From a virus, in the IMG/VR virus record IMGVR_UViG_3300045988_142756: a stretch of DNA of 64,000 nt; one strand, 5' to 3'. The notes below the pieces were generated by a model. The model searched no databases. It was not told the DNA's origin and saw only the letters and a program-made list of their open reading frames with translations. The translations under genes were made by a program, and so were the position numbers. Positions 1 to 64,000 of this stretch are shown here, one piece after another. Numbering within the stretch: the first letter of the stretch is position 1; each line of letters starts with the position of its first letter.

Positions 1-120
1 TACCACTACTGGTAATGATTTCTATACCACTACTGGTAATGATTTCTATACCACTGTAGGTAATGAAAACATTACCACTGCTGATAATGATTCCATTACC
101 ACTAATTATAATAATAATTA
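1..120. repeat. five tandem 24-bp units beginning TACCACT (two identical, three degenerate); candidate origin iterons inside the initiator gene
   Basis: Units at 1-24 and 25-48 are identical (taccactactggtaatgatttcta). Units at 49-72, 73-96 and 97-120 keep the taccact core. The array may continue upstream of the window. Confidence 0.7.
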
Positions 121-778
121 TAATAAAAAAGATAATATAACTACTATAAATAGTAGTTACACGGAAACGGTTAATCACCGTTCCGATGATACTATAATTT
201 CTTCTAAAAATTCTTCCCCTAAATCGTTAAATAATTTTAATGAAAATATTATAGAAAATGCAAATTTAACAAAAGCAAATTCAGATTTGTTAAAAACTAA
301 AAAAGATAAAAATATTCAAAATAGATTAAATAAAGAAAAATCAATCTCAGTAATATATAAAAATAAAATTGCAAAGTTATTTAATGAAAATATTGCAAAA
401 TCGCTCTATAAGTGGATTGATGTTTTAGTTGAAAACAAGAAACTTATGACAAGCACACAATTTGATATGAGTATGTCAAAGTTAAAAGAACTTCAAAAAC
501 AGTATAAAGAATCGGAGATTATAGACTGTATAAACAATGCTGCGATGGCAGGATATAACAATTTTAACTATACTGTGCCAAAAACACAAAGTAATAAATA
601 CGCTAAACCAAATAGAACTTATGATATTCCCGCACCAAAGCCGGAAGATGGATATGGTGCACCTGATTTAATCGCAGAATATCAAAAACCTGGTATGAGT
701 AGAAGAGAAGCCTGGGAAGTATATGTTAAGGAAAGAGAGGAAGAAGCAAAAGAAACAGGAGAGTTGCTTTGGGTATAA
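2..778 (+). CDS. phage replisome organizer / DnaD-like initiator, 5'-truncated by window edge
   Basis: Frame 2 is open from nt 2 (TTTGNDFY TTTGNDFY TTVGNENI TTADNDSI...) and runs in frame into the listed 287..778 ORF. The C-terminal part (KSLYKWIDVLVENKKLMT...EIIDCINNAAMAGYNNF) fits the conserved phage replisome-organizer C-terminus pattern. It sits directly upstream of the loader and helicase genes. Confidence 0.55.
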   Translation, partial: TTTGNDFYTTTGNDFYTTVGNENITTADNDSITTNYNNNYNKKDNITTINSSYTETVNHRSDDTIISSKNSSPKSLNNFNENIIENANLTKANSDLLKTKKDKNIQNRLNKEKSISVIYKNKIAKLFNENIAKSLYKWIDVLVENKKLMTSTQFDMSMSKLKELQKQYKESEIIDCINNAAMAGYNNFNYTVPKTQSNKYAKPNRTYDIPAPKPEDGYGAPDLIAEYQKPGMSRREAWEVYVKEREEEAKETGELLWV

Positions 779-827
779 GATTTACAAAATTTATGATAAT
801 CAAAGTATAAAACATTAGAGGCAAACG

Positions 828-1517
828 ATGCAATATAACTATAAATTTGAAAAAGAAAAATGTTGGTACAGTCAAGTATGCAGTAAATATAACACTATGG
901 ACTGCAATGGTGGGTGTGTCAGATATATTAAATTCCATTATCTGGTAACAAACAGCCTTTTACCTGAAAAACAACAAAGACCTAAAAAACTTATGGTACC
1001 TAAAAAAGATATAGGTGCTTATAAAGAATTAAACAACATTAAAAACAATATTGTTGATTTTGTTAAAAACGGGGAGAATCTTTGTATATGCTCTAACTTT
1101 ACCGGTAACGGTAAAACTACCTGGGCGGTTAAACTACTTTTGAGATATTTCAATGAAATCTGGGCATATGATAGTTTTAATGTTCGTGGTTTATTTATAA
1201 ATACCGCTAAACTTTGCATTGCTGAAAAAGAAAAAATATCGGCAAATAGTGAGTATATAGAACACATTAAAAACAATATAGAAAAAGCAGATTTAGTTGT
1301 TTGGGACGATATTGGCATAAAAAGTCTTACTGATTTTGAACACGATTATTTGTATAGTTATATAAATGACCGTGTATTCAATGGAAAGAGTAACATATTC
1401 ACCACTAATGGTACATTAGATACGTTACCGGATATACTTGGTCCAAGACTTTATAGCAGAGTATGCAAGGACTGCACAGTTATTGAATTTAAGACAGGGG
1501 ATAGTCGCAAGGAGTAA
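828..1517 (+). CDS. DnaC/IstB-like AAA+ helicase loader
   Basis: Walker A FTGNGKTTWA and Walker B LVVWDDIG. Located immediately upstream of the DnaB-like gene. Confidence 0.75.
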   Translation: MQYNYKFEKEKCWYSQVCSKYNTMDCNGGCVRYIKFHYLVTNSLLPEKQQRPKKLMVPKKDIGAYKELNNIKNNIVDFVKNGENLCICSNFTGNGKTTWAVKLLLRYFNEIWAYDSFNVRGLFINTAKLCIAEKEKISANSEYIEHIKNNIEKADLVVWDDIGIKSLTDFEHDYLYSYINDRVFNGKSNIFTTNGTLDTLPDILGPRLYSRVCKDCTVIEFKTGDSRKE

Positions 1518-1520
1518 GAA

Positions 1521-2804
1521 ATGATTGAAGCACAAGTATTGAATTATATTCTTAATACGAAAGACTATTCTATAATTGTACTTAATGGTATAGATAGTAA
1601 ATACTTTCCGAATTATAAACAAGAATTTCAATTCATAACTGACCATTATAACAAATATGGCAATGTTTGTGATAAAGAAACATTTGTTAATAGATTTAAT
1701 AACTGGGAGTTTATTGATGTTCTTGAAACTAAGAAATATTTACTGGATAGTCTTGTTGAAGAATATGTATATAATCAAGCCGTACCTATTATAAAAAGAA
1801 GTGCTGACATTTTAACTAACGGAGATAGCCGTGAGGCAGTTGATTTCATCACTTCTAAAATGGCAACTCTTAATAAATGTTCCGGAATAGAAGCAGTAGA
1901 GTTATATAGCGACGTTGATAAAAGGTACGAACAATATTTAGATAAAGTAACAAATCAGAAAAAATATTTTATAACAACAGGATTTACAGAACTTGACGAA
2001 GTTCTTGGTGGTTGGGATAAAAACGAAGATTTTATTTTAATTGTTGCAAGAACTAATCAGGGAAAATCTTGGTGGGCTACTAAGTTTGCAAATGAAGCGG
2101 CAATAAAAGATAACATCACTGTTGGTATGTATAGTGGAGAAATGTCAGAAGATAAAGTAGGCTATAGACTTGATACTATTAACAGTAACATATCAAATTT
2201 CAAGTTACAGAAAGGCGTTGAAGAAGTACAACAAAGTTATTATCAATATGCCAAAGATTATAAAGGGTTAAAAAATAAATTTTATGTTTGTACTCCAAAC
2301 AGTCTTGGAGGTATGGCAACTGTTGCTAAACTAAAAGCGTTTGTAGAAAAATATAATATTGAATTACTTGTAGTTGACCAGTATTCTTTGCTTAAAGATG
2401 CTAATAATGCAAAAAATCGTAATGATAGATTTGAAGCATTATCAATGGAACTAAAGTTACTGCAAACACAATTAAAAATACCTATTATGGTAGTAGCACA
2501 GTTAAACAGGTCGGCAACAGGCAAAGATGTAACTAATCCAGAAACGGATATGATTGCAGGTAGTGACAGAATCGCACAAGATGCAACAACAATTATAAGT
2601 CTTAAACAACGTGAGAATAGTATTATGGAATTAAGAATTATGAAACATAGAGATGGACACGTTGGCGATAAATTACTATATAACTGGGACGCTGACTGTG
2701 CAAAATTTACTTATATGCCAGCAGAGGATGATGCTAAATCTGGAGATACTTGTGAGGAAACTCACAACAGATATAGAGCAGCAGATAGTGACGAACCATT
2801 CTAA
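1521..2804 (+). CDS. dnaB: DnaB-family replicative helicase
   Basis: GFTELDEVLGGW motif, Walker A ARTNQGKSWW, VVDQYSLL Walker B-like and VVAQLNR motifs. 427 aa. Confidence 0.85.
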   Translation: MIEAQVLNYILNTKDYSIIVLNGIDSKYFPNYKQEFQFITDHYNKYGNVCDKETFVNRFNNWEFIDVLETKKYLLDSLVEEYVYNQAVPIIKRSADILTNGDSREAVDFITSKMATLNKCSGIEAVELYSDVDKRYEQYLDKVTNQKKYFITTGFTELDEVLGGWDKNEDFILIVARTNQGKSWWATKFANEAAIKDNITVGMYSGEMSEDKVGYRLDTINSNISNFKLQKGVEEVQQSYYQYAKDYKGLKNKFYVCTPNSLGGMATVAKLKAFVEKYNIELLVVDQYSLLKDANNAKNRNDRFEALSMELKLLQTQLKIPIMVVAQLNRSATGKDVTNPETDMIAGSDRIAQDATTIISLKQRENSIMELRIMKHRDGHVGDKLLYNWDADCAKFTYMPAEDDAKSGDTCEETHNRYRAADSDEPF

Positions 2805-3745
2805 TGATAACAGTAGCAGGTAGACAACTTAATACCAGTGTATTAGAAGTTATTCAAGCACTTAGACAGTATATGCTTGATTTAGGTGAGGATTATTTTC
2901 ACGACATTAAAGATGTTGGTAATGATATAATGCTTACTTGTCCGAGGCATTCTAATCATAACGAAAGAAAACCGTCTTGTGGTGTTAGAAAGACTGACGG
3001 GTTTTGTCATTGTTTCACTTGCGGTTATGCTGTACCATTTGAAGAAATGATAAGCAATGTAATGGGTTATGATGACGGCGGTATAAAAGGAATACAATGG
3101 TTGTTTACGAATTTTATTGAAACTATATATAATATTCGTAACGATATAGAGATACCTGTTAGAAATGAAATATCCAGGTCAAATACATATATAACAGATG
3201 ATGTATTAGATAAATATCGTTATTATCATAAATATATGTGGAAACGTGGACTGACGGAAGATATAGTTGATAAATTTGATATAGGGTATAATAAAGAAAA
3301 TAATACTATAACATTTCCAGTTAATGACATAAAAGGTAATTGTGTATTTGTTGCTGAAAGAAGTGTTATAGGTAAATTTTTCCACTATCCAAAATCAAGT
3401 GAGAAACCTGTTTATGCGTTAGATAAAATTGTTAAGAATAATATTAAAGAAGTGTATGTAGTAGAATCTTTTTTTAATTGCTTAACATTATGGAAATGGG
3501 GACGACCTGCTGTTGCTTTAATGGGTGCAAGTTTAACTGACTATCAAAAAAAGCAATTAGAAAAAACTGATATAAAAAGATTTATACTTTGCTTTGACGG
3601 AGATTCGGCAGGAAGGAAAGGTGCTAAAAGGTTTGAAGAACTAATGCCAAATAAACTGATTAAAGTTATAGATATGTATGAAGGAAAAGATGTAAATGAT
3701 TTAACTTTAGAACAGTTTGAAAAACTTGAGAAAAAATATTTATAA
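2804..3745 (+). CDS. dnaG: DnaG-like primase (zinc finger + TOPRIM)
   Basis: N-terminal CPRHSNHNERKPSCGV...CHCFTCG zinc finger. TOPRIM-like VVESFFNCL and CFDGDSAGRKG motifs. Confidence 0.8.
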   Translation: MITVAGRQLNTSVLEVIQALRQYMLDLGEDYFHDIKDVGNDIMLTCPRHSNHNERKPSCGVRKTDGFCHCFTCGYAVPFEEMISNVMGYDDGGIKGIQWLFTNFIETIYNIRNDIEIPVRNEISRSNTYITDDVLDKYRYYHKYMWKRGLTEDIVDKFDIGYNKENNTITFPVNDIKGNCVFVAERSVIGKFFHYPKSSEKPVYALDKIVKNNIKEVYVVESFFNCLTLWKWGRPAVALMGASLTDYQKKQLEKTDIKRFILCFDGDSAGRKGAKRFEELMPNKLIKVIDMYEGKDVNDLTLEQFEKLEKKYL

Positions 3746-3773
3746 AAAAATTAAAAAATTTATATTAAAACGG

Positions 3774-3802
3774 TTTACAAAATTAAAGTCTTAATATATA
3801 AT
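3774..3802 (+). promoter_or_regulatory. sigma-70-like promoter (TTTACA-17-TATAAT), followed by TGTAAA
   Basis: TTTACA at 3774-3779 and TATAAT at 3797-3802. Same architecture as six other intergenic sites in this window. Confidence 0.6.
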
Positions 3803-3879
3803 AAATAATGTAAAAAGGATATAGGAAGTGACGACCCTATTATCAACAAAAAATAAAACGTCAAAATTGAGGTACAAAA

Positions 3880-4830
3880 ATGTTAGCAACTTTTGATTCA
3901 AGAAAATCTTACTTTAACGACATCGGAACACAAATCACCGGCACACAAAAAACAGCGGAAGCACTTAAAATCAGTGGACTTGATTATCAAGTAGAAAAGA
4001 AAGAAATTTATCTTGCTGATGGAACATTGGTTAAAGATAAATTTGCAACCGTACGCAAAGATACAAATGATATTCTTGGCGTTGTAGGTAAAAACTTCAA
4101 TATCGTACAAAACCAACAAGCATTTTCGTTCATTGACGAAATCATTGGCAACGGTGGAGCAGATTTTGAAACCGCTGGTGTTATTGATAATGGGCGAGGT
4201 GCTTTTGTGTTAGCAAAAACAGACCCTATTCAAATTTTGGACGACCCGTTTGACCCTTATATTTTGTTCAGTAACTACCACGACGGAAGTGGCGCCTTAA
4301 AAGTTATGTTTACACCTATTCGTGTATGGTGCCAAAACTGCTTGGCAGTGGCTTCAAAACAAGCGTCCCTTAAACTTTCAATTAAACACAGCAACCAGGT
4401 TATGAGCAAACTTCAAACGGCAGCGGTTGTAATGAAAAATCACGCTGTATATATTGAAGATGTTAAGAAAGATGCAGAAATACTTGCAGTAACACCTTTT
4501 ACCAGAGAACAGTTTGAAGACAGTCTGTATAAACTTATTCCTACAAAAGAAGATGCCACAAATACTATTTTAAGTAGAGCAGAAGATGCAAGAGTAGAAC
4601 TTCTTAGGGCTTATGACCAAGCTGACCTTCAAAACTTTAACAATTCAGCGTGGAAAGCATTACAAGCAGTATCTGATTACGCTTCGCATTATCTTCCTAA
4701 ACGCGATACAAATAACCCTCTTATTTATATGCAGCGTGTACAAAATGGTGAGATTGCTGCAATGCTTGGACTTATGATTGCTATCGTAGTAGCAAAAAAC
4801 CCGGCGTTAAAACTCAATCTTAAATACTAA
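3880..4830 (+). CDS. DUF932-like phage/plasmid protein
   Basis: Length and pattern (GTQKTAEALK...LDYQVEK...VRKDTNDILGVVGKNFNIVQNQQAF) resemble the DUF932 family, recalled from memory. RBS GAGG lies upstream. Confidence 0.5.
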   Translation: MLATFDSRKSYFNDIGTQITGTQKTAEALKISGLDYQVEKKEIYLADGTLVKDKFATVRKDTNDILGVVGKNFNIVQNQQAFSFIDEIIGNGGADFETAGVIDNGRGAFVLAKTDPIQILDDPFDPYILFSNYHDGSGALKVMFTPIRVWCQNCLAVASKQASLKLSIKHSNQVMSKLQTAAVVMKNHAVYIEDVKKDAEILAVTPFTREQFEDSLYKLIPTKEDATNTILSRAEDARVELLRAYDQADLQNFNNSAWKALQAVSDYASHYLPKRDTNNPLIYMQRVQNGEIAAMLGLMIAIVVAKNPALKLNLKY

Positions 4831-4848
4831 TCAAAGGAGTTGAAAGCA

Positions 4849-5478
4849 ATGAACGCAACTTTCAAAATGTTATCAACATTAAGGGACGAAAAATACGCAA
4901 AAATGGCTAATGAAGAATTAGCCATTGCGTACCAACATTCAGACTTAAATGCGTCTATACTTGCTGAGATGTATTGTAGGAACTTTACAATATTGTATAA
5001 TCTTGCAAGTAAATTTTATTCAATTCCGGAAGATGACAAAGCAAGTATAATAACACAACAACTCAATATCACAATGCAAGCGTTTGACGCTAATAAAGGT
5101 GTTAAATATATAACGTTTGCTATAAAAGATATAAACGAAAAATTCGTAGCATATCTTCAGAAATATAGCCGTAAAGGAAGAATAAATTTCTGTGATTGTA
5201 GTAGTTTAAGTAACGATACCGAGGACAACACAGGTTATGATAACGACGATAACTTTATCGCATATAATCATTTCGACAATTATATGAGTGAAGTTGAACT
5301 CATTGATACGATTAAACATAGTAATTTATCTTTAATTGAGAAAAAGGTATGTTATTTATTTATGAAAAGTGATACCTGTACAAGAGAAGAGATTGCGAAT
5401 AAACTCGGTGTAAGCAGACAAACAGTTCAGATTGCTGTTAAAAATCTTAAGCAAAAATTAAAGTTTGTACTTGACTAA
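4849..5478 (+). CDS. sigma-factor-like transcription regulator (region-4 HTH)
   Basis: C-terminal TREEIANKLGVSRQTVQIAVKNLKQKL is a sigma region 4 / HTH pattern. The ATG at 4849 has an AAAGGAG RBS 9 nt upstream, whereas the ORF-track TTG at 4840 abuts the RBS. Confidence 0.5.
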   Translation: MNATFKMLSTLRDEKYAKMANEELAIAYQHSDLNASILAEMYCRNFTILYNLASKFYSIPEDDKASIITQQLNITMQAFDANKGVKYITFAIKDINEKFVAYLQKYSRKGRINFCDCSSLSNDTEDNTGYDNDDNFIAYNHFDNYMSEVELIDTIKHSNLSLIEKKVCYLFMKSDTCTREEIANKLGVSRQTVQIAVKNLKQKLKFVLD

Positions 5479-5479
5479 A

Positions 5480-5510
5480 TTTACAATTTTAGTAGTTTCA
5501 AAAGTATATT
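5480..5510 (+). promoter_or_regulatory. promoter-like TTTACA-19-TATATT
   Basis: TTTACA at 5480-5485 and AGTATATT ending at 5510. Confidence 0.4.
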
Positions 5511-5537
5511 ACATTGAATACAATGGTTGAGGTATAT

Positions 5538-5660
5538 ATGAAATTAGCGAAAAAACTTTCAGTATGGTTCTACCGATGGGCTTGGAAAATAAAACCTATC
5601 GATAAAAATACACAAAATAATAAAAAACAAGGAGACACAAAAACAAATGGGAAAAATTAG
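5538..5660 (+). CDS. possible 40-aa leader or small basic peptide overlapping the SSB start
   Basis: ATG with a GAGG RBS 7 nt upstream. Encodes MKLAKKLSVWFYRWAWKIKPIDKNTQNNKKQGDTKTNGKN. Below the ORF-track cutoff. Confidence 0.25.
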   Translation: MKLAKKLSVWFYRWAWKIKPIDKNTQNNKKQGDTKTNGKN

Positions 5661-6408
5661 TTACAAAGACATTGACAACTATTCTTCTTCTGAAAACAAC
5701 ACAACTTTCTTTACTCTTTCAAATGATGGCGATAGTGCTATCGTAAGAATTCTTGCAGACTCTATCGACGATGTATTTATTACACCTGTACACGAAAATG
5801 TCGATGTAGACGGTGTTCAGCGTAAAGTAAATTGTCTTAGAAAACCTAACGGTTCTATTGACGATTGCCCGTTCTGTAAAGCAGGTATGCGAGTATCTAT
5901 TAAGATGTATCTTGAACTTCTTGTCTATGAACAGGATAAAAGAGGTAATCCTACTGGAAAATATACTTACGAAGTATGGGAACGCGGCAAAAAATATATC
6001 AATAAAATTACAGCACTTAGTGCGAGATACGCATCTAAGAAACCTCTGACAGATATGCTTTTTGAAATTACGCGTAACGGCGAAAAAGGCGACCAGAATA
6101 CTTCTTATGAAATCTTCCCTATTACAGATACAGAATTCTATGATATCTGCACTTATAACGAAGATGACTTGCCGGAACCTTTTGACCCCATTGGTAAGAT
6201 GGTTATGAAAAAAGATTTTGATGAAATGGATTACTACACTAAAAAGGGTAGATTTCCTAAAACAGAATCTCGTGAAAAAGTAGAAAAAGATAAACCGCCT
6301 TTTGATACGGAAGATGAAGAAGTTGTAGAAGAAAGAACTTCAAGACGAGTTGTAGAAGAAGACGAAGAAGAGGAACAGCCTGTTCGTAGAACAAGGAGAC
6401 TCGGATAA
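5647..6408 (+). CDS. gp32-like single-stranded DNA-binding protein with zinc motif and acidic tail
   Basis: H-x13-C-x10-C-x2-C (HENVDVDG...CLRKPNGSIDDCPFC) is close to the T4 gp32 zinc site spacing. Highly acidic C-terminus (EEDEEEEQ). Confidence 0.6.
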   Translation: MGKISYKDIDNYSSSENNTTFFTLSNDGDSAIVRILADSIDDVFITPVHENVDVDGVQRKVNCLRKPNGSIDDCPFCKAGMRVSIKMYLELLVYEQDKRGNPTGKYTYEVWERGKKYINKITALSARYASKKPLTDMLFEITRNGEKGDQNTSYEIFPITDTEFYDICTYNEDDLPEPFDPIGKMVMKKDFDEMDYYTKKGRFPKTESREKVEKDKPPFDTEDEEVVEERTSRRVVEEDEEEEQPVRRTRRLG

Positions 6409-8657
6409 TGCTTAAAAATTCACTTATAGGTGATTTAAGCAGAAATAAAGTTTCCGATAAACAACTTATTAAACAGACAAAATTGTCGTCAAGTAAATCG
6501 TTCAGAACTAACACTATTCAGAATAAACTTGATTTAATTAAAGTAAATGTTAATAAATATTTAGGTAAATATTCGGATATTGTTGAAGTTGTACGGACGG
6601 AAGAACGACTTAAAGAATTTATAGATAATGCCGTCAAAAACGGCATTATTTCTATAGATACTGAAACTGATGGCTTAAACCCTCTTGTCAATCATATTAT
6701 AGGCGTTTGTTTATATACTCCAAACGAAAAGGCTATCTATATTCCCACACGCCATAAGAGTTATGTAACGCAACAATTATTATCTAATCAGTTACAACCT
6801 GAAATATTAGAAAAATATTTCAATTTAATTAAAGATAATAATGTGAAAGTTATAATGCACAATGCTAAGTTCGATAAGCGATTTATTAACTCTAACTATA
6901 ACGTTAATTTGGATATATACTGGGATACTATGCTTGCAGCAAGATGTATAAATAATCTTGAATCTGCAGCATTAAAATTTCAGTATTCCGATAAACTCGA
7001 AAAGCATAAAAAAGAATATGATTTTGAGTCGTTATTTAGAGGTATGGAACAGGCGCTTATACCTGTAGATGTGTTTTATTTATACGCCGCTGTTGACGCT
7101 TATATAACATATAAACTCTATTTGTGGCAGGAAGAAAAATTCAAAGAGTTACCAAGAGTTTATAATGTGTTTAAGAATATAGAGGTACCCCTTATAGAAG
7201 TAGTATCAGCAATGGAGGATACTGGTATTTCTTTGGATATTGATTACGCAAAAACACTTAGTGTTAAATATCATAAATTACTTGACGAAGCATATAAGAA
7301 TGTTGAAAAAGAATTAAAACCGTATAATGCTAAAATAAAAGAGTTTGCGGATAAAGGTAAGAAAATCGAGTATCCGATGAATATAACAAGCCCTACTCAG
7401 TTAGCAGTTTTATTCTATGATATACTTGAAATACCGCCGGTAGATAAGAAGAAACCGCGTGGTACAGGTGAAGAAATACTTGTTAAAATTGATTTGCCTA
7501 TATGTAAAGCAATCTTAGAGGTTAGAAAACTTGAAAAACTTATCGGTACATATATTGATAAATTGCCAGAAGTTGTCTTAAACGACGGTAAAATACACGC
7601 AAGTTTTAATCAATATGGTGCAGACACAGGTAGATTTAGTTCAAGTGACCCTAATCTACAGAATATTCCGTCACATAATAAAGACATTAGAAAGATGTTT
7701 ATAGCATCACCGGGTTATTATATGGCGTCAATGGACTATTCTAAACAAGAACCTTTTACACTTGCCGAATTTAGTCAAGACGAAAAATTTATGGCTAACT
7801 TTAACGGTGGTAAAGATGTATATGCGATGATTGCCTCGGACGTTTATAAAAAACCTTATGACCAGTGTCTTGAATTTAATCCTGACGGCACAACTAATCC
7901 GGAAGGAAAAGAAAGAAGAAGTAACGCAAAATCTATTTTGCTTGGAATTATGTATTCGAGAGGTGCTAATAGTATTGCAGAACAGACAGGTTCGACTGTA
8001 AAAGAGGCACAAGCGATTATTGATAGTTTTCATAAATCTTATCCACAAGCGGATAAATGGATTAAGCAAACAGTCGAAGACGCAAAGAAAAACGGGTATG
8101 TAGAAACTCTTGCCGGTAGAAGAAGACAGATACCGGATATGTTATTACCCGAATACAGTTATGAACTAATTTCAAGTAAACCTGTAGATTTTAATCCTAT
8201 GTTATTCAATACTGAAACGGAATTATCTTTTGAAGTTGACGAAAAAACAAAGCAAGTTTATAATAATAAATTGAAAAATTGTTTTAAGTTTACGGAAAAA
8301 CAGAAAATCATTGAAGACGCATATAAAAATGGTATTAAAATTAAAGACAATTCGTTAAAAGTAGGAGATGCCACAAGGCAATGCGTTAATAGTAGAATAC
8401 AAGGTAGTGCTGCTGATATGACAAAATCGTCAATGATTAACATCTACAATAATAAACGGCTTAAAGAATTAGGTTGTAGATTATTAGTATGTATTCACGA
8501 CGAAGTTATTGTTGAAGCACCTAAAGAAAATGCAAAAGAAGCATTTGAATTAGTATCTAAAATAATGGTAGATTCTGCAAAACAATTTATTCATTTACCG
8601 ATAAAATGCGACGCAGAGGTTACAGAACAGTGGTACGGTAAATCTATTGAATTATAG
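6408..8657 (+). CDS. polA: family A DNA polymerase (Pol I-like) with 3'-5' exonuclease domain
   Basis: Exo motifs ISIDTETDGL, HNAKFD and YAAVDAYITYKL. Polymerase motif A MDYSKQEP, motif B RSNAKSILLGIMYSRG and motif C CIHDEVIVE. Confidence 0.9.
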   Translation: MLKNSLIGDLSRNKVSDKQLIKQTKLSSSKSFRTNTIQNKLDLIKVNVNKYLGKYSDIVEVVRTEERLKEFIDNAVKNGIISIDTETDGLNPLVNHIIGVCLYTPNEKAIYIPTRHKSYVTQQLLSNQLQPEILEKYFNLIKDNNVKVIMHNAKFDKRFINSNYNVNLDIYWDTMLAARCINNLESAALKFQYSDKLEKHKKEYDFESLFRGMEQALIPVDVFYLYAAVDAYITYKLYLWQEEKFKELPRVYNVFKNIEVPLIEVVSAMEDTGISLDIDYAKTLSVKYHKLLDEAYKNVEKELKPYNAKIKEFADKGKKIEYPMNITSPTQLAVLFYDILEIPPVDKKKPRGTGEEILVKIDLPICKAILEVRKLEKLIGTYIDKLPEVVLNDGKIHASFNQYGADTGRFSSSDPNLQNIPSHNKDIRKMFIASPGYYMASMDYSKQEPFTLAEFSQDEKFMANFNGGKDVYAMIASDVYKKPYDQCLEFNPDGTTNPEGKERRSNAKSILLGIMYSRGANSIAEQTGSTVKEAQAIIDSFHKSYPQADKWIKQTVEDAKKNGYVETLAGRRRQIPDMLLPEYSYELISSKPVDFNPMLFNTETELSFEVDEKTKQVYNNKLKNCFKFTEKQKIIEDAYKNGIKIKDNSLKVGDATRQCVNSRIQGSAADMTKSSMINIYNNKRLKELGCRLLVCIHDEVIVEAPKENAKEAFELVSKIMVDSAKQFIHLPIKCDAEVTEQWYGKSIEL

Positions 8658-8688
8658 TTTACAAAAAACCAATATAACTTAGTATAAT
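8658..8688 (+). promoter_or_regulatory. promoter-like TTTACA-19-TATAAT in front of the dpdA cassette
   Basis: TTTACA at 8658-8663 and AGTATAAT ending at 8688, in the 48-bp gap after polA. Confidence 0.45.
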
Positions 8689-8705
8689 ATATTGAGGTAA
8701 TTGAT

Positions 8706-9620
8706 ATGAGTTTTGATTTATATTTTGCAGGTAGTAGAGGCAAGGTATGCGATAACTGGTTATATATGAACGACTGTAACAGATTGTACAGTCAATTGAA
8801 TAACCGGTCAGATATAAAATATTTTTGTGAAAATGCAACTTCTTCAAAATCAAAGTTATTTATTGACTCGGGTGCTTTTTCTGCACATACAAAAGGGGCA
8901 GAAGTAGATGTTGATGATTACATAAATTATGTTAATTCTCTCGACAATAAAGTTACTATATTTGCACAAGTTGATAAGATTCCTGGCACATTTGGTAAAG
9001 CCAGAACTATTCAGGAAATAGAAGAAGCACCTGCTATAAGTTGGGATAACTACTTATATATGAGAGAAAGATTAGTTTCTCCTGATAAATGTTTACCTGT
9101 TTTTCACCAAGGTGAAGATTTTAAGTGGCTTGATAATATGTTAGAGGCTACATTTAATGGTAAACATATCCCATATATTGGAATATCTCCAAGCAATGAT
9201 TTAACTGTTAAAAGAAAGGAAACATTTATTCAAGAGTGCTTTAAGCATATAAAGAAATCGAATAATCCTGATGTTAAAACACACGCTTTCGGAATGACAT
9301 CGCTTAAAGTTTTGGAACGTTACCCCTTTTATAGTGCGGATTCCACTACTTGGTTAATAATTGCGGCTATGGGAAGTGTTATGACCCCTTGGGGAACTTT
9401 ATACGTTAGTTCAAGGGAATACAGTGAGGATAATGTTAACTGCTTACCTGATAAGGCTAAAAATGTTATTATTGAATATTTTGATTCTTTAGGGTTTAGT
9501 ATGCAAGATTTATCCGAAAAGAATGAAGCAAGAGCCTTGGCAAATTGTATGTTTCTTAAAAAATGGGCGGATAGTTATCAGTATAAACCTGCTACTACTT
9601 TTAAGAATAAATTATTTTAA
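8706..9620 (+). CDS. dpdA: DpdA-like DNA (7-deazaguanine) transglycosylase, TGT superfamily
   Basis: KLFIDSGAFSAH corresponds to the TGT DSGGFQ substrate motif in its DpdA form. A second Asp motif is YSADSTTW. 304 aa. Located next to a YhhQ-type transporter gene. Confidence 0.65.
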   Translation: MSFDLYFAGSRGKVCDNWLYMNDCNRLYSQLNNRSDIKYFCENATSSKSKLFIDSGAFSAHTKGAEVDVDDYINYVNSLDNKVTIFAQVDKIPGTFGKARTIQEIEEAPAISWDNYLYMRERLVSPDKCLPVFHQGEDFKWLDNMLEATFNGKHIPYIGISPSNDLTVKRKETFIQECFKHIKKSNNPDVKTHAFGMTSLKVLERYPFYSADSTTWLIIAAMGSVMTPWGTLYVSSREYSEDNVNCLPDKAKNVIIEYFDSLGFSMQDLSEKNEARALANCMFLKKWADSYQYKPATTFKNKLF

Positions 9621-9642
9621 TAATAAACTGTTATAGAATTTT

Positions 9643-9697
9643 GCTGAAGTTAGGTATTCCTTATAATCCTTCAGCTTAAATAATAAAACATAAGGAG
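9643..9697 (+). promoter_or_regulatory. hairpin plus possible SD-sequestering pseudoknot upstream of yhhQ (riboswitch-like candidate)
   Basis: 7-bp stem GCTGAAG (9643-9649) / CTTCAGC (9669-9675). Loop TCCTTAT (9658-9664) is complementary to ATAAGGA (9690-9696), which contains the yhhQ Shine-Dalgarno. An A-rich linker lies between them. Confidence 0.35.
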
Positions 9698-9705
9698 ATT
9701 TTTCT

Positions 9706-10476
9706 ATGGAAAAATTAAAAATGTGGGCAAAAAAAGAATGGCAAGAAACATCTATCTTATTTCATTCAATTCCGTCTGTTACAGTAGTTCTATTTGCTGT
9801 ATCTGTTGTAGCAATGAATCTGATGGCTAACAAAACGATAGTGTCTGTTAATGACGCAGCAGGTAATCAGGTTTTTGCGCTGGATGGTGGATTTACTGTA
9901 TCTTGGATATCCTTCTTGTGTATGGATATAATCACTAAACGATTTGGACCTAAAGCATCAACTAAGGTATCTATATTAGCAATAGGCACTAATGTATTAA
10001 CGTGTTTAATGTTTTGGCTTGTTAGTATAATTCCAACAGATAAATCTTTAGGTGATTTTTCTGCAATTGACTCCGTCTTAGGAGGAACTTGGTTTGTTCT
10101 TTTAAGTAGCACGATTGCTTTTATAATTTCGGCAGTCATCAATAACTTTACTAACGACGCATTAGGTAAAGCGTTTCATAAGAACCCTAATGGTAAATTA
10201 GCCTATGTAACAAGAACATATATTTCTACAATGATAGGTCAATTTTTAGATAACTTAATATTCTCTGTATTAACATTTATGATATTTGCGCCTAAATATT
10301 GGGGATTTAAGTGGACATTTTTAGCGTGTATAACTTGTGCTATAACTGGTGCAGTTGCTGAGCTCGTTATGGAAATAATCTTTTCTCCTATTGGATTCAA
10401 CGTTTGTAAAAAATGGGAAGCAAAAGGCATTGGAAATGAATACATTTCGTATTGCTTAAAGGAGAAAGATATATGA
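9706..10476 (+). CDS. yhhQ: YhhQ/VUT-family queuosine-precursor (preQ0/preQ1) transporter
   Basis: Polytopic membrane protein. SFLCMDIITKRFGPKA and ISTMIGQFLDNLIFSVLTF align by eye with E. coli YhhQ FLATDLTVRIFGAPLA and ASTLFGNVSDTLAFFFIAF. Confidence 0.75.
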   Translation: MEKLKMWAKKEWQETSILFHSIPSVTVVLFAVSVVAMNLMANKTIVSVNDAAGNQVFALDGGFTVSWISFLCMDIITKRFGPKASTKVSILAIGTNVLTCLMFWLVSIIPTDKSLGDFSAIDSVLGGTWFVLLSSTIAFIISAVINNFTNDALGKAFHKNPNGKLAYVTRTYISTMIGQFLDNLIFSVLTFMIFAPKYWGFKWTFLACITCAITGAVAELVMEIIFSPIGFNVCKKWEAKGIGNEYISYCLKEKDI

Positions 10477-11120
10477 AAGTAGTTATAACTGGAAGTAGTT
10501 CCGGAATAGGTCAATCTACCGCTAAGTTATTTATAGAAAGAGGACACGATGTTATAGGTATAGATAGAGAAGATAGTACAATATCTGACGATAACTATAA
10601 ACACATCGTTTGCGATATTCGCTTTATTGACCAACTACCTAATATAGAAGGTGTTAATATTCTTATAAATAACGCAGGTACTCAAAATGAAGATGACATC
10701 GGAAATAATCTTATAGGTACTATAAATGTTACTGAAAAGTATGCGTTTCAAAGTGCTATTAAGAGCGTACTTATGGTATCTTCTGCAAGTGCATTAACAG
10801 GTGCTGAATTTTACGAATATTGTGCAAGTAAAGGTGGAATGAACGCTTATGGCAAGAACGTTGCCAGTAGAATTGCAAAATATAACGCCACTTGTAACAA
10901 TCTTTGTCCTGGGGGTGTAAGTACTGCTTTGAATAAACATATTTTAGATAATCCTTCTATGTTGAAAAAAGTATTATCTGAAACAATGCTGAATCGATGG
11001 GCAACAGCAGATGAAATCGCTGAATGGATATATTTTTTAACTGTTACAAATAAATTTATGACAGCACAAGATATATTAGTGGACGGAGGCGAAGCCGCTA
11101 AATCAAATTTCATATGGTAG
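10473..11120 (+). CDS. classical short-chain dehydrogenase/reductase (SDR)
   Basis: TGSSSGIG cofactor motif, NNAG, catalytic Ser (VSSASAL) and YCASK (YxxxK). The ATG at 10473 overlaps the yhhQ stop as ATGA. Confidence 0.8.
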   Translation: MKVVITGSSSGIGQSTAKLFIERGHDVIGIDREDSTISDDNYKHIVCDIRFIDQLPNIEGVNILINNAGTQNEDDIGNNLIGTINVTEKYAFQSAIKSVLMVSSASALTGAEFYEYCASKGGMNAYGKNVASRIAKYNATCNNLCPGGVSTALNKHILDNPSMLKKVLSETMLNRWATADEIAEWIYFLTVTNKFMTAQDILVDGGEAAKSNFIW

Positions 11121-11350
11121 AAATATTAGGTATAATTTCAACGCTATTCATTGTTTTAGCGTTTGCGTGTAAAAATATTATATCAATAAGGTTATTAGAT
11201 ATAATAGGTGCTATGGGATTTGTAGTATATGGTGCATTAACAAAAACGTGGAGCACATTAGCATTAAACATTGCACTCATACTCATAAATTTATTTTATT
11301 TAATTAAATATTACAAGGAGAAACATAAAAATGTTGAAAATCAAAACTGA
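11114..11350 (+). CDS. small 3-TM membrane protein, SemiSWEET/PnuC-clan-like
   Basis: 78 aa with three hydrophobic segments. GFVVYGAL...LNIALILINLFYLIKYYKE resembles the TM2-TM3 pattern of SemiSWEET/PnuC-type 3-TM units, but the PQ motif is absent. Overlaps the SDR stop by 7 nt. Confidence 0.4.
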   Translation: MVEILGIISTLFIVLAFACKNIISIRLLDIIGAMGFVVYGALTKTWSTLALNIALILINLFYLIKYYKEKHKNVENQN

Positions 11351-12470
11351 AACACTTAAAACAGCTGTAACAAAATCGGTAAAAGGTTCAAGCAGACTGC
11401 CTATGCTTTTGCTTACTAATTGCATTGGTATTGAAGTAAAAGACGGAAATCTTATTCTTACTACTACTGACGGCAGTACTAATCTTGAGGTTACTGTAAA
11501 AGTTAATACTAACGAAGAATTTTATGCTTGCACGGATAGTGCTTTATTTGCGTCACTTGTTTCTAAAACAACTACTGACGACATTGGGCTTGAAATTAGA
11601 AACGAGTCTTTATTCTTCCGTGGTAACGGCGTTTATAATCTGCCCTTGGTACAAGACGAAGAAGGAAATACTGTTCGTATCCCAGTTGATACTAATTTTG
11701 ATGCTGAAACTGCTGTTACTGTTAAAAAGGAAGACATTGTTCCTTTGTATAAATTTAATAAACTTGCAGTAGCGAAAACAAAAGAGATTCCTCAATTCTC
11801 GGCGTATTGCGTATCTCATAACAGAATTTATACTTATAATACAACTAACCTTTGTATTTCTAAATCTAAACTGGGTAGTTTCAATATGTTACTTCCTGCA
11901 AGCGTTGCAGATTTGTTAGCACTTATAGATGAAGATGAAATTCAAGTAGTTAATGCTGATTCTAAATTCATCATTAAATCTAACACTATCTTTATTCAGG
12001 GTACAGTTGTAGATGGTTTTGAAAAATTCCCTATTGATGCTGCAAATCAACTTATTACTCCGTCTAATTTCAGTACTAAGATTGAATTGAATACAACACA
12101 ACTTGTTAATGTGCTTGACCGTATGTCGTTGTTTATTGCACCAGAAGATATGAATGCAATTAACTTAACTCTTACTGAAGATTATCTTACAATTACGAAT
12201 AGGGCAGGTAATGGTTGTGAAAAACTTTTATATCTTTCCAGACCTACTGGTAGCCCTTCTTTGGAAACTTGTTTAGATATTTCAGACCTTAAAATGGTTG
12301 TCAGTGCAGTTGAGTTGGATTCTGTTAATATTTCATTTAGTGATACAGGTAACGCTTGTATTGAACTTACGAATTCTTATATTGTTATTCCTTCTATTTC
12401 TACTGAGGAAGAAGAACAGGTTGAAGAAGAATATGTTTCTGAAGAAGACGAGGTAGAAGATGTCGAATAA
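11331..12470 (+). CDS. dnaN: DNA polymerase sliding clamp (beta-clamp-like)
   Basis: The N-terminus MLKIKTETLKTAVTKSVKG...PMLLLTNCIGIEVKDGNLILTTTDGSTNLEV is a typical beta-clamp opening. About 380 aa with an acidic tail. Confidence 0.7.
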   Translation: MLKIKTETLKTAVTKSVKGSSRLPMLLLTNCIGIEVKDGNLILTTTDGSTNLEVTVKVNTNEEFYACTDSALFASLVSKTTTDDIGLEIRNESLFFRGNGVYNLPLVQDEEGNTVRIPVDTNFDAETAVTVKKEDIVPLYKFNKLAVAKTKEIPQFSAYCVSHNRIYTYNTTNLCISKSKLGSFNMLLPASVADLLALIDEDEIQVVNADSKFIIKSNTIFIQGTVVDGFEKFPIDAANQLITPSNFSTKIELNTTQLVNVLDRMSLFIAPEDMNAINLTLTEDYLTITNRAGNGCEKLLYLSRPTGSPSLETCLDISDLKMVVSAVELDSVNISFSDTGNACIELTNSYIVIPSISTEEEEQVEEEYVSEEDEVEDVE

Positions 12471-13236
12471 AGCAAGGACATTGCTTTCAATGGTTAAGTC
12501 GGCGGTTGAAGTATTGCCAGATAACGAGTCTTTTTTATTAGACCTTAAATCAACAGTGGCAATGCTCAATCCCGACAGGGAACCATCTCAAGCATTTAAG
12601 CCTTCGAGTATGAATTGCTTAAGACTATGTTATTTTGATATGGTTAAGGCACCGAGAGATATATCTATCACTGAATATTCAGGTGTTAGAATTCCTGAAA
12701 CGGGTAGTGCAAGTCACGAATCTATACAAAAATATGTATCCAAAATGCAAGAATGCGGAAAAGATTGTGTATGGGTAAAACCAAGTGATTGGATAAAACA
12801 AAATAAATTAGATTATCTTGAAGTAAAAGACGAAGGCGAATTTGAAACTTTATTATACGATACAAGATATAATATTAGATTTAAGTGTGACGGTATTATA
12901 AGATATAAAGGCACATATTATATATTAGAGATTAAGACAGAAACTGAACGAAAAAATGCTTATAGAGAAAATGCTGATGATGGACATAGAAATCAATCTA
13001 TTTGCTATTCGTTGGCTCTTAATATCAATAAAATAATGTGGCTTTATGAATCAAGGGATTTATGTGTTCCTAAAACATTCATAACTACTGTTACCGAAGA
13101 AGAAAAAGGTGAAATGGTTACTAAGTTTGAAATAGTAAATCAAGCCGTTAAAGATAGTGTTCCTCCGGAAAGAACAGAAAACAGAAAAGCCTGTCAGTAT
13201 TGTCATTATATAAACGAGTGTAAGAAATATAAATGA
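12460..13236 (+). CDS. PD-(D/E)XK exonuclease with Cas4/AddB-like Cys cluster
   Basis: CDGIIRY...YILEIKT (D...ExK) nuclease core. One N-terminal Cys region plus C-terminal CQYCHYINEC (C-x2-C-x5-C). Confidence 0.6.
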   Translation: MSNKARTLLSMVKSAVEVLPDNESFLLDLKSTVAMLNPDREPSQAFKPSSMNCLRLCYFDMVKAPRDISITEYSGVRIPETGSASHESIQKYVSKMQECGKDCVWVKPSDWIKQNKLDYLEVKDEGEFETLLYDTRYNIRFKCDGIIRYKGTYYILEIKTETERKNAYRENADDGHRNQSICYSLALNINKIMWLYESRDLCVPKTFITTVTEEEKGEMVTKFEIVNQAVKDSVPPERTENRKACQYCHYINECKKYK

Positions 13237-13694
13237 GTACAAATCGAGGAAAAGATTTTGAGAATATAGTCAGAAGTTCTATAAGTAATCTTGGTATTGA
13301 TATAACAAGACTTTATGATTCAACTTCTGGCTATATTTCTATACATACAACTTGTGATTTTATTGCTTATAAATATCCAACTATATACTACATTGAATGT
13401 AAATCTATAGATGGAAATACCTTGTCTATTGCTGCATTACGACAACTTGACGATTTACTTGAAAAGAAGAAATATTATGGTACTCGTGCTGGATTTTTGA
13501 TATGGTATAAAGACCATAAATTAACATATTGGGTAGAAGCAGATTATGTTAATGAATTACGAAAAAACGGTGATAAAAGTATAAATATTAAAAATTTAAT
13601 AGTATCAGAAGATAACAGAGTACAACTTATACCAGCAGTGTATAAAAGGGTATATGGTGTTTACAATTTTGATAAATTTTTTAGTATAATATAA
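13233..13694 (+). CDS. RecU-like Holliday junction resolvase / PD-(D/E)XK nuclease
   Basis: GKDFENIV..., CDFIAY...YYIECKS (D...ExK) pattern. Lies in a recombination gene neighbourhood. Confidence 0.45.
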   Translation: MSTNRGKDFENIVRSSISNLGIDITRLYDSTSGYISIHTTCDFIAYKYPTIYYIECKSIDGNTLSIAALRQLDDLLEKKKYYGTRAGFLIWYKDHKLTYWVEADYVNELRKNGDKSINIKNLIVSEDNRVQLIPAVYKRVYGVYNFDKFFSII

Positions 13695-13695
13695 T

Positions 13696-14181
13696 ATGGA
13701 AAGTTATAATGATATATTAGAAAAAGTAGATATTTCATCAGAAGAGATTGAAAAGATAATTAAAGCAATAGTTGATAAACATTGCTTTGATTTAACTAAA
13801 TTAGTTAATCAAATTAAAAATATAATGACTACCTCTGATGATGATTTAACTGATAGTGAAATAGATGATTTACTTATTCAATTACCACTGGCTTTATATG
13901 AAGCAAGTGATGAACAAGAATACCTTGGAATGAAAGATGATATATCCACTGCATTAACAAAAGAATTGTATAATAAGGTATATCAATCGTCAGAAGGAAA
14001 AGTCGCTGAAAAGACTGCTATGGCTGAGTTAGCAACACAAAAACAATCAATAATATCTGCAGCAATAAGCAGAAGTTATAAAATTGTTAAAAGTAAAGTT
14101 GAAGCGGCGTATGAATTATTAAATGGTATTAAAAAGATACAGAATAGACGAATTGCTTATAAGGAAATGAGAGGCGAATAA
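13696..14181 (+). CDS. hypothetical protein (helical; possible recombination mediator by position only)
   Basis: ORF directly upstream of, and abutting, the RecA-like gene. No motif recognised. Confidence 0.5.
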   Translation: MESYNDILEKVDISSEEIEKIIKAIVDKHCFDLTKLVNQIKNIMTTSDDDLTDSEIDDLLIQLPLALYEASDEQEYLGMKDDISTALTKELYNKVYQSSEGKVAEKTAMAELATQKQSIISAAISRSYKIVKSKVEAAYELLNGIKKIQNRRIAYKEMRGE

Positions 14182-15221
14182 TGAGTGAACTTGAAAGTTG
14201 GATTAAAAAAATAAATAAGGAAGCAGGTTCTGAAATTATTGCTTTTGGCAATTCAGAAAAAGAGTATGAAAGAATACCATTTTCTTCTCCAAGAGCGAAT
14301 TATTGCTTATACGGAGGAATACCTAAATATAGACTTATAGAATTCGCAGGTCTTGAAAGTTCGGGTAAAACAACTTCTGCACTTGATATATGTAAAAATT
14401 ATCAACTTGAAGAAGGACATAAAAATATTCTTTTTGTAGATGTTGAACATACTTTTGACGAAGAATGGGCAGCAACGTTAGGTGTAAATCCTGAAGAAGT
14501 TGTAGTATTGAGTCCAGAATCAGAAGGTGCAGAAACAGTATTTGATATTATACTTGATAGTATAAGAACAGATTTATTTGGTTTAATTATTATTGATAGC
14601 CTTGCTGCACTTATTCCAAATTCAGTTAAAGAAGAGAGTTTGGAAGATAAAAAGGAAATGGGCGGTATAGCAGCGTCTTTAACAAGGTTTTCGAAAGAGT
14701 GTGTATCAATATTAAAACGCTATAAATGTACTGTTATAGGTATAAATCAACTGCGAGATGATATGAATAACCCATATAATCTTTACAGCACACCTGGTGG
14801 AAAAGCGTGGAAATTCTTATGTAGTGTTAGATTATTTTTTAGCCTTGGTTCTTTTATAAATTCTGAGGGAAAAGAAGTATCTCGTTCTACTGTTGACCCT
14901 GCTGGTAACAGAGTTGATATTAAAGTTGAAAAAACTAAAATTTGTCGTAAAGATAGACGAAATGGTTTTTATACACTTAAATATTTAACTGGTATAGATG
15001 AATTAACTGATACTATTGATACTGCTGTTGAACTTGGGTTTATACAAAGCGGAGGTGCTTGGTTCACACTTATAGATATAGATACAGGTGAACTTATACC
15101 GGATAAAAAATTCCAAGGTAAGACAAAAGTTATTGAGTATTTCAAACAAAACACAGAAGAATATACTAAACTCTGGGAAGCAGTAAATAATAAAATTTGT
15201 GAACATAGGAAAGACATATGA
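14181..15221 (+). CDS. recA: RecA/UvsX-like recombinase
   Basis: YGGIPKYRLIEFAGLESSGKTTSALD (RecA Walker A context), IIIDSLAAL Walker B and GINQLRD. Confidence 0.8.
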   Translation: MSELESWIKKINKEAGSEIIAFGNSEKEYERIPFSSPRANYCLYGGIPKYRLIEFAGLESSGKTTSALDICKNYQLEEGHKNILFVDVEHTFDEEWAATLGVNPEEVVVLSPESEGAETVFDIILDSIRTDLFGLIIIDSLAALIPNSVKEESLEDKKEMGGIAASLTRFSKECVSILKRYKCTVIGINQLRDDMNNPYNLYSTPGGKAWKFLCSVRLFFSLGSFINSEGKEVSRSTVDPAGNRVDIKVEKTKICRKDRRNGFYTLKYLTGIDELTDTIDTAVELGFIQSGGAWFTLIDIDTGELIPDKKFQGKTKVIEYFKQNTEEYTKLWEAVNNKICEHRKDI

Positions 15222-15856
15222 CAGATAAAGAAAGATACATAAAATTATTTAATAACAAAGTTATAAAACAATATCCACAAGCAAAGAATCTGCTTAATTG
15301 GATAGAACAAACAGATTTCTTTGAAGCACCTGCGTCAAGTATGTATCATCTTAATGTGAAAGGTGGATTATGTAAGCATAGTCTTAATGTTTATGATAGA
15401 TTAGTTAAATTAGTTAAATCTGAATATAACAACGACTATGATACATTGGAAACATCAGAGGGTGGTATTGCTTTAATTGGTTTATGCCACGATTTATGTA
15501 AATGTAATACATATGTTTTAGATTATAAAAATGTTAAAAGGCGAGACCCTTATGGAAATCTTAAAGATGATATAGGTAGATTTGATTGGGTAGCAGAACC
15601 ATATTATAAAAAAGAAGAACAGTTGATATACGGACACGGTTCAAAAAGTGTTATGATAATACAAACATTTATACAGAATTTGCCGTTATCAGAGATACTA
15701 GCAGTTAGATTTCACCAAGGTGGTATGGAAATACCTGGTCAATTAGAACCTGGTATAACACAAACATATAATTCATTCCCACTTGCGTTATTAACACATT
15801 TAGCAGATATGTTAAGTTGTTATATCGACGAACGAATACCTGAAAAAGATGTTTGA
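15218..15856 (+). CDS. HD-domain phosphohydrolase
   Basis: MYHLNVKGGLCKHSL and IGLCHDLCK (H...HD) motifs. Confidence 0.6.
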   Translation: MTDKERYIKLFNNKVIKQYPQAKNLLNWIEQTDFFEAPASSMYHLNVKGGLCKHSLNVYDRLVKLVKSEYNNDYDTLETSEGGIALIGLCHDLCKCNTYVLDYKNVKRRDPYGNLKDDIGRFDWVAEPYYKKEEQLIYGHGSKSVMIIQTFIQNLPLSEILAVRFHQGGMEIPGQLEPGITQTYNSFPLALLTHLADMLSCYIDERIPEKDV

Positions 15857-16400
15857 ATTTCTTAAAAATTATAATGGCAATATAAAAGTAAATGGTGCTG
15901 AGTTAGATGCTAACTCGGCTATTACTTTATTAAATAATGAATCTGGTGAATATACAATCGTATTAACACCTATAATTGAAGAAGAATATGATACTGACAC
16001 TTATCAAATAACTGTTAAACCTTATATGACAAAATTTGAAACAGGTATGCAGTTCGATTTTAATAAGCAGTACAACAATGGAATTCCTATGCCGTTAAGA
16101 ACTATGCAAGGTAGTGTTATTAAAGAAACAAAAAATATGTATTATATGAAATTACACGGTTCTCTAATACATACACGATATTGTGTTAAGTGTGGCAGAA
16201 CAATTACGGATACAGTATCATCTTATTATGGCATAGGACCAGAATGTGCAAAAAGTTTGAATATAACAAGACCTGAAAGTGATTACGAGTATAAACGATA
16301 TAAAGCAGACATAGAAAATAAATTAAATAATATAAAATGGGAAGGCTGGATTCCTAAAAGTGCAATAATAGATGTAGAGGTATTAGATGAAGAAGAATAA
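15849..16400 (+). CDS. hypothetical protein with C-terminal zinc-ribbon CVKCGR...GIGPECAK (DUF6011-like)
   Basis: The motif C-x2-C-G-[RK]-x-[IL]-T-x6-10-G-[IY]-G-x-E-C is shared with the 20035..20313 ORF. Confidence 0.5.
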   Translation: MFEFLKNYNGNIKVNGAELDANSAITLLNNESGEYTIVLTPIIEEEYDTDTYQITVKPYMTKFETGMQFDFNKQYNNGIPMPLRTMQGSVIKETKNMYYMKLHGSLIHTRYCVKCGRTITDTVSSYYGIGPECAKSLNITRPESDYEYKRYKADIENKLNNIKWEGWIPKSAIIDVEVLDEEE

Positions 16401-16698
16401 TTTATTTGTTACTACTACAAAAAATTCTATAGATATATTAGAAAAAATAAACCGTAGACAAAATCAGATATTATTGCATAGTTGTATCTATTATAAATTT
16501 GGAACGAGCATAATATCTGATGCACAATTTGATGACTGGTCAAAAGAATTAGTTAAGTTACGAAAAGAAAATCCTGAAATTGCTAAACAAAGCAGATACA
16601 ATAATAGATTTATCAATTTTGACGCTACAACAGGATTTAATTTATATTATGAAGATTTTATAAAGAAAGCGGAATGGTTCATAAATAATGAAAGATAG
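16387..16698 (+). CDS. stand-alone protein resembling NAD-dependent DNA ligase domain Ia
   Basis: LLHSCIYYKFGTSIISDAQFDDWSKELVKLRKENPEI parallels the LigA N-terminal YYxxDxPxISDxEYDxLxxELxxLExxxPE pattern. Confidence 0.4.
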   Translation: MKKNNLFVTTTKNSIDILEKINRRQNQILLHSCIYYKFGTSIISDAQFDDWSKELVKLRKENPEIAKQSRYNNRFINFDATTGFNLYYEDFIKKAEWFINNER

Positions 16699-17023
16699 AC
16701 TTAAACCTACACGATATTATAGTAATAGACAAGAAAAATATGTAGCAAGTAAAGTTGATGGTTATCAAACGGTTAATTCTGGTGCTACAAGATTTAAGAA
16801 AGGGGATATATCCTGCCCTGATATTCTTATAGAATGTAAAACTTCTGTTACAGAAAAGAATAGTTTTTCTGTTAAAAAAGATGTATTAGATAAATTAAAA
16901 CAAGAATCCTTTGCTATGGGAAAAGATAATTGTGTATTAGTTTTTAATTTTGGACCAGATACTAAAAACTATTATATATTAGACGAGAATTACTTCTTAG
17001 AACTTTACAAAAAAGGTAGATAA
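16688..17023 (+). CDS. small PD-(D/E)XK-type nuclease (resolvase-like)
   Basis: GDISCPDILIECKT (D...ExK). Confidence 0.4.
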   Translation: MKDRLKPTRYYSNRQEKYVASKVDGYQTVNSGATRFKKGDISCPDILIECKTSVTEKNSFSVKKDVLDKLKQESFAMGKDNCVLVFNFGPDTKNYYILDENYFLELYKKGR

Positions 17024-17063
17024 ATAAGTATATTTTATTAAATATATAAAGGAGTTTATGTTT

Positions 17064-17318
17064 ATGCCGATTACAACTCATATTGTAAAAGTTGAAAAAG
17101 ACAATACAATTAAAATACCTAAAACCATTTGCGATGCACTTGGTATTAGCGAGGGTATCCCCCTTAGAATTAAAAGTGATAATAACGGATATAGTTTTAC
17201 AGTTAAAACTGTTCCTTCAATGGAAAGTATAAAGTTAATTGACGAACTTAAAGAAGAAATAACAAGATTACAAAAAGAAAATAGAGATATTAAAGAAAAA
17301 TGGCAAATCAATCGTTAG
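17064..17318 (+). CDS. AbrB/SpoVT-type DNA-binding protein
   Basis: IKIPKTICDALGISEGIPLRIKSD swapped-hairpin pattern followed by a coiled-coil tail. The second ATG (17064) has better spacing to the AAAGGAG RBS than 17058. Confidence 0.55.
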   Translation: MPITTHIVKVEKDNTIKIPKTICDALGISEGIPLRIKSDNNGYSFTVKTVPSMESIKLIDELKEEITRLQKENRDIKEKWQINR

Positions 17319-18316
17319 CAGTTAAATATAGACCTAATATGTGGGATGCTGTTATTGGCCAACCCACTATTGTAGATATACTTAAAACTCAGGCTGAGTC
17401 TGGCAAATTTTCCAGAACAATATTGCTTTGTGGTCCGGCAGGGTGTGGTAAAACAACCCTTGCTCGTATATTTGCTAAAGCAATAAATAACGGAAAAGGT
17501 ACACCTATTGAAATTGACGGTGCGTCAAACAATGGTGTTGATAATGTAAGAGATATTATTGACAGAGCACAACAGAAAGCGTTAGACGCAGAATATAAAT
17601 GTTTCATTATTGACGAGTGTCATTCTTTATCTAATAACGCTTGGCAAGCATTTCTTAAAACAATTGAGGAACCGCCTGCAAAATCAGTATTTCTTTTTTG
17701 TACAACAGACCCTCAGAAAATACCAAACACTATTCTTTCGAGGGTGCAGAGATTTGATATAAAAAGAATTTCATTTGAAGATATAGTAAATAGATTAAAA
17801 TTTATTATTAAATCTGAAAATATAACTAACTGGGAAGAACCTGCTGTCGAATATATTGCTAAAATAGGCGATGGTGGTATGCGTGAAAGCATTTCATTAT
17901 TGCAAAAAGCACTTAGTTACTCCAAAAATCTAACCGTAGACAACACAATTAAAGCGTTAGGTATAATTGATTATTCAGTTATGTTTGACCTGATTAACGC
18001 CATATATGACGGGGAAGAAAGTAAGGTAATTGATATAATTGAAAAACAATATAGAGATGGAGCAGACCTTAAACAGTTTATAAAACAGTTTACTCTATTT
18101 TTACTTGATATAAGAAAATATTCTTTGTTTAATTCTACTAAATATATTTCAATACCAGATACATATTTACCTGAATTAAAGAAGTATATAAAAGAAACGG
18201 ACGAAAAAGTAAATAAGATGTTTCTTGACCAGGTAAATGAACTTAACAGCAGTATTAAATGGGAAACAGTTGTAAAACCACTTATTGAATTGAAATTGTT
18301 AATGTTATGCAAATAA
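17300..18316 (+). CDS. dnaX: clamp loader ATPase, DNA pol III gamma/tau-like
   Basis: LLCGPAGCGKTT Walker A, FIIDECH Walker B and SRVQRF sensor motif. Confidence 0.85.
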   Translation: MANQSLAVKYRPNMWDAVIGQPTIVDILKTQAESGKFSRTILLCGPAGCGKTTLARIFAKAINNGKGTPIEIDGASNNGVDNVRDIIDRAQQKALDAEYKCFIIDECHSLSNNAWQAFLKTIEEPPAKSVFLFCTTDPQKIPNTILSRVQRFDIKRISFEDIVNRLKFIIKSENITNWEEPAVEYIAKIGDGGMRESISLLQKALSYSKNLTVDNTIKALGIIDYSVMFDLINAIYDGEESKVIDIIEKQYRDGADLKQFIKQFTLFLLDIRKYSLFNSTKYISIPDTYLPELKKYIKETDEKVNKMFLDQVNELNSSIKWETVVKPLIELKLLMLCK

Positions 18317-19128
18317 TCGGACAAACAGAATTAAAAAATAAAATAACTACTTGTATAGATAATAATGAGTTACCTAAGTTTATTATTATTGAAGGACAAG
18401 AAGGTTCTGGAAGGAGAACTATTGCTAAGTTTATTGCAAAGTTACTCTGTTGTCCATATACTGAATTTTCTACAAAAGTAGAAGATATAAGAAGTTTAAT
18501 TAGTTTATGTTATTCACAAACATCTCCGATAGTATATTGTATTGCTAATGGTGAGAATTTATCATTAAACGCTAAAAATGCGTTATTGAAAGTTGCTGAG
18601 GAACCACCTAAATTTGCAACTATTATTTTAACTACAACAGGTAGTGGAATGATTGATACAATTAGAAGCAGAGCAGTAACTTTTACAATGCAACCATATT
18701 CAGAGAAACAGTTAGAGAAATATATAACTGACAATGGCTTGCATAATGACATCTTAAAATTAGCAAATAATATCGGAGAATGTAATGAATTATCAACTAT
18801 AAATATAACTGAAATAAATGATTTGGTTGATAATATTATAACTAACATACATAGGGCAACGATAGGAAATTGCTTAAAATTAACTTCTAAATTTGCACTT
18901 AAAGATGATACTGTTGGTATAAATATAAAGTATTTTGTTAGAGCGTTTTCATATAGATTAGTTGAAAAAACACTTAAAGCAAAAGATATCAAAGAAGCAT
19001 CGGCGTACAATAAATTATTAGAAGCCCTATACAAAGCAAACAGAGAATTATCTACTGGTTATAATAAATCTTCTATTATGGATAATTTATTTTTAACAGT
19101 AAAAGAGGTATTAGATGGAATTATTTGA
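18307..19128 (+). CDS. holB: clamp loader delta-prime-like subunit
   Basis: IIIEGQEGSGRRT degenerate P-loop, LLKVAEEPP and IRSRAVTF motifs. Confidence 0.65.
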   Translation: MQIIGQTELKNKITTCIDNNELPKFIIIEGQEGSGRRTIAKFIAKLLCCPYTEFSTKVEDIRSLISLCYSQTSPIVYCIANGENLSLNAKNALLKVAEEPPKFATIILTTTGSGMIDTIRSRAVTFTMQPYSEKQLEKYITDNGLHNDILKLANNIGECNELSTINITEINDLVDNIITNIHRATIGNCLKLTSKFALKDDTVGINIKYFVRAFSYRLVEKTLKAKDIKEASAYNKLLEALYKANRELSTGYNKSSIMDNLFLTVKEVLDGII

Positions 19129-20035
19129 GTATCAACAAAAAATAATAAATAAAAAAATACCCAAAAATAGTTTATTTATCGGTGATGAATGTAATATAAT
19201 AAACTTGTATATAGAGCAAATATGTAAATATATGGGCTTAACAAGATGTGATATTGAATCTGCGTCAACCGTTCTAATGCCACAAAAAACAATTTCTCTG
19301 TTAGGTGATAAATTATTATACGTTTGTAAATATGATAAATCAATTACAACAGCAGAAAAATTATGGCAAAATGTAAAATATTTAGGTACAAATTATCTTG
19401 TACTTATTTATACAACAATTGATAAACGAGGTAAATTTTATAATTATTTTAAGGATAACATAGTTGAATTTACTGAACAAGATGATAAGACATTAAAAAT
19501 TATGTTAAATAATCAGCATAGTTTATGTGAAGGGGCAGTAAACAGGCTTATAAAAGGTTGTCAAAATAATTATGGAAAATGCTTATTAGAATTAGATAAA
19601 ATAAGTAAATTATCAAAAGTAAGAAATATTTCACAAGACGACGCGTATAAAGCATTATTAAGAGATAACGCTATATACGAAGAAAGTAATAACAATATAG
19701 ATATATTTGTTAATGCAGTTCTTAACAGAACTACTGACGCATATAAACAGTATGATTTATTAAAACGACAAAATGAAAGTAATATACAAATAATAGGTTG
19801 GTTGTATAATGGATTTAGAACTCAACTTATTGTAGAAACCGTAAAAACACCTAACACTGAAAGCACTGGATTAAATTATTATTTCATAAAACAAGCATTA
19901 GACAGAAGGAAAAACTATTCAATTAAAGAACTTGAAAACGCATTAACAGTAATTAGAAACACTGAACAAGGGATAAAAAATGGCAGTATAGATGAAAGTA
20001 TAAGTATTGATTATATACTGTCAATGGTAATGTAA
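19115..20035 (+). CDS. possible clamp loader delta-like subunit
   Basis: Position directly after the gamma and delta-prime genes, and its size (306 aa). No strong motif. Confidence 0.35.
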   Translation: MELFEYQQKIINKKIPKNSLFIGDECNIINLYIEQICKYMGLTRCDIESASTVLMPQKTISLLGDKLLYVCKYDKSITTAEKLWQNVKYLGTNYLVLIYTTIDKRGKFYNYFKDNIVEFTEQDDKTLKIMLNNQHSLCEGAVNRLIKGCQNNYGKCLLELDKISKLSKVRNISQDDAYKALLRDNAIYEESNNNIDIFVNAVLNRTTDAYKQYDLLKRQNESNIQIIGWLYNGFRTQLIVETVKTPNTESTGLNYYFIKQALDRRKNYSIKELENALTVIRNTEQGIKNGSIDESISIDYILSMVM

Positions 20036-20313
20036 TGCAAAGGAATAATGTTGTGAATTTACTTTCGAGATTAAAAAATAGTGTTGACCCAACTGTTAGA
20101 CAAATACTCGAACAAGCCTTAACGGAGATTAAATCTGCTCCAAAAGAGTATGATAAATGTTTACGCTGTGGTAAAAAATTAACTACACCTGAATCTCGCA
20201 GACGCGGTTATGGTGCAGAATGCTATATGAAACTAATAGAAAGCAGACATCACAAGAATTCATTGATATCAGGTGTGGAAAATGTTGACAGCGGAACAGC
20301 AAAAGATTGTTGA
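20035..20313 (+). CDS. small zinc-ribbon protein (DUF6011-like), paralog of the 15849 C-terminus
   Basis: CLRCGKKLTTPESRRRGYGAECYMK. Confidence 0.5.
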   Translation: MQRNNVVNLLSRLKNSVDPTVRQILEQALTEIKSAPKEYDKCLRCGKKLTTPESRRRGYGAECYMKLIESRHHKNSLISGVENVDSGTAKDC

Positions 20314-20845
20314 GGACAATATAAATCTTGTATATAGTATAGCCCATAAATATCATAATCAACGATTATTCGATGATATGATACAAGAAGGTTGTGTTGG
20401 TTTAATTAAAGCAGTAGAAAGATTTGATACTAATCTCGGAATAAAATTTAGTACATTTGCATATTATTATATATCTGGTTATATAAATATGTTTTTACGA
20501 AGAGATTGCGTTATAAAACCAGTTACACGACAGGCTAAGGTAGATATGCCAGATATATGTGAATTACCTGAGAATGTAGCATTTGAAGAAAATTATGATA
20601 ATATTGATACGTTTATATGTAATGACATATTTAATGCAATATCTGATTTCCAAAAATTCATATTAGTAATGCTTAAAGAGGGTTTTACACAAGAAGATAT
20701 TGCTGCTGCAACAGGTAAGACACAATGTAAAATAAGTCAGGAGCTACAAGCAGTTAGGAATAATCCTACTGTTTTAGAAATAGCATCAAAATTTTATAGT
20801 GAAGGAGAATTGCTAAATGGCAGAAGAACAAGAAGTAAAAGTTAA
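20282..20845 (+). CDS. sigma-70 family RNA polymerase sigma factor
   Basis: Region 2 MIQEGCVGLIKAVERFDTNLGIKFSTFAYYYISGYI. Region 4 HTH FTQEDIAAATGKTQCKISQELQAV. ATG at 20282 follows an AGGTG RBS. Confidence 0.8.
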   Translation: MLTAEQQKIVEDNINLVYSIAHKYHNQRLFDDMIQEGCVGLIKAVERFDTNLGIKFSTFAYYYISGYINMFLRRDCVIKPVTRQAKVDMPDICELPENVAFEENYDNIDTFICNDIFNAISDFQKFILVMLKEGFTQEDIAAATGKTQCKISQELQAVRNNPTVLEIASKFYSEGELLNGRRTRSKS

Positions 20846-21341
20846 TGAGCCAAAAAAGCGTGGTAGACCAGCAAAGGTAAAAACACCCGACACTGATACG
20901 ACTAAAAAGGCAGTTAGCGACAATGTAGCAAAAGAAGAAACTATTCCTATTGAAAAGGAAGAAGAAGTAGTTATAGTTACAGAACCAAAAGAATCTTATG
21001 ATGTAGGCCCTGAAAATATAATCAACGATATACCAGAAGAATCTGAGATAATTGAAGTAGAAGAAGTTATTGATGAGACTGATGGATATACTTTGAATTA
21101 TAAATTTAGAAGAGGCGAAACTGTATGGGTTGCTAATTGGGGTCATAAGTTAGAAACTGACATCTACGGTTTTTGTAAAGATATTTGGAAATTTAGACCA
21201 CTTAAGTTAACTGTTAAAAGTATAATTCTCGAAGATAGATTATTTTATAAATTCTTTGGCTATGATAAGCAAGTAGAAGAATCTCACATTAAACGAAATT
21301 ACGACCAGTGTAAAAATTTGTGTGACGGGTTGAATTTATAA
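20817..21341 (+). CDS. hypothetical protein with N-terminal AT-hook (KKRGRPAK)
   Basis: GRP AT-hook core followed by an acidic linker. RBS GAAGGAG. Confidence 0.55.
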   Translation: MAEEQEVKVNEPKKRGRPAKVKTPDTDTTKKAVSDNVAKEETIPIEKEEEVVIVTEPKESYDVGPENIINDIPEESEIIEVEEVIDETDGYTLNYKFRRGETVWVANWGHKLETDIYGFCKDIWKFRPLKLTVKSIILEDRLFYKFFGYDKQVEESHIKRNYDQCKNLCDGLNL

Positions 21342-22159
21342 TGTCAGAAGAAAATAAATCTATAATTGTAGATGATAGATTAAATAGAATTCGAGAGTTA
21401 TATAATAATGTACAGGTTGACACAACTGACTTAACAGACAGTCTACTTGCTCAGATATATACTGCTGCTCGTAAATGCAAAGTTCAAAATATTACAAATT
21501 TAGCATTGACCCTGAATTGGTCAAACAGTAAATTACAATATTATAAAGAAACATTTCCAGAAGTAGCAACTATAATTCAATTAGGGTTTGTAGATGGCAG
21601 AGCAGATATGGAAGAAAAATTAACTAAGACATTATACGACTCTGCTGTTGGAAATCATATAATTGTAGATGAACAAGTTGACGAAGATGAAATAATTGAC
21701 TTTAAGACAGGAATTAAAACAGGTACAAAGCGAAAGATAAAAACAATTACAAAAAGGTTACCACCAAATCCAAATGCGGCATTAGAACTGCTTAAACGGA
21801 TAAATCCTGCTGATTGGAATGTTATATCATCTGTTGTAAATAATAACTATAACACTGTAAATTTTAACGCTGTAGACGATATAAACGTTAAAATTGATTA
21901 TCGTAAATTAAGTCCTGAAACGATAGCAGAGATTATAGAAAGTGAAAAAGGCGACGGGTCAAATATAGAAGTAAACAAAACCGAAGACGGTGTAACATTA
22001 TCTTATTTGAAAGAGTATAGAGAAAAACAAGCAAATAAGGTTATGGAAAAACCAGAAGATAAACCAAAAAGAGGAAGACCTAAAGAAGTAGATGAACCAC
22101 AACCATTACCGAAAAAAAGAGGTCGACCTAAGAAAATTAAAATTGAGGAGAATAAATAA
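21341..22159 (+). CDS. DNA-binding protein, possibly terminase small subunit-like, with two C-terminal AT-hooks
   Basis: The N-terminal HTH-like region resembles small terminase proteins, recalled from memory. KPKRGRPKE and KKRGRPKK at the C-terminus. Confidence 0.35.
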   Translation: MSEENKSIIVDDRLNRIRELYNNVQVDTTDLTDSLLAQIYTAARKCKVQNITNLALTLNWSNSKLQYYKETFPEVATIIQLGFVDGRADMEEKLTKTLYDSAVGNHIIVDEQVDEDEIIDFKTGIKTGTKRKIKTITKRLPPNPNAALELLKRINPADWNVISSVVNNNYNTVNFNAVDDINVKIDYRKLSPETIAEIIESEKGDGSNIEVNKTEDGVTLSYLKEYREKQANKVMEKPEDKPKRGRPKEVDEPQPLPKKRGRPKKIKIEENK

Positions 22160-22160
22160 T

Positions 22161-22844
22161 ATGGCAATGACAAAAGAACAATTAGAATATCAACTTGAAA
22201 GAATTGATAATGTTTTGAAAAATTCGTCTATTTCAGAAGATGATAAAACAATGCTTGAACAACAAAAAGTACAACTTCAAGAACGACTTGACGCAATGTT
22301 GCCGAAAGAAGAAGTTAAACAAAAAGAGCAGGTAGAAATTGTCGAACAAGTTGAAGTTAAAGAACCTGTTATCGAAGATACACAAGAAGAACAAAAAACC
22401 TACGAACAGAAAGTCGACGAATTTATAAATAATGTTAAAGTAGAAATTGACGCACCCGAAGTAGACGAAAATGGTGATGTATCCTATTTATCTGAATTAA
22501 AGCATAATGTTAAGAATTATCAAGAGCAAATGCAAGAACAGGTAGAAAGTATTTCAACAGAAATTGAAGCACAAGAAATTATTATTTCTTTAATTGAAAA
22601 AGAATTAGAGGTTACGGAAGCCGGCAAGATTGCAGAAGCGTTAAAAGATGATGTAAAAACAAGAAAGAACATTGTAAATCATACACATAAAGCAATAGCA
22701 GCATATAGTGAAAAACTTAAACTGTATGATGATATTATGGCATTTATTGATACAGATTATGATAAGTTAGTACTTATTGATAAATATTTTAACGCACCAT
22801 TACAGTTACAAGAAACTTTGGATTTCTTTAACAATATTAAATAA
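22161..22844 (+). CDS. acidic coiled-coil protein
   Basis: The ATG at 22161 follows a GAGGAG RBS. The ORF-track start at 22092 lies inside the previous gene. Confidence 0.5.
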   Translation: MAMTKEQLEYQLERIDNVLKNSSISEDDKTMLEQQKVQLQERLDAMLPKEEVKQKEQVEIVEQVEVKEPVIEDTQEEQKTYEQKVDEFINNVKVEIDAPEVDENGDVSYLSELKHNVKNYQEQMQEQVESISTEIEAQEIIISLIEKELEVTEAGKIAEALKDDVKTRKNIVNHTHKAIAAYSEKLKLYDDIMAFIDTDYDKLVLIDKYFNAPLQLQETLDFFNNIK

Positions 22845-22868
22845 TATAAATGAATCTGTAATATAATA

Positions 22869-22897
22869 ATTGTATAGTCATAATTTGGCTATACAAT
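22869..22897 (+). terminator. intergenic hairpin (9-bp stem ATTGTATAG/CTATACAAT)
   Basis: Perfect inverted repeat followed by a T-rich sequence. Confidence 0.4.
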
Positions 22898-22918
22898 TTA
22901 TATTATAGGTAATTAAAT

Positions 22919-23491
22919 ATGGCAGAAGATAATTATGTGAGTCTAATCGGAAGATTAGAAAAGGCTTATTACGAAGATTTAATAAAAGATAGAATAATAT
23001 ATAACTTAAATGTTATTAGAAAAAGTGGTACATCAGATATGATACCAGTGGCGTTTACTAATCAAATGCCATTAAATAACGAAATAATTAAAATATCAGG
23101 TACTATACAAACATATATTGACTATAAATTAGTTACAGGCAAAAAAGTATTCACATATATTGATAATACTACGGTATATGAATTAACTGATAATGAAACA
23201 AGTAATAATTTCATTTCGGTCATAGGACGAGTTATAAAAGAACCTTGGTATCGTACGACACCTATGGGAAAGATATTAGTTGAAATGCCTGTTATTATAG
23301 ATGGTAATCTTATCCATTGTGTAGCGTGGAAAGAACTTGCTGTTCATTGCAATAATATTCATAAAGACGATATCGTTAAAGTTAAAGGCCGGTTACAAAG
23401 CAGGGAATATACAAAAGAAGGTAAACTTATTATTGCGTATGAAATAAGTAGTAAGTATATAGAAAAATATAATGAGAGTAAAAAGAATTGA
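22919..23491 (+). CDS. OB-fold SSB-like protein (two OB-like halves)
   Basis: VSLIGRLEK... and ISVIGRVIKEPWYRTTPMGK...VKVKGRLQSREY resemble bacterial SSB/PriB strands. Confidence 0.5.
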   Translation: MAEDNYVSLIGRLEKAYYEDLIKDRIIYNLNVIRKSGTSDMIPVAFTNQMPLNNEIIKISGTIQTYIDYKLVTGKKVFTYIDNTTVYELTDNETSNNFISVIGRVIKEPWYRTTPMGKILVEMPVIIDGNLIHCVAWKELAVHCNNIHKDDIVKVKGRLQSREYTKEGKLIIAYEISSKYIEKYNESKKN

Positions 23492-23816
23492 AAAAGATAA
23501 ATATACGGTCTATATTTACAATAATTTATATACTATATGCTTTGTCAGTTCTGATTTGTCTTATAAAAATGAGCAAGTAAAAGCATATATACAGTATAAA
23601 GACCGTACAATATATATAGATAATAGAATATCAAAAGAAAGTGAGGAACATTGTCTTATACACGAATTAACTCACGCTGTGATATATGAAACTCAAATAA
23701 TGCCTATTTTGCAATATAATGAAGAACATTTATGTGAACTAATGGCACTATATGGTAAATTTATAATAAATTTATCAAATAAAATAATTTCGCTGAGGAA
23801 AAGATATGATAATTAA
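23472..23816 (+). CDS. ImmA/IrrE-like zinc metallopeptidase
   Basis: HELTHAV (HExxH) in a ~110-aa protein. Confidence 0.5.
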   Translation: MRVKRIEKDKYTVYIYNNLYTICFVSSDLSYKNEQVKAYIQYKDRTIYIDNRISKESEEHCLIHELTHAVIYETQIMPILQYNEEHLCELMALYGKFIINLSNKIISLRKRYDN

Positions 23817-24111
23817 AATTAACTATGATAATAGCAATAAAGATGGTTATTATTATTCCGGTTTTGCTATTGTAAAGAAACACAAGATTCAAAAACAAGT
23901 TAAAAAAGATTTAGTTCAAAGATTAAAGGAATACAAAGAAGAATTTGAACTTATAACCGAAGTTGGTATAACTTACGACGGCATTAAATATACTCCACAA
24001 GTACAAATAATGGCAATCGCAAGTGATAAAGCAATACAGTGGATTATTAAGAGATTAAATGACGAATTAGTATGTGATTATATAAATCAAGTAGAAGTTT
24101 TTCTTAAATAA
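23806..24111 (+). CDS. hypothetical protein
   Basis: ORF in operon context, overlapping the upstream stop. Confidence 0.5.
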   Translation: MIIKINYDNSNKDGYYYSGFAIVKKHKIQKQVKKDLVQRLKEYKEEFELITEVGITYDGIKYTPQVQIMAIASDKAIQWIIKRLNDELVCDYINQVEVFLK

Positions 24112-24122
24112 TAAAAAAAATT

Positions 24123-24153
24123 AGTAAGATTATAAAAAAATCTTACTTTTTTA
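24123..24153 (+). terminator. rho-independent terminator
   Basis: 8-bp stem AGTAAGAT/ATCTTACT followed by a T6 run. Confidence 0.7.
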
Positions 24154-24156
24154 TTA

Positions 24157-24244
24157 AAAATAGTTTACAAAATTAAAAAAATAATATATAATATAATTGT
24201 AAATAAGGAAAGGGCAATACCCAAAGGAGTTAAAAATGAAAGTA
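24157..24244 (+). repeat. promoter-leader-start cassette, copy A (about 90 percent identical to 38981-39069)
   Basis: The first ~51 nt are identical to copy B. Both copies have the same GGGCAAnACCC hairpin, AAGGAGTTAAAAATGAAAGTA RBS/start and MKV N-terminus. Confidence 0.85.
24164..24192 (+). promoter_or_regulatory. sigma-70-like promoter TTTACA-17-TATAAT
   Basis: TTTACA at 24164-24169 and TATAAT at 24187-24192, followed by TTGTAAATAAGGA. Confidence 0.65.
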
Positions 24245-24559
24245 GCAGATATGAACGTAAGACAAAAGAAAGCATTCTACAATATTAAGTGGGCAGCAAA
24301 CGATTTACTCGGTGGTCTTGAAAACACAATGTTGGATTATTCCAAAGACGACGAAGAATATAAAAGTGCAGAAGCATTGTTGCACGACCACAAAGAACTT
24401 GTCAATAGACTTTACGAAATGGCAACAACGGCTATATATGATGAAGGATTTTGTGGATTCGGCAGACAACACCAGATGGCAATACGTGATATTAACTTCT
24501 GTGGAAAGGAATGGTTGATGGAACGTTGTGAAAAACGTATCACGAAAGAAGGATATTAA
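24236..24559 (+). CDS. hypothetical protein
   Basis: AAAGGAG RBS. First gene of the higher-GC accessory cluster. Confidence 0.6.
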   Translation: MKVADMNVRQKKAFYNIKWAANDLLGGLENTMLDYSKDDEEYKSAEALLHDHKELVNRLYEMATTAIYDEGFCGFGRQHQMAIRDINFCGKEWLMERCEKRITKEGY

Positions 24560-24607
24560 AACAAGCCGCCCGCCCGTGGGCATTATACGCGGGCAAAGGA
24601 GAAAGAT

Positions 24608-24958
24608 ATGAAAACAGCAGATTATTACATCGGTAGAGGGTTGTTGCACACCGAAAAATTAAAGATTGCAGAAAAGTATAGAGGCAAACCGCTTGTAGAT
24701 TTTGAGGGCGCAACGGAGCATAAGGGCGTTGCAGAAATAAGGCTTTGCCCGTATATGTATTATTGCTATATCCACGAAGAAATGGGTTGGGGCAAAATGA
24801 GAGATTACGAGCGTCCAATCCGTGAACAATGGATAAAAGATGGCATTTTGAAAAATGGCAGTTATCCCGAATTTACGGCAAAGGGCTTGAAATTTGTTGA
24901 GTATGTTTTGAAATGGGCATATCCGCAAGATTATGCTCAAATGGTACTCGGTCAATAA
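24608..24958 (+). CDS. hypothetical protein
   Basis: AAAGGAG RBS preceded by a GC-rich hairpin. Confidence 0.6.
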   Translation: MKTADYYIGRGLLHTEKLKIAEKYRGKPLVDFEGATEHKGVAEIRLCPYMYYCYIHEEMGWGKMRDYERPIREQWIKDGILKNGSYPEFTAKGLKFVEYVLKWAYPQDYAQMVLGQ

Positions 24959-25043
24959 CAATAAACCGCGCCCGGGCGGTAGCGGGTAATCTACCGCAAA
25001 CAACCTTACAAATAACAATTTATAAAACAAGGAAATATAAACT

Positions 25044-25430
25044 ATGAAAAACACTTACTCAATTGAAGCAATTAAAAAATTTATTGATGATGTAATCACA
25101 AAATATAATATCGACCGTAACGAACTCGATAATCAAGGAGCCGTGTATTATTGTAACGGCAATGACAGTACTTGGTTTGATTATATTGCAAATGGTCGCA
25201 CCTGCGAATTCTATGTCTATTGGAAAAATGGTGACGGTGCAATAAAAACTACTGTAACTGAAGAAATTATTCATTGTTACATTTACCCACAAGATAATCC
25301 GTATGGAGGAAAATATATCGAAGAAGAAGACGACAGCCCGTTTAATCTTAAACAACTTTGCAAAAAACTCGAAAAAGCGTTCGATGATAAAGGTATCTGG
25401 GATATGGCAATAAAAGACTGGGTACTGTAA
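25044..25430 (+). CDS. hypothetical protein
   Basis: AAGGA RBS. Intact ORF. Confidence 0.55.
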   Translation: MKNTYSIEAIKKFIDDVITKYNIDRNELDNQGAVYYCNGNDSTWFDYIANGRTCEFYVYWKNGDGAIKTTVTEEIIHCYIYPQDNPYGGKYIEEEDDSPFNLKQLCKKLEKAFDDKGIWDMAIKDWVL

Positions 25431-25458
25431 AATAAAACAGTAAGAGATAATATTAAAA

Positions 25459-25489
25459 TTTACATTTTGTAAAATTTGTAAAGTATATT
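25459..25489 (+). promoter_or_regulatory. promoter-like TTTACA-19-TATATT
   Basis: TTTACA at 25459-25464 and AGTATATT ending at 25489. Confidence 0.4.
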
Positions 25490-25509
25490 TAATCAAAGGA
25501 GTAGGAACT

Positions 25510-25833
25510 ATGAAAACATTATTGGATATCTTAGAGTTAGTAATCAGTGAAAATTACGATGACAAAATCGACGCGGTTAATGACATTAAAGACATAATCG
25601 AGGAACTTAAATCGGATACACCGAAAGAAGTTAAACATAGTTTACAAAGTTGGTCTAAAAATAAATTAAAAGATTTACAGCAAGGTCTTATTGAAAATGG
25701 ACGTTGTCCTGATTGTGGAGAAGAACTCGACGCATTTGTTGATACCCACGTTGGTTACATCGATGGTAGCCCTGCTTACGAGGTCAGTGAAGTCAGGGGT
25801 CATTATTGCCCCGAATGTGGTTGGGAAGAATAA
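25510..25833 (+). CDS. zinc-ribbon protein
   Basis: CPDCGEEL...CPECGWEE. AAAGGAG RBS. Confidence 0.6.
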   Translation: MKTLLDILELVISENYDDKIDAVNDIKDIIEELKSDTPKEVKHSLQSWSKNKLKDLQQGLIENGRCPDCGEELDAFVDTHVGYIDGSPAYEVSEVRGHYCPECGWEE

Positions 25834-25845
25834 GGAGACAAAAAA

Positions 25846-26259
25846 ATGACTAAACAAGAACAAATCGAAGAAATGACGAAAATTATACAGCACGAAGAAG
25901 AAATATACCCTTGTGAAGATGATGTCATTGTGAGAATTGCTTTTGCGCTCTACAAAAACACAGCCGAAAAACTTTACAACGCAGGTTATCGCAAAATAAG
26001 GGAAACGAATGAGACACTTGAAGAACAAATCAAGCACCTTAACACGATTGTTGAACGACTTGACGAACTTCTCGGGAAAGGCATAAACGATTATATAATG
26101 GGCATAGACGGCGTTGAAGGCTTAAAGGATATGTGGGAGCGTTCGGCGGTAAAGGCGTTTGCGGAAAAGGCAAAAACGAAGTCTTATGTGAACGACTATT
26201 GCCGTGAAGTTGTAGAAATCGACAAAATTGACGAACTGTTAAAGGAGTATGAAGAATGA
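25846..26259 (+). CDS. hypothetical protein
   Basis: AAGGAG RBS. Confidence 0.55.
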   Translation: MTKQEQIEEMTKIIQHEEEIYPCEDDVIVRIAFALYKNTAEKLYNAGYRKIRETNETLEEQIKHLNTIVERLDELLGKGINDYIMGIDGVEGLKDMWERSAVKAFAEKAKTKSYVNDYCREVVEIDKIDELLKEYEE

Positions 26260-26777
26260 AAATCAAAGACGTTAAAATTGGAAGTAAATTCAAATTTGGG
26301 AAGATAGAGTTTGTAAAACTCGACAATGCTTACGGTGGTTGTTTGTGCCTTGCGACGAACATCTTATTTGAAAACCGCTTTGACGAGTACAGCGAAACCA
26401 ACTGGGAAATATCAACGCTCCGAGAGGAACTTATGAAAGTTATCAGAGATTATATTGACACAAGCGCATTAGTCCCGTTTGACAGAGATTTGACGACCGA
26501 CGACGGAATGACTGATTACGGACATTGCACGGACACTGTATCGCTCTTAACTTGCGACGAATACCGTAAATATAGGAAACGTATCCCGAACTGCTGGGAA
26601 GAGCATTGGACGATTACAGCGGACAGTGTGACATACTCGGACAATGTTCGCGGTGTCTATTCAGACGGTTCACTGGACTACTGCAATGCGTACTACGGGG
26701 TCGGCGGGGTTCGTCCGCTTTGTGTTCTGAAACCTGATACTATTGTGGAGGTGCAAAATGCCGAAGATAAGAGTTGA
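26256..26777 (+). CDS. hypothetical protein (possibly DUF6273-like)
   Basis: The pattern KFGKIEFVKLD...NWEISTLREEL resembles DUF6273, recalled from memory. AAAGGAG RBS. Confidence 0.5.
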   Translation: MKIKDVKIGSKFKFGKIEFVKLDNAYGGCLCLATNILFENRFDEYSETNWEISTLREELMKVIRDYIDTSALVPFDRDLTTDDGMTDYGHCTDTVSLLTCDEYRKYRKRIPNCWEEHWTITADSVTYSDNVRGVYSDGSLDYCNAYYGVGGVRPLCVLKPDTIVEVQNAEDKS

Positions 26778-26970
26778 ACTTGAAGTGCCAAAGAATTGTG
26801 AGTTTTGCAAATATGCAATTTCTCATTATAGCCCTATTTGTGTTAGTTATGTATGCGACCTTTTTAATGAAGAAGTTGGTTTCTCTGCAATAACTTGCAA
26901 TGGGGTATCCAAAGACGAAACGATGTATTATAAATGTGAACAATGCAAACAAGCGGAGGTGGAAGAATGA
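26758..26970 (+). CDS. Cys-rich small protein
   Basis: The ATG at 26758 follows GTGGAGGTG. CEFC...CVSYVC...CEQC. Confidence 0.5.
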   Translation: MPKIRVELEVPKNCEFCKYAISHYSPICVSYVCDLFNEEVGFSAITCNGVSKDETMYYKCEQCKQAEVEE

Positions 26971-27323
26971 AAAAGACAACGATGACACATCAAGACCTTT
27001 TGAAAAAATGGGTTAAAAGGTTGCATTTGGAAGATTGGAACATTATTTTGGAAGACAACATAACGCCCGAAGATTTTACCATAGAGGGGAATTGCGGTGA
27101 ATGTGATTGGCAGGAAGTCAACAAAACTGCGGTTATTCGTATTCTTAACCCTATTTACTACGGAGAAAGAGTTATACCATTCAACTTTGAAAAAACATTG
27201 GTACACGAATTGTTACATATCAAGTTTTGTTTTTTATGGGGAAGCGGAAACGATTTACAAGATAGGATAACACATCAACTAATTAACGATTTAGCAAAAT
27301 CTTTGGTGGAGGTAGAAAAATGA
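26967..27323 (+). CDS. small HExxH protein (putative metallopeptidase-like)
   Basis: VHELLHIKF. ATGA overlap with the upstream stop. Confidence 0.45.
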   Translation: MKKTTMTHQDLLKKWVKRLHLEDWNIILEDNITPEDFTIEGNCGECDWQEVNKTAVIRILNPIYYGERVIPFNFEKTLVHELLHIKFCFLWGSGNDLQDRITHQLINDLAKSLVEVEK

Positions 27324-27928
27324 AATCAGTTTTAATTAGTATTCGCCCGAAACGGGTTGAGAAGATAGCAAGTGGACAAAAGCCAATCGAAGTGCGAAAA
27401 ACTGCACCGCAAGAAGTGCCGTTCAAGGCTTATATCTATTGTTGCAAAGCAAAACCTTATCTTTACAAAGAAGCAAATCCACCTTTCGAGTTGTTTTTAG
27501 ATAGCGAACTATACAAAGGCAAAGGTTATGACGATAGGCTTTTTAGTGGTAAAGTAATCGGCGAGTTTATCTGCGATAAGGTTGACGAATACCCTTATGA
27601 TTATTGCGACGGTGTGGACATTGACGACGATACTATACTGGAAACGGCTATTGACCGTGAAGATATAAACATTTACGCAAAAGGCAAAACCATCTACGGT
27701 TGGCATATCAGCGACTTGAAGATATACGACAGACCGAAAGAGTTAAGCGAATTTAATGCTGTATGTAGGTACATAAATGAGGATAAGTCTTGTCACTTCC
27801 GAAAAGTTATGTGTCCGTATCAACAATTCGATTACAATGAAGATGGAAGTATCAATATTGTAGAATGTAGTCGAGTAATAATCCGTCCCCCGCAATCGTG
27901 GATGCGCGTTGAAGATTTAGGAGATTGA
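27320..27928 (+). CDS. ASCH (PUA-like) domain protein
   Basis: MKSVLISIRPKRVEKIASGQKPIEVRK is a typical ASCH N-terminus. Confidence 0.6.
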   Translation: MKSVLISIRPKRVEKIASGQKPIEVRKTAPQEVPFKAYIYCCKAKPYLYKEANPPFELFLDSELYKGKGYDDRLFSGKVIGEFICDKVDEYPYDYCDGVDIDDDTILETAIDREDINIYAKGKTIYGWHISDLKIYDRPKELSEFNAVCRYINEDKSCHFRKVMCPYQQFDYNEDGSINIVECSRVIIRPPQSWMRVEDLGD

Positions 27929-27931
27929 AGA

Positions 27932-28279
27932 ATGAGTAACTATAAAAGATTAACAAATAACAACAGCGACGAGTATGACGCTGAATACGATTTCTGCTGT
28001 GGCTGTCAATACTTTGGTGAGCCTTGTGGGTGCAATAGACCAAATGGCACTTGCGACAGTTATGACCGTTTTCTTGAAACATACGACCGCCTTGCCGAAC
28101 TCGAAGATAAAATTGAGAAAGGAAAGCTCGTATTTATTGACGAACCATTTTGGTCGGAATATCACGATTGTTGGGCAGTTTTTCAAAGAACAGAAGATAT
28201 AGTACAAACTTGTTATATGACTGTAAATCAAGCGAAAGACTACAAAAGCCGAAAAGATGTTGGAGGAGAAGAAGAATGA
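27932..28279 (+). CDS. Cys-rich hypothetical protein
   Basis: CCGCQYFGEPCGCNRPNGTC followed by RLAELEDKIE. RBS TAGGAG. Confidence 0.55.
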   Translation: MSNYKRLTNNNSDEYDAEYDFCCGCQYFGEPCGCNRPNGTCDSYDRFLETYDRLAELEDKIEKGKLVFIDEPFWSEYHDCWAVFQRTEDIVQTCYMTVNQAKDYKSRKDVGGEEE

Positions 28280-28524
28280 ATATATATTTAGGAAACTTAT
28301 CAATCGAACAAATCGAAAGAGAATACAGTGTTGTGTTTACAGAAGAAGATAAACAATGGCTTCAAGAACATCATCAAGATGAAGCAAGTAATATACAAAG
28401 TGACAAGTGGCATTTTTTCGATATACCTCGAATTATGATGACAGGAAGTAACGAATTTGCAAAAGAAATTTACGATAGATTTATAAAATATTCGTTTCAA
28501 GGACAATTCAGAATAGCGTGGTGA
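28276..28524 (+). CDS. hypothetical protein
   Basis: The ATG at 28276 overlaps the upstream stop (ATGA). The ORF-track start at 28150 lies inside the previous gene. Confidence 0.5.
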   Translation: MNIYLGNLSIEQIEREYSVVFTEEDKQWLQEHHQDEASNIQSDKWHFFDIPRIMMTGSNEFAKEIYDRFIKYSFQGQFRIAW

Positions 28525-28540
28525 AAAAGGAGAAAGAAAA

Positions 28541-29050
28541 ATGAGAGACATTTTATTCAGAGGCAAACGAGTGGACAATGGCAAGTGGGTTGAGGGATAT
28601 TATACCGAATTGCCGTGCGGCAGTTTAGGAGCAACAATATTTTCAAATGATGATGAGTTGGTCTGTGAAGATACAAAAAGTTACATTATCAAAGTTTTTA
28701 CTAAACAGCATACTAATTATTCTAACAGCAATCCATTACAAGTTATAGAATGCGAAAAATATGAAGTTATCCCTGAAACCGTCGGACAATACACTGGGTT
28801 TAGGGATGACCAAGGTGTACGAATTTTTGAAGGCGACATCATAAACGTTCACTACGATGACGGCACATCCTATCTAACAGAAGTACGAGCAGACGGAAAC
28901 ACTTTGTGCGTCGACATCGACGATGATTTCGACGATGGCAACTTTACATCGATTGATTTTGCCATTGACCGGTGGCGAGAAGATGGCTGTGAATTAAGCG
29001 TGATTAGTAACATCTATGACAAGGATAAAGACGCAGATGTCGCAATATAA
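28541..29050 (+). CDS. YopX-family protein
   Basis: MRDILFRGKRVDNGKWVEGYY...TVGQYTGFRDDQGVRIFEGDII is the canonical YopX pattern. Confidence 0.75.
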   Translation: MRDILFRGKRVDNGKWVEGYYTELPCGSLGATIFSNDDELVCEDTKSYIIKVFTKQHTNYSNSNPLQVIECEKYEVIPETVGQYTGFRDDQGVRIFEGDIINVHYDDGTSYLTEVRADGNTLCVDIDDDFDDGNFTSIDFAIDRWREDGCELSVISNIYDKDKDADVAI

Positions 29051-29109
29051 TTTCTAAAGGCATAGCATATATTTATTTAATATAATAATTTCTAATTAGG
29101 AGAAATCAA

Positions 29110-29313
29110 ATGAAGACGAAAAGTAAGTGCAAAATAATATTTGCATACATCAACGCAATGAGCCAGGCGTGTATTTTTGGTGTTGCACTTGAATACCTGT
29201 CCGGAAGAGGTTTTGCAAGAACTGGGTTTATTATCGGCGCAACATTATATATATTAGCTAAATTTGCAGAAAAACTTATAGAAGTATTTATAGAAATGGA
29301 GGAAGAAAAATGA
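29110..29313 (+). CDS. small membrane protein
   Basis: Two hydrophobic segments. TAGGAG RBS. Confidence 0.5.
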   Translation: MKTKSKCKIIFAYINAMSQACIFGVALEYLSGRGFARTGFIIGATLYILAKFAEKLIEVFIEMEEEK

Positions 29314-29699
29314 AGTGTCCAAAATGTGGTGCAGTAATGTATTCATCGGGTAATGGTGGTTTTGACACCGAGCGTGGCAATTATGTTGAACTGAAATATA
29401 TTTGCTCGAAATGTGGCTATGAAGTAAAAGATAATTTGAACGACCTTATACATAGTGCGCCATTTTTCCAACCTGGCGTTGTTCAGCAACCTGATATTAG
29501 TGTAACTAACTATGGCTGGATTTGTCCAAAATGTGGTGCGGTATTATCGCCGTCAACACAAGAGTGTCCATATTGTACTCCGCATAAATCGACTTGTGGA
29601 CCAAATAATGGCTCTCCTATTAAAACAGTACCATTAACTGATGTTACAACACAACCGCAAGTATATAAAGGTGTAAGCAATGAAACGAATAATACTTAA
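29310..29699 (+). CDS. double zinc-ribbon protein
   Basis: CPKCGA...CSKCG and CPKCGA...CPYC. Confidence 0.6.
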   Translation: MKCPKCGAVMYSSGNGGFDTERGNYVELKYICSKCGYEVKDNLNDLIHSAPFFQPGVVQQPDISVTNYGWICPKCGAVLSPSTQECPYCTPHKSTCGPNNGSPIKTVPLTDVTTQPQVYKGVSNETNNT

Positions 29700-29895
29700 A
29701 ATAATTGATGTAGATGAAGAAGACGCACTTGAATGTGTCAAACAATGTATTGAAACTAAAAGCAAAGATTGCGTATGGGCTTTTACTAAACCATACCCAA
29801 ACGACGAAAGAATAATCGTATTTGATAAAATAAATAAAAGTAGTATTAAATATACTATTTATAAAGAGAAAAATAATGAAGTTTCCAACATTTGA
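29680..29895 (+). CDS. hypothetical protein
   Basis: ORF in operon context. Confidence 0.5.
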   Translation: MKRIILKIIDVDEEDALECVKQCIETKSKDCVWAFTKPYPNDERIIVFDKINKSSIKYTIYKEKNNEVSNI

Positions 29896-30215
29896 AGAAA
29901 TTGATAAAGGTTATTGTGTGTATACTGATTATGTGTATCTGGGCAATGATGCTCAAGGCGAGCCTAAATACGGTGAGAAAAAAAGACCTCGAAGTTATAA
30001 TTGCACATAATAATTATAAGGAACTAATAAACGGTGTTTATATTAAGCGTAACAGAAAACACGAAAACACAGGTTTTCGGTTCGTAATTGCAGGCAATAA
30101 ATATGCCTACCGTTATAATTATTCAGAAAAAGGGTGGGCAGATTGTGTGACTAAAATCAAATCGATTTTATTATTTTATCGTAAGTGTATTAACATTATT
30201 TTGAAAGAGAAATGA
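29892..30215 (+). CDS. hypothetical protein; the N-terminus is uncertain (TTG start). May be the downstream part of a gene split at an A7 tract.
   Basis: The ORF-track frame uses a TTG start. An ATG ORF at 29876 in another frame ends at 30010, and the frames would join with a 1-nt shift at A7 (29978-29984). Confidence 0.4.
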   Translation: MKKLIKVIVCILIMCIWAMMLKASLNTVRKKDLEVIIAHNNYKELINGVYIKRNRKHENTGFRFVIAGNKYAYRYNYSEKGWADCVTKIKSILLFYRKCINIILKEK

Positions 30216-30409
30216 AAGGTAACGAATTATTAGAAGATATTTATAGCAAATTTAAGACTGGCGAATATGTAAAAATACCGTCAATGCGACAAATCGGCGA
30301 CCATAAATGGGTTGTATATTTTTATGAAGGCGGTATCATTCACAGTGGTATTTATTATACCGAAGAAAGGGCAAGGACAAGGTTGGAGATTGAAAATGGT
30401 AAATTGTAG
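30212..30409 (+). CDS. hypothetical protein
   Basis: ORF overlapping the upstream stop. Confidence 0.5.
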   Translation: MKGNELLEDIYSKFKTGEYVKIPSMRQIGDHKWVVYFYEGGIIHSGIYYTEERARTRLEIENGKL

Positions 30410-30560
30410 ATATTGTAAAGAAGTAGAAATACATACTTCCAAAAGAGGATATAATTATTATTATTGTACAGCAGTCCATAGAAATATAAGAAACAGTAAT
30501 ATGCCGGACAGAGACTGCCCTTATGCAAATAAAGTAATTAGGAAAAGTAATAAGAAATGA
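30396..30560 (+). CDS. small Cys-containing protein
   Basis: The ATG at 30396 has a GGAG RBS 8 nt upstream. Encodes MVNCRYCKEV...CPYANK. Confidence 0.45.
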   Translation: MVNCRYCKEVEIHTSKRGYNYYYCTAVHRNIRNSNMPDRDCPYANKVIRKSNKK

Positions 30561-30868
30561 GAATTAAAAAAGAAAAGACAATGTGTCAAAATTGTGGCGT
30601 ATTTGAAGTATATGCAAAAGGTTTATGTTCTGCGTGCTATCAAAGGGCAAGAAGAAATGGAACACCAGAATATAAAGTATGTAACAAAACAGAAACGGCG
30701 AGAATCGACAGACAAAAGCGAAAAAAGAAAGCCTTAAATAAATATAAACCCACAACAGAAAAAGGGAAATACATACTTTCTCGCCGTAAACAAGGGGTAT
30801 CAATACAAGACCTAACACAAGAATTAAATGTATCAAGACAAACAATATATAATCTATTAAAGAAATAA
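30557..30868 (+). CDS. zinc-finger plus HTH DNA-binding protein
   Basis: CQNCG...CSACY N-terminus. C-terminal SIQDLTQELNVSRQTIYNLLKK HTH. Confidence 0.6.
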   Translation: MRIKKEKTMCQNCGVFEVYAKGLCSACYQRARRNGTPEYKVCNKTETARIDRQKRKKKALNKYKPTTEKGKYILSRRKQGVSIQDLTQELNVSRQTIYNLLKK

Positions 30869-30970
30869 TAAAAACCCAAAAATTTCGGGGGCAGAAAAAA
30901 GACATAATATAATATATATTAAAAATATATATATTACCATTAAATAAATAATAAAAGGAGACCAACAACA

Positions 30971-31201
30971 ATGATGTTACAACAATACTTACAACAAAGA
31001 CAACAACAATTACAATACCAGTTAGAAAGAAAAGCAGAAATACAAAAAGAATACCAAACAACACAACAACAAATAAAACAATTAGAAGAACATCTAATAG
31101 CAATAGCAACTATATTTAACGAAATAAACGAAGAAAGCATTAGACAAGAACTTGCAACAATAGAAGATTTACAAAAATCTACGGCTAAAAAGGAGAAATA
31201 A
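30971..31201 (+). CDS. Gln-rich coiled-coil protein
   Basis: AAAGGAG RBS. Encodes MMLQQYLQQRQQQLQYQLE... Confidence 0.5.
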   Translation: MMLQQYLQQRQQQLQYQLERKAEIQKEYQTTQQQIKQLEEHLIAIATIFNEINEESIRQELATIEDLQKSTAKKEK

Positions 31202-31203
31202 TA

Positions 31204-31455
31204 ATGTTTTTAACAGATTTAACTGAAAATGAACTTCAAATTGTAATTGATAAACTTATAGAAAAGTATGTAAGAGAGTATATGAGAAACCCTCTGAATG
31301 TACAAAATGTAGGTAAATTACATAGAGAATATAAAGAAGAACAGAAAGAAAGACAGTTACACGACCTCGAAGATACTTCTATTAAAGAATTTACTTTTGA
31401 AGACTGGTTCAAATATAAGGTCGAAAAAGCCGTAACTGACAGTATTCTACGTTAA
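31204..31455 (+). CDS. hypothetical protein
   Basis: AAAGGAG RBS. Confidence 0.55.
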   Translation: MFLTDLTENELQIVIDKLIEKYVREYMRNPLNVQNVGKLHREYKEEQKERQLHDLEDTSIKEFTFEDWFKYKVEKAVTDSILR

Positions 31456-31470
31456 TTTTAATACAGATTT

Positions 31471-31566
31471 TTGTATAATTATAAATAAAATTGTATAATT
31501 ATAACCAGGTGTATTGTATATAGTGAAAATATAACTTTTGGAAAATTTTATACAATTTTTATACAA
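31471..31566. repeat. cluster of five TTGTATA / TATACAA heptamers (two within 14-bp direct repeats TTGTATAATTATAA)
   Basis: TTGTATAATTATAA at 31471 and 31491. TTGTATA at 31514. TATACAA at 31549 and 31560. The cluster lies immediately upstream of a promoter. Confidence 0.6.
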
Positions 31567-31568
31567 AA

Positions 31569-31599
31569 TTTACAAGATTCATTAAACACAAAGTATAAT
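31569..31599 (+). promoter_or_regulatory. promoter-like TTTACA-19-TATAAT followed by TGTAAACAAGGA
   Basis: TTTACA at 31569-31574 and AGTATAAT ending at 31599. Confidence 0.45.
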
Positions 31600-31626
31600 A
31601 TAGATGTAAACAAGGAAAAGTAACAG

Positions 31627-32109
31627 ATGGACATACTTATAAACATATCTCCAAACACTGCTTATAAGGTAATATGTAAAGGTGCTGATGCTGTACTACT
31701 TCGTAAAATATTGCCAGTAGTACATACCGAACAAGATAGGGTATTTATATATGTAGGGAAAACAAAGCAAAGTGTAATGCAAGTACCTAAACAATATAGA
31801 CCTTTGATACGCAAATTTATGGGTAGAGTAATAGGAGTAGTAAAGCCGTTAAAAGTAGAGCAAGTATATAAGTCTGATTTCACTGGCGAAAATTTATTAC
31901 AAGACCAGTTACAAATAACCGATGACGAATGTAGTGCTTTTATGCAGGAAAAACAACGGTCATCTATATTATACTTTAATAATAATGAATTAGAAATTTT
32001 CAAGCCTATATTATTAGATGAATTTTATAGAATTGCAATGCAAAACAGGCAATATTTCTTAACTGAATTAAAGACAGTAATGAGTTGGGAGTATGTAGTG
32101 AGAAAATGA
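31627..32109 (+). CDS. hypothetical protein (possibly ASCH/PUA-like)
   Basis: The N-terminal layout is loosely similar to the 27320 ASCH protein. Confidence 0.5.
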   Translation: MDILINISPNTAYKVICKGADAVLLRKILPVVHTEQDRVFIYVGKTKQSVMQVPKQYRPLIRKFMGRVIGVVKPLKVEQVYKSDFTGENLLQDQLQITDDECSAFMQEKQRSSILYFNNNELEIFKPILLDEFYRIAMQNRQYFLTELKTVMSWEYVVRK

Positions 32110-32285
32110 AACAGTATAAAATTGACGGCGGTAAAATTATAACAGTTGTTTATAATGATATATTTCCTTATATTATATTAGATGAGAATAAATGTATTCT
32201 TAAACTAATTAAAACAAAGCACGAATTTGATTCCTATATAAAAGAACATAAAGGAGAGATATTCATAGATGTTAGAGAAGAATAA
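32106..32285 (+). CDS. hypothetical protein
   Basis: The ATG at 32106 overlaps the upstream stop (ATGA). Confidence 0.45.
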   Translation: MKQYKIDGGKIITVVYNDIFPYIILDENKCILKLIKTKHEFDSYIKEHKGEIFIDVREE

Positions 32286-32490
32286 ATTAAGAGATTTCAA
32301 TATTAAAGAATTAACATTATTGCATAATTTAGAGAAAAACCTATTAACGGCGGACAGCGTAGATATTTATATTGATATTACTTGTTGCGACGAAAATAAA
32401 CTCTGTAAAGCGATTAAGGATATGGGTTACAATATAACACAAGACAAGTCTAAATTCGACTGTAACCATATTTATATTGTTAGTATTTAA
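32269..32490 (+). CDS. hypothetical protein
   Basis: ORF with AAGGAGAG upstream. Confidence 0.5.
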   Translation: MLEKNKLRDFNIKELTLLHNLEKNLLTADSVDIYIDITCCDENKLCKAIKDMGYNITQDKSKFDCNHIYIVSI

Positions 32491-32514
32491 TACTATATAT
32501 TATATATATTATAT

Positions 32515-32676
32515 ATGTCAGCATTTCAAAGAGTTAAAGAAGAATTGTTACAGTTACAGGAAAAAATATCTAAATTAGAAAATTTTATGCAGACGGCAAA
32601 ATATGAAAGTTTAGATAAAGATATGCGGTATTATATGTACCGACAGTTATTAGCAATGAGAGATTACGAAAGATGA
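32515..32676 (+). CDS. 53-aa coiled-coil ORF, below the ORF-track cutoff
   Basis: ATG at 32515. Encodes MSAFQRVKEELLQLQEKISKLENFMQTAKYESLDKDMRYYMYRQLLAMRDYER. Fills an otherwise empty gap. Confidence 0.4.
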   Translation: MSAFQRVKEELLQLQEKISKLENFMQTAKYESLDKDMRYYMYRQLLAMRDYER

Positions 32677-32719
32677 TTAAAAGCAAGAATTCTCTTATGG
32701 CGAACAGAGGATTTAGAAG

Positions 32720-32956
32720 ATGGAGAAAAATTACCAGTGCAGTAAATGCAATAATAATACTTTCTATATTAAGAACTTTACCGACGAAGATGGCGTATTA
32801 AAAAGAATAGGTCTTTATTGCAGTAAATGCAATACGTGGAAGAAATGGGTTACGGTGGCAGAAGCCGCTAATTATCCTTCCGTCGGTTCAGAGGTAGATG
32901 AAAAATTACCCGAAATTCTTATTATTAACGGGGTTAGATATAAGAAAGTTAGGTAA
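32720..32956 (+). CDS. zinc-ribbon protein
   Basis: CSKCNN...CSKCNTW. Confidence 0.55.
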   Translation: MEKNYQCSKCNNNTFYIKNFTDEDGVLKRIGLYCSKCNTWKKWVTVAEAANYPSVGSEVDEKLPEILIINGVRYKKVR

Positions 32957-33093
32957 ACAATATAATATAGTTGAACATATATTTTAATTAGGACAGCAGA
33001 TTGCAACTGTTTTTGAGTACCTACTTGTATTTTCCTGGGGAAAGAATTACTAATTAAAATATACTTCAAATAAATTAAAAGGAAAATACGATA

Positions 33094-33546
33094 ATGACTA
33101 AACGGTCAAAATTCTCGCCGAAAGCGTTTGAATCAAATTCTAAATTTTTACCCATAATTTCAGGTTATACACAAAAAGATACATCAGCGAATATTTATAA
33201 TTCTATGCTGCTTTCTCCAGCCTTTCAAGATTTAACGGCGACAGGAATGCGGCTATATTTATATATGAAAGCAAGATACTATACAGAAAAGAAAACTGAT
33301 GCACTAATAACCGAATATGAAAAATTAACAAATCAAAATATAAATAAATCAATTAGGTTTACTTTTAATAAATCAGTTTGGCACGATTTATATCATATTT
33401 ATCCTAATACTGCTGACGGCCGATTTCAAAAAGACCTTAACAGTCTAATCGAACACGGATTCATTGTTAAAATACAAAGTGGTAAGTTGACTAAGTCTAA
33501 GTCAATCTATGAATTTAGCGATAAATGGGTTAATTGGAAAAAGTAA
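33094..33546 (+). CDS. putative winged-helix DNA-binding protein (Rep- or repressor-like)
   Basis: C-terminal FQKDLNSLIEHGFIVKIQSGK is a wHTH-like pattern. Four palindromic sites lie immediately downstream. Confidence 0.4.
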   Translation: MTKRSKFSPKAFESNSKFLPIISGYTQKDTSANIYNSMLLSPAFQDLTATGMRLYLYMKARYYTEKKTDALITEYEKLTNQNINKSIRFTFNKSVWHDLYHIYPNTADGRFQKDLNSLIEHGFIVKIQSGKLTKSKSIYEFSDKWVNWKK

Positions 33547-33570
33547 TATGTATGGTAAATTTTTATATAT

Positions 33571-33703
33571 GTATTACGAAATCGTAATAACCTAAAACTT
33601 AAAATCAATAGACACTTATTACGAAATCGTAATAACCAAAATTTACAAAAACCACAATCTTATTACGAAATCGTAATAACCTCTTATTACGAAATCGTAA
33701 TAA
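33571..33703. promoter_or_regulatory. four copies of the palindrome TTATTACGA-AA-TCGTAATAA (operator or iteron array)
   Basis: Copies at 33571-33592 (first base G instead of T), 33615-33637, 33659-33681 and 33683-33703. TATTACG core starts at 33573, 33617, 33661 and 33685, spaced 44, 44 and 24 bp. Confidence 0.8.
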
Positions 33704-33782
33704 GGAAAATAATTTTAATTAAAATCGTCTACAAAATATACAATAATAATATATTTAATTTACGAGGCGAAAGAAACAGACA

Positions 33783-33989
33783 ATGAAGTCCTTATTATGC
33801 AATAAATCGGAAAAACCAAAAAGGTGTGAAAATTGTCAATTTTATAGATATCACTTAGATGATACAATGACTCCATCAGTTATTTGTATTGTAAATAACG
33901 CTATTAAATTTGATTTAACTGAATTATATAAAGTATGCCCTTTAATCGGCATAGATAAAAAATCTATAGAAAGGGGGTTACAACGTTGA
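33783..33989 (+). CDS. Cys-rich small protein
   Basis: CENCQFY...C...C. First gene after the operator array. Confidence 0.5.
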   Translation: MKSLLCNKSEKPKRCENCQFYRYHLDDTMTPSVICIVNNAIKFDLTELYKVCPLIGIDKKSIERGLQR

Positions 33990-34168
33990 AAATAGTAAAA
34001 GGGTTATTTACAACTTTATTTATAATAGCGTTTATAATAACATTATTATTAAGTATATACTTTTTAACTCACGGCGGAGTAGAAGTTATACAATCAGCAA
34101 TAAAAGAATACGGCTTTTTTGACGCGATATTAGAATTCTTTAAGAAATTATTTACAAAAATCGCATAA
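33986..34168 (+). CDS. small membrane protein (one TM)
   Basis: TTG start with an AAGGGGG RBS. Hydrophobic LFTTLFIIAFIITLLLSIYFL. Confidence 0.45.
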   Translation: MKIVKGLFTTLFIIAFIITLLLSIYFLTHGGVEVIQSAIKEYGFFDAILEFFKKLFTKIA

Positions 34169-34214
34169 TCGTAAGTAATATAGTAATGTACATAAACCTT
34201 AAAAGGAGCATATT

Positions 34215-34784
34215 ATGGAACTTACGAATCAACAAGAACAAGTAGTATTTAATTCAATTAAATTAAATTGTCAACAATGCCTTAAACTTTCATCTGGAAT
34301 TTGCCGTGGTGAAGGGTGTGAATTATTTGCATTAAAGCAAACACTCGACGATAAAATCAACGGCGAAGAAAAGAGGAGAGTAGAAACAATAAATAAACTT
34401 TCGAATAAATTAAACTCACAAAGAACAAAATTAAATAATTTAAGAAAAGAGAAAGAACAACTTGTACAACAAAGAAAATCAATATCTGAACTTATAAACA
34501 GATATTCAACTCAAATATATAATGCAGAAAAGAGTTATACAACGACTCAAAAAGAATTAGAAGCAATTAAGTACGGTAAACCTATTACATCAACGGTGCG
34601 TAAAATTAAACGCTCTAAATCTATAAATACTCAAGAAAACCTTTATAATAAAATTACTGAATTAAAAAACGAATTCAGAAATACTACTAATCAAATGGAA
34701 AAAGTACGACTTTCTAAGAGAATTTGGTATTATAACTCAAAACTCAAAGAAATTCAAAAATCAAATTTACAAAATAAGCACTAA
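34215..34784 (+). CDS. coiled-coil protein with N-terminal Cys motif
   Basis: AAAGGAG RBS. CQQC...CRGEGC followed by long basic heptad-like sequence. Confidence 0.55.
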   Translation: MELTNQQEQVVFNSIKLNCQQCLKLSSGICRGEGCELFALKQTLDDKINGEEKRRVETINKLSNKLNSQRTKLNNLRKEKEQLVQQRKSISELINRYSTQIYNAEKSYTTTQKELEAIKYGKPITSTVRKIKRSKSINTQENLYNKITELKNEFRNTTNQMEKVRLSKRIWYYNSKLKEIQKSNLQNKH

Positions 34785-34796
34785 TTATAGTATAAT
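34766..34796 (+). promoter_or_regulatory. promoter-like TTTACA-19-TATAAT followed by TTGTAAAGGA; drives the tRNA / non-coding unit
   Basis: TTTACA at 34766-34771 and AGTATAAT ending at 34796. Confidence 0.5.
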
Positions 34797-34830
34797 AAAT
34801 TGTAAAGGAACTTTCAAAATAAAATAGCCA

Positions 34831-34981
34831 ACAATGGTCGGGCAGGTAAAACCAAGTTAAACATAATGCAATCATAACTAAACTCCAAGGTTGATTTTGT
34901 ACTGGGATGTCCTAAAACAATGATAAAAGATACACAAGATAAACGCAGTGGTAAAAGACCATAAACACCTGCCCACCATTG
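34831..34981 (+). ncRNA. candidate structured RNA closed by a 15-bp GC-rich helix
   Basis: CAATGGTCGGGCAGGT (34832-34847) pairs with ACCTGCCCACCATTG (34967-34981), with one bulged C, enclosing 119 nt. No credible ORF. Located between a promoter and the tRNA genes. Confidence 0.4.
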
Positions 34982-34999
34982 CGTTTAATTAAAAAACAA

Positions 35000-35173
35000 A
35001 TGATAGACGATAAACCGGTTATTGTAACAGATAAACAAAAGATAAAAGAAATCAAAGAAGCACTAAAAACTTCTAAATGTACATTTACAATTGAATCAGC
35101 AGAAAAAGACGAATTGCCTGAAAATGCAAAAGAAATTTGGTTTAGCCAAAATAAAACACAAAAGAAGAAATAA
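35000..35173 (+). CDS. doubtful small ORF (58 aa) in the tRNA leader
   Basis: ATG at 35000 with no recognisable RBS. Lys-rich. May be non-coding. Confidence 0.2.
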   Translation: MIDDKPVIVTDKQKIKEIKEALKTSKCTFTIESAEKDELPENAKEIWFSQNKTQKKK

Positions 35174-35177
35174 TTAT

Positions 35178-35264
35178 GCGAGAGTGGTGAAATAGGCAGA
35201 CACACAAGACTTAAAATCTTGAGAAGTAAAATTCGTGTGGGTTCAAGTCCCACCTTTCGCACCA
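35178..35264 (+). tRNA. tRNA-Leu (anticodon TAA), type II with long variable arm, CCA encoded
   Basis: Acceptor GCGAGAG/CTTTCGC. Anticodon stem CAAGA/TCTTG with loop CTTAAAA. T arm GTGGG-TTCAAGT-CCCAC. CCA at 35262-35264. Confidence 0.9.
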
Positions 35265-35487
35265 CGGTGGCACGACAAATTGTCACCCTATGGATAAAAA
35301 ATCGCGTGTGCTGAAATAAAGCAAGGGTTACTAACTAATTCGCGGTAAGTTAATTGTAACAAGATACTCAAAGTACAAGAGTATGGTAGTAGTTTGGAAG
35401 CGGTTCTACTACAAAATTTTTAACAGGGCTACTTAGAAAACGAACGAGGGAAATATCGTGTCCGAAGTAAATTTAGCCCTACTTTAT

Positions 35488-35564
35488 CGGGGCGTGGCGC
35501 AGTTTGGGAGCGCGAATGGTTTGGGACCATTAGGCCGGAAGTTCAAATCTTCTCACCCCGACCA
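35488..35564 (+). tRNA. tRNA-Pro (anticodon TGG), CCA encoded
   Basis: CGGGGCG acceptor (one C-A mismatch). D arm GCGC-AGTTTGGGA-GCGC. Anticodon stem AATGG/CCATT with loop TTTGGGA. T loop TTCAAAT. Confidence 0.85.
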
Positions 35565-35578
35565 AAATAAAAATATTT

Positions 35579-35655
35579 GGACCTTTAGCACAGTTGGTTA
35601 GTGCGTTCGGCTCATAACCGAATGGTCCTTGGTTCGAGTCCAAGAAGGTCCACCA
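35579..35655 (+). tRNA. tRNA with CAT anticodon (elongator Met or Ile2; not initiator-like), CCA encoded
   Basis: Perfect cloverleaf: GGACCTT/AAGGTCC acceptor, TTCGG-CTCATAA-CCGAA anticodon arm, CTTGG-TTCGAGT-CCAAG T arm. Confidence 0.9.
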
Positions 35656-35743
35656 GGTATTCGTTTTGTAGGTTTGCTGTTACCGCTGTAAAACAGTAAT
35701 GAGAGAAAGATACGCGTTAAATATCTCATATCAAACCTACCTT

Positions 35744-35818
35744 GCTGGTATGGCTCAATGGCAGAGCAATTGATTTGTAATCAATAGGTTGTTGGTTCGA
35801 CTCCAACTATCAGCTCCA
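35744..35818 (+). tRNA. tRNA-Thr (anticodon TGT), CCA encoded
   Basis: GCTGGTA/TATCAGC acceptor, ATTGA-TTTGTAA-TCAAT anticodon arm, GTTGG-TTCGACT-CCAAC T arm. Confidence 0.9.
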
Positions 35819-35831
35819 ACTATCAGCTCCA
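35806..35831 (+). repeat. 13-bp tandem duplication of the tRNA-Thr 3' end (ACTATCAGCTCCA x2)
   Basis: 35806-35818 is identical to 35819-35831. Confidence 0.9.
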
Positions 35832-35862
35832 TATCATAATCGTTCATTGATTTAACTCCGGG

Positions 35863-35896
35863 AAAAACAGTCAGTAGAAATATTGGCTGTTTTTTC
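35863..35896 (+). terminator. rho-independent terminator after the tRNA cluster
   Basis: Stem AAAAACAGTCA / TGGCTGTTTTT with a T-run. Confidence 0.6.
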
Positions 35897-35897
35897 T

Positions 35898-35928
35898 TTT
35901 ACAAAATTACTATAAAATATAGTATAAT
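35898..35928 (+). promoter_or_regulatory. promoter-like TTTACA-19-TATAAT followed by TTGTAAAGGA
   Basis: TTTACA at 35898-35903 and AGTATAAT ending at 35928. Confidence 0.5.
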
Positions 35929-35993
35929 TTATTGTAAAGGATATACGAAATTGTATATAATAAAATAAACTAAATAAAAGTGAGGTAAGCGTA

Positions 35994-36743
35994 ATGTTTT
36001 ATAACATTCTAAAGCGTGAGAACAATGTTCTTGTATTAACTAAAATTCCATCAGACAAAAATTTTAATGAACTTAAATACAGTTATTCCAGAATCCCTAT
36101 GTCAGATACTGATACTGAAAATCTTTTGAAATGGCTTAAAGACAAAGGGGAAGAGGATATAGTATTTAATTTTATGAAAAACGGTAAAACCGAAATCGAC
36201 CCTAAGAAATATCCAGAAGTTTTACAATCATTTTTTAAGAAAATCGCAATAGCAAAAGAAAATGGGAATTATGAAGATGTGCCTAATAAAGTATTAGATT
36301 CTGATATACCTGGTACTTCTGCATTGTTACGCAATAAAGATAAAACAGTTATCAAAATTGTAAGAAGAAGTGACGATAAAACTAAACTAAATAAAGTCTG
36401 TATTTCAAATGCGATAAGAGAAAACTTTTTCCGCGACGCAAAAGCACTACACGGTAGACCTGTAAGTGGTAACTATTGTATTTACATTGAAGACGGAGAA
36501 GCGTTTTATTACTGGAATAATCTTATGGATAATATTTATTATAACCTGTATAATAAAGTCACTTCTAATAAAGATTTGAAGGCACAAATAACCGATGGCG
36601 TATTTATGTGCGAAATGGATAGTAGATTATCTTTACCACAAGCACGAAATTATAAAATGTGCGGCGGGTGTAAAAATTGCACTAAATGCTGGAATAAACA
36701 AAATAAAGAATATCTAAATAAAAACTTCGGTACAAATTATTAA
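35994..36743 (+). CDS. hypothetical protein with C-terminal Cys cluster (CGGCKNCTKC)
   Basis: GTGAGG RBS. 249 aa. Confidence 0.6.
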   Translation: MFYNILKRENNVLVLTKIPSDKNFNELKYSYSRIPMSDTDTENLLKWLKDKGEEDIVFNFMKNGKTEIDPKKYPEVLQSFFKKIAIAKENGNYEDVPNKVLDSDIPGTSALLRNKDKTVIKIVRRSDDKTKLNKVCISNAIRENFFRDAKALHGRPVSGNYCIYIEDGEAFYYWNNLMDNIYYNLYNKVTSNKDLKAQITDGVFMCEMDSRLSLPQARNYKMCGGCKNCTKCWNKQNKEYLNKNFGTNY

Positions 36744-36756
36744 GGGGATAATAATT

Positions 36757-37023
36757 ATGCAGAGAGATGTATTGAATGATGACTTTAATGGATTTACTCA
36801 CAAATATAAATATAACGCTGTACTAAAAGATGTTAAGATTTGTGCTCACAATTATTATAACCGACTTCACCCTTATCAGGCGAGCGTAATGAAAATAAAT
36901 AAACTTATCAAAGAAGTAATGGAAGAAACAGGACTTGACGAATTAGACAGTGCTGAAATATTAAGAAGACGACTCAGATTTCAATACAGAGATGCATTAG
37001 AAGACGGGAGGATAAAAGAATGA
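36757..37023 (+). CDS. hypothetical protein
   Basis: AAGGGG RBS. Confidence 0.55.
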   Translation: MQRDVLNDDFNGFTHKYKYNAVLKDVKICAHNYYNRLHPYQASVMKINKLIKEVMEETGLDELDSAEILRRRLRFQYRDALEDGRIKE

Positions 37024-37268
37024 TTATAACAAGAAAAGTAGCGTGTTTAGGTACAATAGAAGATTTTAAGAGATTTACAAATTCATATAATCTTGGAGTA
37101 TCTTATATAGGAAAACCCAAAGCAATGGATATTAACGGCACCTGTTATTATCTTATAACTAACGATACTGATTTTGAAAATACTAAGTTCGATGGGTATT
37201 GTATAATAAATGAAGAATGGAAAAGAATAATTAACTTATATAATATAGTTGATAATAGGACAGTATAA
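37020..37268 (+). CDS. hypothetical protein
   Basis: GGGAGG RBS. ATGA overlap with the upstream stop. Confidence 0.55.
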   Translation: MIITRKVACLGTIEDFKRFTNSYNLGVSYIGKPKAMDINGTCYYLITNDTDFENTKFDGYCIINEEWKRIINLYNIVDNRTV

Positions 37269-37280
37269 GGAGTACAGAAA

Positions 37281-37697
37281 ATGACGCTTAAAGAATTATT
37301 GATACAATATGGAAACACAACCGACCCGGTCCAGGAAGCAGAAATTATAGAAAGGTGGTTTGTTGAAAACGACTTTGAAGATTTAGGACTCTCTATGATT
37401 GCTCGCTTGTCGGCAAAGAAAATCAAAAAATTACAAGATAAGTTATCGTTTGCACAGTCGTGGATTCCAAACAAAATTGATATGAATGTGAACAAAGAGT
37501 TTGCTAACGATAAGACAACTGCTGATATGCTAAATAAAATTATAACATATTGTATGCTGTCTATGTCATTGCCAGACGACATTGTTGAATGGGCAAAAAC
37601 AAATATTCCTAACATAAACGTGCCAAGATTCTTTTTTATGCCGACAGTAAAATATCTTAGAAAAAGATATGATATAGAGTTTAAGGATAAACCATAA
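37281..37697 (+). CDS. hypothetical protein
   Basis: AAGGAG RBS. Confidence 0.55.
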   Translation: MTLKELLIQYGNTTDPVQEAEIIERWFVENDFEDLGLSMIARLSAKKIKKLQDKLSFAQSWIPNKIDMNVNKEFANDKTTADMLNKIITYCMLSMSLPDDIVEWAKTNIPNINVPRFFFMPTVKYLRKRYDIEFKDKP

Positions 37698-37718
37698 TGG
37701 GATTTTTAGGAGATAGTA

Positions 37719-38036
37719 ATGAAAACAATTTACGCAATAGATTATTTAGATAAATTTTTCACAGTAGAAATTCCTGTTATGTCTGAAAATGATACTATGT
37801 ATTTCTTAGATTATGACAGACTAACATACGAACAAAAGTATGCGACGGATTGGAATATAGCGTTAGATAAAGATAAAGAAGGAACTTATAACTGGACAAC
37901 AGACAAAGATAATTTTAATCAAATAAAAGAAAATTTTATTAAGAATAGAATATCACAGTTACAAGAAGATGTAAATTATGCAAATTCGATATTAAATAAC
38001 GCTGTTGCAAGTGCATACGAATTAGGTGTCGACTGA
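37719..38036 (+). CDS. hypothetical protein
   Basis: TAGGAG RBS. Confidence 0.55.
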   Translation: MKTIYAIDYLDKFFTVEIPVMSENDTMYFLDYDRLTYEQKYATDWNIALDKDKEGTYNWTTDKDNFNQIKENFIKNRISQLQEDVNYANSILNNAVASAYELGVD

Positions 38037-38221
38037 TGAATAATTTATCTAATATAGGTATGTTATATATTGTTATATACATATTATACTCTCTTGGTTT
38101 TATATTAACGGTAACAGGTGCTTTACTAAATGAGGCCATATCGTTCGGGTGTGGTATAATATGTACTATGGTAAGTATATTTTATTTGCTGTTCGGTATC
38201 TTTTCGGCGAGTGAAAAATGA
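38036..38221 (+). CDS. small two-TM membrane protein
   Basis: Hydrophobic MLYIVIYILYSLGFILTVTGALL and GIICTMVSIFYLLFGIF. Confidence 0.5.
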   Translation: MNNLSNIGMLYIVIYILYSLGFILTVTGALLNEAISFGCGIICTMVSIFYLLFGIFSASEK

Positions 38222-38658
38222 AAAAGAAATTAGAAGAATTTACATTAAGACAATTAAAAGATTTATGCGAGGAACAGAAGACTTGTGAAACCTGTCCTAT
38301 CGGCAAAGTAACAAAAGTATTTTGTGAAATATTAAAATCAGATTTATCAAATGAAATAGAATTTGGAGTAGTTGTAAAACCTACATATTACTTAAACAAC
38401 ATAACAACAGTTATAAATAACAGAATACCTAATATAGAAGTTGTTAAATATAAAGATCTGTATATCACCGGTGGCGAAAGGGATAAAGTATCATTATTCT
38501 TTACTGTTCGTCCTGGACAAAGATACGCATATATTCCTCGCATAACATTTAAGGTAGAATATACTTATTATAAGAGTAATTTTAATATTGATCTTGTAAC
38601 TTGGAATAGTTTAAGTGATATATATTTAATAGTATATTCTGATAGGAGAAGAAAATGA
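38218..38658 (+). CDS. hypothetical protein
   Basis: ATGA overlap. Intact ORF. Confidence 0.55.
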   Translation: MKKKLEEFTLRQLKDLCEEQKTCETCPIGKVTKVFCEILKSDLSNEIEFGVVVKPTYYLNNITTVINNRIPNIEVVKYKDLYITGGERDKVSLFFTVRPGQRYAYIPRITFKVEYTYYKSNFNIDLVTWNSLSDIYLIVYSDRRRK

Positions 38659-38807
38659 AAAAGTATAATTATCACGACACAACAGAAGAATATCTTATAG
38701 GTGTTCTCAATCATTTTGCTCAAATGGGTTATCGAATATTAACCGTAATACCTGAAATATATAAAGGAACTCAAATATATAAAATAATATATGAGGAAGA
38801 GACATAA
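38655..38807 (+). CDS. 50-aa ORF, below the ORF-track cutoff
   Basis: The ATG overlaps the upstream stop (ATGA). Encodes MKKYNYHDTTEEYLIGVLNHFAQMGYRILTVIPEIYKGTQIYKIIYEEET. Confidence 0.45.
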   Translation: MKKYNYHDTTEEYLIGVLNHFAQMGYRILTVIPEIYKGTQIYKIIYEEET

Positions 38808-38974
38808 TGACAGTAGATTATATTATTCACATATTAACAGTTACTAAGGATACATTAGAGGCGTATAAAAAAGCAAAAGGTGAAGAAAAATTACGGCTTG
38901 CTGAAAAACTACGACCTCTTTTACTTTATGTTTCAAAAAATTTATCAGAATTTTCAAATAAATTTTATAATTAA
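38807..38974 (+). CDS. 55-aa ORF, below the ORF-track cutoff
   Basis: The ATG overlaps the upstream TAA (TAATG). Encodes MTVDYIIHILTVTKDTLEAYKKAKGEEKLRLAEKLRPLLLYVSKNLSEFSNKFYN. Confidence 0.45.
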   Translation: MTVDYIIHILTVTKDTLEAYKKAKGEEKLRLAEKLRPLLLYVSKNLSEFSNKFYN

Positions 38975-38980
38975 CCCCTT

Positions 38981-39069
38981 AAAATAGTTTACAAAATTAA
39001 AAAAATAATATATAATATAATTGTAAATAAACAAAAGGGCAAAACCCTAAGGAGTTAAAAATGAAAGTA
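38981..39069 (+). repeat. promoter-leader-start cassette, copy B (see 24157-24244)
   Basis: About 90 percent identical to copy A over 88-89 nt. Confidence 0.85.
38988..39016 (+). promoter_or_regulatory. sigma-70-like promoter TTTACA-17-TATAAT
   Basis: TTTACA at 38988-38993 and TATAAT at 39011-39016. Confidence 0.65.
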
Positions 39070-39492
39070 AACAGCAAGGAACAAGCGTGGGTAGAGGCAG
39101 ATAAACTTTTTCCGACAGATTACATTAAAGACGAAAAGAAAAGTGATATAGCCGGTTATGATATATATTACAGCACTTGTGAAGGTGTAAACGCTTGGAT
39201 AAGTGATTTAGAAGATAGATTAGAAATCAACCTTGCAACAGGCGAAACGGTCAATATTTGGATAGAAGAGGAACCACAATTTAAGGAATACCAAATAGGT
39301 GATACACTGAAAGTTATAAACGATACGATATACGAAATTGACGATAAGGTTGATAACAAATTAGCGGAAATTACAGGAATAAGAGAAGCAAGAAACAAAT
39401 TATACGAAGCATATAAAGAGATAGCAAAAATATTAAAAGTACAACATCCAAACAGCGAACTATACACAAGATATAATTTACAAAACGCATAA
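39061..39492 (+). CDS. hypothetical protein
   Basis: AAGGAG RBS. First gene of the second accessory cluster. Confidence 0.6.
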   Translation: MKVNSKEQAWVEADKLFPTDYIKDEKKSDIAGYDIYYSTCEGVNAWISDLEDRLEINLATGETVNIWIEEEPQFKEYQIGDTLKVINDTIYEIDDKVDNKLAEITGIREARNKLYEAYKEIAKILKVQHPNSELYTRYNLQNA

Positions 39493-39543
39493 ATAAAACA
39501 ACAACCGAGTGGGGCGGTATATCCCCACAAAGGAGTTAAGAAA

Positions 39544-39762
39544 ATGAAAATCAATTGGTTCGATGAAGTAAAAACTATGTACGAGGCAGTTGTGTGGGAA
39601 GACGACAATAACCTATTGTTAGATGAAGACTACACAACAAAAGCAGAAGCATTTAAGGCTGTTAAGACGTTCAAAAAGAAGTATAAGGGCAAAGGTAAAC
39701 TTGAATGCTATGTAAGATTTTTTGACTTTGAAAATGACTGGGTACAAGATTACAATTTATAA
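39544..39762 (+). CDS. hypothetical protein
   Basis: AAAGGAGTTAAGAAAATG start context preceded by a GC hairpin (GTGGGG/CCCCAC). Confidence 0.55.
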   Translation: MKINWFDEVKTMYEAVVWEDDNNLLLDEDYTTKAEAFKAVKTFKKKYKGKGKLECYVRFFDFENDWVQDYNL

Positions 39763-39774
39763 GGAGTTAAGAAA

Positions 39775-39924
39775 ATGACAAGACAAGAAATGATTCAACT
39801 GTTAAAAATGGTAAAAACTGCAATTGCTGAAGATGTGAATAACGAGTTAGCAGGACATTCAATAGAGAAAGCATATTTTGCTATTGACGGCGTAATTGAA
39901 ACGTTGGAAGAAGGCGAAGAATAA
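39775..39924 (+). CDS. 49-aa ORF, below the ORF-track cutoff
   Basis: Has the same AAGGAGTTAAGAAAATG start context as the previous gene. Encodes MTRQEMIQLLKMVKTAIAEDVNNELAGHSIEKAYFAIDGVIETLEEGEE. Confidence 0.5.
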   Translation: MTRQEMIQLLKMVKTAIAEDVNNELAGHSIEKAYFAIDGVIETLEEGEE

Positions 39925-39932
39925 ATTGAACT

Positions 39933-40217
39933 ATGAAATCTTTATACTTACAAGAATTTATGGTAGATAATAATTGTACGCTGTGTGAAGCGATAAATTC
40001 ATATGTACAAGTGTGCAAAAACTTATCTACTTATTTATCTACAATGTTAAATAAGTCAGTCGTTATAACGCCTGTATTTAAGAAATTAGATAAAGGAATA
40101 GTTGTAGGGGCACAGCATTGGCAAGACGGCATAATGATAAAAGAATATTTCCATTATGACTTCTGTAAAGAAGCAATGGAAAAAGAAATATATAAATTTA
40201 TACAGGAGAACAAATAA
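39933..40217 (+). CDS. hypothetical protein
   Basis: Intact ORF in the operon. Confidence 0.5.
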   Translation: MKSLYLQEFMVDNNCTLCEAINSYVQVCKNLSTYLSTMLNKSVVITPVFKKLDKGIVVGAQHWQDGIMIKEYFHYDFCKEAMEKEIYKFIQENK

Positions 40218-40218
40218 A

Positions 40219-40422
40219 ATGAAATTAGCAGACAGACAAGCAAAATTAGACGCCCACAAATGGGAAATGAGCCAAAAAGCAGGACACGATACTTGCGGAG
40301 AATATGATTTCTGTGCATATTGTAAAGGTGAAGAAGAATTCCCTTGTGCAAGGGCGTATGACAGATTTGACAGAGAATTAAGGTCGACTTCTGCGTACAG
40401 AAAAGACAAGAAAAAGAAATGA
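40219..40422 (+). CDS. small Cys-containing protein
   Basis: The ATG at 40219 follows a CAGGAG RBS. Encodes MKLADRQAKLDAHKWEMSQKAGHDTCGEYDFCAYC... Confidence 0.5.
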   Translation: MKLADRQAKLDAHKWEMSQKAGHDTCGEYDFCAYCKGEEEFPCARAYDRFDRELRSTSAYRKDKKKK

Positions 40423-40853
40423 AATTTACTATAATACATAATAATAAAGAATATCTTATCGACGCTAATAGTTTTAGTGAAGCAAGAAAAAAATTATTAG
40501 ATATGTCGTTTACACAATCCGACGCCATAGACAAATGTAATTCTTTGGGTAGACAGTTTATAAACCATTTTGATAAGATATATAAAAATCCTAAAAGTCA
40601 ATCTGTAAATCACTGGATAACAGAAATGACAAATGGGTGGAAGGAAGTTAAACAGATTAGATTAAAAGCAGATAATAAACCTATATCTAATTCTAAACTT
40701 CACGACTGGTTTTTTACCGTTGGTTCATACCCAGAGGACGTCATAACTCGGCCTATAAACGGTGAGTTAGAGTGCTATGATATATTTATATTCAAGGTAT
40801 TAAACGGCTGTGCTATAAAGGAATCTTTACGCGAAAGCGGCGTTAAAATTTAA
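40419..40853 (+). CDS. member 1 of the N-terminal-module family (module + helical domain)
   Basis: N-terminus MKFTIIHNNKEYLIDANSFSEARKKLLDM fits the family consensus (see findings). Confidence 0.55.
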   Translation: MKFTIIHNNKEYLIDANSFSEARKKLLDMSFTQSDAIDKCNSLGRQFINHFDKIYKNPKSQSVNHWITEMTNGWKEVKQIRLKADNKPISNSKLHDWFFTVGSYPEDVITRPINGELECYDIFIFKVLNGCAIKESLRESGVKI

Positions 40854-40898
40854 TTTATAATAATCTTTATATAATAATTTTGTAAAAAAGGAAATACT

Positions 40899-41180
40899 AT
40901 GATATCATATACAAGCAGAGTAGAAACATATACTAACTTCGGCGAGGATATAAAAAGAAATTGTGAACATCTTATAAAACTCGCTGAACAAGTAGATTCA
41001 GTACTAAATACATATTCAACTGATGTACAAGATATAGACGCACAAAATCAAGCACACCAGATGTATTTAGCATTAAATCACGAAGTAAAAGAACTCGCAA
41101 CTATATTAAATAGTATAAATGATGAAAATGGTCGACTTGATAGACTTTCAAATACATTACGACAAAGGGAAGGGCAATGA
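40899..41180 (+). CDS. hypothetical helical protein
   Basis: AAAGGAA RBS. Confidence 0.5.
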   Translation: MISYTSRVETYTNFGEDIKRNCEHLIKLAEQVDSVLNTYSTDVQDIDAQNQAHQMYLALNHEVKELATILNSINDENGRLDRLSNTLRQREGQ

Positions 41181-42355
41181 AAACTTATAAGATAACCAGA
41201 GGTAATAAACAATATGTAATAAAAGCAAAAGATACTTATTCTGCTGTTGCTAAATTACAGACTTTTTTGAAAGACAGTGAACCTATAGAAGATGATAGGT
41301 TATCTCCTATGACTTACAAAAAGTTAAAGGAAATGGGTTACAATTCAGACAAATGGAGAAATCTCACACAGGAAGAAGCAAACAAAATAGTTGCTAAATC
41401 TGAGACAAGTGCTAAACCCAAAACTGAAACGCCTAAGCAAGAAACTAAACAACCAAAAAATAATTCAGGTGCTGTTAAAAGTGAACTCGGTAACACTATA
41501 AGTTCCGATTTAGTTAAAAAATATCCTAATCTACATAAAGACTTAGGTAAGTTAGCGTCAGCGAATAGCAGAGTTCGTGAATTATCTAATTCAAATAATG
41601 GAAAAGATAAAGAAAAAGCATACGCATTGAGTGATAAGATTGCGGCTTATTTAGATAAGCATTATCCGGATACATTAGGGGATGATTTAGGTGCGGATTC
41701 ACTTTTAGATACTATTGGTGACGAAGATAGGTTTGAAGAAGCATTTTTGGATATCCTTGAAAATGGTAAACCAGAAGAAGCACCGGAAGAAACCGAATCT
41801 GTTAAATCAGAAGAAGGTCCAAGCAAGGAACTTCAAGAACTTATTGCTAATAAACCTAATACTTTAGAATCTGCAACTGAACAAGGTAATAAGTTATGGG
41901 AGCAGATAAATAAAGATATTGCAAAACGTGGTTCAAACATTGTTAAAGCAAACGATGGCAGTGATTATACATTTGATATAACTGACGGCTCAAGTTATTC
42001 AAAAGCGTATAAAGCGGCATTGGCTGGTGCACCTGTATCAGTAAATGGGTATGAAGCAAAAATTGAAAATCTTTCACCCGATGGGTATTTAAGAGCGTGC
42101 GCAACACAAAAAGAACAATCAGTTAAACAAATGATGGAAGACCGCATAGATGAAAATTATTATAAATTAGTTAAAGAATTAGGTAAATCTAAAACTATAA
42201 ATAATTCTATATGGTTAGACCGGAATGCAAATCAACAAGAAGGTATTCATAGAGCAATGGCTCTTAAAAAATTAGGTGTAGAAACTATTCCTACCTTAGT
42301 GGTATCAAATAAACAAGTACCAGAAGAACAAAAAGATAAATATTTATCATTTTAA
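41177..42355 (+). CDS. member 2 of the N-terminal-module family, with C-terminal ParB/Srx-like domain
   Basis: N-terminus MKTYKITRGNKQYVIKAKDTYSAVAKLQTFLKD. C-terminus QQEGIHRAMALKKLGVETIPTLVV resembles the ParB N-domain DGxHRxxAxxxxGxxxIP. Confidence 0.55.
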   Translation: MKTYKITRGNKQYVIKAKDTYSAVAKLQTFLKDSEPIEDDRLSPMTYKKLKEMGYNSDKWRNLTQEEANKIVAKSETSAKPKTETPKQETKQPKNNSGAVKSELGNTISSDLVKKYPNLHKDLGKLASANSRVRELSNSNNGKDKEKAYALSDKIAAYLDKHYPDTLGDDLGADSLLDTIGDEDRFEEAFLDILENGKPEEAPEETESVKSEEGPSKELQELIANKPNTLESATEQGNKLWEQINKDIAKRGSNIVKANDGSDYTFDITDGSSYSKAYKAALAGAPVSVNGYEAKIENLSPDGYLRACATQKEQSVKQMMEDRIDENYYKLVKELGKSKTINNSIWLDRNANQQEGIHRAMALKKLGVETIPTLVVSNKQVPEEQKDKYLSF

Positions 42356-42396
42356 TAAATAAAAACATTTATCAAATACAAAATAAAATATATATT

Positions 42397-42450
42397 GATT
42401 CCTTTGATTCTATACAATATATTTGTATAACTAATCAAAGGAATTTTTTT
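42397..42450 (+). terminator. long hairpin plus T7 immediately upstream of, and including, the terminase RBS
   Basis: ATTCCTTTGATT (42398-42409) pairs with AATCAAAGGAAT (42433-42444). Inner TATACAA/TTGTATA pair. T7 at 42444-42450, then ATG at 42451. Confidence 0.55.
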
Positions 42451-44493
42451 ATGCCAACGACAATAAATTTAAGAGAAGCCAAAATGTGGCAAATGAAAAA
42501 GTCGTTATATGCTTTCTTACGTGAAATGTGGGACGCATATGAAACGGCTCAGTATAGTGATATTTGGCTTATGGAATATCTATGTGAGTGCTTCCAGTAT
42601 TCTGTGAAGCATTTTTTGCCGAATTATGTTTGGCGAGATTGGATAACAGACGACGAATATAACTATATAAAAGAAAAATCTCACGGGGAGTGTCCTGTTA
42701 GAGATAAACTTATAAATGGCGAACACGTTCATAACCACGATTGGAATATGCCACCTCGTCATTCAAAAAGTTCTATATTAAATATTTGTGGACCTGTTTG
42801 GTTAGGACTTAACTCACCTATATCCGTTGCAAGTGTATCTCATACAGAACGCTTGTCAACAGAAATGAATACTAAACGCCAAAAATTATTGGAGAGTGAT
42901 AAATTTAAGTATTATTTCACAGACAGTGCATATAGACTTAAAAATTCAACTGCTTCAATGATTAGACTTAACAGTGGGTCAACATTTTATTCGGTATGTC
43001 AATCATCTTTCACAGGTTTTGGTGCTGATGTTATTATAGCGGATGACTTAACTTCTGCCGATAATGCAAGAAAAGACGGACAAGTATTAAGAAATAGTAT
43101 AGACTTTTTTAGAAAAACACTTCCAACCCGACTTAACACAAAGAAAACAGGCGTAATATGGCATATAGAACAGAGAATTGCACGAGGCGATGTAAGTGGT
43201 TACATACAAGAGGATAAAGATTTATCGCGAGTATATAGTCATACAGAAATACAAGCAATAGCAACTGACGATAGAGTTTTAATATATCCGTGTAGTGGAA
43301 AAGTTAAAATAATTAAAAAAGGTGAAAAATTATGGCCTGAAAGATTTGGCGACTATTCTACTGCTAAAATGGAAATGGGTGCAGATGAATTTAATACTCA
43401 ATACCAACAGGACGCAGGAGCGAGTGCAAGTAACATTGTTAAAGAACAATATATACATTATATAAGTGAAGAAGAATTTAGACGTGATTATAAACCTATG
43501 GCAGAATTCCATTATGGTTCACACGACTGCCCGGTAAAGGATAAAGAAATAAACGACTACCACGGGTTCGCAGAAGGATATGGTAGAGGTAATGAATTAG
43601 TAATATGCGAAGCGTGGCAAGAACATTTAGGGTATATAAAAGAAAAAGAACTATTAGTAAGTCTTGAAAATATAGACCCAGCAATAATACAGATAGTTGA
43701 AGATAAAGCAAACGGAGGTGCATTATTACAAGATTTATCTTCTCAACTTGCAGGCTTAGCACCTTTTAATCCCGGAACAGACAGCAAATCTCAACGGTTG
43801 TCAATAGCAGCAACATATATGCAAAATGGAGCGGTAAGATTTGTTAAATCCGATAAAACCTCAGAAGCAATAAGTAGTTTATTAAAATTTCCATTTTTAG
43901 TTCACGACGACGTTGTAGATGCTATAAGTCAAATGATTATATATCACTTTACAAGTAGACGAATGGGTATATACACAAATAGTTTTACCTATCAAAATAT
44001 AATACCAGATAGTGTTAGAGATAATTCACAATATTTGGAATATGGTGCAACTATTAACGGGGATACGATAAAGGTACTTGGTATAAATAGAATGTTTGAT
44101 AGAGACGAATATGTTGTCGAAAAAGAATATATATTTATAGGTATAAATAAATTTGAACAGTGGGCAAAAGAATTAAGAGGAAATTTATTATTAGATTGTA
44201 GTTATGAAAATAGATTATTTAACTTAGTTGATAAAAATTCTGTATTTATGACCAAATTTAATGACACAGATACGGACAAATCTTTCCAACTTGTTAAATC
44301 TGGTTTTTATAATAACAAAATTAAAATATGTAACAGTTGCTCACAGACAAAAAACGACATTGCTAAATTAAGAATAACCGAATCATCACGCCGTAAAGGC
44401 ACAGATGTACAAGAAACATTAGACGAAGGAATGGCGGGTTGCGTAAGAGGTTTAGTAACATATTTCAAAGGAATCGGTGGGCAGTGGTACTAA
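42451..44493 (+). CDS. terL: terminase large subunit
   Basis: 680 aa. Walker-A-like PPRHSKSSIL, Walker B ADVIIADDLTS, and a nuclease-type C-terminal half with HDDVVDA. Confidence 0.75.
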   Translation: MPTTINLREAKMWQMKKSLYAFLREMWDAYETAQYSDIWLMEYLCECFQYSVKHFLPNYVWRDWITDDEYNYIKEKSHGECPVRDKLINGEHVHNHDWNMPPRHSKSSILNICGPVWLGLNSPISVASVSHTERLSTEMNTKRQKLLESDKFKYYFTDSAYRLKNSTASMIRLNSGSTFYSVCQSSFTGFGADVIIADDLTSADNARKDGQVLRNSIDFFRKTLPTRLNTKKTGVIWHIEQRIARGDVSGYIQEDKDLSRVYSHTEIQAIATDDRVLIYPCSGKVKIIKKGEKLWPERFGDYSTAKMEMGADEFNTQYQQDAGASASNIVKEQYIHYISEEEFRRDYKPMAEFHYGSHDCPVKDKEINDYHGFAEGYGRGNELVICEAWQEHLGYIKEKELLVSLENIDPAIIQIVEDKANGGALLQDLSSQLAGLAPFNPGTDSKSQRLSIAATYMQNGAVRFVKSDKTSEAISSLLKFPFLVHDDVVDAISQMIIYHFTSRRMGIYTNSFTYQNIIPDSVRDNSQYLEYGATINGDTIKVLGINRMFDRDEYVVEKEYIFIGINKFEQWAKELRGNLLLDCSYENRLFNLVDKNSVFMTKFNDTDTDKSFQLVKSGFYNNKIKICNSCSQTKNDIAKLRITESSRRKGTDVQETLDEGMAGCVRGLVTYFKGIGGQWY

Positions 44494-44554
44494 AAATATA
44501 AATTATAACAAAATTTAATAAAATAGTTATGTAATTAAAAATAAGAGGTATATA

Positions 44555-45046
44555 ATGAGCAAATATATTATTAGAAATGGAATACCCATTAGGCTTGAGG
44601 ACAGTATTAACTTTGAAGCCTTAGATTATATAAGGCAAGAGAAAAAGTTATCTGATACTAAACAAGTTAAAGATACAAGTAAGGTAAAAGATGAATTATC
44701 CGAGAAAGATTCTAAAGAACTTGGTATTCGAGATATGATTGCTTTTACTCAGCAAAGAATTAGAAGTTTAATAAATGATGAGTATGAAGCAATAGACGGT
44801 TATACTTCCGCTATCACCGAATTTATGCGAAATTATAAAGAAACTAATGATGAATTATATAATCAATTAGCAATGGTATTAGCGGATATAAAGAAAGAAG
44901 AATTTCCTCACGTCGGTGAATTAAATAAATGTTTAAGTTTAATTGATGAAGAGGAAGGTAGATTATTTAATAAAGGCGTCAGAGAAGCGAAAAAGACAGT
45001 AGAAAAATCAATGGCGCCACAAGAACAAGAACAAGTGGAGGAATAA
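44555..45046 (+). CDS. hypothetical protein with half-ferritin-like E...ExxH motif
   Basis: LINDEYEAIDGYTSAI ... LADIKKEEFPHVGEL. Confidence 0.45.
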   Translation: MSKYIIRNGIPIRLEDSINFEALDYIRQEKKLSDTKQVKDTSKVKDELSEKDSKELGIRDMIAFTQQRIRSLINDEYEAIDGYTSAITEFMRNYKETNDELYNQLAMVLADIKKEEFPHVGELNKCLSLIDEEEGRLFNKGVREAKKTVEKSMAPQEQEQVEE

Positions 45047-45052
45047 TATAGA

Positions 45053-45517
45053 ATGAAAGTATTTTCGTTATCGTCAGTAAGAGGTACATTATATAATGAA
45101 TATTATGGCCTTACAAGTTTTGGCGGTCAATCTTATATAAATTTAGGTGGCGGTCAAAAACAAATTGAAAAGATTAGTTATTCATATAATACTGATATAT
45201 TTAGTATGAGTTCTACTGCTGATGGCGGTGTAGTTGTTGCTCATAGTAATGATAGATCTGGTACTATTTCAATACAATTACAACAAACATCACCGCATAT
45301 TAAAGTACTTACAGAATTTGCAAAATGGTGCTGGGCAAATCCAGACAAAGCAGAAAGTACATTAACAGTTACAGATGATACAGGTAACTTAGCATTTACT
45401 GCTACACAAGTATTTATTAAAGGAATACCTGAAAATTCTGTAGGTTCAACAGCAACTGAGCGTACCTATACATTTATGGCAGGTAATATAGAATCTCAGG
45501 AATCTAATATCGGCTGA
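45053..45517 (+). CDS. putative tail tube protein (DUF3277-like)
   Basis: Size 154 aa. Pattern recalled from memory of the DUF3277 family. Paired with a DUF3383-like gene. Confidence 0.4.
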   Translation: MKVFSLSSVRGTLYNEYYGLTSFGGQSYINLGGGQKQIEKISYSYNTDIFSMSSTADGGVVVAHSNDRSGTISIQLQQTSPHIKVLTEFAKWCWANPDKAESTLTVTDDTGNLAFTATQVFIKGIPENSVGSTATERTYTFMAGNIESQESNIG

Positions 45518-45532
45518 TAGGAGGAACAAAGA

Positions 45533-46711
45533 ATGGTAGATATCAATAAACTTATAGATGTTAATTTTAATATTGTAAGAGAAACAACTCCTATTGGCAG
45601 TTATAAGAAAGCGTTATATTTTATGAATAAAACCACTAATACTGCTTTTAATGGATATTGTACTTATTTGTTAAACAGTGAGAATGGTTTAACTCGTCAA
45701 AAAACAGATGGTAAAGATAATGCACCATTGACAGTAGATATATTTAATAAGATAAACGCTACTCTTAGTGATGCATTAAAAGAAACTAATGTAATTGCAA
45801 ATCTGAGCAGATTCTTTAATTACGACGGACAAGAGTTAATTGTTGTGGTATGTGATAATAAGGTACCTACTGCAGATGATGTGCAAGCAATTAAAAGAAC
45901 TTTCCAAGATTTCATTTATTACACAGTATCACAAGATATTTTTAACTCATTAACTGCTACAAATATAGACGAACTTAACAACGATATTTCTGCCCCATAT
46001 ACTGTAAGATTATGCTTAACAGTTAAAAATACTACAGAAAACGAAACAAAATTAACAAATGTTAAAAATAATAACATATTTGTTAAATTAGTGGATACCA
46101 CAGTCGAAACAGATGATGCGTTATCTTTCTTGGCGTTTACAACACAGATAAGGCTTGACGGATTTAATACTATCGAAGATTATTGCTACACAGACGAAAA
46201 TGGGTTAACAGTTTTAGATAGTAAAGGTCATTATGATACGTGGGTTACTAAATATAATTTCGTTGACAAAGTTGGCAATAAGGTACTTAACTTCGGCGGA
46301 AATTTATATAATGGAACATCTATTGACAGCGACTTTGGTGTAACTTGTATAGAAAACGATATTGCGTATGCTTTATTAGATATAGTAACAAGTAAAATTC
46401 GTATTACTCCAACGGCACAAACAAGGGTTGTTACGGCAATAAACACTGTTCTTAACAGATATATTAACAATGGTTTAATACTGTCTAATTCCGTTTATAG
46501 CGGGGAAGATATGTTTATTAAATACAATGAAAAAACATATTCTATAATCCATAAAGGAACAACTTTATTAAATGGTTATTATGTATTTACAGTTCCTGTA
46601 AGTGCAATATCTGTAGAGGATAAACAAAATAAAAAATTCACACCGATTATCGTAGTCATTATGACTTCGGCAGGAGCAAGAACAATAAGCGTATCTGGTT
46701 ACGCATATTAA
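45533..46711 (+). CDS. putative tail sheath-like protein (DUF3383-like)
   Basis: 392 aa. The N-terminus INKLIDVNFNIVRETTPIGSYKKALYF resembles the DUF3383 opening, recalled from memory. Confidence 0.4.
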   Translation: MVDINKLIDVNFNIVRETTPIGSYKKALYFMNKTTNTAFNGYCTYLLNSENGLTRQKTDGKDNAPLTVDIFNKINATLSDALKETNVIANLSRFFNYDGQELIVVVCDNKVPTADDVQAIKRTFQDFIYYTVSQDIFNSLTATNIDELNNDISAPYTVRLCLTVKNTTENETKLTNVKNNNIFVKLVDTTVETDDALSFLAFTTQIRLDGFNTIEDYCYTDENGLTVLDSKGHYDTWVTKYNFVDKVGNKVLNFGGNLYNGTSIDSDFGVTCIENDIAYALLDIVTSKIRITPTAQTRVVTAINTVLNRYINNGLILSNSVYSGEDMFIKYNEKTYSIIHKGTTLLNGYYVFTVPVSAISVEDKQNKKFTPIIVVIMTSAGARTISVSGYAY

Positions 46712-46719
46712 GAAGATAA

Positions 46720-48372
46720 ATGGACAGGCTCAAAAAGAACACTTTAATAGACAATATTGAAATATCCATCAGTGACGCTGCACCTAAGATGCCAACTGAT
46801 ATAAGTAAAGCATCAGTAGAGCAACGCATTAAAATGGCTACAAAGTTAATGGACGACGCATTAGGTATGTCCGTTAGTAATGGTGTGAGCGTTAAAGATG
46901 GGTCTTTCAATAATAGTCGACTTAAATTAGGTATAAGTGATATAAACCTTAACAGTGGCGAATACTTCACTGATATGATTACATTCGACAGAATGACAAT
47001 CATAGAATTATATCACGGAAACTGGATATTTAGAAGAATAATTGACAGGGTTGCACAAGATATGTGGTCACACGGTATTGCTATAAAATGTGATACAGAC
47101 CCAGTCGAATTAGAAAATGTTTACAAAAGATTAAATAGATTAAACAGTCAACTTATTTATGGACGAGAGCAGGCAAGGTTATTTGGTGGTGCTGCCTCTC
47201 TTATTATGGTTGACGATGGTGAAGAAGATTTATCAAAACCATTAAATATAAATAATATAAAACCACATTCCCCTATAAGATTATATACAACGGATAGATG
47301 GTACGGGTTAGAAACAAGTACTGAATTAGTAACTAACTTCAAGAGCGTTGATTTTAATACACCTAAATATTATACCTTCTATTTAGATAACGGCGATTCT
47401 AAACGGTCTACACAGTTCACAAGAGTACATCATAGCAGAGTACTTCGTCATACAAATAGACGAACTGTAAGAATGATGGAAGATAGGCTTATGGGCTGGG
47501 GGTTAAGTGAGTTAGAACATATTTATCAAACACTTCTTGCTCATACCACAATGAATATGTCTTCCGTATCACTTGTCGGCAAATCATTACTTGAAATTGT
47601 TAAGGTTTCGGGTATGAGAGGTATGATGAGTGGACTCAGTATGGGTAACAGTGGAGCACAAGCACAATTAGGTGCCCAGTTGTCTGCAATAAATAATTAT
47701 AGAAACATAAATGATTTAGTTTTAATTGATAAAGATGACGAATATGACAGAAAAGAACTTCAATTAAATGGATTAAATGATTTATTACAAAACGAACAAG
47801 AACTTATTGCAGGTGCTGCTGAAATGCCACAGGTTCTAATTTACGGACAAACTAAAAATGGTTTAGGCGATAATGCAACTGAAATGGTATTCTACGCACA
47901 AACAATTCTTGGAAAACAAGAAGCAGAGTTAAGGGTAGAATTAGATAAATTATTACCTATAATATTTAAGGTAGAAGGATTAGAAGTACCTTCAAATTTA
48001 GACTATGATTTTAATAGTATAAATGATATGGAACCTGATGCAAAAGTAAATCTTATAAATAGTGTAGCAGGTGCTATAAATACTCTTACCGAAGCAGGGT
48101 TAATGACAAAAGAAACCGGATTAGCAGAATTAAAACAATATTCGGCTATAACTGGATTTGGTGCTAACTTAGCAGAAAGAGATTTAGAGTTAGCCAAACA
48201 AATGGACCAGCAGTCGGGTGAAGAAGAAGATGAACTGAGCGGAATGAATTTAGGTAGTAATGAACCACAAGTTGGTGAAGAACAACCTGAAGATAATTTA
48301 ACCGATGACTATGCAGAAGTAAAAGAAAAGGTACTTAAAAATAAATTCTTTGATAGGAAAAAGCGTAAATGA
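46720..48372 (+). CDS. portal protein (DUF1073-like)
   Basis: 550 aa. LYHGNWIFRRIIDRVAQDMWSHGI pattern. Acidic C-terminus. Lies in the packaging gene neighbourhood. Confidence 0.65.
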   Translation: MDRLKKNTLIDNIEISISDAAPKMPTDISKASVEQRIKMATKLMDDALGMSVSNGVSVKDGSFNNSRLKLGISDINLNSGEYFTDMITFDRMTIIELYHGNWIFRRIIDRVAQDMWSHGIAIKCDTDPVELENVYKRLNRLNSQLIYGREQARLFGGAASLIMVDDGEEDLSKPLNINNIKPHSPIRLYTTDRWYGLETSTELVTNFKSVDFNTPKYYTFYLDNGDSKRSTQFTRVHHSRVLRHTNRRTVRMMEDRLMGWGLSELEHIYQTLLAHTTMNMSSVSLVGKSLLEIVKVSGMRGMMSGLSMGNSGAQAQLGAQLSAINNYRNINDLVLIDKDDEYDRKELQLNGLNDLLQNEQELIAGAAEMPQVLIYGQTKNGLGDNATEMVFYAQTILGKQEAELRVELDKLLPIIFKVEGLEVPSNLDYDFNSINDMEPDAKVNLINSVAGAINTLTEAGLMTKETGLAELKQYSAITGFGANLAERDLELAKQMDQQSGEEEDELSGMNLGSNEPQVGEEQPEDNLTDDYAEVKEKVLKNKFFDRKKRK

Positions 48373-48800
48373 TAAAACAATATAGAGTTAAAATAAATGA
48401 TAGAAATTTTATTGTTAAGGCTGAGAATCAACGACAAGCAGTACTTAAAGTTAAGGCAGTAATAAGAGATATAGGCTCTATTATAAAAGGTGTGTCGTTT
48501 TCATACAAAGAAAATATACCTTCTGCACTAAACTTAAATAAAATATATGACGATACTGTATATCGTTTAGGTAATAATACATATCTATATATTAGAATAT
48601 TAACTACACAAAATCTAATGTTCCACGAAGATATGTGGAATTATATAGAACGGTTATATAAGGGTTCAGAATCTGAAAGATACGCTATAACGGCATATAA
48701 AGACCATAATAATAACGTAATATTTGAATCAAGTAATAATAGCCCGTTTGATGCTAAGTTAGAACAGCTATGTAGGAAATATTATAGAAATAATGATTAA
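48369..48800 (+). CDS. member 3 of the N-terminal-module family
   Basis: N-terminus MIKQYRVKINDRNFIVKAENQRQAVLKVKAVIRD. Confidence 0.55.
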   Translation: MIKQYRVKINDRNFIVKAENQRQAVLKVKAVIRDIGSIIKGVSFSYKENIPSALNLNKIYDDTVYRLGNNTYLYIRILTTQNLMFHEDMWNYIERLYKGSESERYAITAYKDHNNNVIFESSNNSPFDAKLEQLCRKYYRNND

Positions 48801-48829
48801 ATAGATTATAAATAAGGAGAATCTTATAT

Positions 48830-49423
48830 ATGAAGTTAATGAAAACAACACGAAGCGAAGGTGAATTCTTAACTCGTTTTAGCACCGAATATAAAATGAC
48901 TAAATCAAAAACACCTCAATTCGTTACAATATTAGTACCAGATGAACAAGCACAACTTATGCAAAGAATAGGCATAAATGATTTTATAGCAGGTGATTCT
49001 GTAGAAGATGTTATGACATCTGTAAAAGTTTATAAGTTAGACCCTGCTAATGTGCCACAAGATGCAAATAAAGTAGATTGTGCTAAAAACCAAACTGTTG
49101 TAACTGTTTCTAATGGTCAAGATGAAAATCAATTTAAGATTTATGCACCGTTAGATAAGATGGTTAAGTTTAATAGTACTAACCCTAATCAAGGTGAACA
49201 TTATTGGATAGGTATTGCAGTGCAAACAGGAGAGGCATCAATAACAAGCCTTAAATGGAATGGAACACAATTAACATCTTTAGATGTTGCAGACGCTAAT
49301 TCAGTTAAATTACCTACTGGTAGTATTATTTTATGGTTACCTGGTGAAACAACCGGCACAGCGTCAGCAGTCGTTTCTAAAGGGGATAAATCAACCGTAT
49401 TGGTATTTGAATTCATACATTAA
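48830..49423 (+). CDS. hypothetical structural protein (beta-rich)
   Basis: AAGGAG RBS. Lies in the head gene neighbourhood. Confidence 0.55.
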   Translation: MKLMKTTRSEGEFLTRFSTEYKMTKSKTPQFVTILVPDEQAQLMQRIGINDFIAGDSVEDVMTSVKVYKLDPANVPQDANKVDCAKNQTVVTVSNGQDENQFKIYAPLDKMVKFNSTNPNQGEHYWIGIAVQTGEASITSLKWNGTQLTSLDVADANSVKLPTGSIILWLPGETTGTASAVVSKGDKSTVLVFEFIH

Positions 49424-49435
49424 GAGGAACAATAT

Positions 49436-51436
49436 ATGAGAGAATTTAGAATTAAAGTAAATGATGAAAAAACCTATGTAGTTAAAGCAAATGATTATAA
49501 TCAAGCCGTTAAAACTTTACATAGTAAATTAAGAGATTTTGATTTAACAAACTTCCTTGCATTAAAACGTTCTCTTGAATTAAGAATAGGTGAAGAGATA
49601 GATTTTGATAAATTAGAAGAATACGTTAATAAATTACCAAAAGATAAAAACGGCAAGAAAAATGTAGATGTTAAAGAAGTTATTAAGTGCTGTATAAAAG
49701 CAAAGGATAACGCAGTAAGTGATTCCATTAGTAAGTATAATGGTGAAGACGCAATAAGAACTAATGGTTTTGTAAAAATAAAAGAAGATGGTGATTGGAC
49801 TTCCTATAAATATAATGGAAGTGATTTTGATGGTGCTGTTTTCAAAATTCATCAATACAATCCGAGTTTAATTGCTTTCGTCAGTAATGGTAATAGAACT
49901 ATAACTGTAAGAAATAAATATCTTAATGACGCTGATAATACTGCACAAGGTGAAATAGAAGTTTTGAAGTCTTTTGGATTTGATTATAAAGACGGAAAAT
50001 GGGTAAAAGAATCTAATAATAACACTATTGTTGCCCAACCTGATTATCATTATGTTTCCGTAATAGGACCTGGTGATACGGAGAAACATTGTAAAAAATA
50101 TCAATATCAATCTGCAGGAATGCTTAAAAAAATAATAGCATCAAATATTAAAGATTCTTCTATAACTGATACGGATATGAAAACTGCCGAAGATATCATA
50201 AAGAAATATGGTGGTAATCCTGTTGGCAACGTTATGGGCTTACAAAAAACTCGTTTTGTAGGTCAAGATGAAATTAAAAATCAACACGATTTTGCCACTG
50301 ACTTAGATAAAGCAGGGTATAAATTCTATTTAATAAATGGTAGATATCGTATATCACCTAAAGATTCTTCTATAAAAGATGTATCTTATGTAAGTGGTAA
50401 AAACTTAAAAATAGGACAGAAAATAGTAGAAGATGGTGAAGTATTAGAAGTTGTGGATATAAAAGAAACTCAAAGGGGAGTAAATAATAATTATAGAGAT
50501 GTAACTTTTAAGAATGTTAAAACAGGTGCTACTGAAACCGTTCATTTTGGAAATAGTACATTGGCAAGATTAAATGATTATTCTATAAAAGATAGTGATA
50601 GTTATCAAGTATGGACTATAAATGAAAAAGGTGTATATCATAAAGAAGCAGATGTACCAAATCCGCAATTAGCAAAAGCGATTGCGTCTCAATTAAAGAA
50701 ACAAGGTAGATGGGTTCAGATATCTAAAAATTCAAGAACAAATATAGTTAGTGACTGTGATATGATGGATTCTTTAAGTATAAAAGTTAAGCTTAATGGC
50801 AAAACATATAACGGTATATTTAATGGTATATCTAATACAGATAAAACTTTCGGTGATGTATATATTCCTGAACTTGTTTCACTTCATAGCGGTGATAAAG
50901 GCGTATTTAATCCGGATGAAGGAAATTACGTTTCGGACGGTAAATTTTATTTCAAGATGGAAAATCTTAAGAAATGGAATCCTTTTCTAAATAATTATTT
51001 AACTGATTCTAATATAACTGATGCTGACCCTGTAAAAGTAGAAAAGATTATTAGAAAAGAAAAAAGTGCATTAGGTGTTACATATTATATTTTCCAAACA
51101 AAATCAAGTAGTGGTTATACAATATATTATCAAGTAACTGATAAAACTTATCACGGCGAACCTACTTACTCGGGCGGTGGTATAGTATCGTTCTCATTAA
51201 AATCAGCGAATGATACTTTAGACCATAACTTATTATCAGACAAACTCAAAGCAAAATATGGTGAGAAAGAAGGAACAAAGAGATATTTACGCGGTGAGAA
51301 TGATAGTGCTATAAAAGATTCTAATAATATTAAAAATCGTAAATCTTATACAATAAAGGTAGGAGACAAACAGTATAAAGTATTTGCGGAATCTGAAAGT
51401 GAAGCAATAAATAAATACATTAAAAGTAAGAAATAA
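49436..51436 (+). CDS. member 4 of the family: 666-aa protein with the module at both termini and about 7 D-S-x-I-(K/T)-D-type motifs
   Basis: N-terminus MREFRIKVNDEKTYVVKANDYNQAVKTLHSKLRD. C-terminus RKSYTIKVGDKQYKVFAESESEAINKYIKSKK. Motifs include KDSSITD, KDSSIKD, DYSIKD and NDSAIKD. Confidence 0.6.
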   Translation: MREFRIKVNDEKTYVVKANDYNQAVKTLHSKLRDFDLTNFLALKRSLELRIGEEIDFDKLEEYVNKLPKDKNGKKNVDVKEVIKCCIKAKDNAVSDSISKYNGEDAIRTNGFVKIKEDGDWTSYKYNGSDFDGAVFKIHQYNPSLIAFVSNGNRTITVRNKYLNDADNTAQGEIEVLKSFGFDYKDGKWVKESNNNTIVAQPDYHYVSVIGPGDTEKHCKKYQYQSAGMLKKIIASNIKDSSITDTDMKTAEDIIKKYGGNPVGNVMGLQKTRFVGQDEIKNQHDFATDLDKAGYKFYLINGRYRISPKDSSIKDVSYVSGKNLKIGQKIVEDGEVLEVVDIKETQRGVNNNYRDVTFKNVKTGATETVHFGNSTLARLNDYSIKDSDSYQVWTINEKGVYHKEADVPNPQLAKAIASQLKKQGRWVQISKNSRTNIVSDCDMMDSLSIKVKLNGKTYNGIFNGISNTDKTFGDVYIPELVSLHSGDKGVFNPDEGNYVSDGKFYFKMENLKKWNPFLNNYLTDSNITDADPVKVEKIIRKEKSALGVTYYIFQTKSSSGYTIYYQVTDKTYHGEPTYSGGGIVSFSLKSANDTLDHNLLSDKLKAKYGEKEGTKRYLRGENDSAIKDSNNIKNRKSYTIKVGDKQYKVFAESESEAINKYIKSKK

Positions 51437-52017
51437 TGATGACAATAGAAGACTTAAAAATTAACATTGATAATTGTGTTAAATACATTAAAGATAAGTA
51501 CGGAGAGCAGGAAGATTTAAGTCCTGCTCAATGGCTTACCTTAATCGCCGAAGAATTTGGTGAATTTGCACAAGAAATAAACGATAATAATTTAGGTAAC
51601 AATTTTATAGAAGAAGGTTGTCAAGTATGTGCAACTACTTTATGTGCTATGGAGCAAATATTTAATAATTCAACTAAGGTGAATGTTATGGATAAGAAAT
51701 TTGTAATTAAGAAAAATGACAAGAAATATGTAGTTTATGCTACAGATGCTGAAACAGCAAAACAAAAATTAGAAGTTAAGATAAACCCAGATAGAGTTGT
51801 TGAAGTAGCAGATGCTTATAATATTTCTTTAGATAGGTATGATAGTCAATTATCAAGATTAAATAACGCTATACAACTGTTAGAAGGCGTAGATGGATAT
51901 AGTAAAATATATAACAGCGTCCAGGGGTTATGGGGTGTATTGAAAAAAGAAATACAATCCGATAATAGACTTTCTGATGATGAGAAACAAGGTTTATTTA
52001 GAAAGTATAATTTATAA
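51436..52017 (+). CDS. MazG-like all-alpha NTP pyrophosphohydrolase domain fused to the family module (member 5)
   Basis: N-terminal half LTLIAEEFGEFAQEI...FIEEGCQV (ExxE...EE pattern). The module MDKKFVIKKNDKKYVVYATDAETAKQKLEVKI starts at an internal ATG (51688) preceded by TAAGGTG. Confidence 0.5.
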   Translation: MMTIEDLKINIDNCVKYIKDKYGEQEDLSPAQWLTLIAEEFGEFAQEINDNNLGNNFIEEGCQVCATTLCAMEQIFNNSTKVNVMDKKFVIKKNDKKYVVYATDAETAKQKLEVKINPDRVVEVADAYNISLDRYDSQLSRLNNAIQLLEGVDGYSKIYNSVQGLWGVLKKEIQSDNRLSDDEKQGLFRKYNL

Positions 52018-52022
52018 GATAA

Positions 52023-52946
52023 ATGAAAAAGAAACTTACACCGAGTTTTCTTTTACGCAAACGAAAACGCTTAAAACCTAATCAGACCGCTGCGGTTAAA
52101 TTTTTCAATTACTTAAAGAAAGAATTAACTAAGCAACTGAACCTTAAAAAAGATTCTACCATAGAAGACGCATTAGATAAACTTCTAAAGGTAGATTTCA
52201 CAGGGATTAAAAAACATATTAACAGATTAGGTTTAGACGTTCTAAAAAAGAATAGAGAAGGCTTTGCAAATATTCTTGAGTCTTTAACAATAGGCTTAGC
52301 ACAACAAAATATACAAAAACAAAAACAACGAGAAGAAGAATTATTCAAACAAGCATTACCAAGCCTAATTAAAGAAACTAAGATATATCAACCTTTTTTG
52401 GATAAGTTTAATGAGAATATGTCGCTCATAAAAAACTTACCAGCAGATGTTGAAAGAGAACTTAAAAAAGCATACCTTAAAGGCGAAGGATTCCGTGGAC
52501 AGGATATAGAAGACTATATTACTGAGAAAATGGGTAAACGAGCAAAACTCATTATCAGAACGGAAAGTGCTAAATTAAATTCTGCATTAACAGAAGTACG
52601 AGCAAAGAGTTTAGATATTAACTGTTATATGTGGAGTACAAGTCAAGATGCAAGGGTAAGACCAAGTCATAAGTTAATGAATAATGTATTAGTATTCTTT
52701 AATGATACTCCTATTCTTGACGGAATGAAGGGTAATGCAGGTGAAACACCTAACTGTCGCTGTATTGAATTACCAGTATTTGGAATAGATGATATATCGT
52801 TTCCAGTAAAGGTAGCAGAAAGGTTAGTAGTAGATAGTAAATATAATAAATCTACTAAAAAGTCAAACGCAATAATAAAAAGCGGTAGAATCGCTATTTA
52901 TAATAAAAAAGAATTTATAGAAAAATACGGAAATAATTTCAATTGA
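52023..52946 (+). CDS. head morphogenesis protein, SPP1 gp7 / Mu F family
   Basis: SQDARVRPSHKLMNNVLVFFND...GETPNCRCIELP is the family signature. Confidence 0.75.
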   Translation: MKKKLTPSFLLRKRKRLKPNQTAAVKFFNYLKKELTKQLNLKKDSTIEDALDKLLKVDFTGIKKHINRLGLDVLKKNREGFANILESLTIGLAQQNIQKQKQREEELFKQALPSLIKETKIYQPFLDKFNENMSLIKNLPADVERELKKAYLKGEGFRGQDIEDYITEKMGKRAKLIIRTESAKLNSALTEVRAKSLDINCYMWSTSQDARVRPSHKLMNNVLVFFNDTPILDGMKGNAGETPNCRCIELPVFGIDDISFPVKVAERLVVDSKYNKSTKKSNAIIKSGRIAIYNKKEFIEKYGNNFN

Positions 52947-52956
52947 GAGGTATTAA

Positions 52957-54357
52957 ATGAAAAAATTCAAAATTACACAAGGCGATAGGGTTTATATAGT
53001 TGATGCAAAAAGTCATATAGACGCTATTAGCAAAGTTAAGGCAGTTAAAACGGATGAGATGAGAGATTCTATATCTCAATGGAATCCAGGTATGAGTGAA
53101 ATAGGTTTATTTCAAATTTCATACAAGCGCAACGGGGTATATCAATCAATACTTGTCAGAGCCAACTCTGAAGAACAGGCAAAGCAGAAGTTATTAAACA
53201 ATCTAAACGGAGTAGATATTATAGGAGTTAATTCCCACCCTTCTCCTCACTTCCACGAACCTATTTTAGATTCTAAGATAAAAGATGATGGTTATTATTA
53301 TTTACTCAGAGATGCTATTGATTTATTAACTAAACCGGGTGCAGCAAGAAGTTGGTCACAGCCTTATTTAGAGGAAGTACAAGAATATATGGTTCAAAAA
53401 GGCATAAACCCTACAAATGTAAATCAGTGGAAGAAAAAATATGAAAGCCTTACTAAGGATTCCTCAATAAAAGATATAAATCAAGTATTATTATCTAATC
53501 TTAAACAAGTAGCACAAAAAGGTGATGCTTGGTGGAATAAATGGAAGAAATTATTAGATATGAGTGATAAATGGAATTCTTATCAATGGAAGGAACTTAG
53601 AAATAATGACCCTAAAAAATATAAACTTATTATTAATAATAAACAGTATGCGGAAAAAGAAGCTGAGGCACTAAATAGAGAATGGGATAGAGCAATAGAT
53701 GCTTTAAGCAGAGACAGATCGTTTGGTCGTCCTGGTGATTATAGAATGGATTTACACAGTTACAAATCTCGTAATGATAATTATCCTATGGGTAATAGTC
53801 GAAGATATGATGAGATTTTATATGGTTATGAACAAGCAGAAAAATCTGCCAGAGCAAAAAAGGGCTTAGATTCTTCTATAAAAGATGCGTGGTCTGGTAT
53901 TAGAAGTAATGGGGTTATATTTAACTATTCTAATGGAAAATATACAATAACGCATAAGAATGGCAAGGTAGAAACATTCCCTGATAATAAATTTAATACT
54001 GTCGAAGAATTATTTAAGTATATAGATAATATAAAAGACTCTGCTATTAAAGATGAAGATTATTCTAAATATTTGTCTATTGTAAAACAACTTGAGAAAC
54101 TTGTAGAACCTGCTAATAGAGCGTTACAACAGAAAATTGCAAAATACGGTGTAACTAAACAAGATATAAGAAATAATTCTCCAAAATATAGAGATGTATG
54201 TAGAGAAATACCAGAATTAAAAGTATGGGCAAAGTTAATTATGCAGTTACCTGGAGAATTAGCAGGATTTATGCCTGCACACCCGAGTCAAGAAAGTGTA
54301 GATAAACTTAAAAAAGCAATAACTAATAGTAAAGCATTTGACTCCACTATAAAATAA
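52957..54357 (+). CDS. member 6 of the family: 466-aa protein with two N-terminal modules and 6 D-S-x-I-K-D-type motifs
   Basis: MKKFKITQGDRVYIVDAKSHIDAISKVKAVKTD and FQISYKRNGVYQSILVRANSEEQAKQKLLNNL. Motifs include LDSKIKD, KDSSIKD, LDSSIKD, KDSAIKD and a terminal FDSTIK. Confidence 0.6.
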   Translation: MKKFKITQGDRVYIVDAKSHIDAISKVKAVKTDEMRDSISQWNPGMSEIGLFQISYKRNGVYQSILVRANSEEQAKQKLLNNLNGVDIIGVNSHPSPHFHEPILDSKIKDDGYYYLLRDAIDLLTKPGAARSWSQPYLEEVQEYMVQKGINPTNVNQWKKKYESLTKDSSIKDINQVLLSNLKQVAQKGDAWWNKWKKLLDMSDKWNSYQWKELRNNDPKKYKLIINNKQYAEKEAEALNREWDRAIDALSRDRSFGRPGDYRMDLHSYKSRNDNYPMGNSRRYDEILYGYEQAEKSARAKKGLDSSIKDAWSGIRSNGVIFNYSNGKYTITHKNGKVETFPDNKFNTVEELFKYIDNIKDSAIKDEDYSKYLSIVKQLEKLVEPANRALQQKIAKYGVTKQDIRNNSPKYRDVCREIPELKVWAKLIMQLPGELAGFMPAHPSQESVDKLKKAITNSKAFDSTIK

Positions 54358-54420
54358 AGACAATACTAAACTAATTAAAATAATAGATAAAAATTAATTT
54401 ATATATAATAATTTATGTAA

Positions 54421-54524
54421 CAGGGTAGATATTAACTAAATACCGTTAAATATTTCTTAAAGCGTGTTTTTATAGCCATTGGAACAAAAACAATCAACCA
54501 AGTTATATGTTAATATTTACCCTG
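54421..54524 (+). promoter_or_regulatory. structured 5' leader of the protease-capsid operon
   Basis: 16-bp helix CAGGGTAGATATTAAC (54421-54436) / GTTAATATTTACCCTG (54509-54524, one G-U). Inner hairpin TGTTTTT/AAAAACA. TATAAT at 54404-54409 lies upstream. Confidence 0.5.
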
Positions 54525-54543
54525 ACTATATAGAAAGGAATAT

Positions 54544-55725
54544 ATGAGAATTATTGATAACAGATTAACATTTGGGCATAAGATAACTCCTCGTATTTGG
54601 GAAGATAATTCGGGTTATCTTATTTGCTATGACTGCATACTTGCAAGAACAGGTAGTTATGACTATTTGGAAAGTGAGATAATGCAAGACGGTGACCCAA
54701 ATAAAATTGTAAAAGTATATAGAACTCCTGAAGAAGTATTTAGTCCTGAGGCTATTGCTTCTTTTGAGAATAAACCATTTTGTAACGAACACCCACAAGA
54801 CGATGTAACGCCGGAGAATTATAAGGACTTAATGGTAGGTACCATTAGGAATATTAGAAGGGGTACAGGTAATTTAGAAAACTGTTTAGTTGGCGATGTA
54901 ATAGTTTTTGACCCCGAAGTACAAGAGTTAATTAAAAGCGGTGAAAAAAGAGAATTGTCGTTAGGTTATAATACAGATATAATACAAGACCAGTCAGGTC
55001 GATATGTGATGACTAATATAAGAGGAAATCACTTAGCACTTGTTGACAGTGGTAGGGCAGGGTGTGCTACTATTAGAGATAGTGCAAAATCATTAAATAA
55101 ATTAGGAGGACAAAACGGAATGAAGAATATCCGTAATGGCAAAAAATTCAAGTATAAGATGCTTGATGAGGACGTTTACGAAGTAGTAGATGCAGAGCCT
55201 GAAGAAGAACTTGATGTCATAGAAGATGATGATATTTCGACTGAAGAAGCACCTGCACCTGTTACAGAAGAGCCTGTCCACGATGACGACGACGATAAAA
55301 TGAGTCAAGTTTTGGATATGCTCACTAAAATTTGTGAACATTTAGGTATTGGTGCTGATGAAGCAGAACCCGTTGTTGACGAAGATGTACCTGAGGAAGT
55401 TGAAGAAGAAATCGTAACTGACGAAGATGTTCCTATGGAAGAAGATACGCCGGTAGAAGATGAAGATGATACTTTTGAAGTTGAAGAAATTGAAGACGAC
55501 GACGAAGAATTAGAACTTAGTGAAGAAAACAAAGCAATGGACGCAGATGCTTGCTTACCTAAGATGGACGAAGGTATGAAAAAAGATGCTGCTCCTAAAA
55601 AGAAGAGTGGTTCGGTGAAAGCATATTCTAAATTTGCAGCAGTTAAAGATTCGGCTCCTGTTGTAACAGCAGAAGATGTACAAAAATCGTTCCAAGACCG
55701 TTATGATAGAGCGGCTAAGAATTAA
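54544..55725 (+). CDS. DUF2213-like prohead protease/scaffold protein with long acidic region
   Basis: N-terminal ILARTGSYDYLESE...VKVYRTPEEVFSPEAIASFENKPFCNEHP...RELSLGYN matches the DUF2213 pattern, recalled from memory. Acidic D/E-rich segment at 55190-55530. Confidence 0.6.
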   Translation: MRIIDNRLTFGHKITPRIWEDNSGYLICYDCILARTGSYDYLESEIMQDGDPNKIVKVYRTPEEVFSPEAIASFENKPFCNEHPQDDVTPENYKDLMVGTIRNIRRGTGNLENCLVGDVIVFDPEVQELIKSGEKRELSLGYNTDIIQDQSGRYVMTNIRGNHLALVDSGRAGCATIRDSAKSLNKLGGQNGMKNIRNGKKFKYKMLDEDVYEVVDAEPEEELDVIEDDDISTEEAPAPVTEEPVHDDDDDKMSQVLDMLTKICEHLGIGADEAEPVVDEDVPEEVEEEIVTDEDVPMEEDTPVEDEDDTFEVEEIEDDDEELELSEENKAMDADACLPKMDEGMKKDAAPKKKSGSVKAYSKFAAVKDSAPVVTAEDVQKSFQDRYDRAAKN

Positions 55726-55747
55726 ATAATTTGGAGGAATAAAAATA

Positions 55748-56233
55748 ATGGCAAGAATTTTTGGTAAAGACGGTTATCAGCGTTTATTGCTTGGCCGTGA
55801 AATAAACATCAATGATATTAAAACTCGTACTTGCACTATCGCTAAAACAGATACGTCGAGTAACGCAGTAACAGGTGTTATGGGTGGCGAACTTTTAGTT
55901 TACACCGACAGAACACAAGTATATGCTCCGGCATCGAAAGCAGACGACAAAGTTGCTGGTATTTGCTTAGGCACTAATGTTAAACTTGACCCGTACTTCC
56001 CTGAATCGGCAGACGAAGTTAAGTTCATTGGTGGTGACGCTTGTGCGTGTGTTATTCAAGGCGATGTAGCAGTTAGGTTAGATGGTACGCAACCTAAAGA
56101 AGGTGCTGCTGTTTATTATGATTTTAGCAAGAAAGCATTTACCACTTCTAATAGTGGTACGATTGCTTGTGCTAATATGGAATTTAGAGGGATTTCGGAA
56201 GGTAGTGTAACCGTTGTCCGTGTCCGTTATTAA
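55748..56233 (+). CDS. DUF2190-like head protein (decoration- or auxiliary-capsid-like)
   Basis: 161 aa, Gly/Val-rich beta protein lying between the scaffold and major capsid genes. Confidence 0.4.
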   Translation: MARIFGKDGYQRLLLGREININDIKTRTCTIAKTDTSSNAVTGVMGGELLVYTDRTQVYAPASKADDKVAGICLGTNVKLDPYFPESADEVKFIGGDACACVIQGDVAVRLDGTQPKEGAAVYYDFSKKAFTTSNSGTIACANMEFRGISEGSVTVVRVRY

Positions 56234-56247
56234 GAGGAGGAACTAAG

Positions 56248-57384
56248 ATGGCAAATCAAATTTTTCAGCAAGTAAGCCTCAGAGATAGCACGGAAAGTAT
56301 TGCGGCTACTCACGGCGAACAAAAACTTGGTATCAAATTAAGGGATTGGGCTCCTGCTGTATATCATCAGTTGTATAAAGACCCTGTTAAGGCACGTATT
56401 CACGATGCAAACTTTGCATTCGTTATGACAACCCTTAGCAAACTTCACAATAAACAATATCAACCGAAAGTCAACTACACTTACGCACAAGATATTCCTA
56501 TCGATGTCGGCGGTGGAATGGTTGATTTCGTGGATTACTTCTCGGTAGAATGGGCAGGTCAGCCCACTGAGGACCAGAACGTTATGGGTAATAACGTCAA
56601 TATTATTCCTCGTGTTAATGCTAAACTCAATCATACGGCAGTTGAAGTTTACAACTTTGAAATTGCTTATGATATGAAGTTTATTGAAGTTGACAAACTC
56701 GAGAAGATTAGTTTCCAAAAAGCAGTTGAAGCAATTTATAAAGATGCTATTATGGCTGGTTGGGACCAGTTCTGTGACCGTATTGCTTATGAAGGTCGTG
56801 CAGGTGTTGATGGCTTTATCAACAATGCTAATGTTCCTGTAAATGAAATTCCGGCAGGTTCCAAAGATGCAAGTAAGACTGGTTTCGAAGGTATGACGGA
56901 TGAAGAAATCGTAAGTTTCATTAACGGTATTCTTAACCTTTATCTTACTAACACTAACCAGAACATTGAAATGTTACCTGATACGTTATTACTTCCTACG
57001 AAAGATGCTGCTATTCTTTCGAGCAGGTTCAGTGCATTATATACCTCGACATTGCGTGAATTCATTATGAAACACAATATAGGTATTGACGAAGCAGTTG
57101 CTGCTGGTGTTAATAACTATGTTCTTAAGATTCGTGGTCGTGCAAGACTTAACGGTATTGGCACACATAACACAGGTCGTATAATTGCTTATAAGTTCGA
57201 TAAAGATTATGTCCGTATGGATATTCCTTATCCTATCCAGAGTTATTATACCGCTCCTAACATTGATAAAGCGTGCTATACCACATACTTTGTCGGTCAG
57301 GTATCTCGTATCCAACTTCCGTACAATGAGAGCGCTGATACATTTGGTGCTGTTTCGTACTGGGATTTCGCTGCACAAGGCTAA
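56248..57384 (+). CDS. major capsid protein (DUF2184-like, HK97-fold class)
   Basis: 378 aa. Strong GAGGAGG RBS. Follows the protease/scaffold gene and is followed by a hairpin terminator. Confidence 0.65.
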   Translation: MANQIFQQVSLRDSTESIAATHGEQKLGIKLRDWAPAVYHQLYKDPVKARIHDANFAFVMTTLSKLHNKQYQPKVNYTYAQDIPIDVGGGMVDFVDYFSVEWAGQPTEDQNVMGNNVNIIPRVNAKLNHTAVEVYNFEIAYDMKFIEVDKLEKISFQKAVEAIYKDAIMAGWDQFCDRIAYEGRAGVDGFINNANVPVNEIPAGSKDASKTGFEGMTDEEIVSFINGILNLYLTNTNQNIEMLPDTLLLPTKDAAILSSRFSALYTSTLREFIMKHNIGIDEAVAAGVNNYVLKIRGRARLNGIGTHNTGRIIAYKFDKDYVRMDIPYPIQSYYTAPNIDKACYTTYFVGQVSRIQLPYNESADTFGAVSYWDFAAQG

Positions 57385-57398
57385 AATAACTAATATCA

Positions 57399-57425
57399 AC
57401 AGGGTGGCGTAAAAAACCACCCTGT
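57399..57425 (+). terminator. hairpin after the major capsid gene
   Basis: 9-bp stem ACAGGGTGG/CCACCCTGT. Weak T tract. Confidence 0.55.
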
Positions 57426-57455
57426 ATAAAAATTATTCAAAGGAGAATTTATAAT

Positions 57456-57707
57456 ATGGCAAATGGTAAATATATACCCGGTACATACTTATGTGATAGA
57501 AGTATTACTGTTTATAAGAATTTAAGCTGTCAATCGCGTGTTGATGCAAACGGCAGAATAGAACAAACTTATGGTACTTGGTCAACAGACGCTGATAACA
57601 TTATAGTATTTCATAAAGGTGAGAAAAAACAACTTACCGCTATGGATTTAGAAGTTAAAGGCATTAGGTCTTTAATTGACGAAGGTATTTTAGTAAGGAC
57701 TTTGTAA
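57456..57707 (+). CDS. hypothetical head-associated protein
   Basis: AAAGGAG RBS. Confidence 0.55.
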   Translation: MANGKYIPGTYLCDRSITVYKNLSCQSRVDANGRIEQTYGTWSTDADNIIVFHKGEKKQLTAMDLEVKGIRSLIDEGILVRTL

Positions 57708-57708
57708 T

Positions 57709-58143
57709 ATGATAATTGGACTTCCTGATCAAGTGAAACCGCCAAGGTACACTCTTAAAACATTTTGTAAATATATTCCTAAACTTAAAGAATGGGCGTG
57801 CAACCCAGATAATAAACTTATGTTTAGAGAATTTGTCGATAAATGTAAAGCACAATTTAATTATAGTTATTGGTTAGAGGACTGGGGATTTGCGGTTTCG
57901 CTTGGGGTTGCCCATTATGCTTGTATAACTGACCCTTCGTTAGCACAATCGGTAGGTGCTGATTCTGTTGCAGGTGGTGTAATGACATCAAGAACAGTTG
58001 GAGGAATCAGTTATTCGTACGATACCTCTTTAACTATGGAGCATAATCCCGGATATGAATTCTGGTATAGAACTGGTTATGGTACTGCATTAGTTCAATT
58101 ATCTCGTGCAAGAGGGTGGTTCGGTATGTTAATATCAACCTAA
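57709..58143 (+). CDS. DUF4054-like head-tail connector protein
   Basis: WGFAVSLGVAHYACITD pattern. Its position after the capsid gene is as in DUF2184-type head modules. Confidence 0.45.
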   Translation: MIIGLPDQVKPPRYTLKTFCKYIPKLKEWACNPDNKLMFREFVDKCKAQFNYSYWLEDWGFAVSLGVAHYACITDPSLAQSVGADSVAGGVMTSRTVGGISYSYDTSLTMEHNPGYEFWYRTGYGTALVQLSRARGWFGMLIST

Positions 58144-58150
58144 AATTATT

Positions 58151-58744
58151 ATGGCAGATATTATAGATATAAATGTACTTGTAGATAAATCATTTTTTAA
58201 TGTTCCTGCAAATTACAATAAAAAAGTAATATACGGCATACCTAAAGATTCAAAAGTACGAAAAGCAACCTCAAAGTCAAAATCAGTAAAAAATTCTAAA
58301 AAATCTAAAACAGATATTCAACCTCAAACATCTATAAATAACGCCGAAATTTTATGGCTTTTTGAACACGGTTCTGCTGCTAAAGATATTGACGGTAGAC
58401 CTTTACTTGGTCCGGTTAGGGACAATAATATAGATATAATTCAAAAAAAGTTTTTCAGTAAAGTATTTGAAGCCCTTATGCAAGGTGACCAAGTTGCCGC
58501 TGATGAATATATGCAAAAATTAGCATTATTTATGGAACGGCAATGTAAAGCATATTTTGTATCAAGTGACCAGAATCCAAAATGGAAAGAAAATGCAGAT
58601 TCTACGATTAGGGCTTGGGCAAAAGATGTAATGAAAAAGAATAAATCTGTTACTGCTGACGAGGCAGTTGAAAAAACAGTTGGTATCTGGACAGGTCAAA
58701 TGAGAAGTGCATTACGAGGACTTGTGGTTGAAGATAAAGACTAA
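58151..58744 (+). CDS. hypothetical neck/structural protein
   Basis: Intact ORF in the structural operon. Confidence 0.5.
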   Translation: MADIIDINVLVDKSFFNVPANYNKKVIYGIPKDSKVRKATSKSKSVKNSKKSKTDIQPQTSINNAEILWLFEHGSAAKDIDGRPLLGPVRDNNIDIIQKKFFSKVFEALMQGDQVAADEYMQKLALFMERQCKAYFVSSDQNPKWKENADSTIRAWAKDVMKKNKSVTADEAVEKTVGIWTGQMRSALRGLVVEDKD

Positions 58745-58853
58745 GCCCGAAAATCTGTATTCTAACAGACTTTTATCAATGCTTAATATAAATAATTAAC
58801 CCATTGGTAAAGGTGTGGTAGAGTTAAATATATAATGAAATAAAGGTATTATA

Positions 58854-59414
58854 ATGTCATTAGATAAATCAATTATTTGGACAAGGGAACAATATGAAGA
58901 TTTCTTTCAAAGTTTAACAAGAAAACTCTTGCCAAAATTTAATAAAAAGAATATAAGACCTGCTTACCAAAATGTTGGTGGTTACACAGCAAAAAATATT
59001 ATTAACCAACAATATGACGATGGAATGAGTGGGTTTTCTAATAAAGATGATTTTATCTATATTAAAGTACAATTTAAGCCTGGTGACGAAAGTTATGTAG
59101 ACGATAATGACGCTGTATATATGCAGAGATTTATTGATGTTACATATACTATATATGGAGAAAACAGCCCTACTATCGCTCTTACATTATTTTCTCTTTT
59201 AAGAACAAGTGCTATTTTAATGGAATTAGAAAAAGCAGGATTATTCTTCTATGGAACAAATAATGTAGAGTCGGCAAGAGAAACAATAAACGGTCAATGG
59301 TGGGAAAGAAATGATTTTACATTTACCATAAATGAATGTATTAAGGTTGAAAATCCAAATATACCACAGTTAGCAAAAGATATTGATGTGGAGGTGCTTG
59401 TCTTAAATGAATAA
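58854..59414 (+). CDS. hypothetical neck/tail protein
   Basis: Intact ORF in the structural operon. Confidence 0.5.
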   Translation: MSLDKSIIWTREQYEDFFQSLTRKLLPKFNKKNIRPAYQNVGGYTAKNIINQQYDDGMSGFSNKDDFIYIKVQFKPGDESYVDDNDAVYMQRFIDVTYTIYGENSPTIALTLFSLLRTSAILMELEKAGLFFYGTNNVESARETINGQWWERNDFTFTINECIKVENPNIPQLAKDIDVEVLVLNE

Positions 59415-59817
59415 TCAGTATATGCCTGATTTACAATCCCTTAGAATGGTACTTGATACTATGGGCGGAAAAATGTATAAAGTAATAAGGCAAGAAGTAT
59501 ATGATTTTAACGAATTTGGAAGAGTAGTACCTATATATACTGAACAGCAAATATATGGTGTCTTGATTAAAAAAGCACCTACTTTTACAATGCAAAGTGA
59601 AGGATTAGGTGACAGGGTTGACGCAGAATATTCTTTCTCAGTTGTTTATCCCGATGTGCTTAACTTAGGTGATACTATATTTAATGATGACGGAGAAGAA
59701 TTAAGAGTTATGTCGCAGGAAGGCGTATTAGAATTCGGTGGTGCTGTTACTTATGGGCTTGTAAGAAAAGGTACTTATGATAGGATGAAAGACAGAAATT
59801 ATATGCAATATAAATAA
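59407..59817 (+). CDS. hypothetical tail protein
   Basis: GTGGAGG RBS. Overlaps the upstream gene. Confidence 0.5.
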   Translation: MNNQYMPDLQSLRMVLDTMGGKMYKVIRQEVYDFNEFGRVVPIYTEQQIYGVLIKKAPTFTMQSEGLGDRVDAEYSFSVVYPDVLNLGDTIFNDDGEELRVMSQEGVLEFGGAVTYGLVRKGTYDRMKDRNYMQYK

Positions 59818-59858
59818 AATATAAAATATAATTAAATAAACAAAGGAGATTTTTCTTT

Positions 59859-60224
59859 ATGGAAAAATATTGGGAACACGAAATCACAGATTTATATGAA
59901 GGTATATCTTTCAAATTTGATAAGATAAATCCTATTGACCATATAAATTTAGTAACATTTGACACAAAGGGCTTATCTAAAGATGTAGATAATGGACCCG
60001 ACAAAGCAAGTGCTGATTTTATTAAAGCGTGCTTTAAGTACATTAAATGGAATAAAGGTAGTGGGTGGTTTAATGTACTTGACGATGTAGGTAACGCAAG
60101 ATTACCAGAATTAGATGAACACCCGTCTTTATTGTTAGATTTATTTATAAAATTTAGAACAGAGGTATTATTGCCCGTTTTTATCGAATCCAAAACATTC
60201 CAAGATATACTTCAAACAAAATAG
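59859..60224 (+). CDS. tail assembly chaperone, short form
   Basis: 121 aa with an AAAGGAG RBS. Lies directly upstream of the tape-measure-like gene. An overlapping start-less -1 ORF follows. Confidence 0.6.
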   Translation: MEKYWEHEITDLYEGISFKFDKINPIDHINLVTFDTKGLSKDVDNGPDKASADFIKACFKYIKWNKGSGWFNVLDDVGNARLPELDEHPSLLLDLFIKFRTEVLLPVFIESKTFQDILQTK

Positions 60225-60427
60225 AAGAAAGTTCTTATTTAGAACCAGTTAATGTTCCTATCTGGTTATACGGAATAATTGCATCTGGGCTGGCGACATA
60301 TAAGGAAATAAAATTTGATTTAGATATTGAGAGTGTTTTGGATATACTTGAAATAGTATGTGTTAAATGCGGAAATGAACAGATGGCGATGGATTTAGCA
60401 CAACAGAAGGTTGATAATGGCAAATAG
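59859..60427 (+). CDS. tail assembly chaperone, -1 frameshift-extended form (G/GT-like)
   Basis: The -1 frame is open from 60158 to the TAG at 60425-60427 and has no start codon. A Lys AAA slip is possible at CAAACAAAATAG (60213-60224). The extension reads IEESSYLEPVNVPIWLYGIIASGLATYKEIKFDLDIESVLDILEIVCVKCGNEQMAMDLAQQKVDNGK. Confidence 0.5.
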
Positions 60428-61481
60428 TTTTTTACAAGAATATGTTTTTTCTTTAATACCAAAAGTTGATAGTTCGGCATTAAAGGGTGCATCTAAACAG
60501 ATTGCAACTAAGATTTCTGAATCAATGCAATCTTCTGCACAATCTTTTTATAATGAACTAAACAAAGAAGAAAACGTTAAGGGACTAAAAAGTCAAATTG
60601 AGTTAATTGAAAGATACAAGGAACAAGGTGGTCAATTAACTCTTGAAGAGTATAAAAAATATGAGTCGTTAAAGAAACAGGTAAGTACTATGGATATGAC
60701 TCCAGGGGTACCTACTAAAACTGGTAAATTTGCTGTTATTGGTGTTAAACTAATAGAAAAAATAGCAGGTGCAATAACGGCTATAAACGCCTCTATAGAA
60801 GTTACACAAGCAGTAGAAGAGGTCGCAAAAAAGGTAGTAACACAAGTAACAAAGATAAGCAATCAATTTGTATCTTCTCAGTCAATGTTTGTAGACAAAG
60901 ATACCAGAAACATAATGGCTACCTTTGGTGTTAATTCCACAGGAGCACAAGGAATACAAGCAGCGTTAAGTGGTTCTGGTATGGACGTAAGTGATTTAGG
61001 TATCGCTACTGCTGGACAAAGAAAACTATTTAGCAGATTATATGGTGCCTATATTGAAGGGATAAATAAAATTGACCCAGAAAAATTAGAAGCGTTTAAC
61101 GAAAATGTACAAGAATATCAAGCATTAAGGGCAGAATTCAATATAAAGGTACAAACTGCAATAATGAAAGTATTAGCAGAAAGTGACGCATTGCCACGAT
61201 TATTAGATACATTATCAACAGGACTTGAATTAGTAGTAGAGATTATGAGTTCACCAAGTGTATCATTTGCATTCGATACTGTTATTAACTTCTTAAATGC
61301 TATTTTAGAAATTAGTAATGCTTTTAAGTCAGCAGGTGCTTGGTTATTAGGTGTTAAAGGAACAAATATAGCAAATACTTGGAATAATTCGTCAACAACT
61401 AACTATAATTATGGTAATACTTATAATGGCGGATTTGGTACAGCACTAAGTTTACAGTCAAGTCAAATAAATTTATTATAA
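60417..61481 (+). CDS. tape-measure-like protein (short, 354 aa)
   Basis: Its position after the chaperone pair. Helical with Ala/Gly-rich segments. ATG at 60417 follows a GAAGG RBS. Confidence 0.45.
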   Translation: MANSFLQEYVFSLIPKVDSSALKGASKQIATKISESMQSSAQSFYNELNKEENVKGLKSQIELIERYKEQGGQLTLEEYKKYESLKKQVSTMDMTPGVPTKTGKFAVIGVKLIEKIAGAITAINASIEVTQAVEEVAKKVVTQVTKISNQFVSSQSMFVDKDTRNIMATFGVNSTGAQGIQAALSGSGMDVSDLGIATAGQRKLFSRLYGAYIEGINKIDPEKLEAFNENVQEYQALRAEFNIKVQTAIMKVLAESDALPRLLDTLSTGLELVVEIMSSPSVSFAFDTVINFLNAILEISNAFKSAGAWLLGVKGTNIANTWNNSSTTNYNYGNTYNGGFGTALSLQSSQINLL

Positions 61482-61490
61482 AGGTTTTAT

Positions 61491-62174
61491 ATGGCATTAG
61501 TATCTATATTTGAATCCGATAAAGAAAACGGAAAAACATATTATTTTAGAACTGCAAGTAATGTATCACCTACTATGCGTACTTCTCTTACATCTTACCC
61601 GACAACGGAAGGTACACCTATAGCTGACCACGCATATAGAAATCCTGCACAAATATCTATGGTTATATCAGCGAGTTTATATGGCAGTGCTAATAATATT
61701 TTCTATTATAATTCAAAAGGACAAGAAGTTGCATTAACTTCTCCTCAGGTTAAATTACTAATAAAAGAATGGAAGGATAATTCTTATAGGTTGACCATAA
61801 ATACCCGTGAGAGTGATAAATTTGTAAAGTTCAATAATATGGTTATTACCAACTTAACTTGGTCAGAAGACGGTGTAACATTAGGTGTATGGGAACCTAC
61901 AATATCTTTTGAAGAAATTCGTATAGCATCAGTATTAGTTAAACAAATAAAGTTTCCTGCAACTAAGGCAGTTAAAGCAAATAATAATAGTCAATCGAAC
62001 GCAGGCAATGACCAAGGAACCGCTGTTGCTACTGACTTTTTTGGAACAATAGGCGGTTACGCTGTAAAAGGTACTTTTATAGGCGGTATAACAGGCCATC
62101 CTATAATTGGTGCTTGTTTAGGAGCAGCAGTAGGTTTTGGAAGATGGTTAGGTAGAAAAATAGCAGGCAGATAA
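61491..62174 (+). CDS. tail/baseplate protein with Gly-zipper hydrophobic C-terminus
   Basis: The C-terminus is FFGTIGGYAVKGTFIGGITGHPIIGACLGAAVGFGRWLG. Confidence 0.45.
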   Translation: MALVSIFESDKENGKTYYFRTASNVSPTMRTSLTSYPTTEGTPIADHAYRNPAQISMVISASLYGSANNIFYYNSKGQEVALTSPQVKLLIKEWKDNSYRLTINTRESDKFVKFNNMVITNLTWSEDGVTLGVWEPTISFEEIRIASVLVKQIKFPATKAVKANNNSQSNAGNDQGTAVATDFFGTIGGYAVKGTFIGGITGHPIIGACLGAAVGFGRWLGRKIAGR

Positions 62175-62176
62175 TT

Positions 62177-62572
62177 ATGGAAGAACAAGCAACTCAAACT
62201 TTATATTATTTAGCATTTAGAGATAATGTACCTTATTCGTTTACTCATATTATTAAAGGTACTACATTTAAGATTTACCTTAAATACGATAATTTAGCGG
62301 ATAGATATTATATTGATATTTATAGACTTGAAAATAACAAATACGTACCTAAAGTATATGGACTTTACCTTACAACTGGTGCGAATATAGTTAGTCAGTA
62401 TCAATATCTTGACTTAGGTCAATTATATATAGTGCCTAAAACAGATGAATATTATGGGTTTTTAGAAACTGGAAAAATAAATGTTGAAGGTTCAATAGAA
62501 ACTACTTACGGCTCTTATCCTACCGCTGACACTATTGTCAACGGTTTTATGATGTTGTGGCAACACGAATAG
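62177..62572 (+). CDS. hypothetical tail/baseplate protein
   Basis: Intact ORF in the tail operon. Confidence 0.5.
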   Translation: MEEQATQTLYYLAFRDNVPYSFTHIIKGTTFKIYLKYDNLADRYYIDIYRLENNKYVPKVYGLYLTTGANIVSQYQYLDLGQLYIVPKTDEYYGFLETGKINVEGSIETTYGSYPTADTIVNGFMMLWQHE

Positions 62573-62575
62573 AAA

Positions 62576-63544
62576 ATGTTTGGAAGATTATTTGACATCA
62601 CAGTTGTTAGTCCTATTGGTGAATCTACTTTACTTGTAGACCATACCAAAGGTGTTGATAACTTTATAGTTAAAGGTACTATAAGTAGATTTCCTTATAC
62701 AGAAGTAGATACATTAGAGATAAATATATATAATTTAGCACCGCGATTATTAGGTCAGTTATATGCAAATCATTATTTTGATGGCGGGTTAATATATATT
62801 GATTTCGGGTATAAGGATACAGGTCCCTTACAAAGAATATTTGCGGGTAATATACAAAGAGCAATATTATCAAGACCTGATGCTGTAACAAATTGTGTAA
62901 CTATCTATGCTTTTGACTGTGGTGATTTTGTTAATTATGGATTCTTTGGCAAAACGTATGAAGATGGTTATAATATGTACGCGATAGCCCAAGATATATT
63001 GAAAGAAAATAATGTAACTAATTATCAGTTATCTGAAAAACTTAAAAATTTCAAATCTTATGGTACACAAACATATTCAGGGTCTGCGGATAAATATCTT
63101 AGTAATATCGCCGAACAGTGTGGAATGTATTATAAGAAAGAAAATATGCTGCTTAAAATGATTACTCCCGAAGAAGGTAGTCTTGAAGATGTAGTATATT
63201 TCACAACAAAAACTGACGGCAAAGTAACGTCAATGTCAGGTCTTATAGGTATTCCAAGATTAACTAATGACGGATTACATTTTAATTGTTTAATAAATCC
63301 TAAATTATCTATTTATGGTGTTTGTTATATTGATAACAGTATTATTTCAATAAGTCAAACGGAAGCAATACCAAGTAGTGTACAAATAGGTGCAACACTT
63401 GCAACAAACGGTATGTATAGAATAGTTAAGATGACTACGACTTTTTCTAATAACGACGAAGAAAATTCAATGGCTATAAAAGCGTTAGCAAAAGATTTCT
63501 ATGACCAATATACCGTAGACCAAGCAGCAACGAGGCGAAATTAA
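62576..63544 (+). CDS. baseplate hub-like protein
   Basis: 322 aa. Lies immediately upstream of a Gp138-N/gpV-like spike gene. Confidence 0.4.
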   Translation: MFGRLFDITVVSPIGESTLLVDHTKGVDNFIVKGTISRFPYTEVDTLEINIYNLAPRLLGQLYANHYFDGGLIYIDFGYKDTGPLQRIFAGNIQRAILSRPDAVTNCVTIYAFDCGDFVNYGFFGKTYEDGYNMYAIAQDILKENNVTNYQLSEKLKNFKSYGTQTYSGSADKYLSNIAEQCGMYYKKENMLLKMITPEEGSLEDVVYFTTKTDGKVTSMSGLIGIPRLTNDGLHFNCLINPKLSIYGVCYIDNSIISISQTEAIPSSVQIGATLATNGMYRIVKMTTTFSNNDEENSMAIKALAKDFYDQYTVDQAATRRN

Positions 63545-64000
63545 ATGATAAATAAAACAAGTATTGAAGAAAGCCCTATTGGAAATTTAGCACAAGTACA
63601 AAATAATGTTATGACAAATATGCGTTGTCATACTTTTGCCAAAGTTACAGCAGTATATGTAGATGGTAAGAATGAGCAACAAACAGATGAATATGGTAAT
63701 ACTTATACTATAAAAAGGGCTAAAAATACAATAGATGTTGAACCTATTGTACAAGAATCTCGACAAAAATATAATATAAATAATAAAAAAGTAGAAGAAA
63801 CTTATTATAATATTTCAAAAATATGTAATATACCTTATATTACAAGTTGGAAACCAAAAGTCGGGGATTATTGTGTACTATTACATTTAGATAGGTCAAT
63901 TAAAAGTTTAGTCTTAGGCAATACAAACGATAATCAACTTAAAAGTAATGGAAATTTACACGATTTGAATGATTGTGTAGCAATAGGACCATTTGGTCCT
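63545..64000 (+). CDS. baseplate central spike protein (Gp138 N-domain / gpV-like), 3'-truncated by window edge
   Basis: ATG at 63545, open to the end of the window. The pattern HTFAKVTAVY...IPYITSWKPKVGDYCVLLHLDRS...HDLNDCVAIGPF matches the spike N-domain layout. Confidence 0.55.
   Translation, partial: MINKTSIEESPIGNLAQVQNNVMTNMRCHTFAKVTAVYVDGKNEQQTDEYGNTYTIKRAKNTIDVEPIVQESRQKYNINNKKVEETYYNISKICNIPYITSWKPKVGDYCVLLHLDRSIKSLVLGNTNDNQLKSNGNLHDLNDCVAIGPFGP

Follow-up and report, generated by a model that had tools for sequence, protein, structure and literature searches.

A phage DpdA island with a YhhQ-family importer and a short-chain dehydrogenase: a candidate salvage route to DNA 7-deazaguanine

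A Dp-1-type island without precursor biosynthesis genes

In Streptococcus phage Dp-1, the gp1–gp7 cluster encodes QueF, QueC, QueD, QueE, FolE, QueT and DpdA, and Bacillus phage Flasso likewise has FolE, QueD, QueE, QueC and QueF beside DpdA. Dp-1 DNA contains dPreQ1, for which two routes stand: insertion of preQ1 by DpdA, or insertion of preQ0 followed by its reduction on the DNA. Only about 1.7% of G is modified in Dp-1 (PMC6884629), so the protective value of the modification is uncertain. Precursor uptake is known from the YhhQ/QPTR transporters (COG1738): E. coli YhhQ carries preQ0 and preQ1, not queuine, and some other members transport queuine (PMC11130926), that of Chlamydia trachomatis among them. 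Clostridioides difficile salvages queuine with the hydrolase QueK, the radical-SAM queuine lyase QueL and the transporter QrtT (PMC11130926).

We analyzed a 64,000-nucleotide stretch of DNA (the window) from a gut phage whose complete genome is ~92 kb, as rebuilt from an IMG/VR contig that is circularly permuted, 98% identical and covers all but a 388-bp stretch. Four consecutive plus-strand ORFs lie between polA and the sliding clamp gene, exactly where the original prediction had placed them. The features are as follows.

6408..8657, plus strand: family-A DNA polymerase, PolA (Pfam DNA_pol_A 4.1e-93, DNA_pol_A_exo1 5.1e-17)
8658..8688, plus strand: promoter-like site (TTTACA, 16 nt, TAGTAT at 8658-8685, 9/12 matches; overlapping TATAAT; weak evidence)
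8706..9620, plus strand: DpdA, Dp-1-type DNA 7-deazaguanine transglycosylase, 304 aa (phrog_887 1.3e-60)
9641..9704, plus strand: preQ1-I-like leader RNA (covariance model from bacterial yhhQ-SDR leaders)
9706..10476, plus strand: YhhQ/QPTR-family (Vut_1, COG1738) putative queuosine-precursor importer, 256 aa (Pfam Vut_1)
10473..11120, plus strand: classical short-chain dehydrogenase/reductase (SDR), 215 aa from ATG, candidate precursor-converting enzyme (adh_short_C2 1e-22)
11114..11350, plus strand: 78-aa three-TM (3-TM) protein, SemiSWEET-like half of the Imp-YgjV family (Pfam Imp-YgjV)
11331..12470, plus strand: sliding clamp, DnaN-like (phrog_947 4.1e-27; 25% identity to Dp-1 DnaN)

PolA is the upstream border of a variable island, as it is in all related phage loci, and the clamp gene is the downstream border. 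The predicted gene overlaps are exact (ATGA at 10473-10476, 7 nt at 11114-11120 and 20 nt with the clamp gene at 11331-11350), and the last of them recurs in loci L078, L084 and L092. The translations contain every quoted motif (LFIDSGAFSAH, YSADSTTW, TGSSSGIG, NNAG, YCASK, VYGAL and YLIKYYKE) as well as the two YhhQ-like segments, SFLCMDIITKRFGPKA and GQFLDNLIFSVLTF. The cassette had also been given a promoter-like site of its own. That sequence is present but lacks statistical support, as such sites are no more frequent in the region than in shuffled sequence (14 observed vs 17.5 +/- 5.2).

The locus resembles Dp-1 in its gene order (DpdA, DnaN, Cas4/RecB, RecU, gp13, RecA, DnaX, HolA) and in having a precursor transporter gene beside DpdA. 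It differs in lacking the five biosynthetic genes and the ECF-type QueT, in place of which it carries the YhhQ-family importer, the SDR and the SemiSWEET-like protein. Profile HMM searches of the whole genome (455 ORFs) gave no match at E<=10 for FolE, QueD, QueE, QueC, QueT or stand-alone QueF; the absence of folE, queD, queE, queC and queF that had been noted for the window thus extends to all ~92 kb.

The assignment of the first ORF to the TGT/DpdA superfamily, with which the original prediction would have fallen, is borne out by profile and fold searches. The protein is 49.5% identical to Dp-1 gp7 over its full length. In a Foldseek comparison of its AF2 model (pLDDT 91.3) with the PDB, the best 50 matches all belong to the TGT superfamily: 48 are entries for tRNA-guanine transglycosylase, joined by Cap10 (prob 1.00, TM 0.65 at most). 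D54, D90, D165 and D212 are invariant across 33 homologs. DpdA-QueF fusions, encoded in six related loci, together with a QueF-YhhQ locus described below, suggest that this DpdA clade uses preQ1.

The YhhQ–SDR pair and its leader RNA

The second ORF belongs to the Vut_1/YhhQ (QPTR) transporters, as had been proposed from alignment by eye: it matches Pfam Vut_1 at 88.1 bits (cutoff 27.2; 1e-24). Against TIGR00697, 'queuosine precursor transporter', it scores 35.5 bits, under the equivalog cutoff of 50.95. Besides this lower score, it differs from the known family members in being phage-encoded and in belonging to a subfamily that is always paired with an SDR in bacteria. We infer that its substrate is a queuosine-family base.

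The original prediction held that this phage modifies its DNA with an imported rather than a synthesized precursor. This reading is supported by the complete genome without a que gene, and by the mutual exclusion seen among 80 related DpdA loci, none of which combines YhhQ or the SDR with QueC, QueD, QueE or FolE; the SDR accompanies QueC/D/E in 0 of ~35 de novo phage loci. In the sister phages, YhhQ is accompanied by the SDR, by QueF or by neither. Locus L025 encodes DpdA-QueF-YhhQ without QueC/D/E, and its close relatives encode DpdA-YhhQ (L022) or DpdA-YhhQ-SDR (L019, L021). Many related phages manage with DpdA and YhhQ alone, so salvage does not require the SDR.

The third ORF encodes an intact classical SDR, as predicted. 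Among named NCBIfam models it comes nearest to generic FabG-like reductases, with scores far under their cutoffs. Across 201 sequences, D31, S104, S106, Y116 and K120 are invariant, a set that includes the Ser-Tyr-Lys catalytic residues, and no Cys is. The invariant Asp31 implies that the enzyme should prefer NAD(H). It had been remarked that no SDR is part of the described 7-deazaguanine pathways, and the searchable literature agrees.

Linkage of the SDR and 3-TM genes with dpdA/yhhQ, on which the original prediction had also been made to depend, is conserved in many related phages (DpdA 36-57% identical). The SDR is nevertheless not a DpdA-specific tailoring gene, because it is paired with YhhQ in bacteria where no DpdA lies nearby. 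Hundreds of gut bacteria carry the genes for a YhhQ-type importer and this SDR as a fixed pair: in a sample of 80 species from three phyla, the SDR gene adjoins a Vut_1 gene at 77 loci and has one nearby at the remaining 3, and we found no third conserved neighbour of the pair. One 65%-identical SDR (L011) has no Vut_1 within 6 kb. In phages, the two genes remain neighbours in three alternative gene arrangements. Thus, the true partner of the SDR is YhhQ, not DpdA. As the pair is fixed in cellular genomes without DpdA nearby, the likeliest substrate of the SDR is the imported base in free form rather than DNA. The YhhQ–SDR pair suggests that the salvage of queuosine precursors includes an enzyme step not yet described.

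A leader RNA before yhhQ, overlooked in the original prediction, lies inside the 85-nt dpdA-yhhQ spacer and abuts the yhhQ start. It matches the covariance model at 30.0 bits (E=6.5e-4), the next-best match in the window reaching 16 bits. By direct reading, 9643-9649 pairs with 9669-9675 to form a 7-bp P1 followed by an A-rich tail, and the loop at 9657-9664 (UUCCUUAU) is complementary to 9690-9697 (AUAAGGAG), which includes the Shine-Dalgarno sequence; loop and Shine-Dalgarno region would form a putative H-type pseudoknot. The short P1, pyrimidine-rich loop, A-rich tail, Shine-Dalgarno sequence paired to the loop and location before yhhQ are those of preQ1-I riboswitches (RF00522, types I-III), and occlusion of the Shine-Dalgarno sequence by such a leader has been described for yhhQ. 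By contrast with these riboswitches, the window copy and most bacterial copies have longer loops and score under the Rfam threshold, and the window loop starts with UUAG instead of the usual UUCG. Rfam PreQ1 did not detect the window leader even at E<=10, its MFE is not distinctive (z-score -0.63), and it may have no preQ1-binding capacity at all.

The same model matches at 27 of 46 bacterial loci and, directly upstream of yhhQ, at 10-11 other phage loci, a preQ1-I-type leader being usual upstream of bacterial Vut_1-SDR operons. The bacterial leaders can be aligned as a single family whose P1 stem covaries; the sequences had been pre-selected for a complementary stem, so only stem variety counts as evidence. 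One copy exceeds the Rfam PreQ1 threshold (L099, 39.2 bits, GA 39), 75 nt upstream of a Vut_1-SDR operon; the L114 leader reaches 27.1 bits. A weak match (20.3 bits) also lies in the Dp-1 5' UTR before queF (L001, 74-130).

Candidate reactions of the SDR

We favour, with moderate confidence, a salvage version of the Dp-1-type island. The phage would make no 7-deazaguanine, and its yhhQ would be preceded by a leader RNA of preQ1-I riboswitch architecture. YhhQ would bring in a queuosine-family base from the gut environment, and the NAD(H)-type SDR, translationally coupled to it and probably acquired with it as a unit from a two-gene bacterial salvage operon, would turn the import into preQ1, the base used by bacterial TGT and, we propose, by this DpdA clade. 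DpdA would then swap guanine in phage DNA for preQ1 to give dPreQ1, as in Dp-1, an exchange expected to blunt host restriction.

To our knowledge, queuine and queuosine are the only queuosine-family bases with a secondary alcohol. The most likely SDR chemistry is NAD+-dependent oxidation of a queuine ring hydroxyl to a ketone, after which the amine beta to the new ketone would leave by elimination, releasing preQ1. The SDR would in this way stand in for QueL without being related to it. The proposed logic is that of C. difficile, where a transporter gene is clustered with an enzyme regenerating preQ1, out of a salvaged compound of the queuosine family, for a preQ1-specific transglycosylase (PMC11130926); the two systems share no homology, the SDR would be NAD(H)-type instead of radical-SAM, and the transporter is YhhQ-type instead of ECF. 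Collinsella genomes, which carry the YhhQ-SDR operon, are listed with TGT, QueA and QueH and without QueC/D/E/F or QueL (PMC11130926 Dataset S1). The 'QueK' column given for Collinsella in that dataset also scores 3 in E. coli and is therefore non-specific, which leaves the argument for a queuine supply weak.

The exchange of QueF (L025) for the SDR (L019, L021) beside YhhQ fits reduction of preQ0 equally well. The SDR could thus be an unrelated replacement for QueF, the NADPH-dependent, T-fold preQ0 reductase whose equivalent position beside YhhQ and putative product, preQ1, it would share: YhhQ would import preQ0, the substrate preferred by E. coli YhhQ, and the SDR would reduce its nitrile to the preQ1 aminomethyl group. 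SDR carriers such as Collinsella lack QueF yet need preQ1, a leader of preQ1 type would suit feedback by the product, and preQ0 and preQ1, not queuine, are what E. coli YhhQ transports (PMC11130926). We nonetheless consider this alternative unlikely. The SDR fold is unrelated to that of QueF, which works through a covalent Cys thioimide and NADPH; no catalytic Cys is conserved in the SDR, whose invariant Asp31 favours NAD(H). QueF is, as far as we know, the only described biological nitrile reductase. Moreover, a QueF substitute would be equally useful in the de novo phage loci, where the SDR does not accompany QueC/D/E, and the bacterial SDR is tied to a transporter, not to que operons.

The original prediction suggested instead that the SDR tailors the base to give a new 7-deazaguanine derivative in phage DNA. 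Tailoring enzymes are known from phage 7-deazaguanine islands, four extra derivatives having recently been found (PMC10516641), and further candidates for tailoring occur in related islands, namely GNAT-like, amidase and GDSL hydrolase genes and a QueC-like fragment. This is improbable for the present SDR: its subfamily sits beside YhhQ in bacterial chromosomes without nearby DpdA, where its product presumably feeds the canonical TGT pathway, and canonical preQ0, preQ1 and CDG contain neither an alcohol nor a ketone on which an SDR could act.

Slightly less probable still is that yhhQ-SDR, with or without the 3-TM gene, serves tRNA by boosting host queuosine-tRNA for phage translation, or is just an operon captured from a host and irrelevant to DpdA. 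Both the genes and their leader RNA are of cellular type, and Hutinet et al. suggested as Q boosters the Q-pathway genes of 48 phages without DpdA (PMC6884629). However, in every phage locus examined the module occurs with DpdA in the PolA-DnaN island, exactly where DpdA's de novo supply genes are missing, and the tRNA function would leave DpdA without a dedicated substrate source. It is very improbable that Vut_1 and the SDR act on some vitamin-like compound outside this pathway and lie near DpdA by coincidence: the Vut_1 family, 'putative vitamin uptake transporters', is broad, its window member falls under the TIGR00697 cutoff and the SDR's nearest models are generic, but a PreQ1 riboswitch at Rfam threshold precedes one bacterial operon and homologous leaders most others, the module is strictly complementary to que genes in DpdA islands, and QueF and YhhQ occur together in L025.

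The 78-aa three-TM protein

On the salvage reading that we favour, the fourth gene would encode a phage-specific second importer. Its proposed kinship with SemiSWEET/PnuC-type half-transporters is upheld by a YgjV-family profile match and by SemiSWEET profile and fold matches. The protein matches Imp-YgjV at 28.5 bits (GA 23.5) over profile positions 91-159 of 159. Its family comprises 489 representative relatives, mostly of 70-100 aa; the family profile matches SemiSWEET 4x5m at 1.4e-5, and among 50 members 45 match Imp-YgjV, 10 MtN3_slv and 2 PnuC. The AF2 model (pLDDT 93) has three helices, and its top five Foldseek matches are SemiSWEETs. SemiSWEET, Imp-YgjV (PF10688) and PnuC are triple-helix-bundle transporters, with which the protein shares its three TM helices; it differs from the uncharacterised YgjV in matching only the C-terminal repeat. 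The protein may be a homodimeric second transporter. We know of no member of this group that carries 7-deazaguanines, and the group is missing from a 2024 survey of transporters for Q precursors.

The SDR and the 3-TM protein had been described as coupled. They are instead independent accessories: the 3-TM gene occurs in 13 phage islands, some without the SDR, and beside the bacterial YhhQ-SDR pair at 0 of 84 loci.

The cassette, its DpdA and the surrounding genome

DNA modification with 7-deazaguanines is an established phage counter-defence, and in the phage systems described so far the base is, to our knowledge, either self-made or assumed to be host-derived. The window carries a four-gene cassette for which an import-fed version of this modification had been predicted. 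Translation and direct reading recovered the four ORFs, with their motifs and overlaps, exactly as originally described, and profile searches identified the replication genes on both sides:

6408–8657, family-A DNA polymerase (PolA)
8706–9620, + strand, dpdA
9706–10476, + strand, yhhQ, encoding a predicted queuosine-precursor importer of the Vut_1/QPTR family
10473–11120, + strand, gene for an SDR (short-chain dehydrogenase/reductase) of 215 aa
11114–11350, + strand, gene for a 78-aa protein with three transmembrane helices (3-TM)
11331–12470, sliding clamp (DnaN)

The first gene product indeed belongs to the TGT/DpdA superfamily, as it matched PHROG 887 ("queuine tRNA-ribosyltransferase"; 1.3e-60) and TGT-type folds. 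It is 49.5% identical to gp7, the DpdA of Streptococcus phage Dp-1, over its full length (304 aa; E = 3e-90), and it shares 48.5% identity with its counterpart in Bacillus phage Flasso. An AF2 model built with 33 homologs (pLDDT 91.3, pTM 0.88) has a TIM-barrel fold of the TGT type, and its best 50 Foldseek matches in the PDB all fell within the TGT superfamily (prob 1.00, TM ≤0.65), comprising 48 tRNA-guanine transglycosylase entries and two Cap10 chains. Fold comparison was needed here, an HMM search of the PDB with the DpdA profile having returned chance matches only. Four aspartates, D54 (in FIDSG), D90, D165 and D212 (in SADST), are invariant in the alignment of the 33 homologs and are candidate active-site residues. 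The equivalog model of the bacterial Dpd-system DpdA (NF041059) matched a 56-residue stretch only, at 16.3 bits against a cutoff of 200 (E = 0.0032), and we assign the window DpdA to the phage clade, not to the bacterial equivalog. Dp-1 virion DNA carries dPreQ1 at 3389 per 10^6 nucleotides (PMC6884629). The downstream gene order of Dp-1 is the same as that of the window (DnaN, Cas4/RecB, RecU, gp13, RecA, DnaX, HolA). Both Dp-1 and Flasso carry FolE, QueD, QueE, QueC and the preQ0 reductase QueF beside DpdA, whereas the window lacks all five; QueT, an ECF-type transporter additionally encoded by Dp-1, is likewise absent from the window phage.

The window derives from a human gut metagenome. 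The cassette had no nucleotide relatives among 50,697 phage records (blastn), and its relatives were reached only at the protein level. A second contig of 91,961 bp, IMGVR_UViG_3300045988_134108, is 98% identical to the window and circularly permuted, so that the window represents 64 kb of an apparently circularly permuted genome of ~92 kb, its position 1 corresponding to ~62.6 kb and its position 64000 to ~33.6 kb of that contig; a block at about 53118–53873 did not align. Walking along the contig showed that the 29 kb outside the window encode tail-fibre and membrane proteins. Profile HMMs for FolE, QueD, QueE, QueC, QueT and stand-alone QueF gave no match at E ≤ 10 among 455 ORFs from the whole genome except the 388 bp at contig positions 43,142–43,528. 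The absence of que genes, originally noted for the window, thus holds for essentially the complete phage, which therefore cannot make the 7-deazaguanine base itself. Pfam scans of ten further non-structural window ORFs found no queuosine-related domain, and no dpdB–K genes were seen. A cluster at 35178–35818 encodes four tRNAs (Leu-UAA, Pro-UGG, Met-CAU and Thr-UGU), none of which decodes the queuosine-dependent NAU/NAC codons.

The cassette had also been placed behind a promoter-like site of its own. A promoter-like site is present upstream, but the 14 such sites compare with 17.5 ± 5.2 expected in shuffled sequence, and in the AT-rich cassette region they are no commoner than by chance. No intrinsic terminator was found in window 8400–11600. 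A protein with a sigma-70 region 2 domain is encoded at 20273–20845 (Pfam, 6.6e-15). Through this protein the phage may govern recognition of its own promoters, in which case scanning its genome for the sigma-70 consensus would be uninformative.

Islands with importer or biosynthesis genes in related phages

We compared 80 IMG/VR loci encoding a Dp-1-type DpdA, together with several loci reached through the SDR; the handles used below (L001, Dp-1, to L117) denote such comparison loci, phage or bacterial. In all loci fetched, the PolA–DnaN interval is a variable island, whose gene contents fall into the following types.

Table. Gene content of PolA–DnaN islands with DpdA
Full de novo: DpdA, FolE, QueD, QueE, QueC and QueF, with or without QueT (L001, L040–L044)
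De novo without QueF: DpdA, FolE, QueD, QueE and QueC, with two DpdA-like matches per locus (L068–L082)
Partial de novo: DpdA with FolE, QueD and QueE only (L026, L028–L032)
Importer only: DpdA and YhhQ (L018, L022, L037)
Importer and SDR: DpdA, YhhQ and SDR, with or without the 3-TM gene (window, L010, L045–L058, L084)
Importer and 3-TM: DpdA, YhhQ and the 3-TM gene (L059, L078, L092)
Importer and QueF: DpdA, QueF and YhhQ (L025)

Among the 80 DpdA loci, neither YhhQ nor the SDR shares a locus with QueC, QueD, QueE or FolE. Mainly because of this complementarity, we consider it highly probable that the cassette feeds DpdA by import, and a branch of Dp-1-like gut phages would thus carry an import module in place of the five-gene biosynthetic pathway. 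DpdA and 7-deazaguanine DNA were already known from phages; what we add is a form of the DpdA island that is probably supplied by salvage and has a new accessory enzyme. The second gene product is a YhhQ, as predicted (Pfam Vut_1, 88.1 bits against a gathering score of 27.2). It is a divergent member of that family, scoring 35.5 bits with the TIGR00697 equivalog, whose cutoff of 50.95 it does not reach. Its association with 7-deazaguanine genes and preQ1 elements is seen in its position next to DpdA, in its complementarity to QueC/D/E and FolE, and in the leader RNA match described below. That YhhQ is encoded by some phages was noted by Hutinet et al., who saw no correlation with any phage group (PMC6884629).

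Six related phage loci (L038, L039, L042, L052, L055 and L067) encode DpdA–QueF fusion proteins of ~525 aa, which suggests that in this clade preQ0 reduction is physically coupled to base exchange. The fusion ORFs start near locus position 9998, or at 4953 or 6174 in the shorter loci, and one such fusion, the cluster representative P0243 (525 aa, PF14489), also turned up in the protein search. In L025, DpdA is followed by QueF and YhhQ without QueC/D/E, a gene content that implies preQ0 import followed by reduction. The six fusions and L025 together tie this DpdA clade to preQ1. Close relatives of L025 carry DpdA–YhhQ (L022) or DpdA–YhhQ–SDR (L019 and L021), so that in sister phages the importer is partnered alternatively by QueF or by the SDR. 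A neighbour-joining DpdA tree built without support values places SDR-bearing loci at five or more separate positions, which argues that the module was gained or lost repeatedly.

The YhhQ–SDR pair, its leader RNA and the possible SDR reaction

In phages, yhhQ and the SDR gene remain neighbours in each of the three arrangements seen relative to dpdA. The same overlapping pair, Vut_1 followed by SDR, also occurs in plainly bacterial chromosomes, among neighbours such as MatE, TrkH/TrkA, DegV and peptidase U32. Scanning one genome per species with subfamily-specific motifs, we obtained 568 candidate bacterial loci. Among the best 80 of these, the SDR lies directly behind a yhhQ gene on the same strand in 77; in the remaining three, a Vut_1 gene lies directly downstream or 1.5 kb away. 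One locus of this kind, in a Clostridiaceae genome (L117, 4638–5352), has its Vut_1 gene 1.5 kb downstream with a leader RNA of its own (35.2 bits). Carriers were found in Clostridia, Bacilli, Erysipelotrichales, Lachnospiraceae, Spirochaetota (Sphaerochaeta, Treponema) and numerous Collinsella, one of which is the cultured strain C. aerofaciens ATCC 25986. We found no third conserved gene family, such as tgt, queA or a nucleoside hydrolase, beside the bacterial pair. The pairing is not absolute, as the metagenome contig L011 carries an SDR 65% identical to that of the window with no Vut_1 within 6 kb; the view of a generic SDR that this contig had suggested was overturned by the 80-species sample. 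The linkage of the SDR with dpdA is real within the phage islands; in bacterial chromosomal contexts, the SDR is tied to YhhQ. Judged by its gene neighbourhoods, the SDR belongs with YhhQ and not with DpdA.

A preQ1-type leader usually precedes this module. In the bacterial locus L099, the Rfam PreQ1 riboswitch model matched 75 nt upstream of the Vut_1–SDR operon (39.2 bits; gathering score 39), and L114, also bacterial, scored 27.1 bits. In a search of 40 bacterial loci, the Rfam gathering thresholds returned tRNAs only, and a cutoff of E ≤ 10 gave a PreQ1 match in L114 alone. Upstream of most other bacterial operons stands an element of like build to which Rfam gives no score: a stem of 5–7 bp, a loop starting with UUCG, an A-rich tail and a Shine–Dalgarno sequence. 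Nineteen bacterial leaders, L099 included, align in register. Stem positions are paired in 93.7% of cells, compared with 38–56% for slid controls, and three of five pairs show compensatory changes; as the leaders were picked by a descriptor demanding a complementary stem, it is the diversity of stems alone that carries weight. The covariance model that we derived from this alignment, which contains the Rfam-positive L099, recovered 27 of the 46 bacterial loci searched. It also matched directly upstream of phage yhhQ genes, in L015 (56.5 bits), L097, L010, L013, L014, L019, L021 and L030, and more weakly in L037, L018 and L022.

Window 8400–11600 gave no match at E ≤ 10 to Rfam PreQ1 (RF00522) or to another credible family. 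With our own model, the window leader scored 30.0 bits (E = 6.5e-4), the next-best match in the 64 kb reaching 16 bits. Its elements, read directly from the sequence, are as follows:

9641–9704, leader RNA, ending 1 nt before the yhhQ ATG
9643–9649 with 9669–9675, 7-bp stem P1, followed by an A-rich tail
9657–9664, 8-nt loop segment UUCCUUAU
9690–9697, AUAAGGAG, perfectly complementary to the loop and holding the Shine–Dalgarno sequence

At the sequence level, the leader has the layout of an H-type pseudoknot, with an A-rich tail and a sequestered Shine–Dalgarno sequence ahead of a queuosine-salvage gene. The preQ1-I riboswitches that control yhhQ have the same architecture (PMC10622847). Its minimum-free-energy folding was no better than that of shuffled sequences (z = −0.63). 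The window leader is about as likely as not to be a functional, ligand-responsive switch. Searches of the open-access literature found no phage-borne preQ1 riboswitch; the leaders described here are candidates.

Some loci carry more than one match. On L008, a phage contig of ~142 kb, two Vut_1 genes flank the SDR gene and an amidase-signature gene (PF01425) follows (5035–9058); each Vut_1 gene has a leader (44 and 50.5 bits), with a further weak leader-like match upstream. L013 and L014 each have two matches upstream of a single yhhQ (8895–8944 and 9052–9116; 24.5 and 43.4 bits), which may represent a tandem aptamer arrangement. In Dp-1 (L001, 74–130) and its close relatives L049 (6282–6340), L043 (169–227), L047 (6284–6342) and L041 (6287–6343), the annotated 5′ UTR immediately ahead of queF gives weak matches (17–21 bits); the de novo operon of the Dp-1 type may thus stand behind a preQ1-type leader too.

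Given its fixed partnership with the importer, the substrate of the SDR is very likely the compound brought in by YhhQ, as part of queuosine-precursor metabolism. It is a classical SDR, in line with the original reading (adh_short_C2, 81 bits, and adh_short, 64 bits, both above cutoffs; TGSSSGIG, NNAG and YCASK present). A named function such as FabG was not assigned by NCBIfam, the best model, PRK06550, scoring 94 bits against 270 and all 25 listed models falling far below their cutoffs. Among 201 phage and bacterial members of 47–99% identity, S104, S106, Y116, K120 and Asp31 are invariant; in SDRs, an Asp at the end of strand β2 classically sets the preference for NAD(H) over NADP(H). No conserved catalytic Cys of the kind that forms the QueF thioimide was found in these 201 sequences (C117 in 50%, C141 in 68%, C145 in 29%). 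The conserved Ser–Tyr–Lys and Asp31, together with the lack of such a Cys, indicate that the SDR is by design an ordinary alcohol/ketone oxidoreductase.

PreQ0, preQ1 and CDG contain no alcohol or ketone, and queuine and queuosine carry a cyclopentenediol. We tentatively suggest that the SDR releases preQ1 oxidatively from queuine: it would oxidise the ring hydroxyl at C4, which, by our own reasoning, would place the exocyclic amine β to a ketone and let preQ1 leave by elimination. Other enzymes use the same logic of oxidation and then elimination. That the product is preQ1 is a balanced proposition. The exchange of QueF for the SDR beside the importer in sister phages would fit equally well with reduction of the preQ0 nitrile, the reaction of QueF itself. 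We regard this alternative as unlikely, as the SDR lacks the catalytic Cys, has a cofactor signature favouring NAD(H), and, in the phage loci compared, never occurs with QueC/D/E, where a substitute for QueF would be equally useful.

The tentatively preferred release of preQ1 from queuine would amount to the same overall job as that of QueL, the radical-SAM queuine lyase of C. difficile (PMC11130926). For Collinsella genomes, TGT, QueA and QueH are listed, and QueC/D/E/F and QueL are not (PMC11130926, Dataset S1). These bacteria need preQ1, for which no route from preQ0 or queuine is known in them. The "QueK" column of the same gene table, positive in E. coli too, is non-specific and was left out of the argument. 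The SDR is tied to the transporter in 80 or more of the species sampled (568 candidate loci), stands behind a preQ1-type leader and is carried by abundant human gut genera such as Collinsella, which need preQ1 and lack QueF and QueL; this makes it a strong candidate for a step still missing from bacterial queuosine salvage. The original remark that no SDR was known from the described 7-deazaguanine pathways agrees with our searches of the open-access literature, which found none linked to YhhQ or queuosine salvage. Taken as a whole, it is an even call that the SDR is an unrecognised queuosine-precursor salvage enzyme (either an NAD-dependent "lyase" that turns queuine into preQ1 without radical-SAM chemistry, or a second biological nitrile reductase), that the SDR and a YhhQ subfamily make up a fixed two-gene module, linked to a preQ1-type leader, in hundreds of bacterial species from gut and rumen, and that phages repeatedly took up this module, leader included, to feed DpdA without biosynthetic genes. 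If its function is confirmed, the bacterial module would be a new member of queuosine salvage. Queuine is a micronutrient on which the human host also depends, and knowing the SDR reaction would change models of gut competition for queuine and preQ1.

The three-helix protein and other island genes

The resemblance of the fourth gene product to SemiSWEET/PnuC-type half-transporters was upheld by a match to the C-terminal half of Imp-YgjV (PF10688; 28.5 bits against 23.5) and by SemiSWEET profile and fold matches. An exhaustive HMMER search found 489 representative relatives, most of 70–100 aa; some of 170–210 aa match twice. A profile of 50 members matched solved SemiSWEETs (4x5m, 1.4e-5; 4qnc, 8e-4), and of these members 45 match Imp-YgjV, 10 MtN3_slv and two the PnuC family. 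AlphaFold confidently predicts a three-helix unit, and the best five Foldseek matches of this model in the PDB are SemiSWEETs (E ~0.3, weak as expected for 78 residues). The 3-TM gene was found in 13 phage islands, some having and others lacking the SDR and one carrying FolE/QueD/QueE, and beside none of 84 bacterial YhhQ–SDR pairs; it and the start of dnaN overlap in the window and in L078, L084 and L092. The protein is best read as a putative phage-specific half-transporter. The open-access literature offered nothing relevant on YgjV function and no YgjV- or SemiSWEET-type candidate among queuosine-precursor transporters; half-transporters of the YgjV type are a new candidate 7-deazaguanine transporter family.

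Other accessory genes recur in the islands. A GNAT-like acetyltransferase ORF (150–190 aa) lies just upstream of DpdA, between it and the YhhQ–SDR–3-TM genes, in L010 (6948–7496; weak Pfam match), L013, L014, L015, L008, L037 and L097 (Acetyltransf_1, E ≤ 1e-5). The enzyme could acylate the aminomethyl group of preQ1, giving an undescribed derivative. L018, a salvage island without the SDR, has a nucleoside 2-deoxyribosyltransferase and a weak GT2-like gene beside yhhQ (11744–13165). A partial QueC-like protein is encoded between DpdA and YhhQ in L092 (10946–11653) and L078 (2029–2736), both likewise without the SDR, and GDSL-type hydrolases are found in L084 (12387–13034) and L087 (10981–11619). 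In two phages with the SDR, L045 (9185–9928) and L050, the PolA–DpdA interval encodes a CxxCxxCC (PF03692) protein with a weak Pfam match, and a protein of that family, also weakly matched, lies in divergent orientation beside the SDR homolog without a YhhQ neighbour in the bacterial L011 (5396–5950); their common proximity to SDRs may be coincidence. Finally, the PolA gene is split into at least two pieces by ORFs of ~240 aa in L019 (6582–9895), L021 (551–3864), L045 (5876–9183) and L095 (6590–9843), which may be homing-endonuclease or intron/intein insertions.

Follow-up and report, generated by a model that had tools for sequence, protein, structure and literature searches.

A recurrent 30-residue module in the head-gene block of an uncultured gut phage, a candidate capsid-docking tag on cassette-built proteins

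A module of ∼27–30 amino acids occurs eight times in six open reading frames (ORFs) between 40.4 and 54.4 kb on the plus strand of the 64 kb stretch of phage DNA analysed here ('the window'), and nowhere else in it. We give roughly even odds (probability about 0.5) to the explanation that this module is a shared capsid-docking tag, carried by hypervariable proteins that would be processed by the head protease and delivered by the virion; packaging, the binding partner, cleavage and ejection are steps that we infer. This explanation is favoured by the strict terminal placement of the module across 85 protein clusters, by its confinement to the head-gene block in all relatives, by a naturally occurring protein that joins it to a scaffold domain of the capsid interior, and by the constancy of the tag beside hypervariable cassettes. 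An earlier note on this DNA had already suggested a shared docking module for virion-packaged cargo, which after testing is the best-supported reading, packaging itself remaining conjectural. The junction motif and cassette architecture described below, which that note did not contain, carry most of the argument. The source phage is uncultured and comes from the human gut.

All eight segments listed in the earlier note lie on the plus strand where it had placed them (Table 1). Its seven ORFs reduce to six, the seventh being a possible internal start at 51688 within ORF 51436-52017, with a Shine-Dalgarno-like AAGGTG 6 nt upstream. The alignment offered as gapless needs a three-residue insertion in the second copy of ORF 52957 (52957b), and the proposed consensus, taken literally, matches only three of the eight copies; a relaxed core, [FYH].[VI].A.[DNSTE]...A..[KT], matches seven, against 0.1 expected in shuffles. 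An HMM built from the eight copies scores them at 31–44 bits, the next-best six-frame match in the window reaching 6 bits, but a model that scores its own training copies is a circular test, and leave-one-out HMMs were therefore run. These recovered seven of the eight copies at 14–21 bits (E 1e-5 to 3e-3), with the best non-family match at 5–8 bits; 52957b was still the top non-training match (10.8 bits, E 0.023), through its second strand and helix only.

Table 1. Module copies, junction motifs and head genes in the window.
Feature	Coordinates	Strand	Details
Module copy 1	40419..40499	+	N-terminus of ORF 40419-40853 (144 aa); leave-one-out 15.9 bits, E 8e-4
Module copy 2	41177..41269	+	N-terminus of ORF 41177-42355 (392 aa); leave-one-out 19.5 bits
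Module copy 3	48372..48461	+	N-terminus of ORF 48369-48800 (143 aa), directly 3' of portal gene; 16.4 bits
Module copy 4	49436..49531	+	N-terminus of ORF 49436-51436 (666 aa cassette string); 21.5 bits
Module copy 5	51338..51427	+	Extreme C-terminus of ORF 49436-51436; 16.8 bits
Module copy 6	51688..51783	+	Internal, aa 85-116 of ORF 51436-52017 (193 aa); 14.3 bits
Module copy 7	52957..53046	+	N-terminus of ORF 52957-54357 (466 aa cassette string); 20.8 bits
Module copy 8	53110..53196	+	aa 52-80 of ORF 52957-54357; divergent 'type b', longer hairpin
Five junction motifs, ORF 49436	50153..51319	+	DSSITD 50153, DSSIKD 50363, DYSIKD 50576, DSNITD 51005, DSAIKD 51302; bounding cassettes of 70-143 aa
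Five junction motifs, ORF 52957	53269..54357	+	DSKIKD 53269, DSSIKD 53458, DSSIKD 53869, DSAIKD 54037, DSTIK 54340
Large terminase	42451..44493	+	
Portal protein (Phage_portal_3)	46720..48372	+	
MuF-like minor head protein	52023..52946	+	Between module-bearing genes
DUF2213 (Pa193 gp24-type) protease/scaffold protein	54544..55725	+	
[KR]DS sites of DUF2213 protein	55075, 55645	+	IRDSA 55075, VKDSA 55645; both positionally conserved
Major capsid protein (MCP)	56248..57384	+	SLRDS at aa 10-14, RDS at 56281-56289

AlphaFold2 predicts that the module forms a beta-hairpin followed by a helix (strands at residues 2–8 and 11–17, helix at 20–34; pLDDT ∼87–91), as had been proposed from the sequence alone. 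The model of ORF 41177 likewise begins with a beta-beta-alpha unit, followed by a low-confidence linker, and copy 8 is modelled with strands at 51–58 and 61–68 and a helix at 72–82. No named match to the module emerged from Pfam, PHROGs, PDB or BFVD, and the ∼30-residue module is a previously undescribed domain. The resemblance to YegP (DUF1508) or DUF2188 that had been suggested received no support: no member of the module alignment matched either family in Pfam at E ≤ 10, in scans whose HMMER filters drop most matches above ∼0.1.

An exhaustive search of 1.84e9 proteins returned 124 instances of the module in 85 protein clusters. It starts within residue 6 in 84 of these instances and ends at most 12 residues from the C-terminus in 14, and most of the 'internal' copies follow a [KR]DS at a distance of 15 aa or less. 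A few stand-alone module ORFs of 33–43 aa exist, part of which may be truncations. The module is kept in every relative found (portal 39–55% identical), each of 11 distinct relatives having one to seven copies per locus, all inside the block of genes encoding TerL, tube, sheath, portal, MuF and protease; in the window the order of TerL, portal, MuF, protease/scaffold and MCP genes is as the earlier note described it. The search found no cultured relative, the closest GenBank portal being ∼30% identical.

The module is strongly basic, with a mean net charge of +4.3 over 27 residues and a positive value in 98% of 93 distinct modules, which suits DNA binding no less than docking. It could be a small basic nucleic-acid-binding domain that holds the cassettes on the packaged genome, or one that acts after entry on nucleic acid of host or phage, so that cargo would travel with the DNA, with no docking to scaffold or capsid, and the proteins might still be internal to the virion. 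T4 internal proteins are likewise basic and DNA-associated, weak Foldseek matches of the module include AbrB-type VapB DNA-binding antitoxins, and the cassettes beside the module in ORF 41177 look ParB-like (E ∼0.4). The ParB/Srx-like domain assigned to this ORF in the earlier note gained no support from Pfam (no match at E ≤ 0.1) or from phmmer against PDB sequences; a profile search with its C-terminus gave a weak match to SbnI, of the ParB/Srx fold (E 0.39), over the QEGIHRAMALKKLGV.TIP motif. Against nucleic-acid binding, Foldseek and database searches detected no significant similarity of the module to any DNA-binding fold, a 27-residue hairpin plus helix presents no obvious DNA-reading surface, and the strict terminal placement and adjacent junction would be left unexplained; by the time DNA enters the head the scaffold is already gone, so that binding to DNA could not account for entry into procapsids. 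We consider this explanation unlikely.

Several proteins carry two or three copies of the module (ORF 49436, ORF 52957, P0053, P0025), genomes encode six or more carriers, and a beta-beta-alpha unit of 27 residues would probably not be stable by itself, all of which would suit a homo- or hetero-oligomerisation unit whose hairpins pair into a common sheet. Its role would then be complex assembly rather than addressing, the carriers being joined in one internal body or core, or gathered in the infected cell. The copies in the AlphaFold2 model of ORF 52957 are not reported to pack together and their linker is disordered, but this model is of low confidence overall (pTM 0.35) and thus weighs only weakly against oligomerisation, which is in any case compatible with docking rather than exclusive of it. 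As an explanation of the module, oligomerisation seems to us quite unlikely.

A second motif, D-S-x-I-K-D or, in looser form, [KR]-D-S, separates discrete cassettes in the large carriers, with five or six cassettes each in ORFs 49436 and 52957 and up to ∼10 in other family members. Copy 7 is followed by MRDSISQW (RDS at 53062-53070), copy 2 by LKDSEPIED (KDS at 41270-41278) and the 'DDRLSPMTYKKLKEMGY' cassette, and copy 5 begins six residues (SNNIKN) past a DSAIKD. Head proteins, 5,472 aa in total, contain 13 [KR]DS and the 14,264 aa of other proteins contain 2 (∼17-fold enrichment; Fisher p 3e-6), and [KRNTEQ]D[SA] follows 24 of 48 non-redundant modules, against backgrounds of 16% and 2%. The AlphaFold2 model of ORF 52957 places each of its five junction motifs in coil or in a linker of low pLDDT, often immediately N-terminal to a helix.

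In 209 proteins, 575 junctions delimit 120 cassette families, almost all of them without a Pfam match. Individual cassettes recur at variable ordinal positions, with the module-bearing segment nearly always first. Strains that are ∼95–100% identical differ by the presence or absence of cassettes, the breaks falling at the junction motif, and one protein alone falls into 180 distinct clusters at 90% identity. The tagged cargoes of the clade include a ferritin-like two-helix domain (P0071). The MazG-like (all-alpha NTP-PPase) domain that had been read into the N-terminus of ORF 51436 found no match in Pfam or among PDB sequences; this region matches two PHROGs of unknown function (∼2e-4). In one relative (L004), the domain order is permuted with respect to ORF 51436-52017.

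The coincidence of homology breakpoints with junctions could also mean that module and junctions are mainly products of recombination-driven diversification, with conserved 5' gene ends and junctions supplying homology for cassette exchange, the carriers being early or accessory proteins absent from the virion, and the motif a linker or helix-capping element rather than a protease site. The position of the motif before helices would suit this, as would its codons, which vary less than the background does: Ile is encoded by ATA in 9 of 10 cases (p 0.009). In addition, the last junction of ORF 52957 contains the stop codon, DSTIK directly preceding it, where a cleavage site would be pointless, so conservation of the motif is at least partly recombination history. 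However, paralogues of the module in a single genome share only ∼30% amino-acid identity, which leaves no DNA homology for recombination, and their fold and key residues are conserved nonetheless; [KR]DS occupies conserved positions in the non-cassette scaffold/protease protein and at the MCP N-terminus; the genes are embedded, on the same strand, in the late structural block; and a fusion to the scaffold domain exists. We regard this account as improbable.

The central region of the DUF2213 protein is acidic (net charge −51); of its two conserved [KR]DS sites, one follows the protease domain and the other is ∼20 aa short of the C-terminus. The N-terminal [KR]DS of the MCP is present in two of three lineages (kept in L013, absent in L003), and the [KR]DS site of the MuF protein is not conserved in the lineage comparison. 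The label 'protease' stems from PHROG annotation; for Pa193 gp24, the prototype of DUF2213, a putative scaffold role was proposed by authors who could not tell whether it is cleaved, and it is a virion protein of which residues 286–326 were modelled bound to the capsid interior (PMC11456595). In a relative, protein P0083 joins a DUF2213 domain (4e-39) to a module-containing cassette string. This cis fusion and the co-occurrence of modules with junction motifs might suggest that the module is an exosite ligand by which the head protease recognises its substrates, or that it helps folding in a chaperone-like manner; it would then draw the protease to the cassette strings without determining what is encapsidated. 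But MCP and scaffold carry the motif without the module, ORFs 40419 and 51436 carry the module without any [KR]DS, and we hold this to be very improbable.

If the module is a docking tag, it would bind a capsid-interior partner during procapsid assembly, most plausibly the very acidic scaffold region of the DUF2213 protein, and the attached protein would co-assemble. The carriers would be 'beads on a string', independent cassettes of 56–200 aa joined by disordered linkers that contain D-S-x-I-K-D or [KR]-D-S; were this motif the recognition site of the head-maturation protease, the strings would be cut inside the head into small proteins, which would enter the host along with the DNA, as in polyvalent-protein and internal-protein systems. 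The short junction, partly conserved at the DNA level, may also serve as a recombination joint, whereby cassettes would be rapidly reshuffled between close relatives and the tag kept constant. Several observations count against docking and cleavage: only half of the modules directly precede the motif; modules can be C-terminal, and in one protein they cap both ends, as the signals of T4 and P1 do not; stand-alone module ORFs exist; ORFs 40419 and 41177 precede the terminase gene, outside the interval from portal to capsid genes; and the sites of MuF and of the L003 MCP are not conserved.

By analogy, docking is best read as a variation on the capsid-targeting logic of T4 and P1 combined with that of polyvalent proteins. 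The T4 capsid-targeting sequence (CTS) of IPI, IPII and IPIII is likewise a short N-terminal element common to several head-internal proteins with unrelated cargo attached, and it directly precedes a maturation-protease site, as the module here may do at its motif. T4 internal proteins begin MKTYQEF or MKTFKEF and modules here MKTYKIT or MKKFKIT, a superficial likeness confined to the first three or four residues (MKT[YF]); IPI, IPII and IPIII gave negative bit scores against the module HMMs. The CTS is ∼10 residues long, is not a folded beta-beta-alpha unit, and is associated with a different protease family and cleavage motif, whereas the module is also found at C-termini and in several copies per protein.

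In P1, the N-terminal 30 residues of DarB suffice to encapsidate a large multidomain anti-defence protein, Dar genes adjoin those for portal and protease, the packaged proteins include DdrB-type ParB proteins, and the authors found no common consensus among Dar proteins (PMC9024508). A ∼30-residue N-terminal element and a gene neighbourhood beside head genes are shared, but DarB, DarA, DdrA, DdrB, Hdf and Ulx gave negative or no scores with the module HMM, and the Dar system is without cassette and junction architecture.

Polyvalent proteins and MuF toxins are mosaic, encoded near virion genes, thought to be packaged and injected, and subject to rapid domain shuffling (PMC5512222, PMC5576092), with a conserved trafficking part, variable effector parts, and MuF and DdrB-ParB hubs (PMC5512222). 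Two or more distinct effector-type domains per polypeptide (ORFs 49436 and 52957) and association with virion and packaging genes are likewise found among the carriers. Polyvalent proteins, however, use MuF, portal or zincin-peptidase hubs together with Pfam LPD domains, and Pfam scans of the window carriers and 60 family members detected no MPTase zincin peptidase, ArdC-N, MuF, DdrB-ParB, SNF2, methylase or LPD domain; here MuF is encoded by a gene of its own, conservation resides in the new 30-aa module, and a single repeated junction motif separates the domains.

Paralogous head proteins of phiKZ and SPN3US lose propeptides at a short motif that occurs in several copies per protein, the SPN3US propeptides being N-terminal (PMC10052503). 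Their protease is self-cleaving and of the T4 gp21-like family, its motif differs from the junction here, the propeptides form no shared folded domain, and cassette shuffling is not reported there. Encapsulin cargo-loading peptides, too, are short terminal tags that direct unrelated cargo to an HK97-fold shell, and encapsulated ferritin parallels the tagged ferritin-like protein of this clade; this is analogy only, encapsulin tags being C-terminal, unstructured and of different consensus, with neither protease processing nor DNA.

To our knowledge, the selection of proteins for encapsidation in tailed phages is understood in only a few models (T4, P1, P22), and we know of no transferable, recognisable signal from them. 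It is possible, at somewhat less than even odds, that this clade runs a programmable cargo-loading system, in which a terminal docking domain and one protease and recombination junction allow a library of more than 100 interchangeable effector cassettes, spread over the phage population, to be packaged, cut and injected. If all the cargo of one phage shares a foldable 30-residue tag, the cargo set would be predictable from sequence, gut phages could be loaded with foreign proteins by means of the tag, and injected effectors could be discovered bioinformatically. The junction-delimited arrays expose a large pool of small uncharacterised domains, and the motif gives a testable prediction of substrate specificity for the widespread DUF2213 head protein family. 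Cassette turnover between near-identical phages is what arms-race selection on host-takeover or anti-defence effectors would be expected to leave, and the system would, if real, be a phage counterpart of polymorphic-toxin and encapsulin logic, its repertoire diversifying between near-identical phages of the human gut.

All eight segments that the earlier note had read as copies of a shared module are present in the window where it had placed them, and an HMM built from these copies scores them at 31-44 bits, vs. 6 bits for the next best match in a six-frame translation of all 64 kb. As scoring copies with a model built from those same copies is circular, the search was repeated with one copy withheld each time: seven of the eight were the best non-training match (14-21 bits, E-values of 1e-5 to 3e-3; best unrelated match, 5-8 bits). 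The second copy in ORF 52957 (ORFs are named by start coordinate) was likewise the best non-training match, through its second strand and helix only (10.8 bits, E = 0.023), and is genuinely divergent, with a longer hairpin (hereafter type b). Taken literally, the consensus first proposed for the module matches only three of the eight copies; a relaxed core consensus matches seven, against 0.1 expected in shuffled sequence. The original count of eight copies holds; they lie in six ORFs, the supposed seventh being a possible internal start at 51688, which has an SD-like AAGGTG 6 nt upstream and coincides with the beginning of the ORF in some relatives (P0018), so that a separate product is possible.

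The window is a stretch of a tailed-phage genome (low GC content, 31.8%) with every gene on the + strand. The module copies lie in or adjoining the packaging and head genes, a setting borne out by annotation of terminase, portal, MuF, DUF2213 and capsid genes, and a six-frame HMM scan found none in the remaining ∼47 kb. The tail tube and sheath-like genes (45053-46711) lie between the large terminase and portal genes, an unusual order kept in all relatives examined; a four-tRNA cluster (Leu-TAA, Pro-TGG, Met-CAT, Thr-TGT) is located at 35178-35818.

Annotated genes of the packaging and head region
Feature	Position	Strand
Large terminase	42451-44493	+
Tail tube homologue (PF11681)	45053	+
Sheath homologue (sheath-like gene)	45533	+
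Portal, Phage_portal_3	46720	+
MuF-like protein	52023	+
DUF2213 protease/scaffold	54544	+
Cement protein	55748	+
Major capsid protein	56248	+

There is no close cultured phage (best identities ∼29% for terminase and ∼30% for portal). Near-identical contigs, the longest about 99 kb, are known from human-gut metagenomes; IMG/VR, other metagenomes and one contig binned in a Bacilli MAG supplied more distant relatives (portal 39-55% identical). A low-GC gut bacterium of the class Bacilli is the likely host. The module is present in every relative, at 1-7 copies per 12-22 kb locus, always within the terminase-tube-sheath-portal-MuF-protease block. Conservation at the DNA level is ruled out as the cause of the module's recurrence, because the module paralogues are ∼30% identical at the protein level.

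AlphaFold2, run on the alignment of copies, predicts two strands (residues 2-8 and 11-17) and a helix (20-34), with a pLDDT of about 87-91 over the first 30 residues and a low-confidence linker thereafter, in agreement with the beta-hairpin plus helix guessed previously. Neither Pfam nor PHROG profiles matched the module, whether the carriers or the module alignment were scanned, and a literature search found no description of it. Foldseek searches against the PDB returned nothing significant (best E ∼1; the matches, all at E > 1, covered only generic hairpin-helix halves, those of VapB and of the B1 domain of protein G), and those against BFVD returned only uncharacterised phage proteins of 33-34 amino acids, a ‘DPS/ferritin-like’ protein and a 726-aa phage protein (E 0.1-2). 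No annotation in Pfam, PHROGs, the PDB or BFVD matches the module.

A word-indexed homology search with module alignments recovered only close relatives, an alignment of divergent modules used as query returned one protein, and three IMG/VR scans using divergent carriers found no match; the gene context of divergent carriers was taken from an exact-protein contig look-up. When 1.84 billion representative proteins were searched exhaustively with a profile, 85 clusters emerged at E ≤ 0.001, which, together with the returns of the first homology search, provide 124 module instances in 97 proteins, none with a Pfam domain over the module and none named by any source. The module begins within the first six residues in 84 of the 124 instances and finishes ≤12 residues from the C-terminus in 14; the other 26 are internal, six of them partial matches in two unrelated repeat proteins and the remainder mostly type b, which always lies ∼15 residues after [KR]DSISQW. 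Some stand-alone module ORFs exist. In related phages, variants of ORF 48369-48800 (143 aa) of only 52-64 aa (P0012, P0013, P0015, P0017) are without the central ∼95 residues, the module being joined straight to a C-terminal ‘KDHNNN...’ segment, and a near-identical strain (L007:4165-5260) has an extra ORF 41177 paralogue with its own diverged module (MKTFKITSKNKQYIVRAVDSYTALLKLK) followed by ‘DVRLSPMT’.

A second element, the junction motif, separates segments of the large carriers. ORF 49436 has five copies of the pattern D-S-[SAKN]-I-[KT]-D and ORF 52957 has four, plus a fifth that the stop codon truncates, and the other coding ORFs of the window have only one in all; LTKDSSIKDINQ is an example of a synthetic junction peptide sequence. 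The head block (5,472 aa) contains 13 instances of the looser form, [KR]-D-S, vs. two in the 14,264 aa outside it (Fisher p = 3e-6), one of those two being in a neck gene. The looser form directly follows the modules of ORFs 41177 and 52957. The MuF protein carries it too, as does the capsid protein (at residue 12), and the protease/scaffold has two sites, one immediately behind the DUF2213 domain (GCATIRDSA) and the other some 25 residues before the C-terminus. Divergent relatives keep both protease/scaffold sites in position; the capsid site survives in two of the three lineages, and the MuF site does not survive. In the non-redundant family, [KRNTEQ]D[SA] lies ≤18 residues after 24 of 48 modules, vs. 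16% of random windows in the same proteins and 2% in non-structural proteins of the window, and it precedes seven of ten non-N-terminal modules. Half of the modules are without an adjacent motif, and carriers 40419 and 51436 have no [KR]DS.

The junction motif delimits discrete cassettes. When ORFs 49436 and 52957 are compared with their counterparts in ∼99%-related phages, whole motif-bounded segments are present or absent between flanks that are 92-100% identical, and in one strain a different cassette is inserted between the two modules of the ORF 52957 homologue. When ORF 52957 is aligned with 36 variants, the high-identity stretches end internally at ten unique boundaries, six of them at the motif (p ∼0.009) and the other four at the module/MRDS border. 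Public data hold 180 distinct 90%-identity clusters for ORF 52957 alone (266-790 aa). Across 209 family proteins, 575 strict junctions bound cassettes of 120 families, with a median internal length of 119 aa and none below 56; a given cassette can stand anywhere from first to sixth in the string, and the segment with the module almost always leads it. AlphaFold2 modelling of the 466-aa ORF 52957 protein gave a modest mean pLDDT of 65, with all five motifs in coil or in linkers of pLDDT <50 between structured elements.

Codon usage would predict more variety among the junction codons than is seen (ATA for Ile in nine of ten; p = 0.009), which suggests recent duplication or recombination at the joints. 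ORF 52957 ends (54340-54357) with a stop codon inside a junction (DSTIK*), where a relative, P0055, has no stop and continues as DSTIKDSYGW... into another cassette. The stop-cut junction and the codon uniformity show that the conservation of the motif owes something to recombination history.

Very few cassettes are recognised by Pfam: ferritin-like, HEAT/LRV repeats, LysM and a weak KOW-like domain. The ferritin-like match above the gathering threshold (Ferritin, 30.5 bits) is that of P0071, one of the other clade members in which the two-helix domain of ORF 44555-45046 is fused to the module; such module-tagged, ferritin-like cargo recalls encapsulated ferritins. ORF 44555-45046 itself contains a half-ferritin or rubrerythrin-like two-helix region (E-x-x-A-I-x-x-Y ... 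E-E-x-x-H); it has no match in a Pfam scan, and is 43% identical to a relative's protein matching Rubrerythrin (2.7e-4). The KOW-like match, to an EF-P N-terminal domain (50399-50533, ORF 49436 residues 322-366; E = 7e-4, under the Pfam cutoff), recurs in three family members. Of two domain calls of the earlier note, MazG-like for ORF 51436 found no support (Pfam, PHROGs, PDB sequence search), and ParB/Srx-like for ORF 41177 was not confirmed (PDB sequence and profile searches), the profile search giving only a match to SbnI, of ParB/Srx fold, that spans the QEGIHRAMALKKLGV.TIP motif at a sub-threshold E of 0.39. A cassette of ORF 41177 (41291-41401, residues 39-75; ‘DDRLSPMTYKKLKEMGY...QEEANKIVA’) directly follows the module in the distant P0068, P0069, P0074, P0079 and P0082, and also lies inside a 980-aa protein of locus L004, after a DSAIED junction. 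The commonest cassette (53869-54036 in the window; 106 copies in the sample) is a 56-aa beta-beta-beta-alpha unit whose top Foldseek matches in the PDB are the RNA-polymerase-binding proteins YkzG (probability 0.99, E = 0.41) and T7 Gp2 (E = 3.6); sequence-level support for kinship with either is absent, and we treat this predicted resemblance as a lead only.

A link to the capsid interior is provided by P0083, a 951-aa protein whose N-terminal domain is DUF2213 (Pfam, 4e-39). Behind this domain come IRDS and a string of cassettes, in which the module is bracketed by SLRDSAENL and VKDSLKV. P0083 is a called gene (L014:10001-12856), found on one 54.8-kb phage contig only, 4.7 kb from the portal gene; the next gene encodes an inorganic pyrophosphatase. 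Pa193 gp24, prototype of the DUF2213 Pfam family, was detected in virions by LC-MS. In the published model, its residues 286-326 form a helix-turn-helix pentamer that binds the capsid vertices from within; the authors regard the protein as a putative scaffold and were unable to say whether it undergoes cleavage (PMC11456595). PHROGs labels the family head maturation protease, and a literature search on the specificity of DUF2213 proteases found no cleavage-site data. In the DUF2213 protein of the window, the 165 residues behind the domain (acidic segment, residues 181-345) carry a net charge of -51. The module is consistently basic: its net charge averages +4.3 and is above zero in 98% of the 93 distinct sequences, which makes this acidic scaffold region an obvious candidate for its electrostatic partner. 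The positive charge would also fit a module that binds DNA, and the several copies per protein would fit an oligomerisation unit.

The simplest model accounting for all observations is one of docking, cleavage and delivery. The module would be a docking tag common to its carriers, which are strings of small, independent domains, and would draw them into the procapsid as it assembles; the junction motif would be the site cut by the head protease in the capsid protein, the protease itself and the cargo strings; and the freed domains would be delivered along with the DNA.

The logic of this model matches that of several known systems. T4 internal proteins carry a common short N-terminal targeting sequence, which the prohead protease cuts off. 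In P1 DarB, the 30 N-terminal residues are enough for encapsidation (PMC9024508), giant-phage head proteins have N-terminal propeptides removed at a repeated motif (PMC10052503), and polyvalent proteins are mosaic and multidomain, and are packaged beside MuF and ParB hubs (PMC5512222). The module is judged not to be homologous to the targeting signals of T4 or P1, T4 IPI-III and the P1 Dar proteins scoring negatively with the module HMM, and Pfam scans of window carriers and family members found no polyvalent-protein hub domains; the module system belongs to none of these families. The underlying principles are already known; we know of no description of the combination seen here, in which a recognisable, folded tag at protein ends is common to every carrier, one junction motif is used throughout, and the cassettes form a library at the population level. 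We infer packaging, cleavage and ejection alike, and give the docking-tag mechanism in its specific form a probability of about 0.5; the broader reading, in which the carriers would be virion-internal, processed and hypervariable cargo, we consider somewhat more probable.
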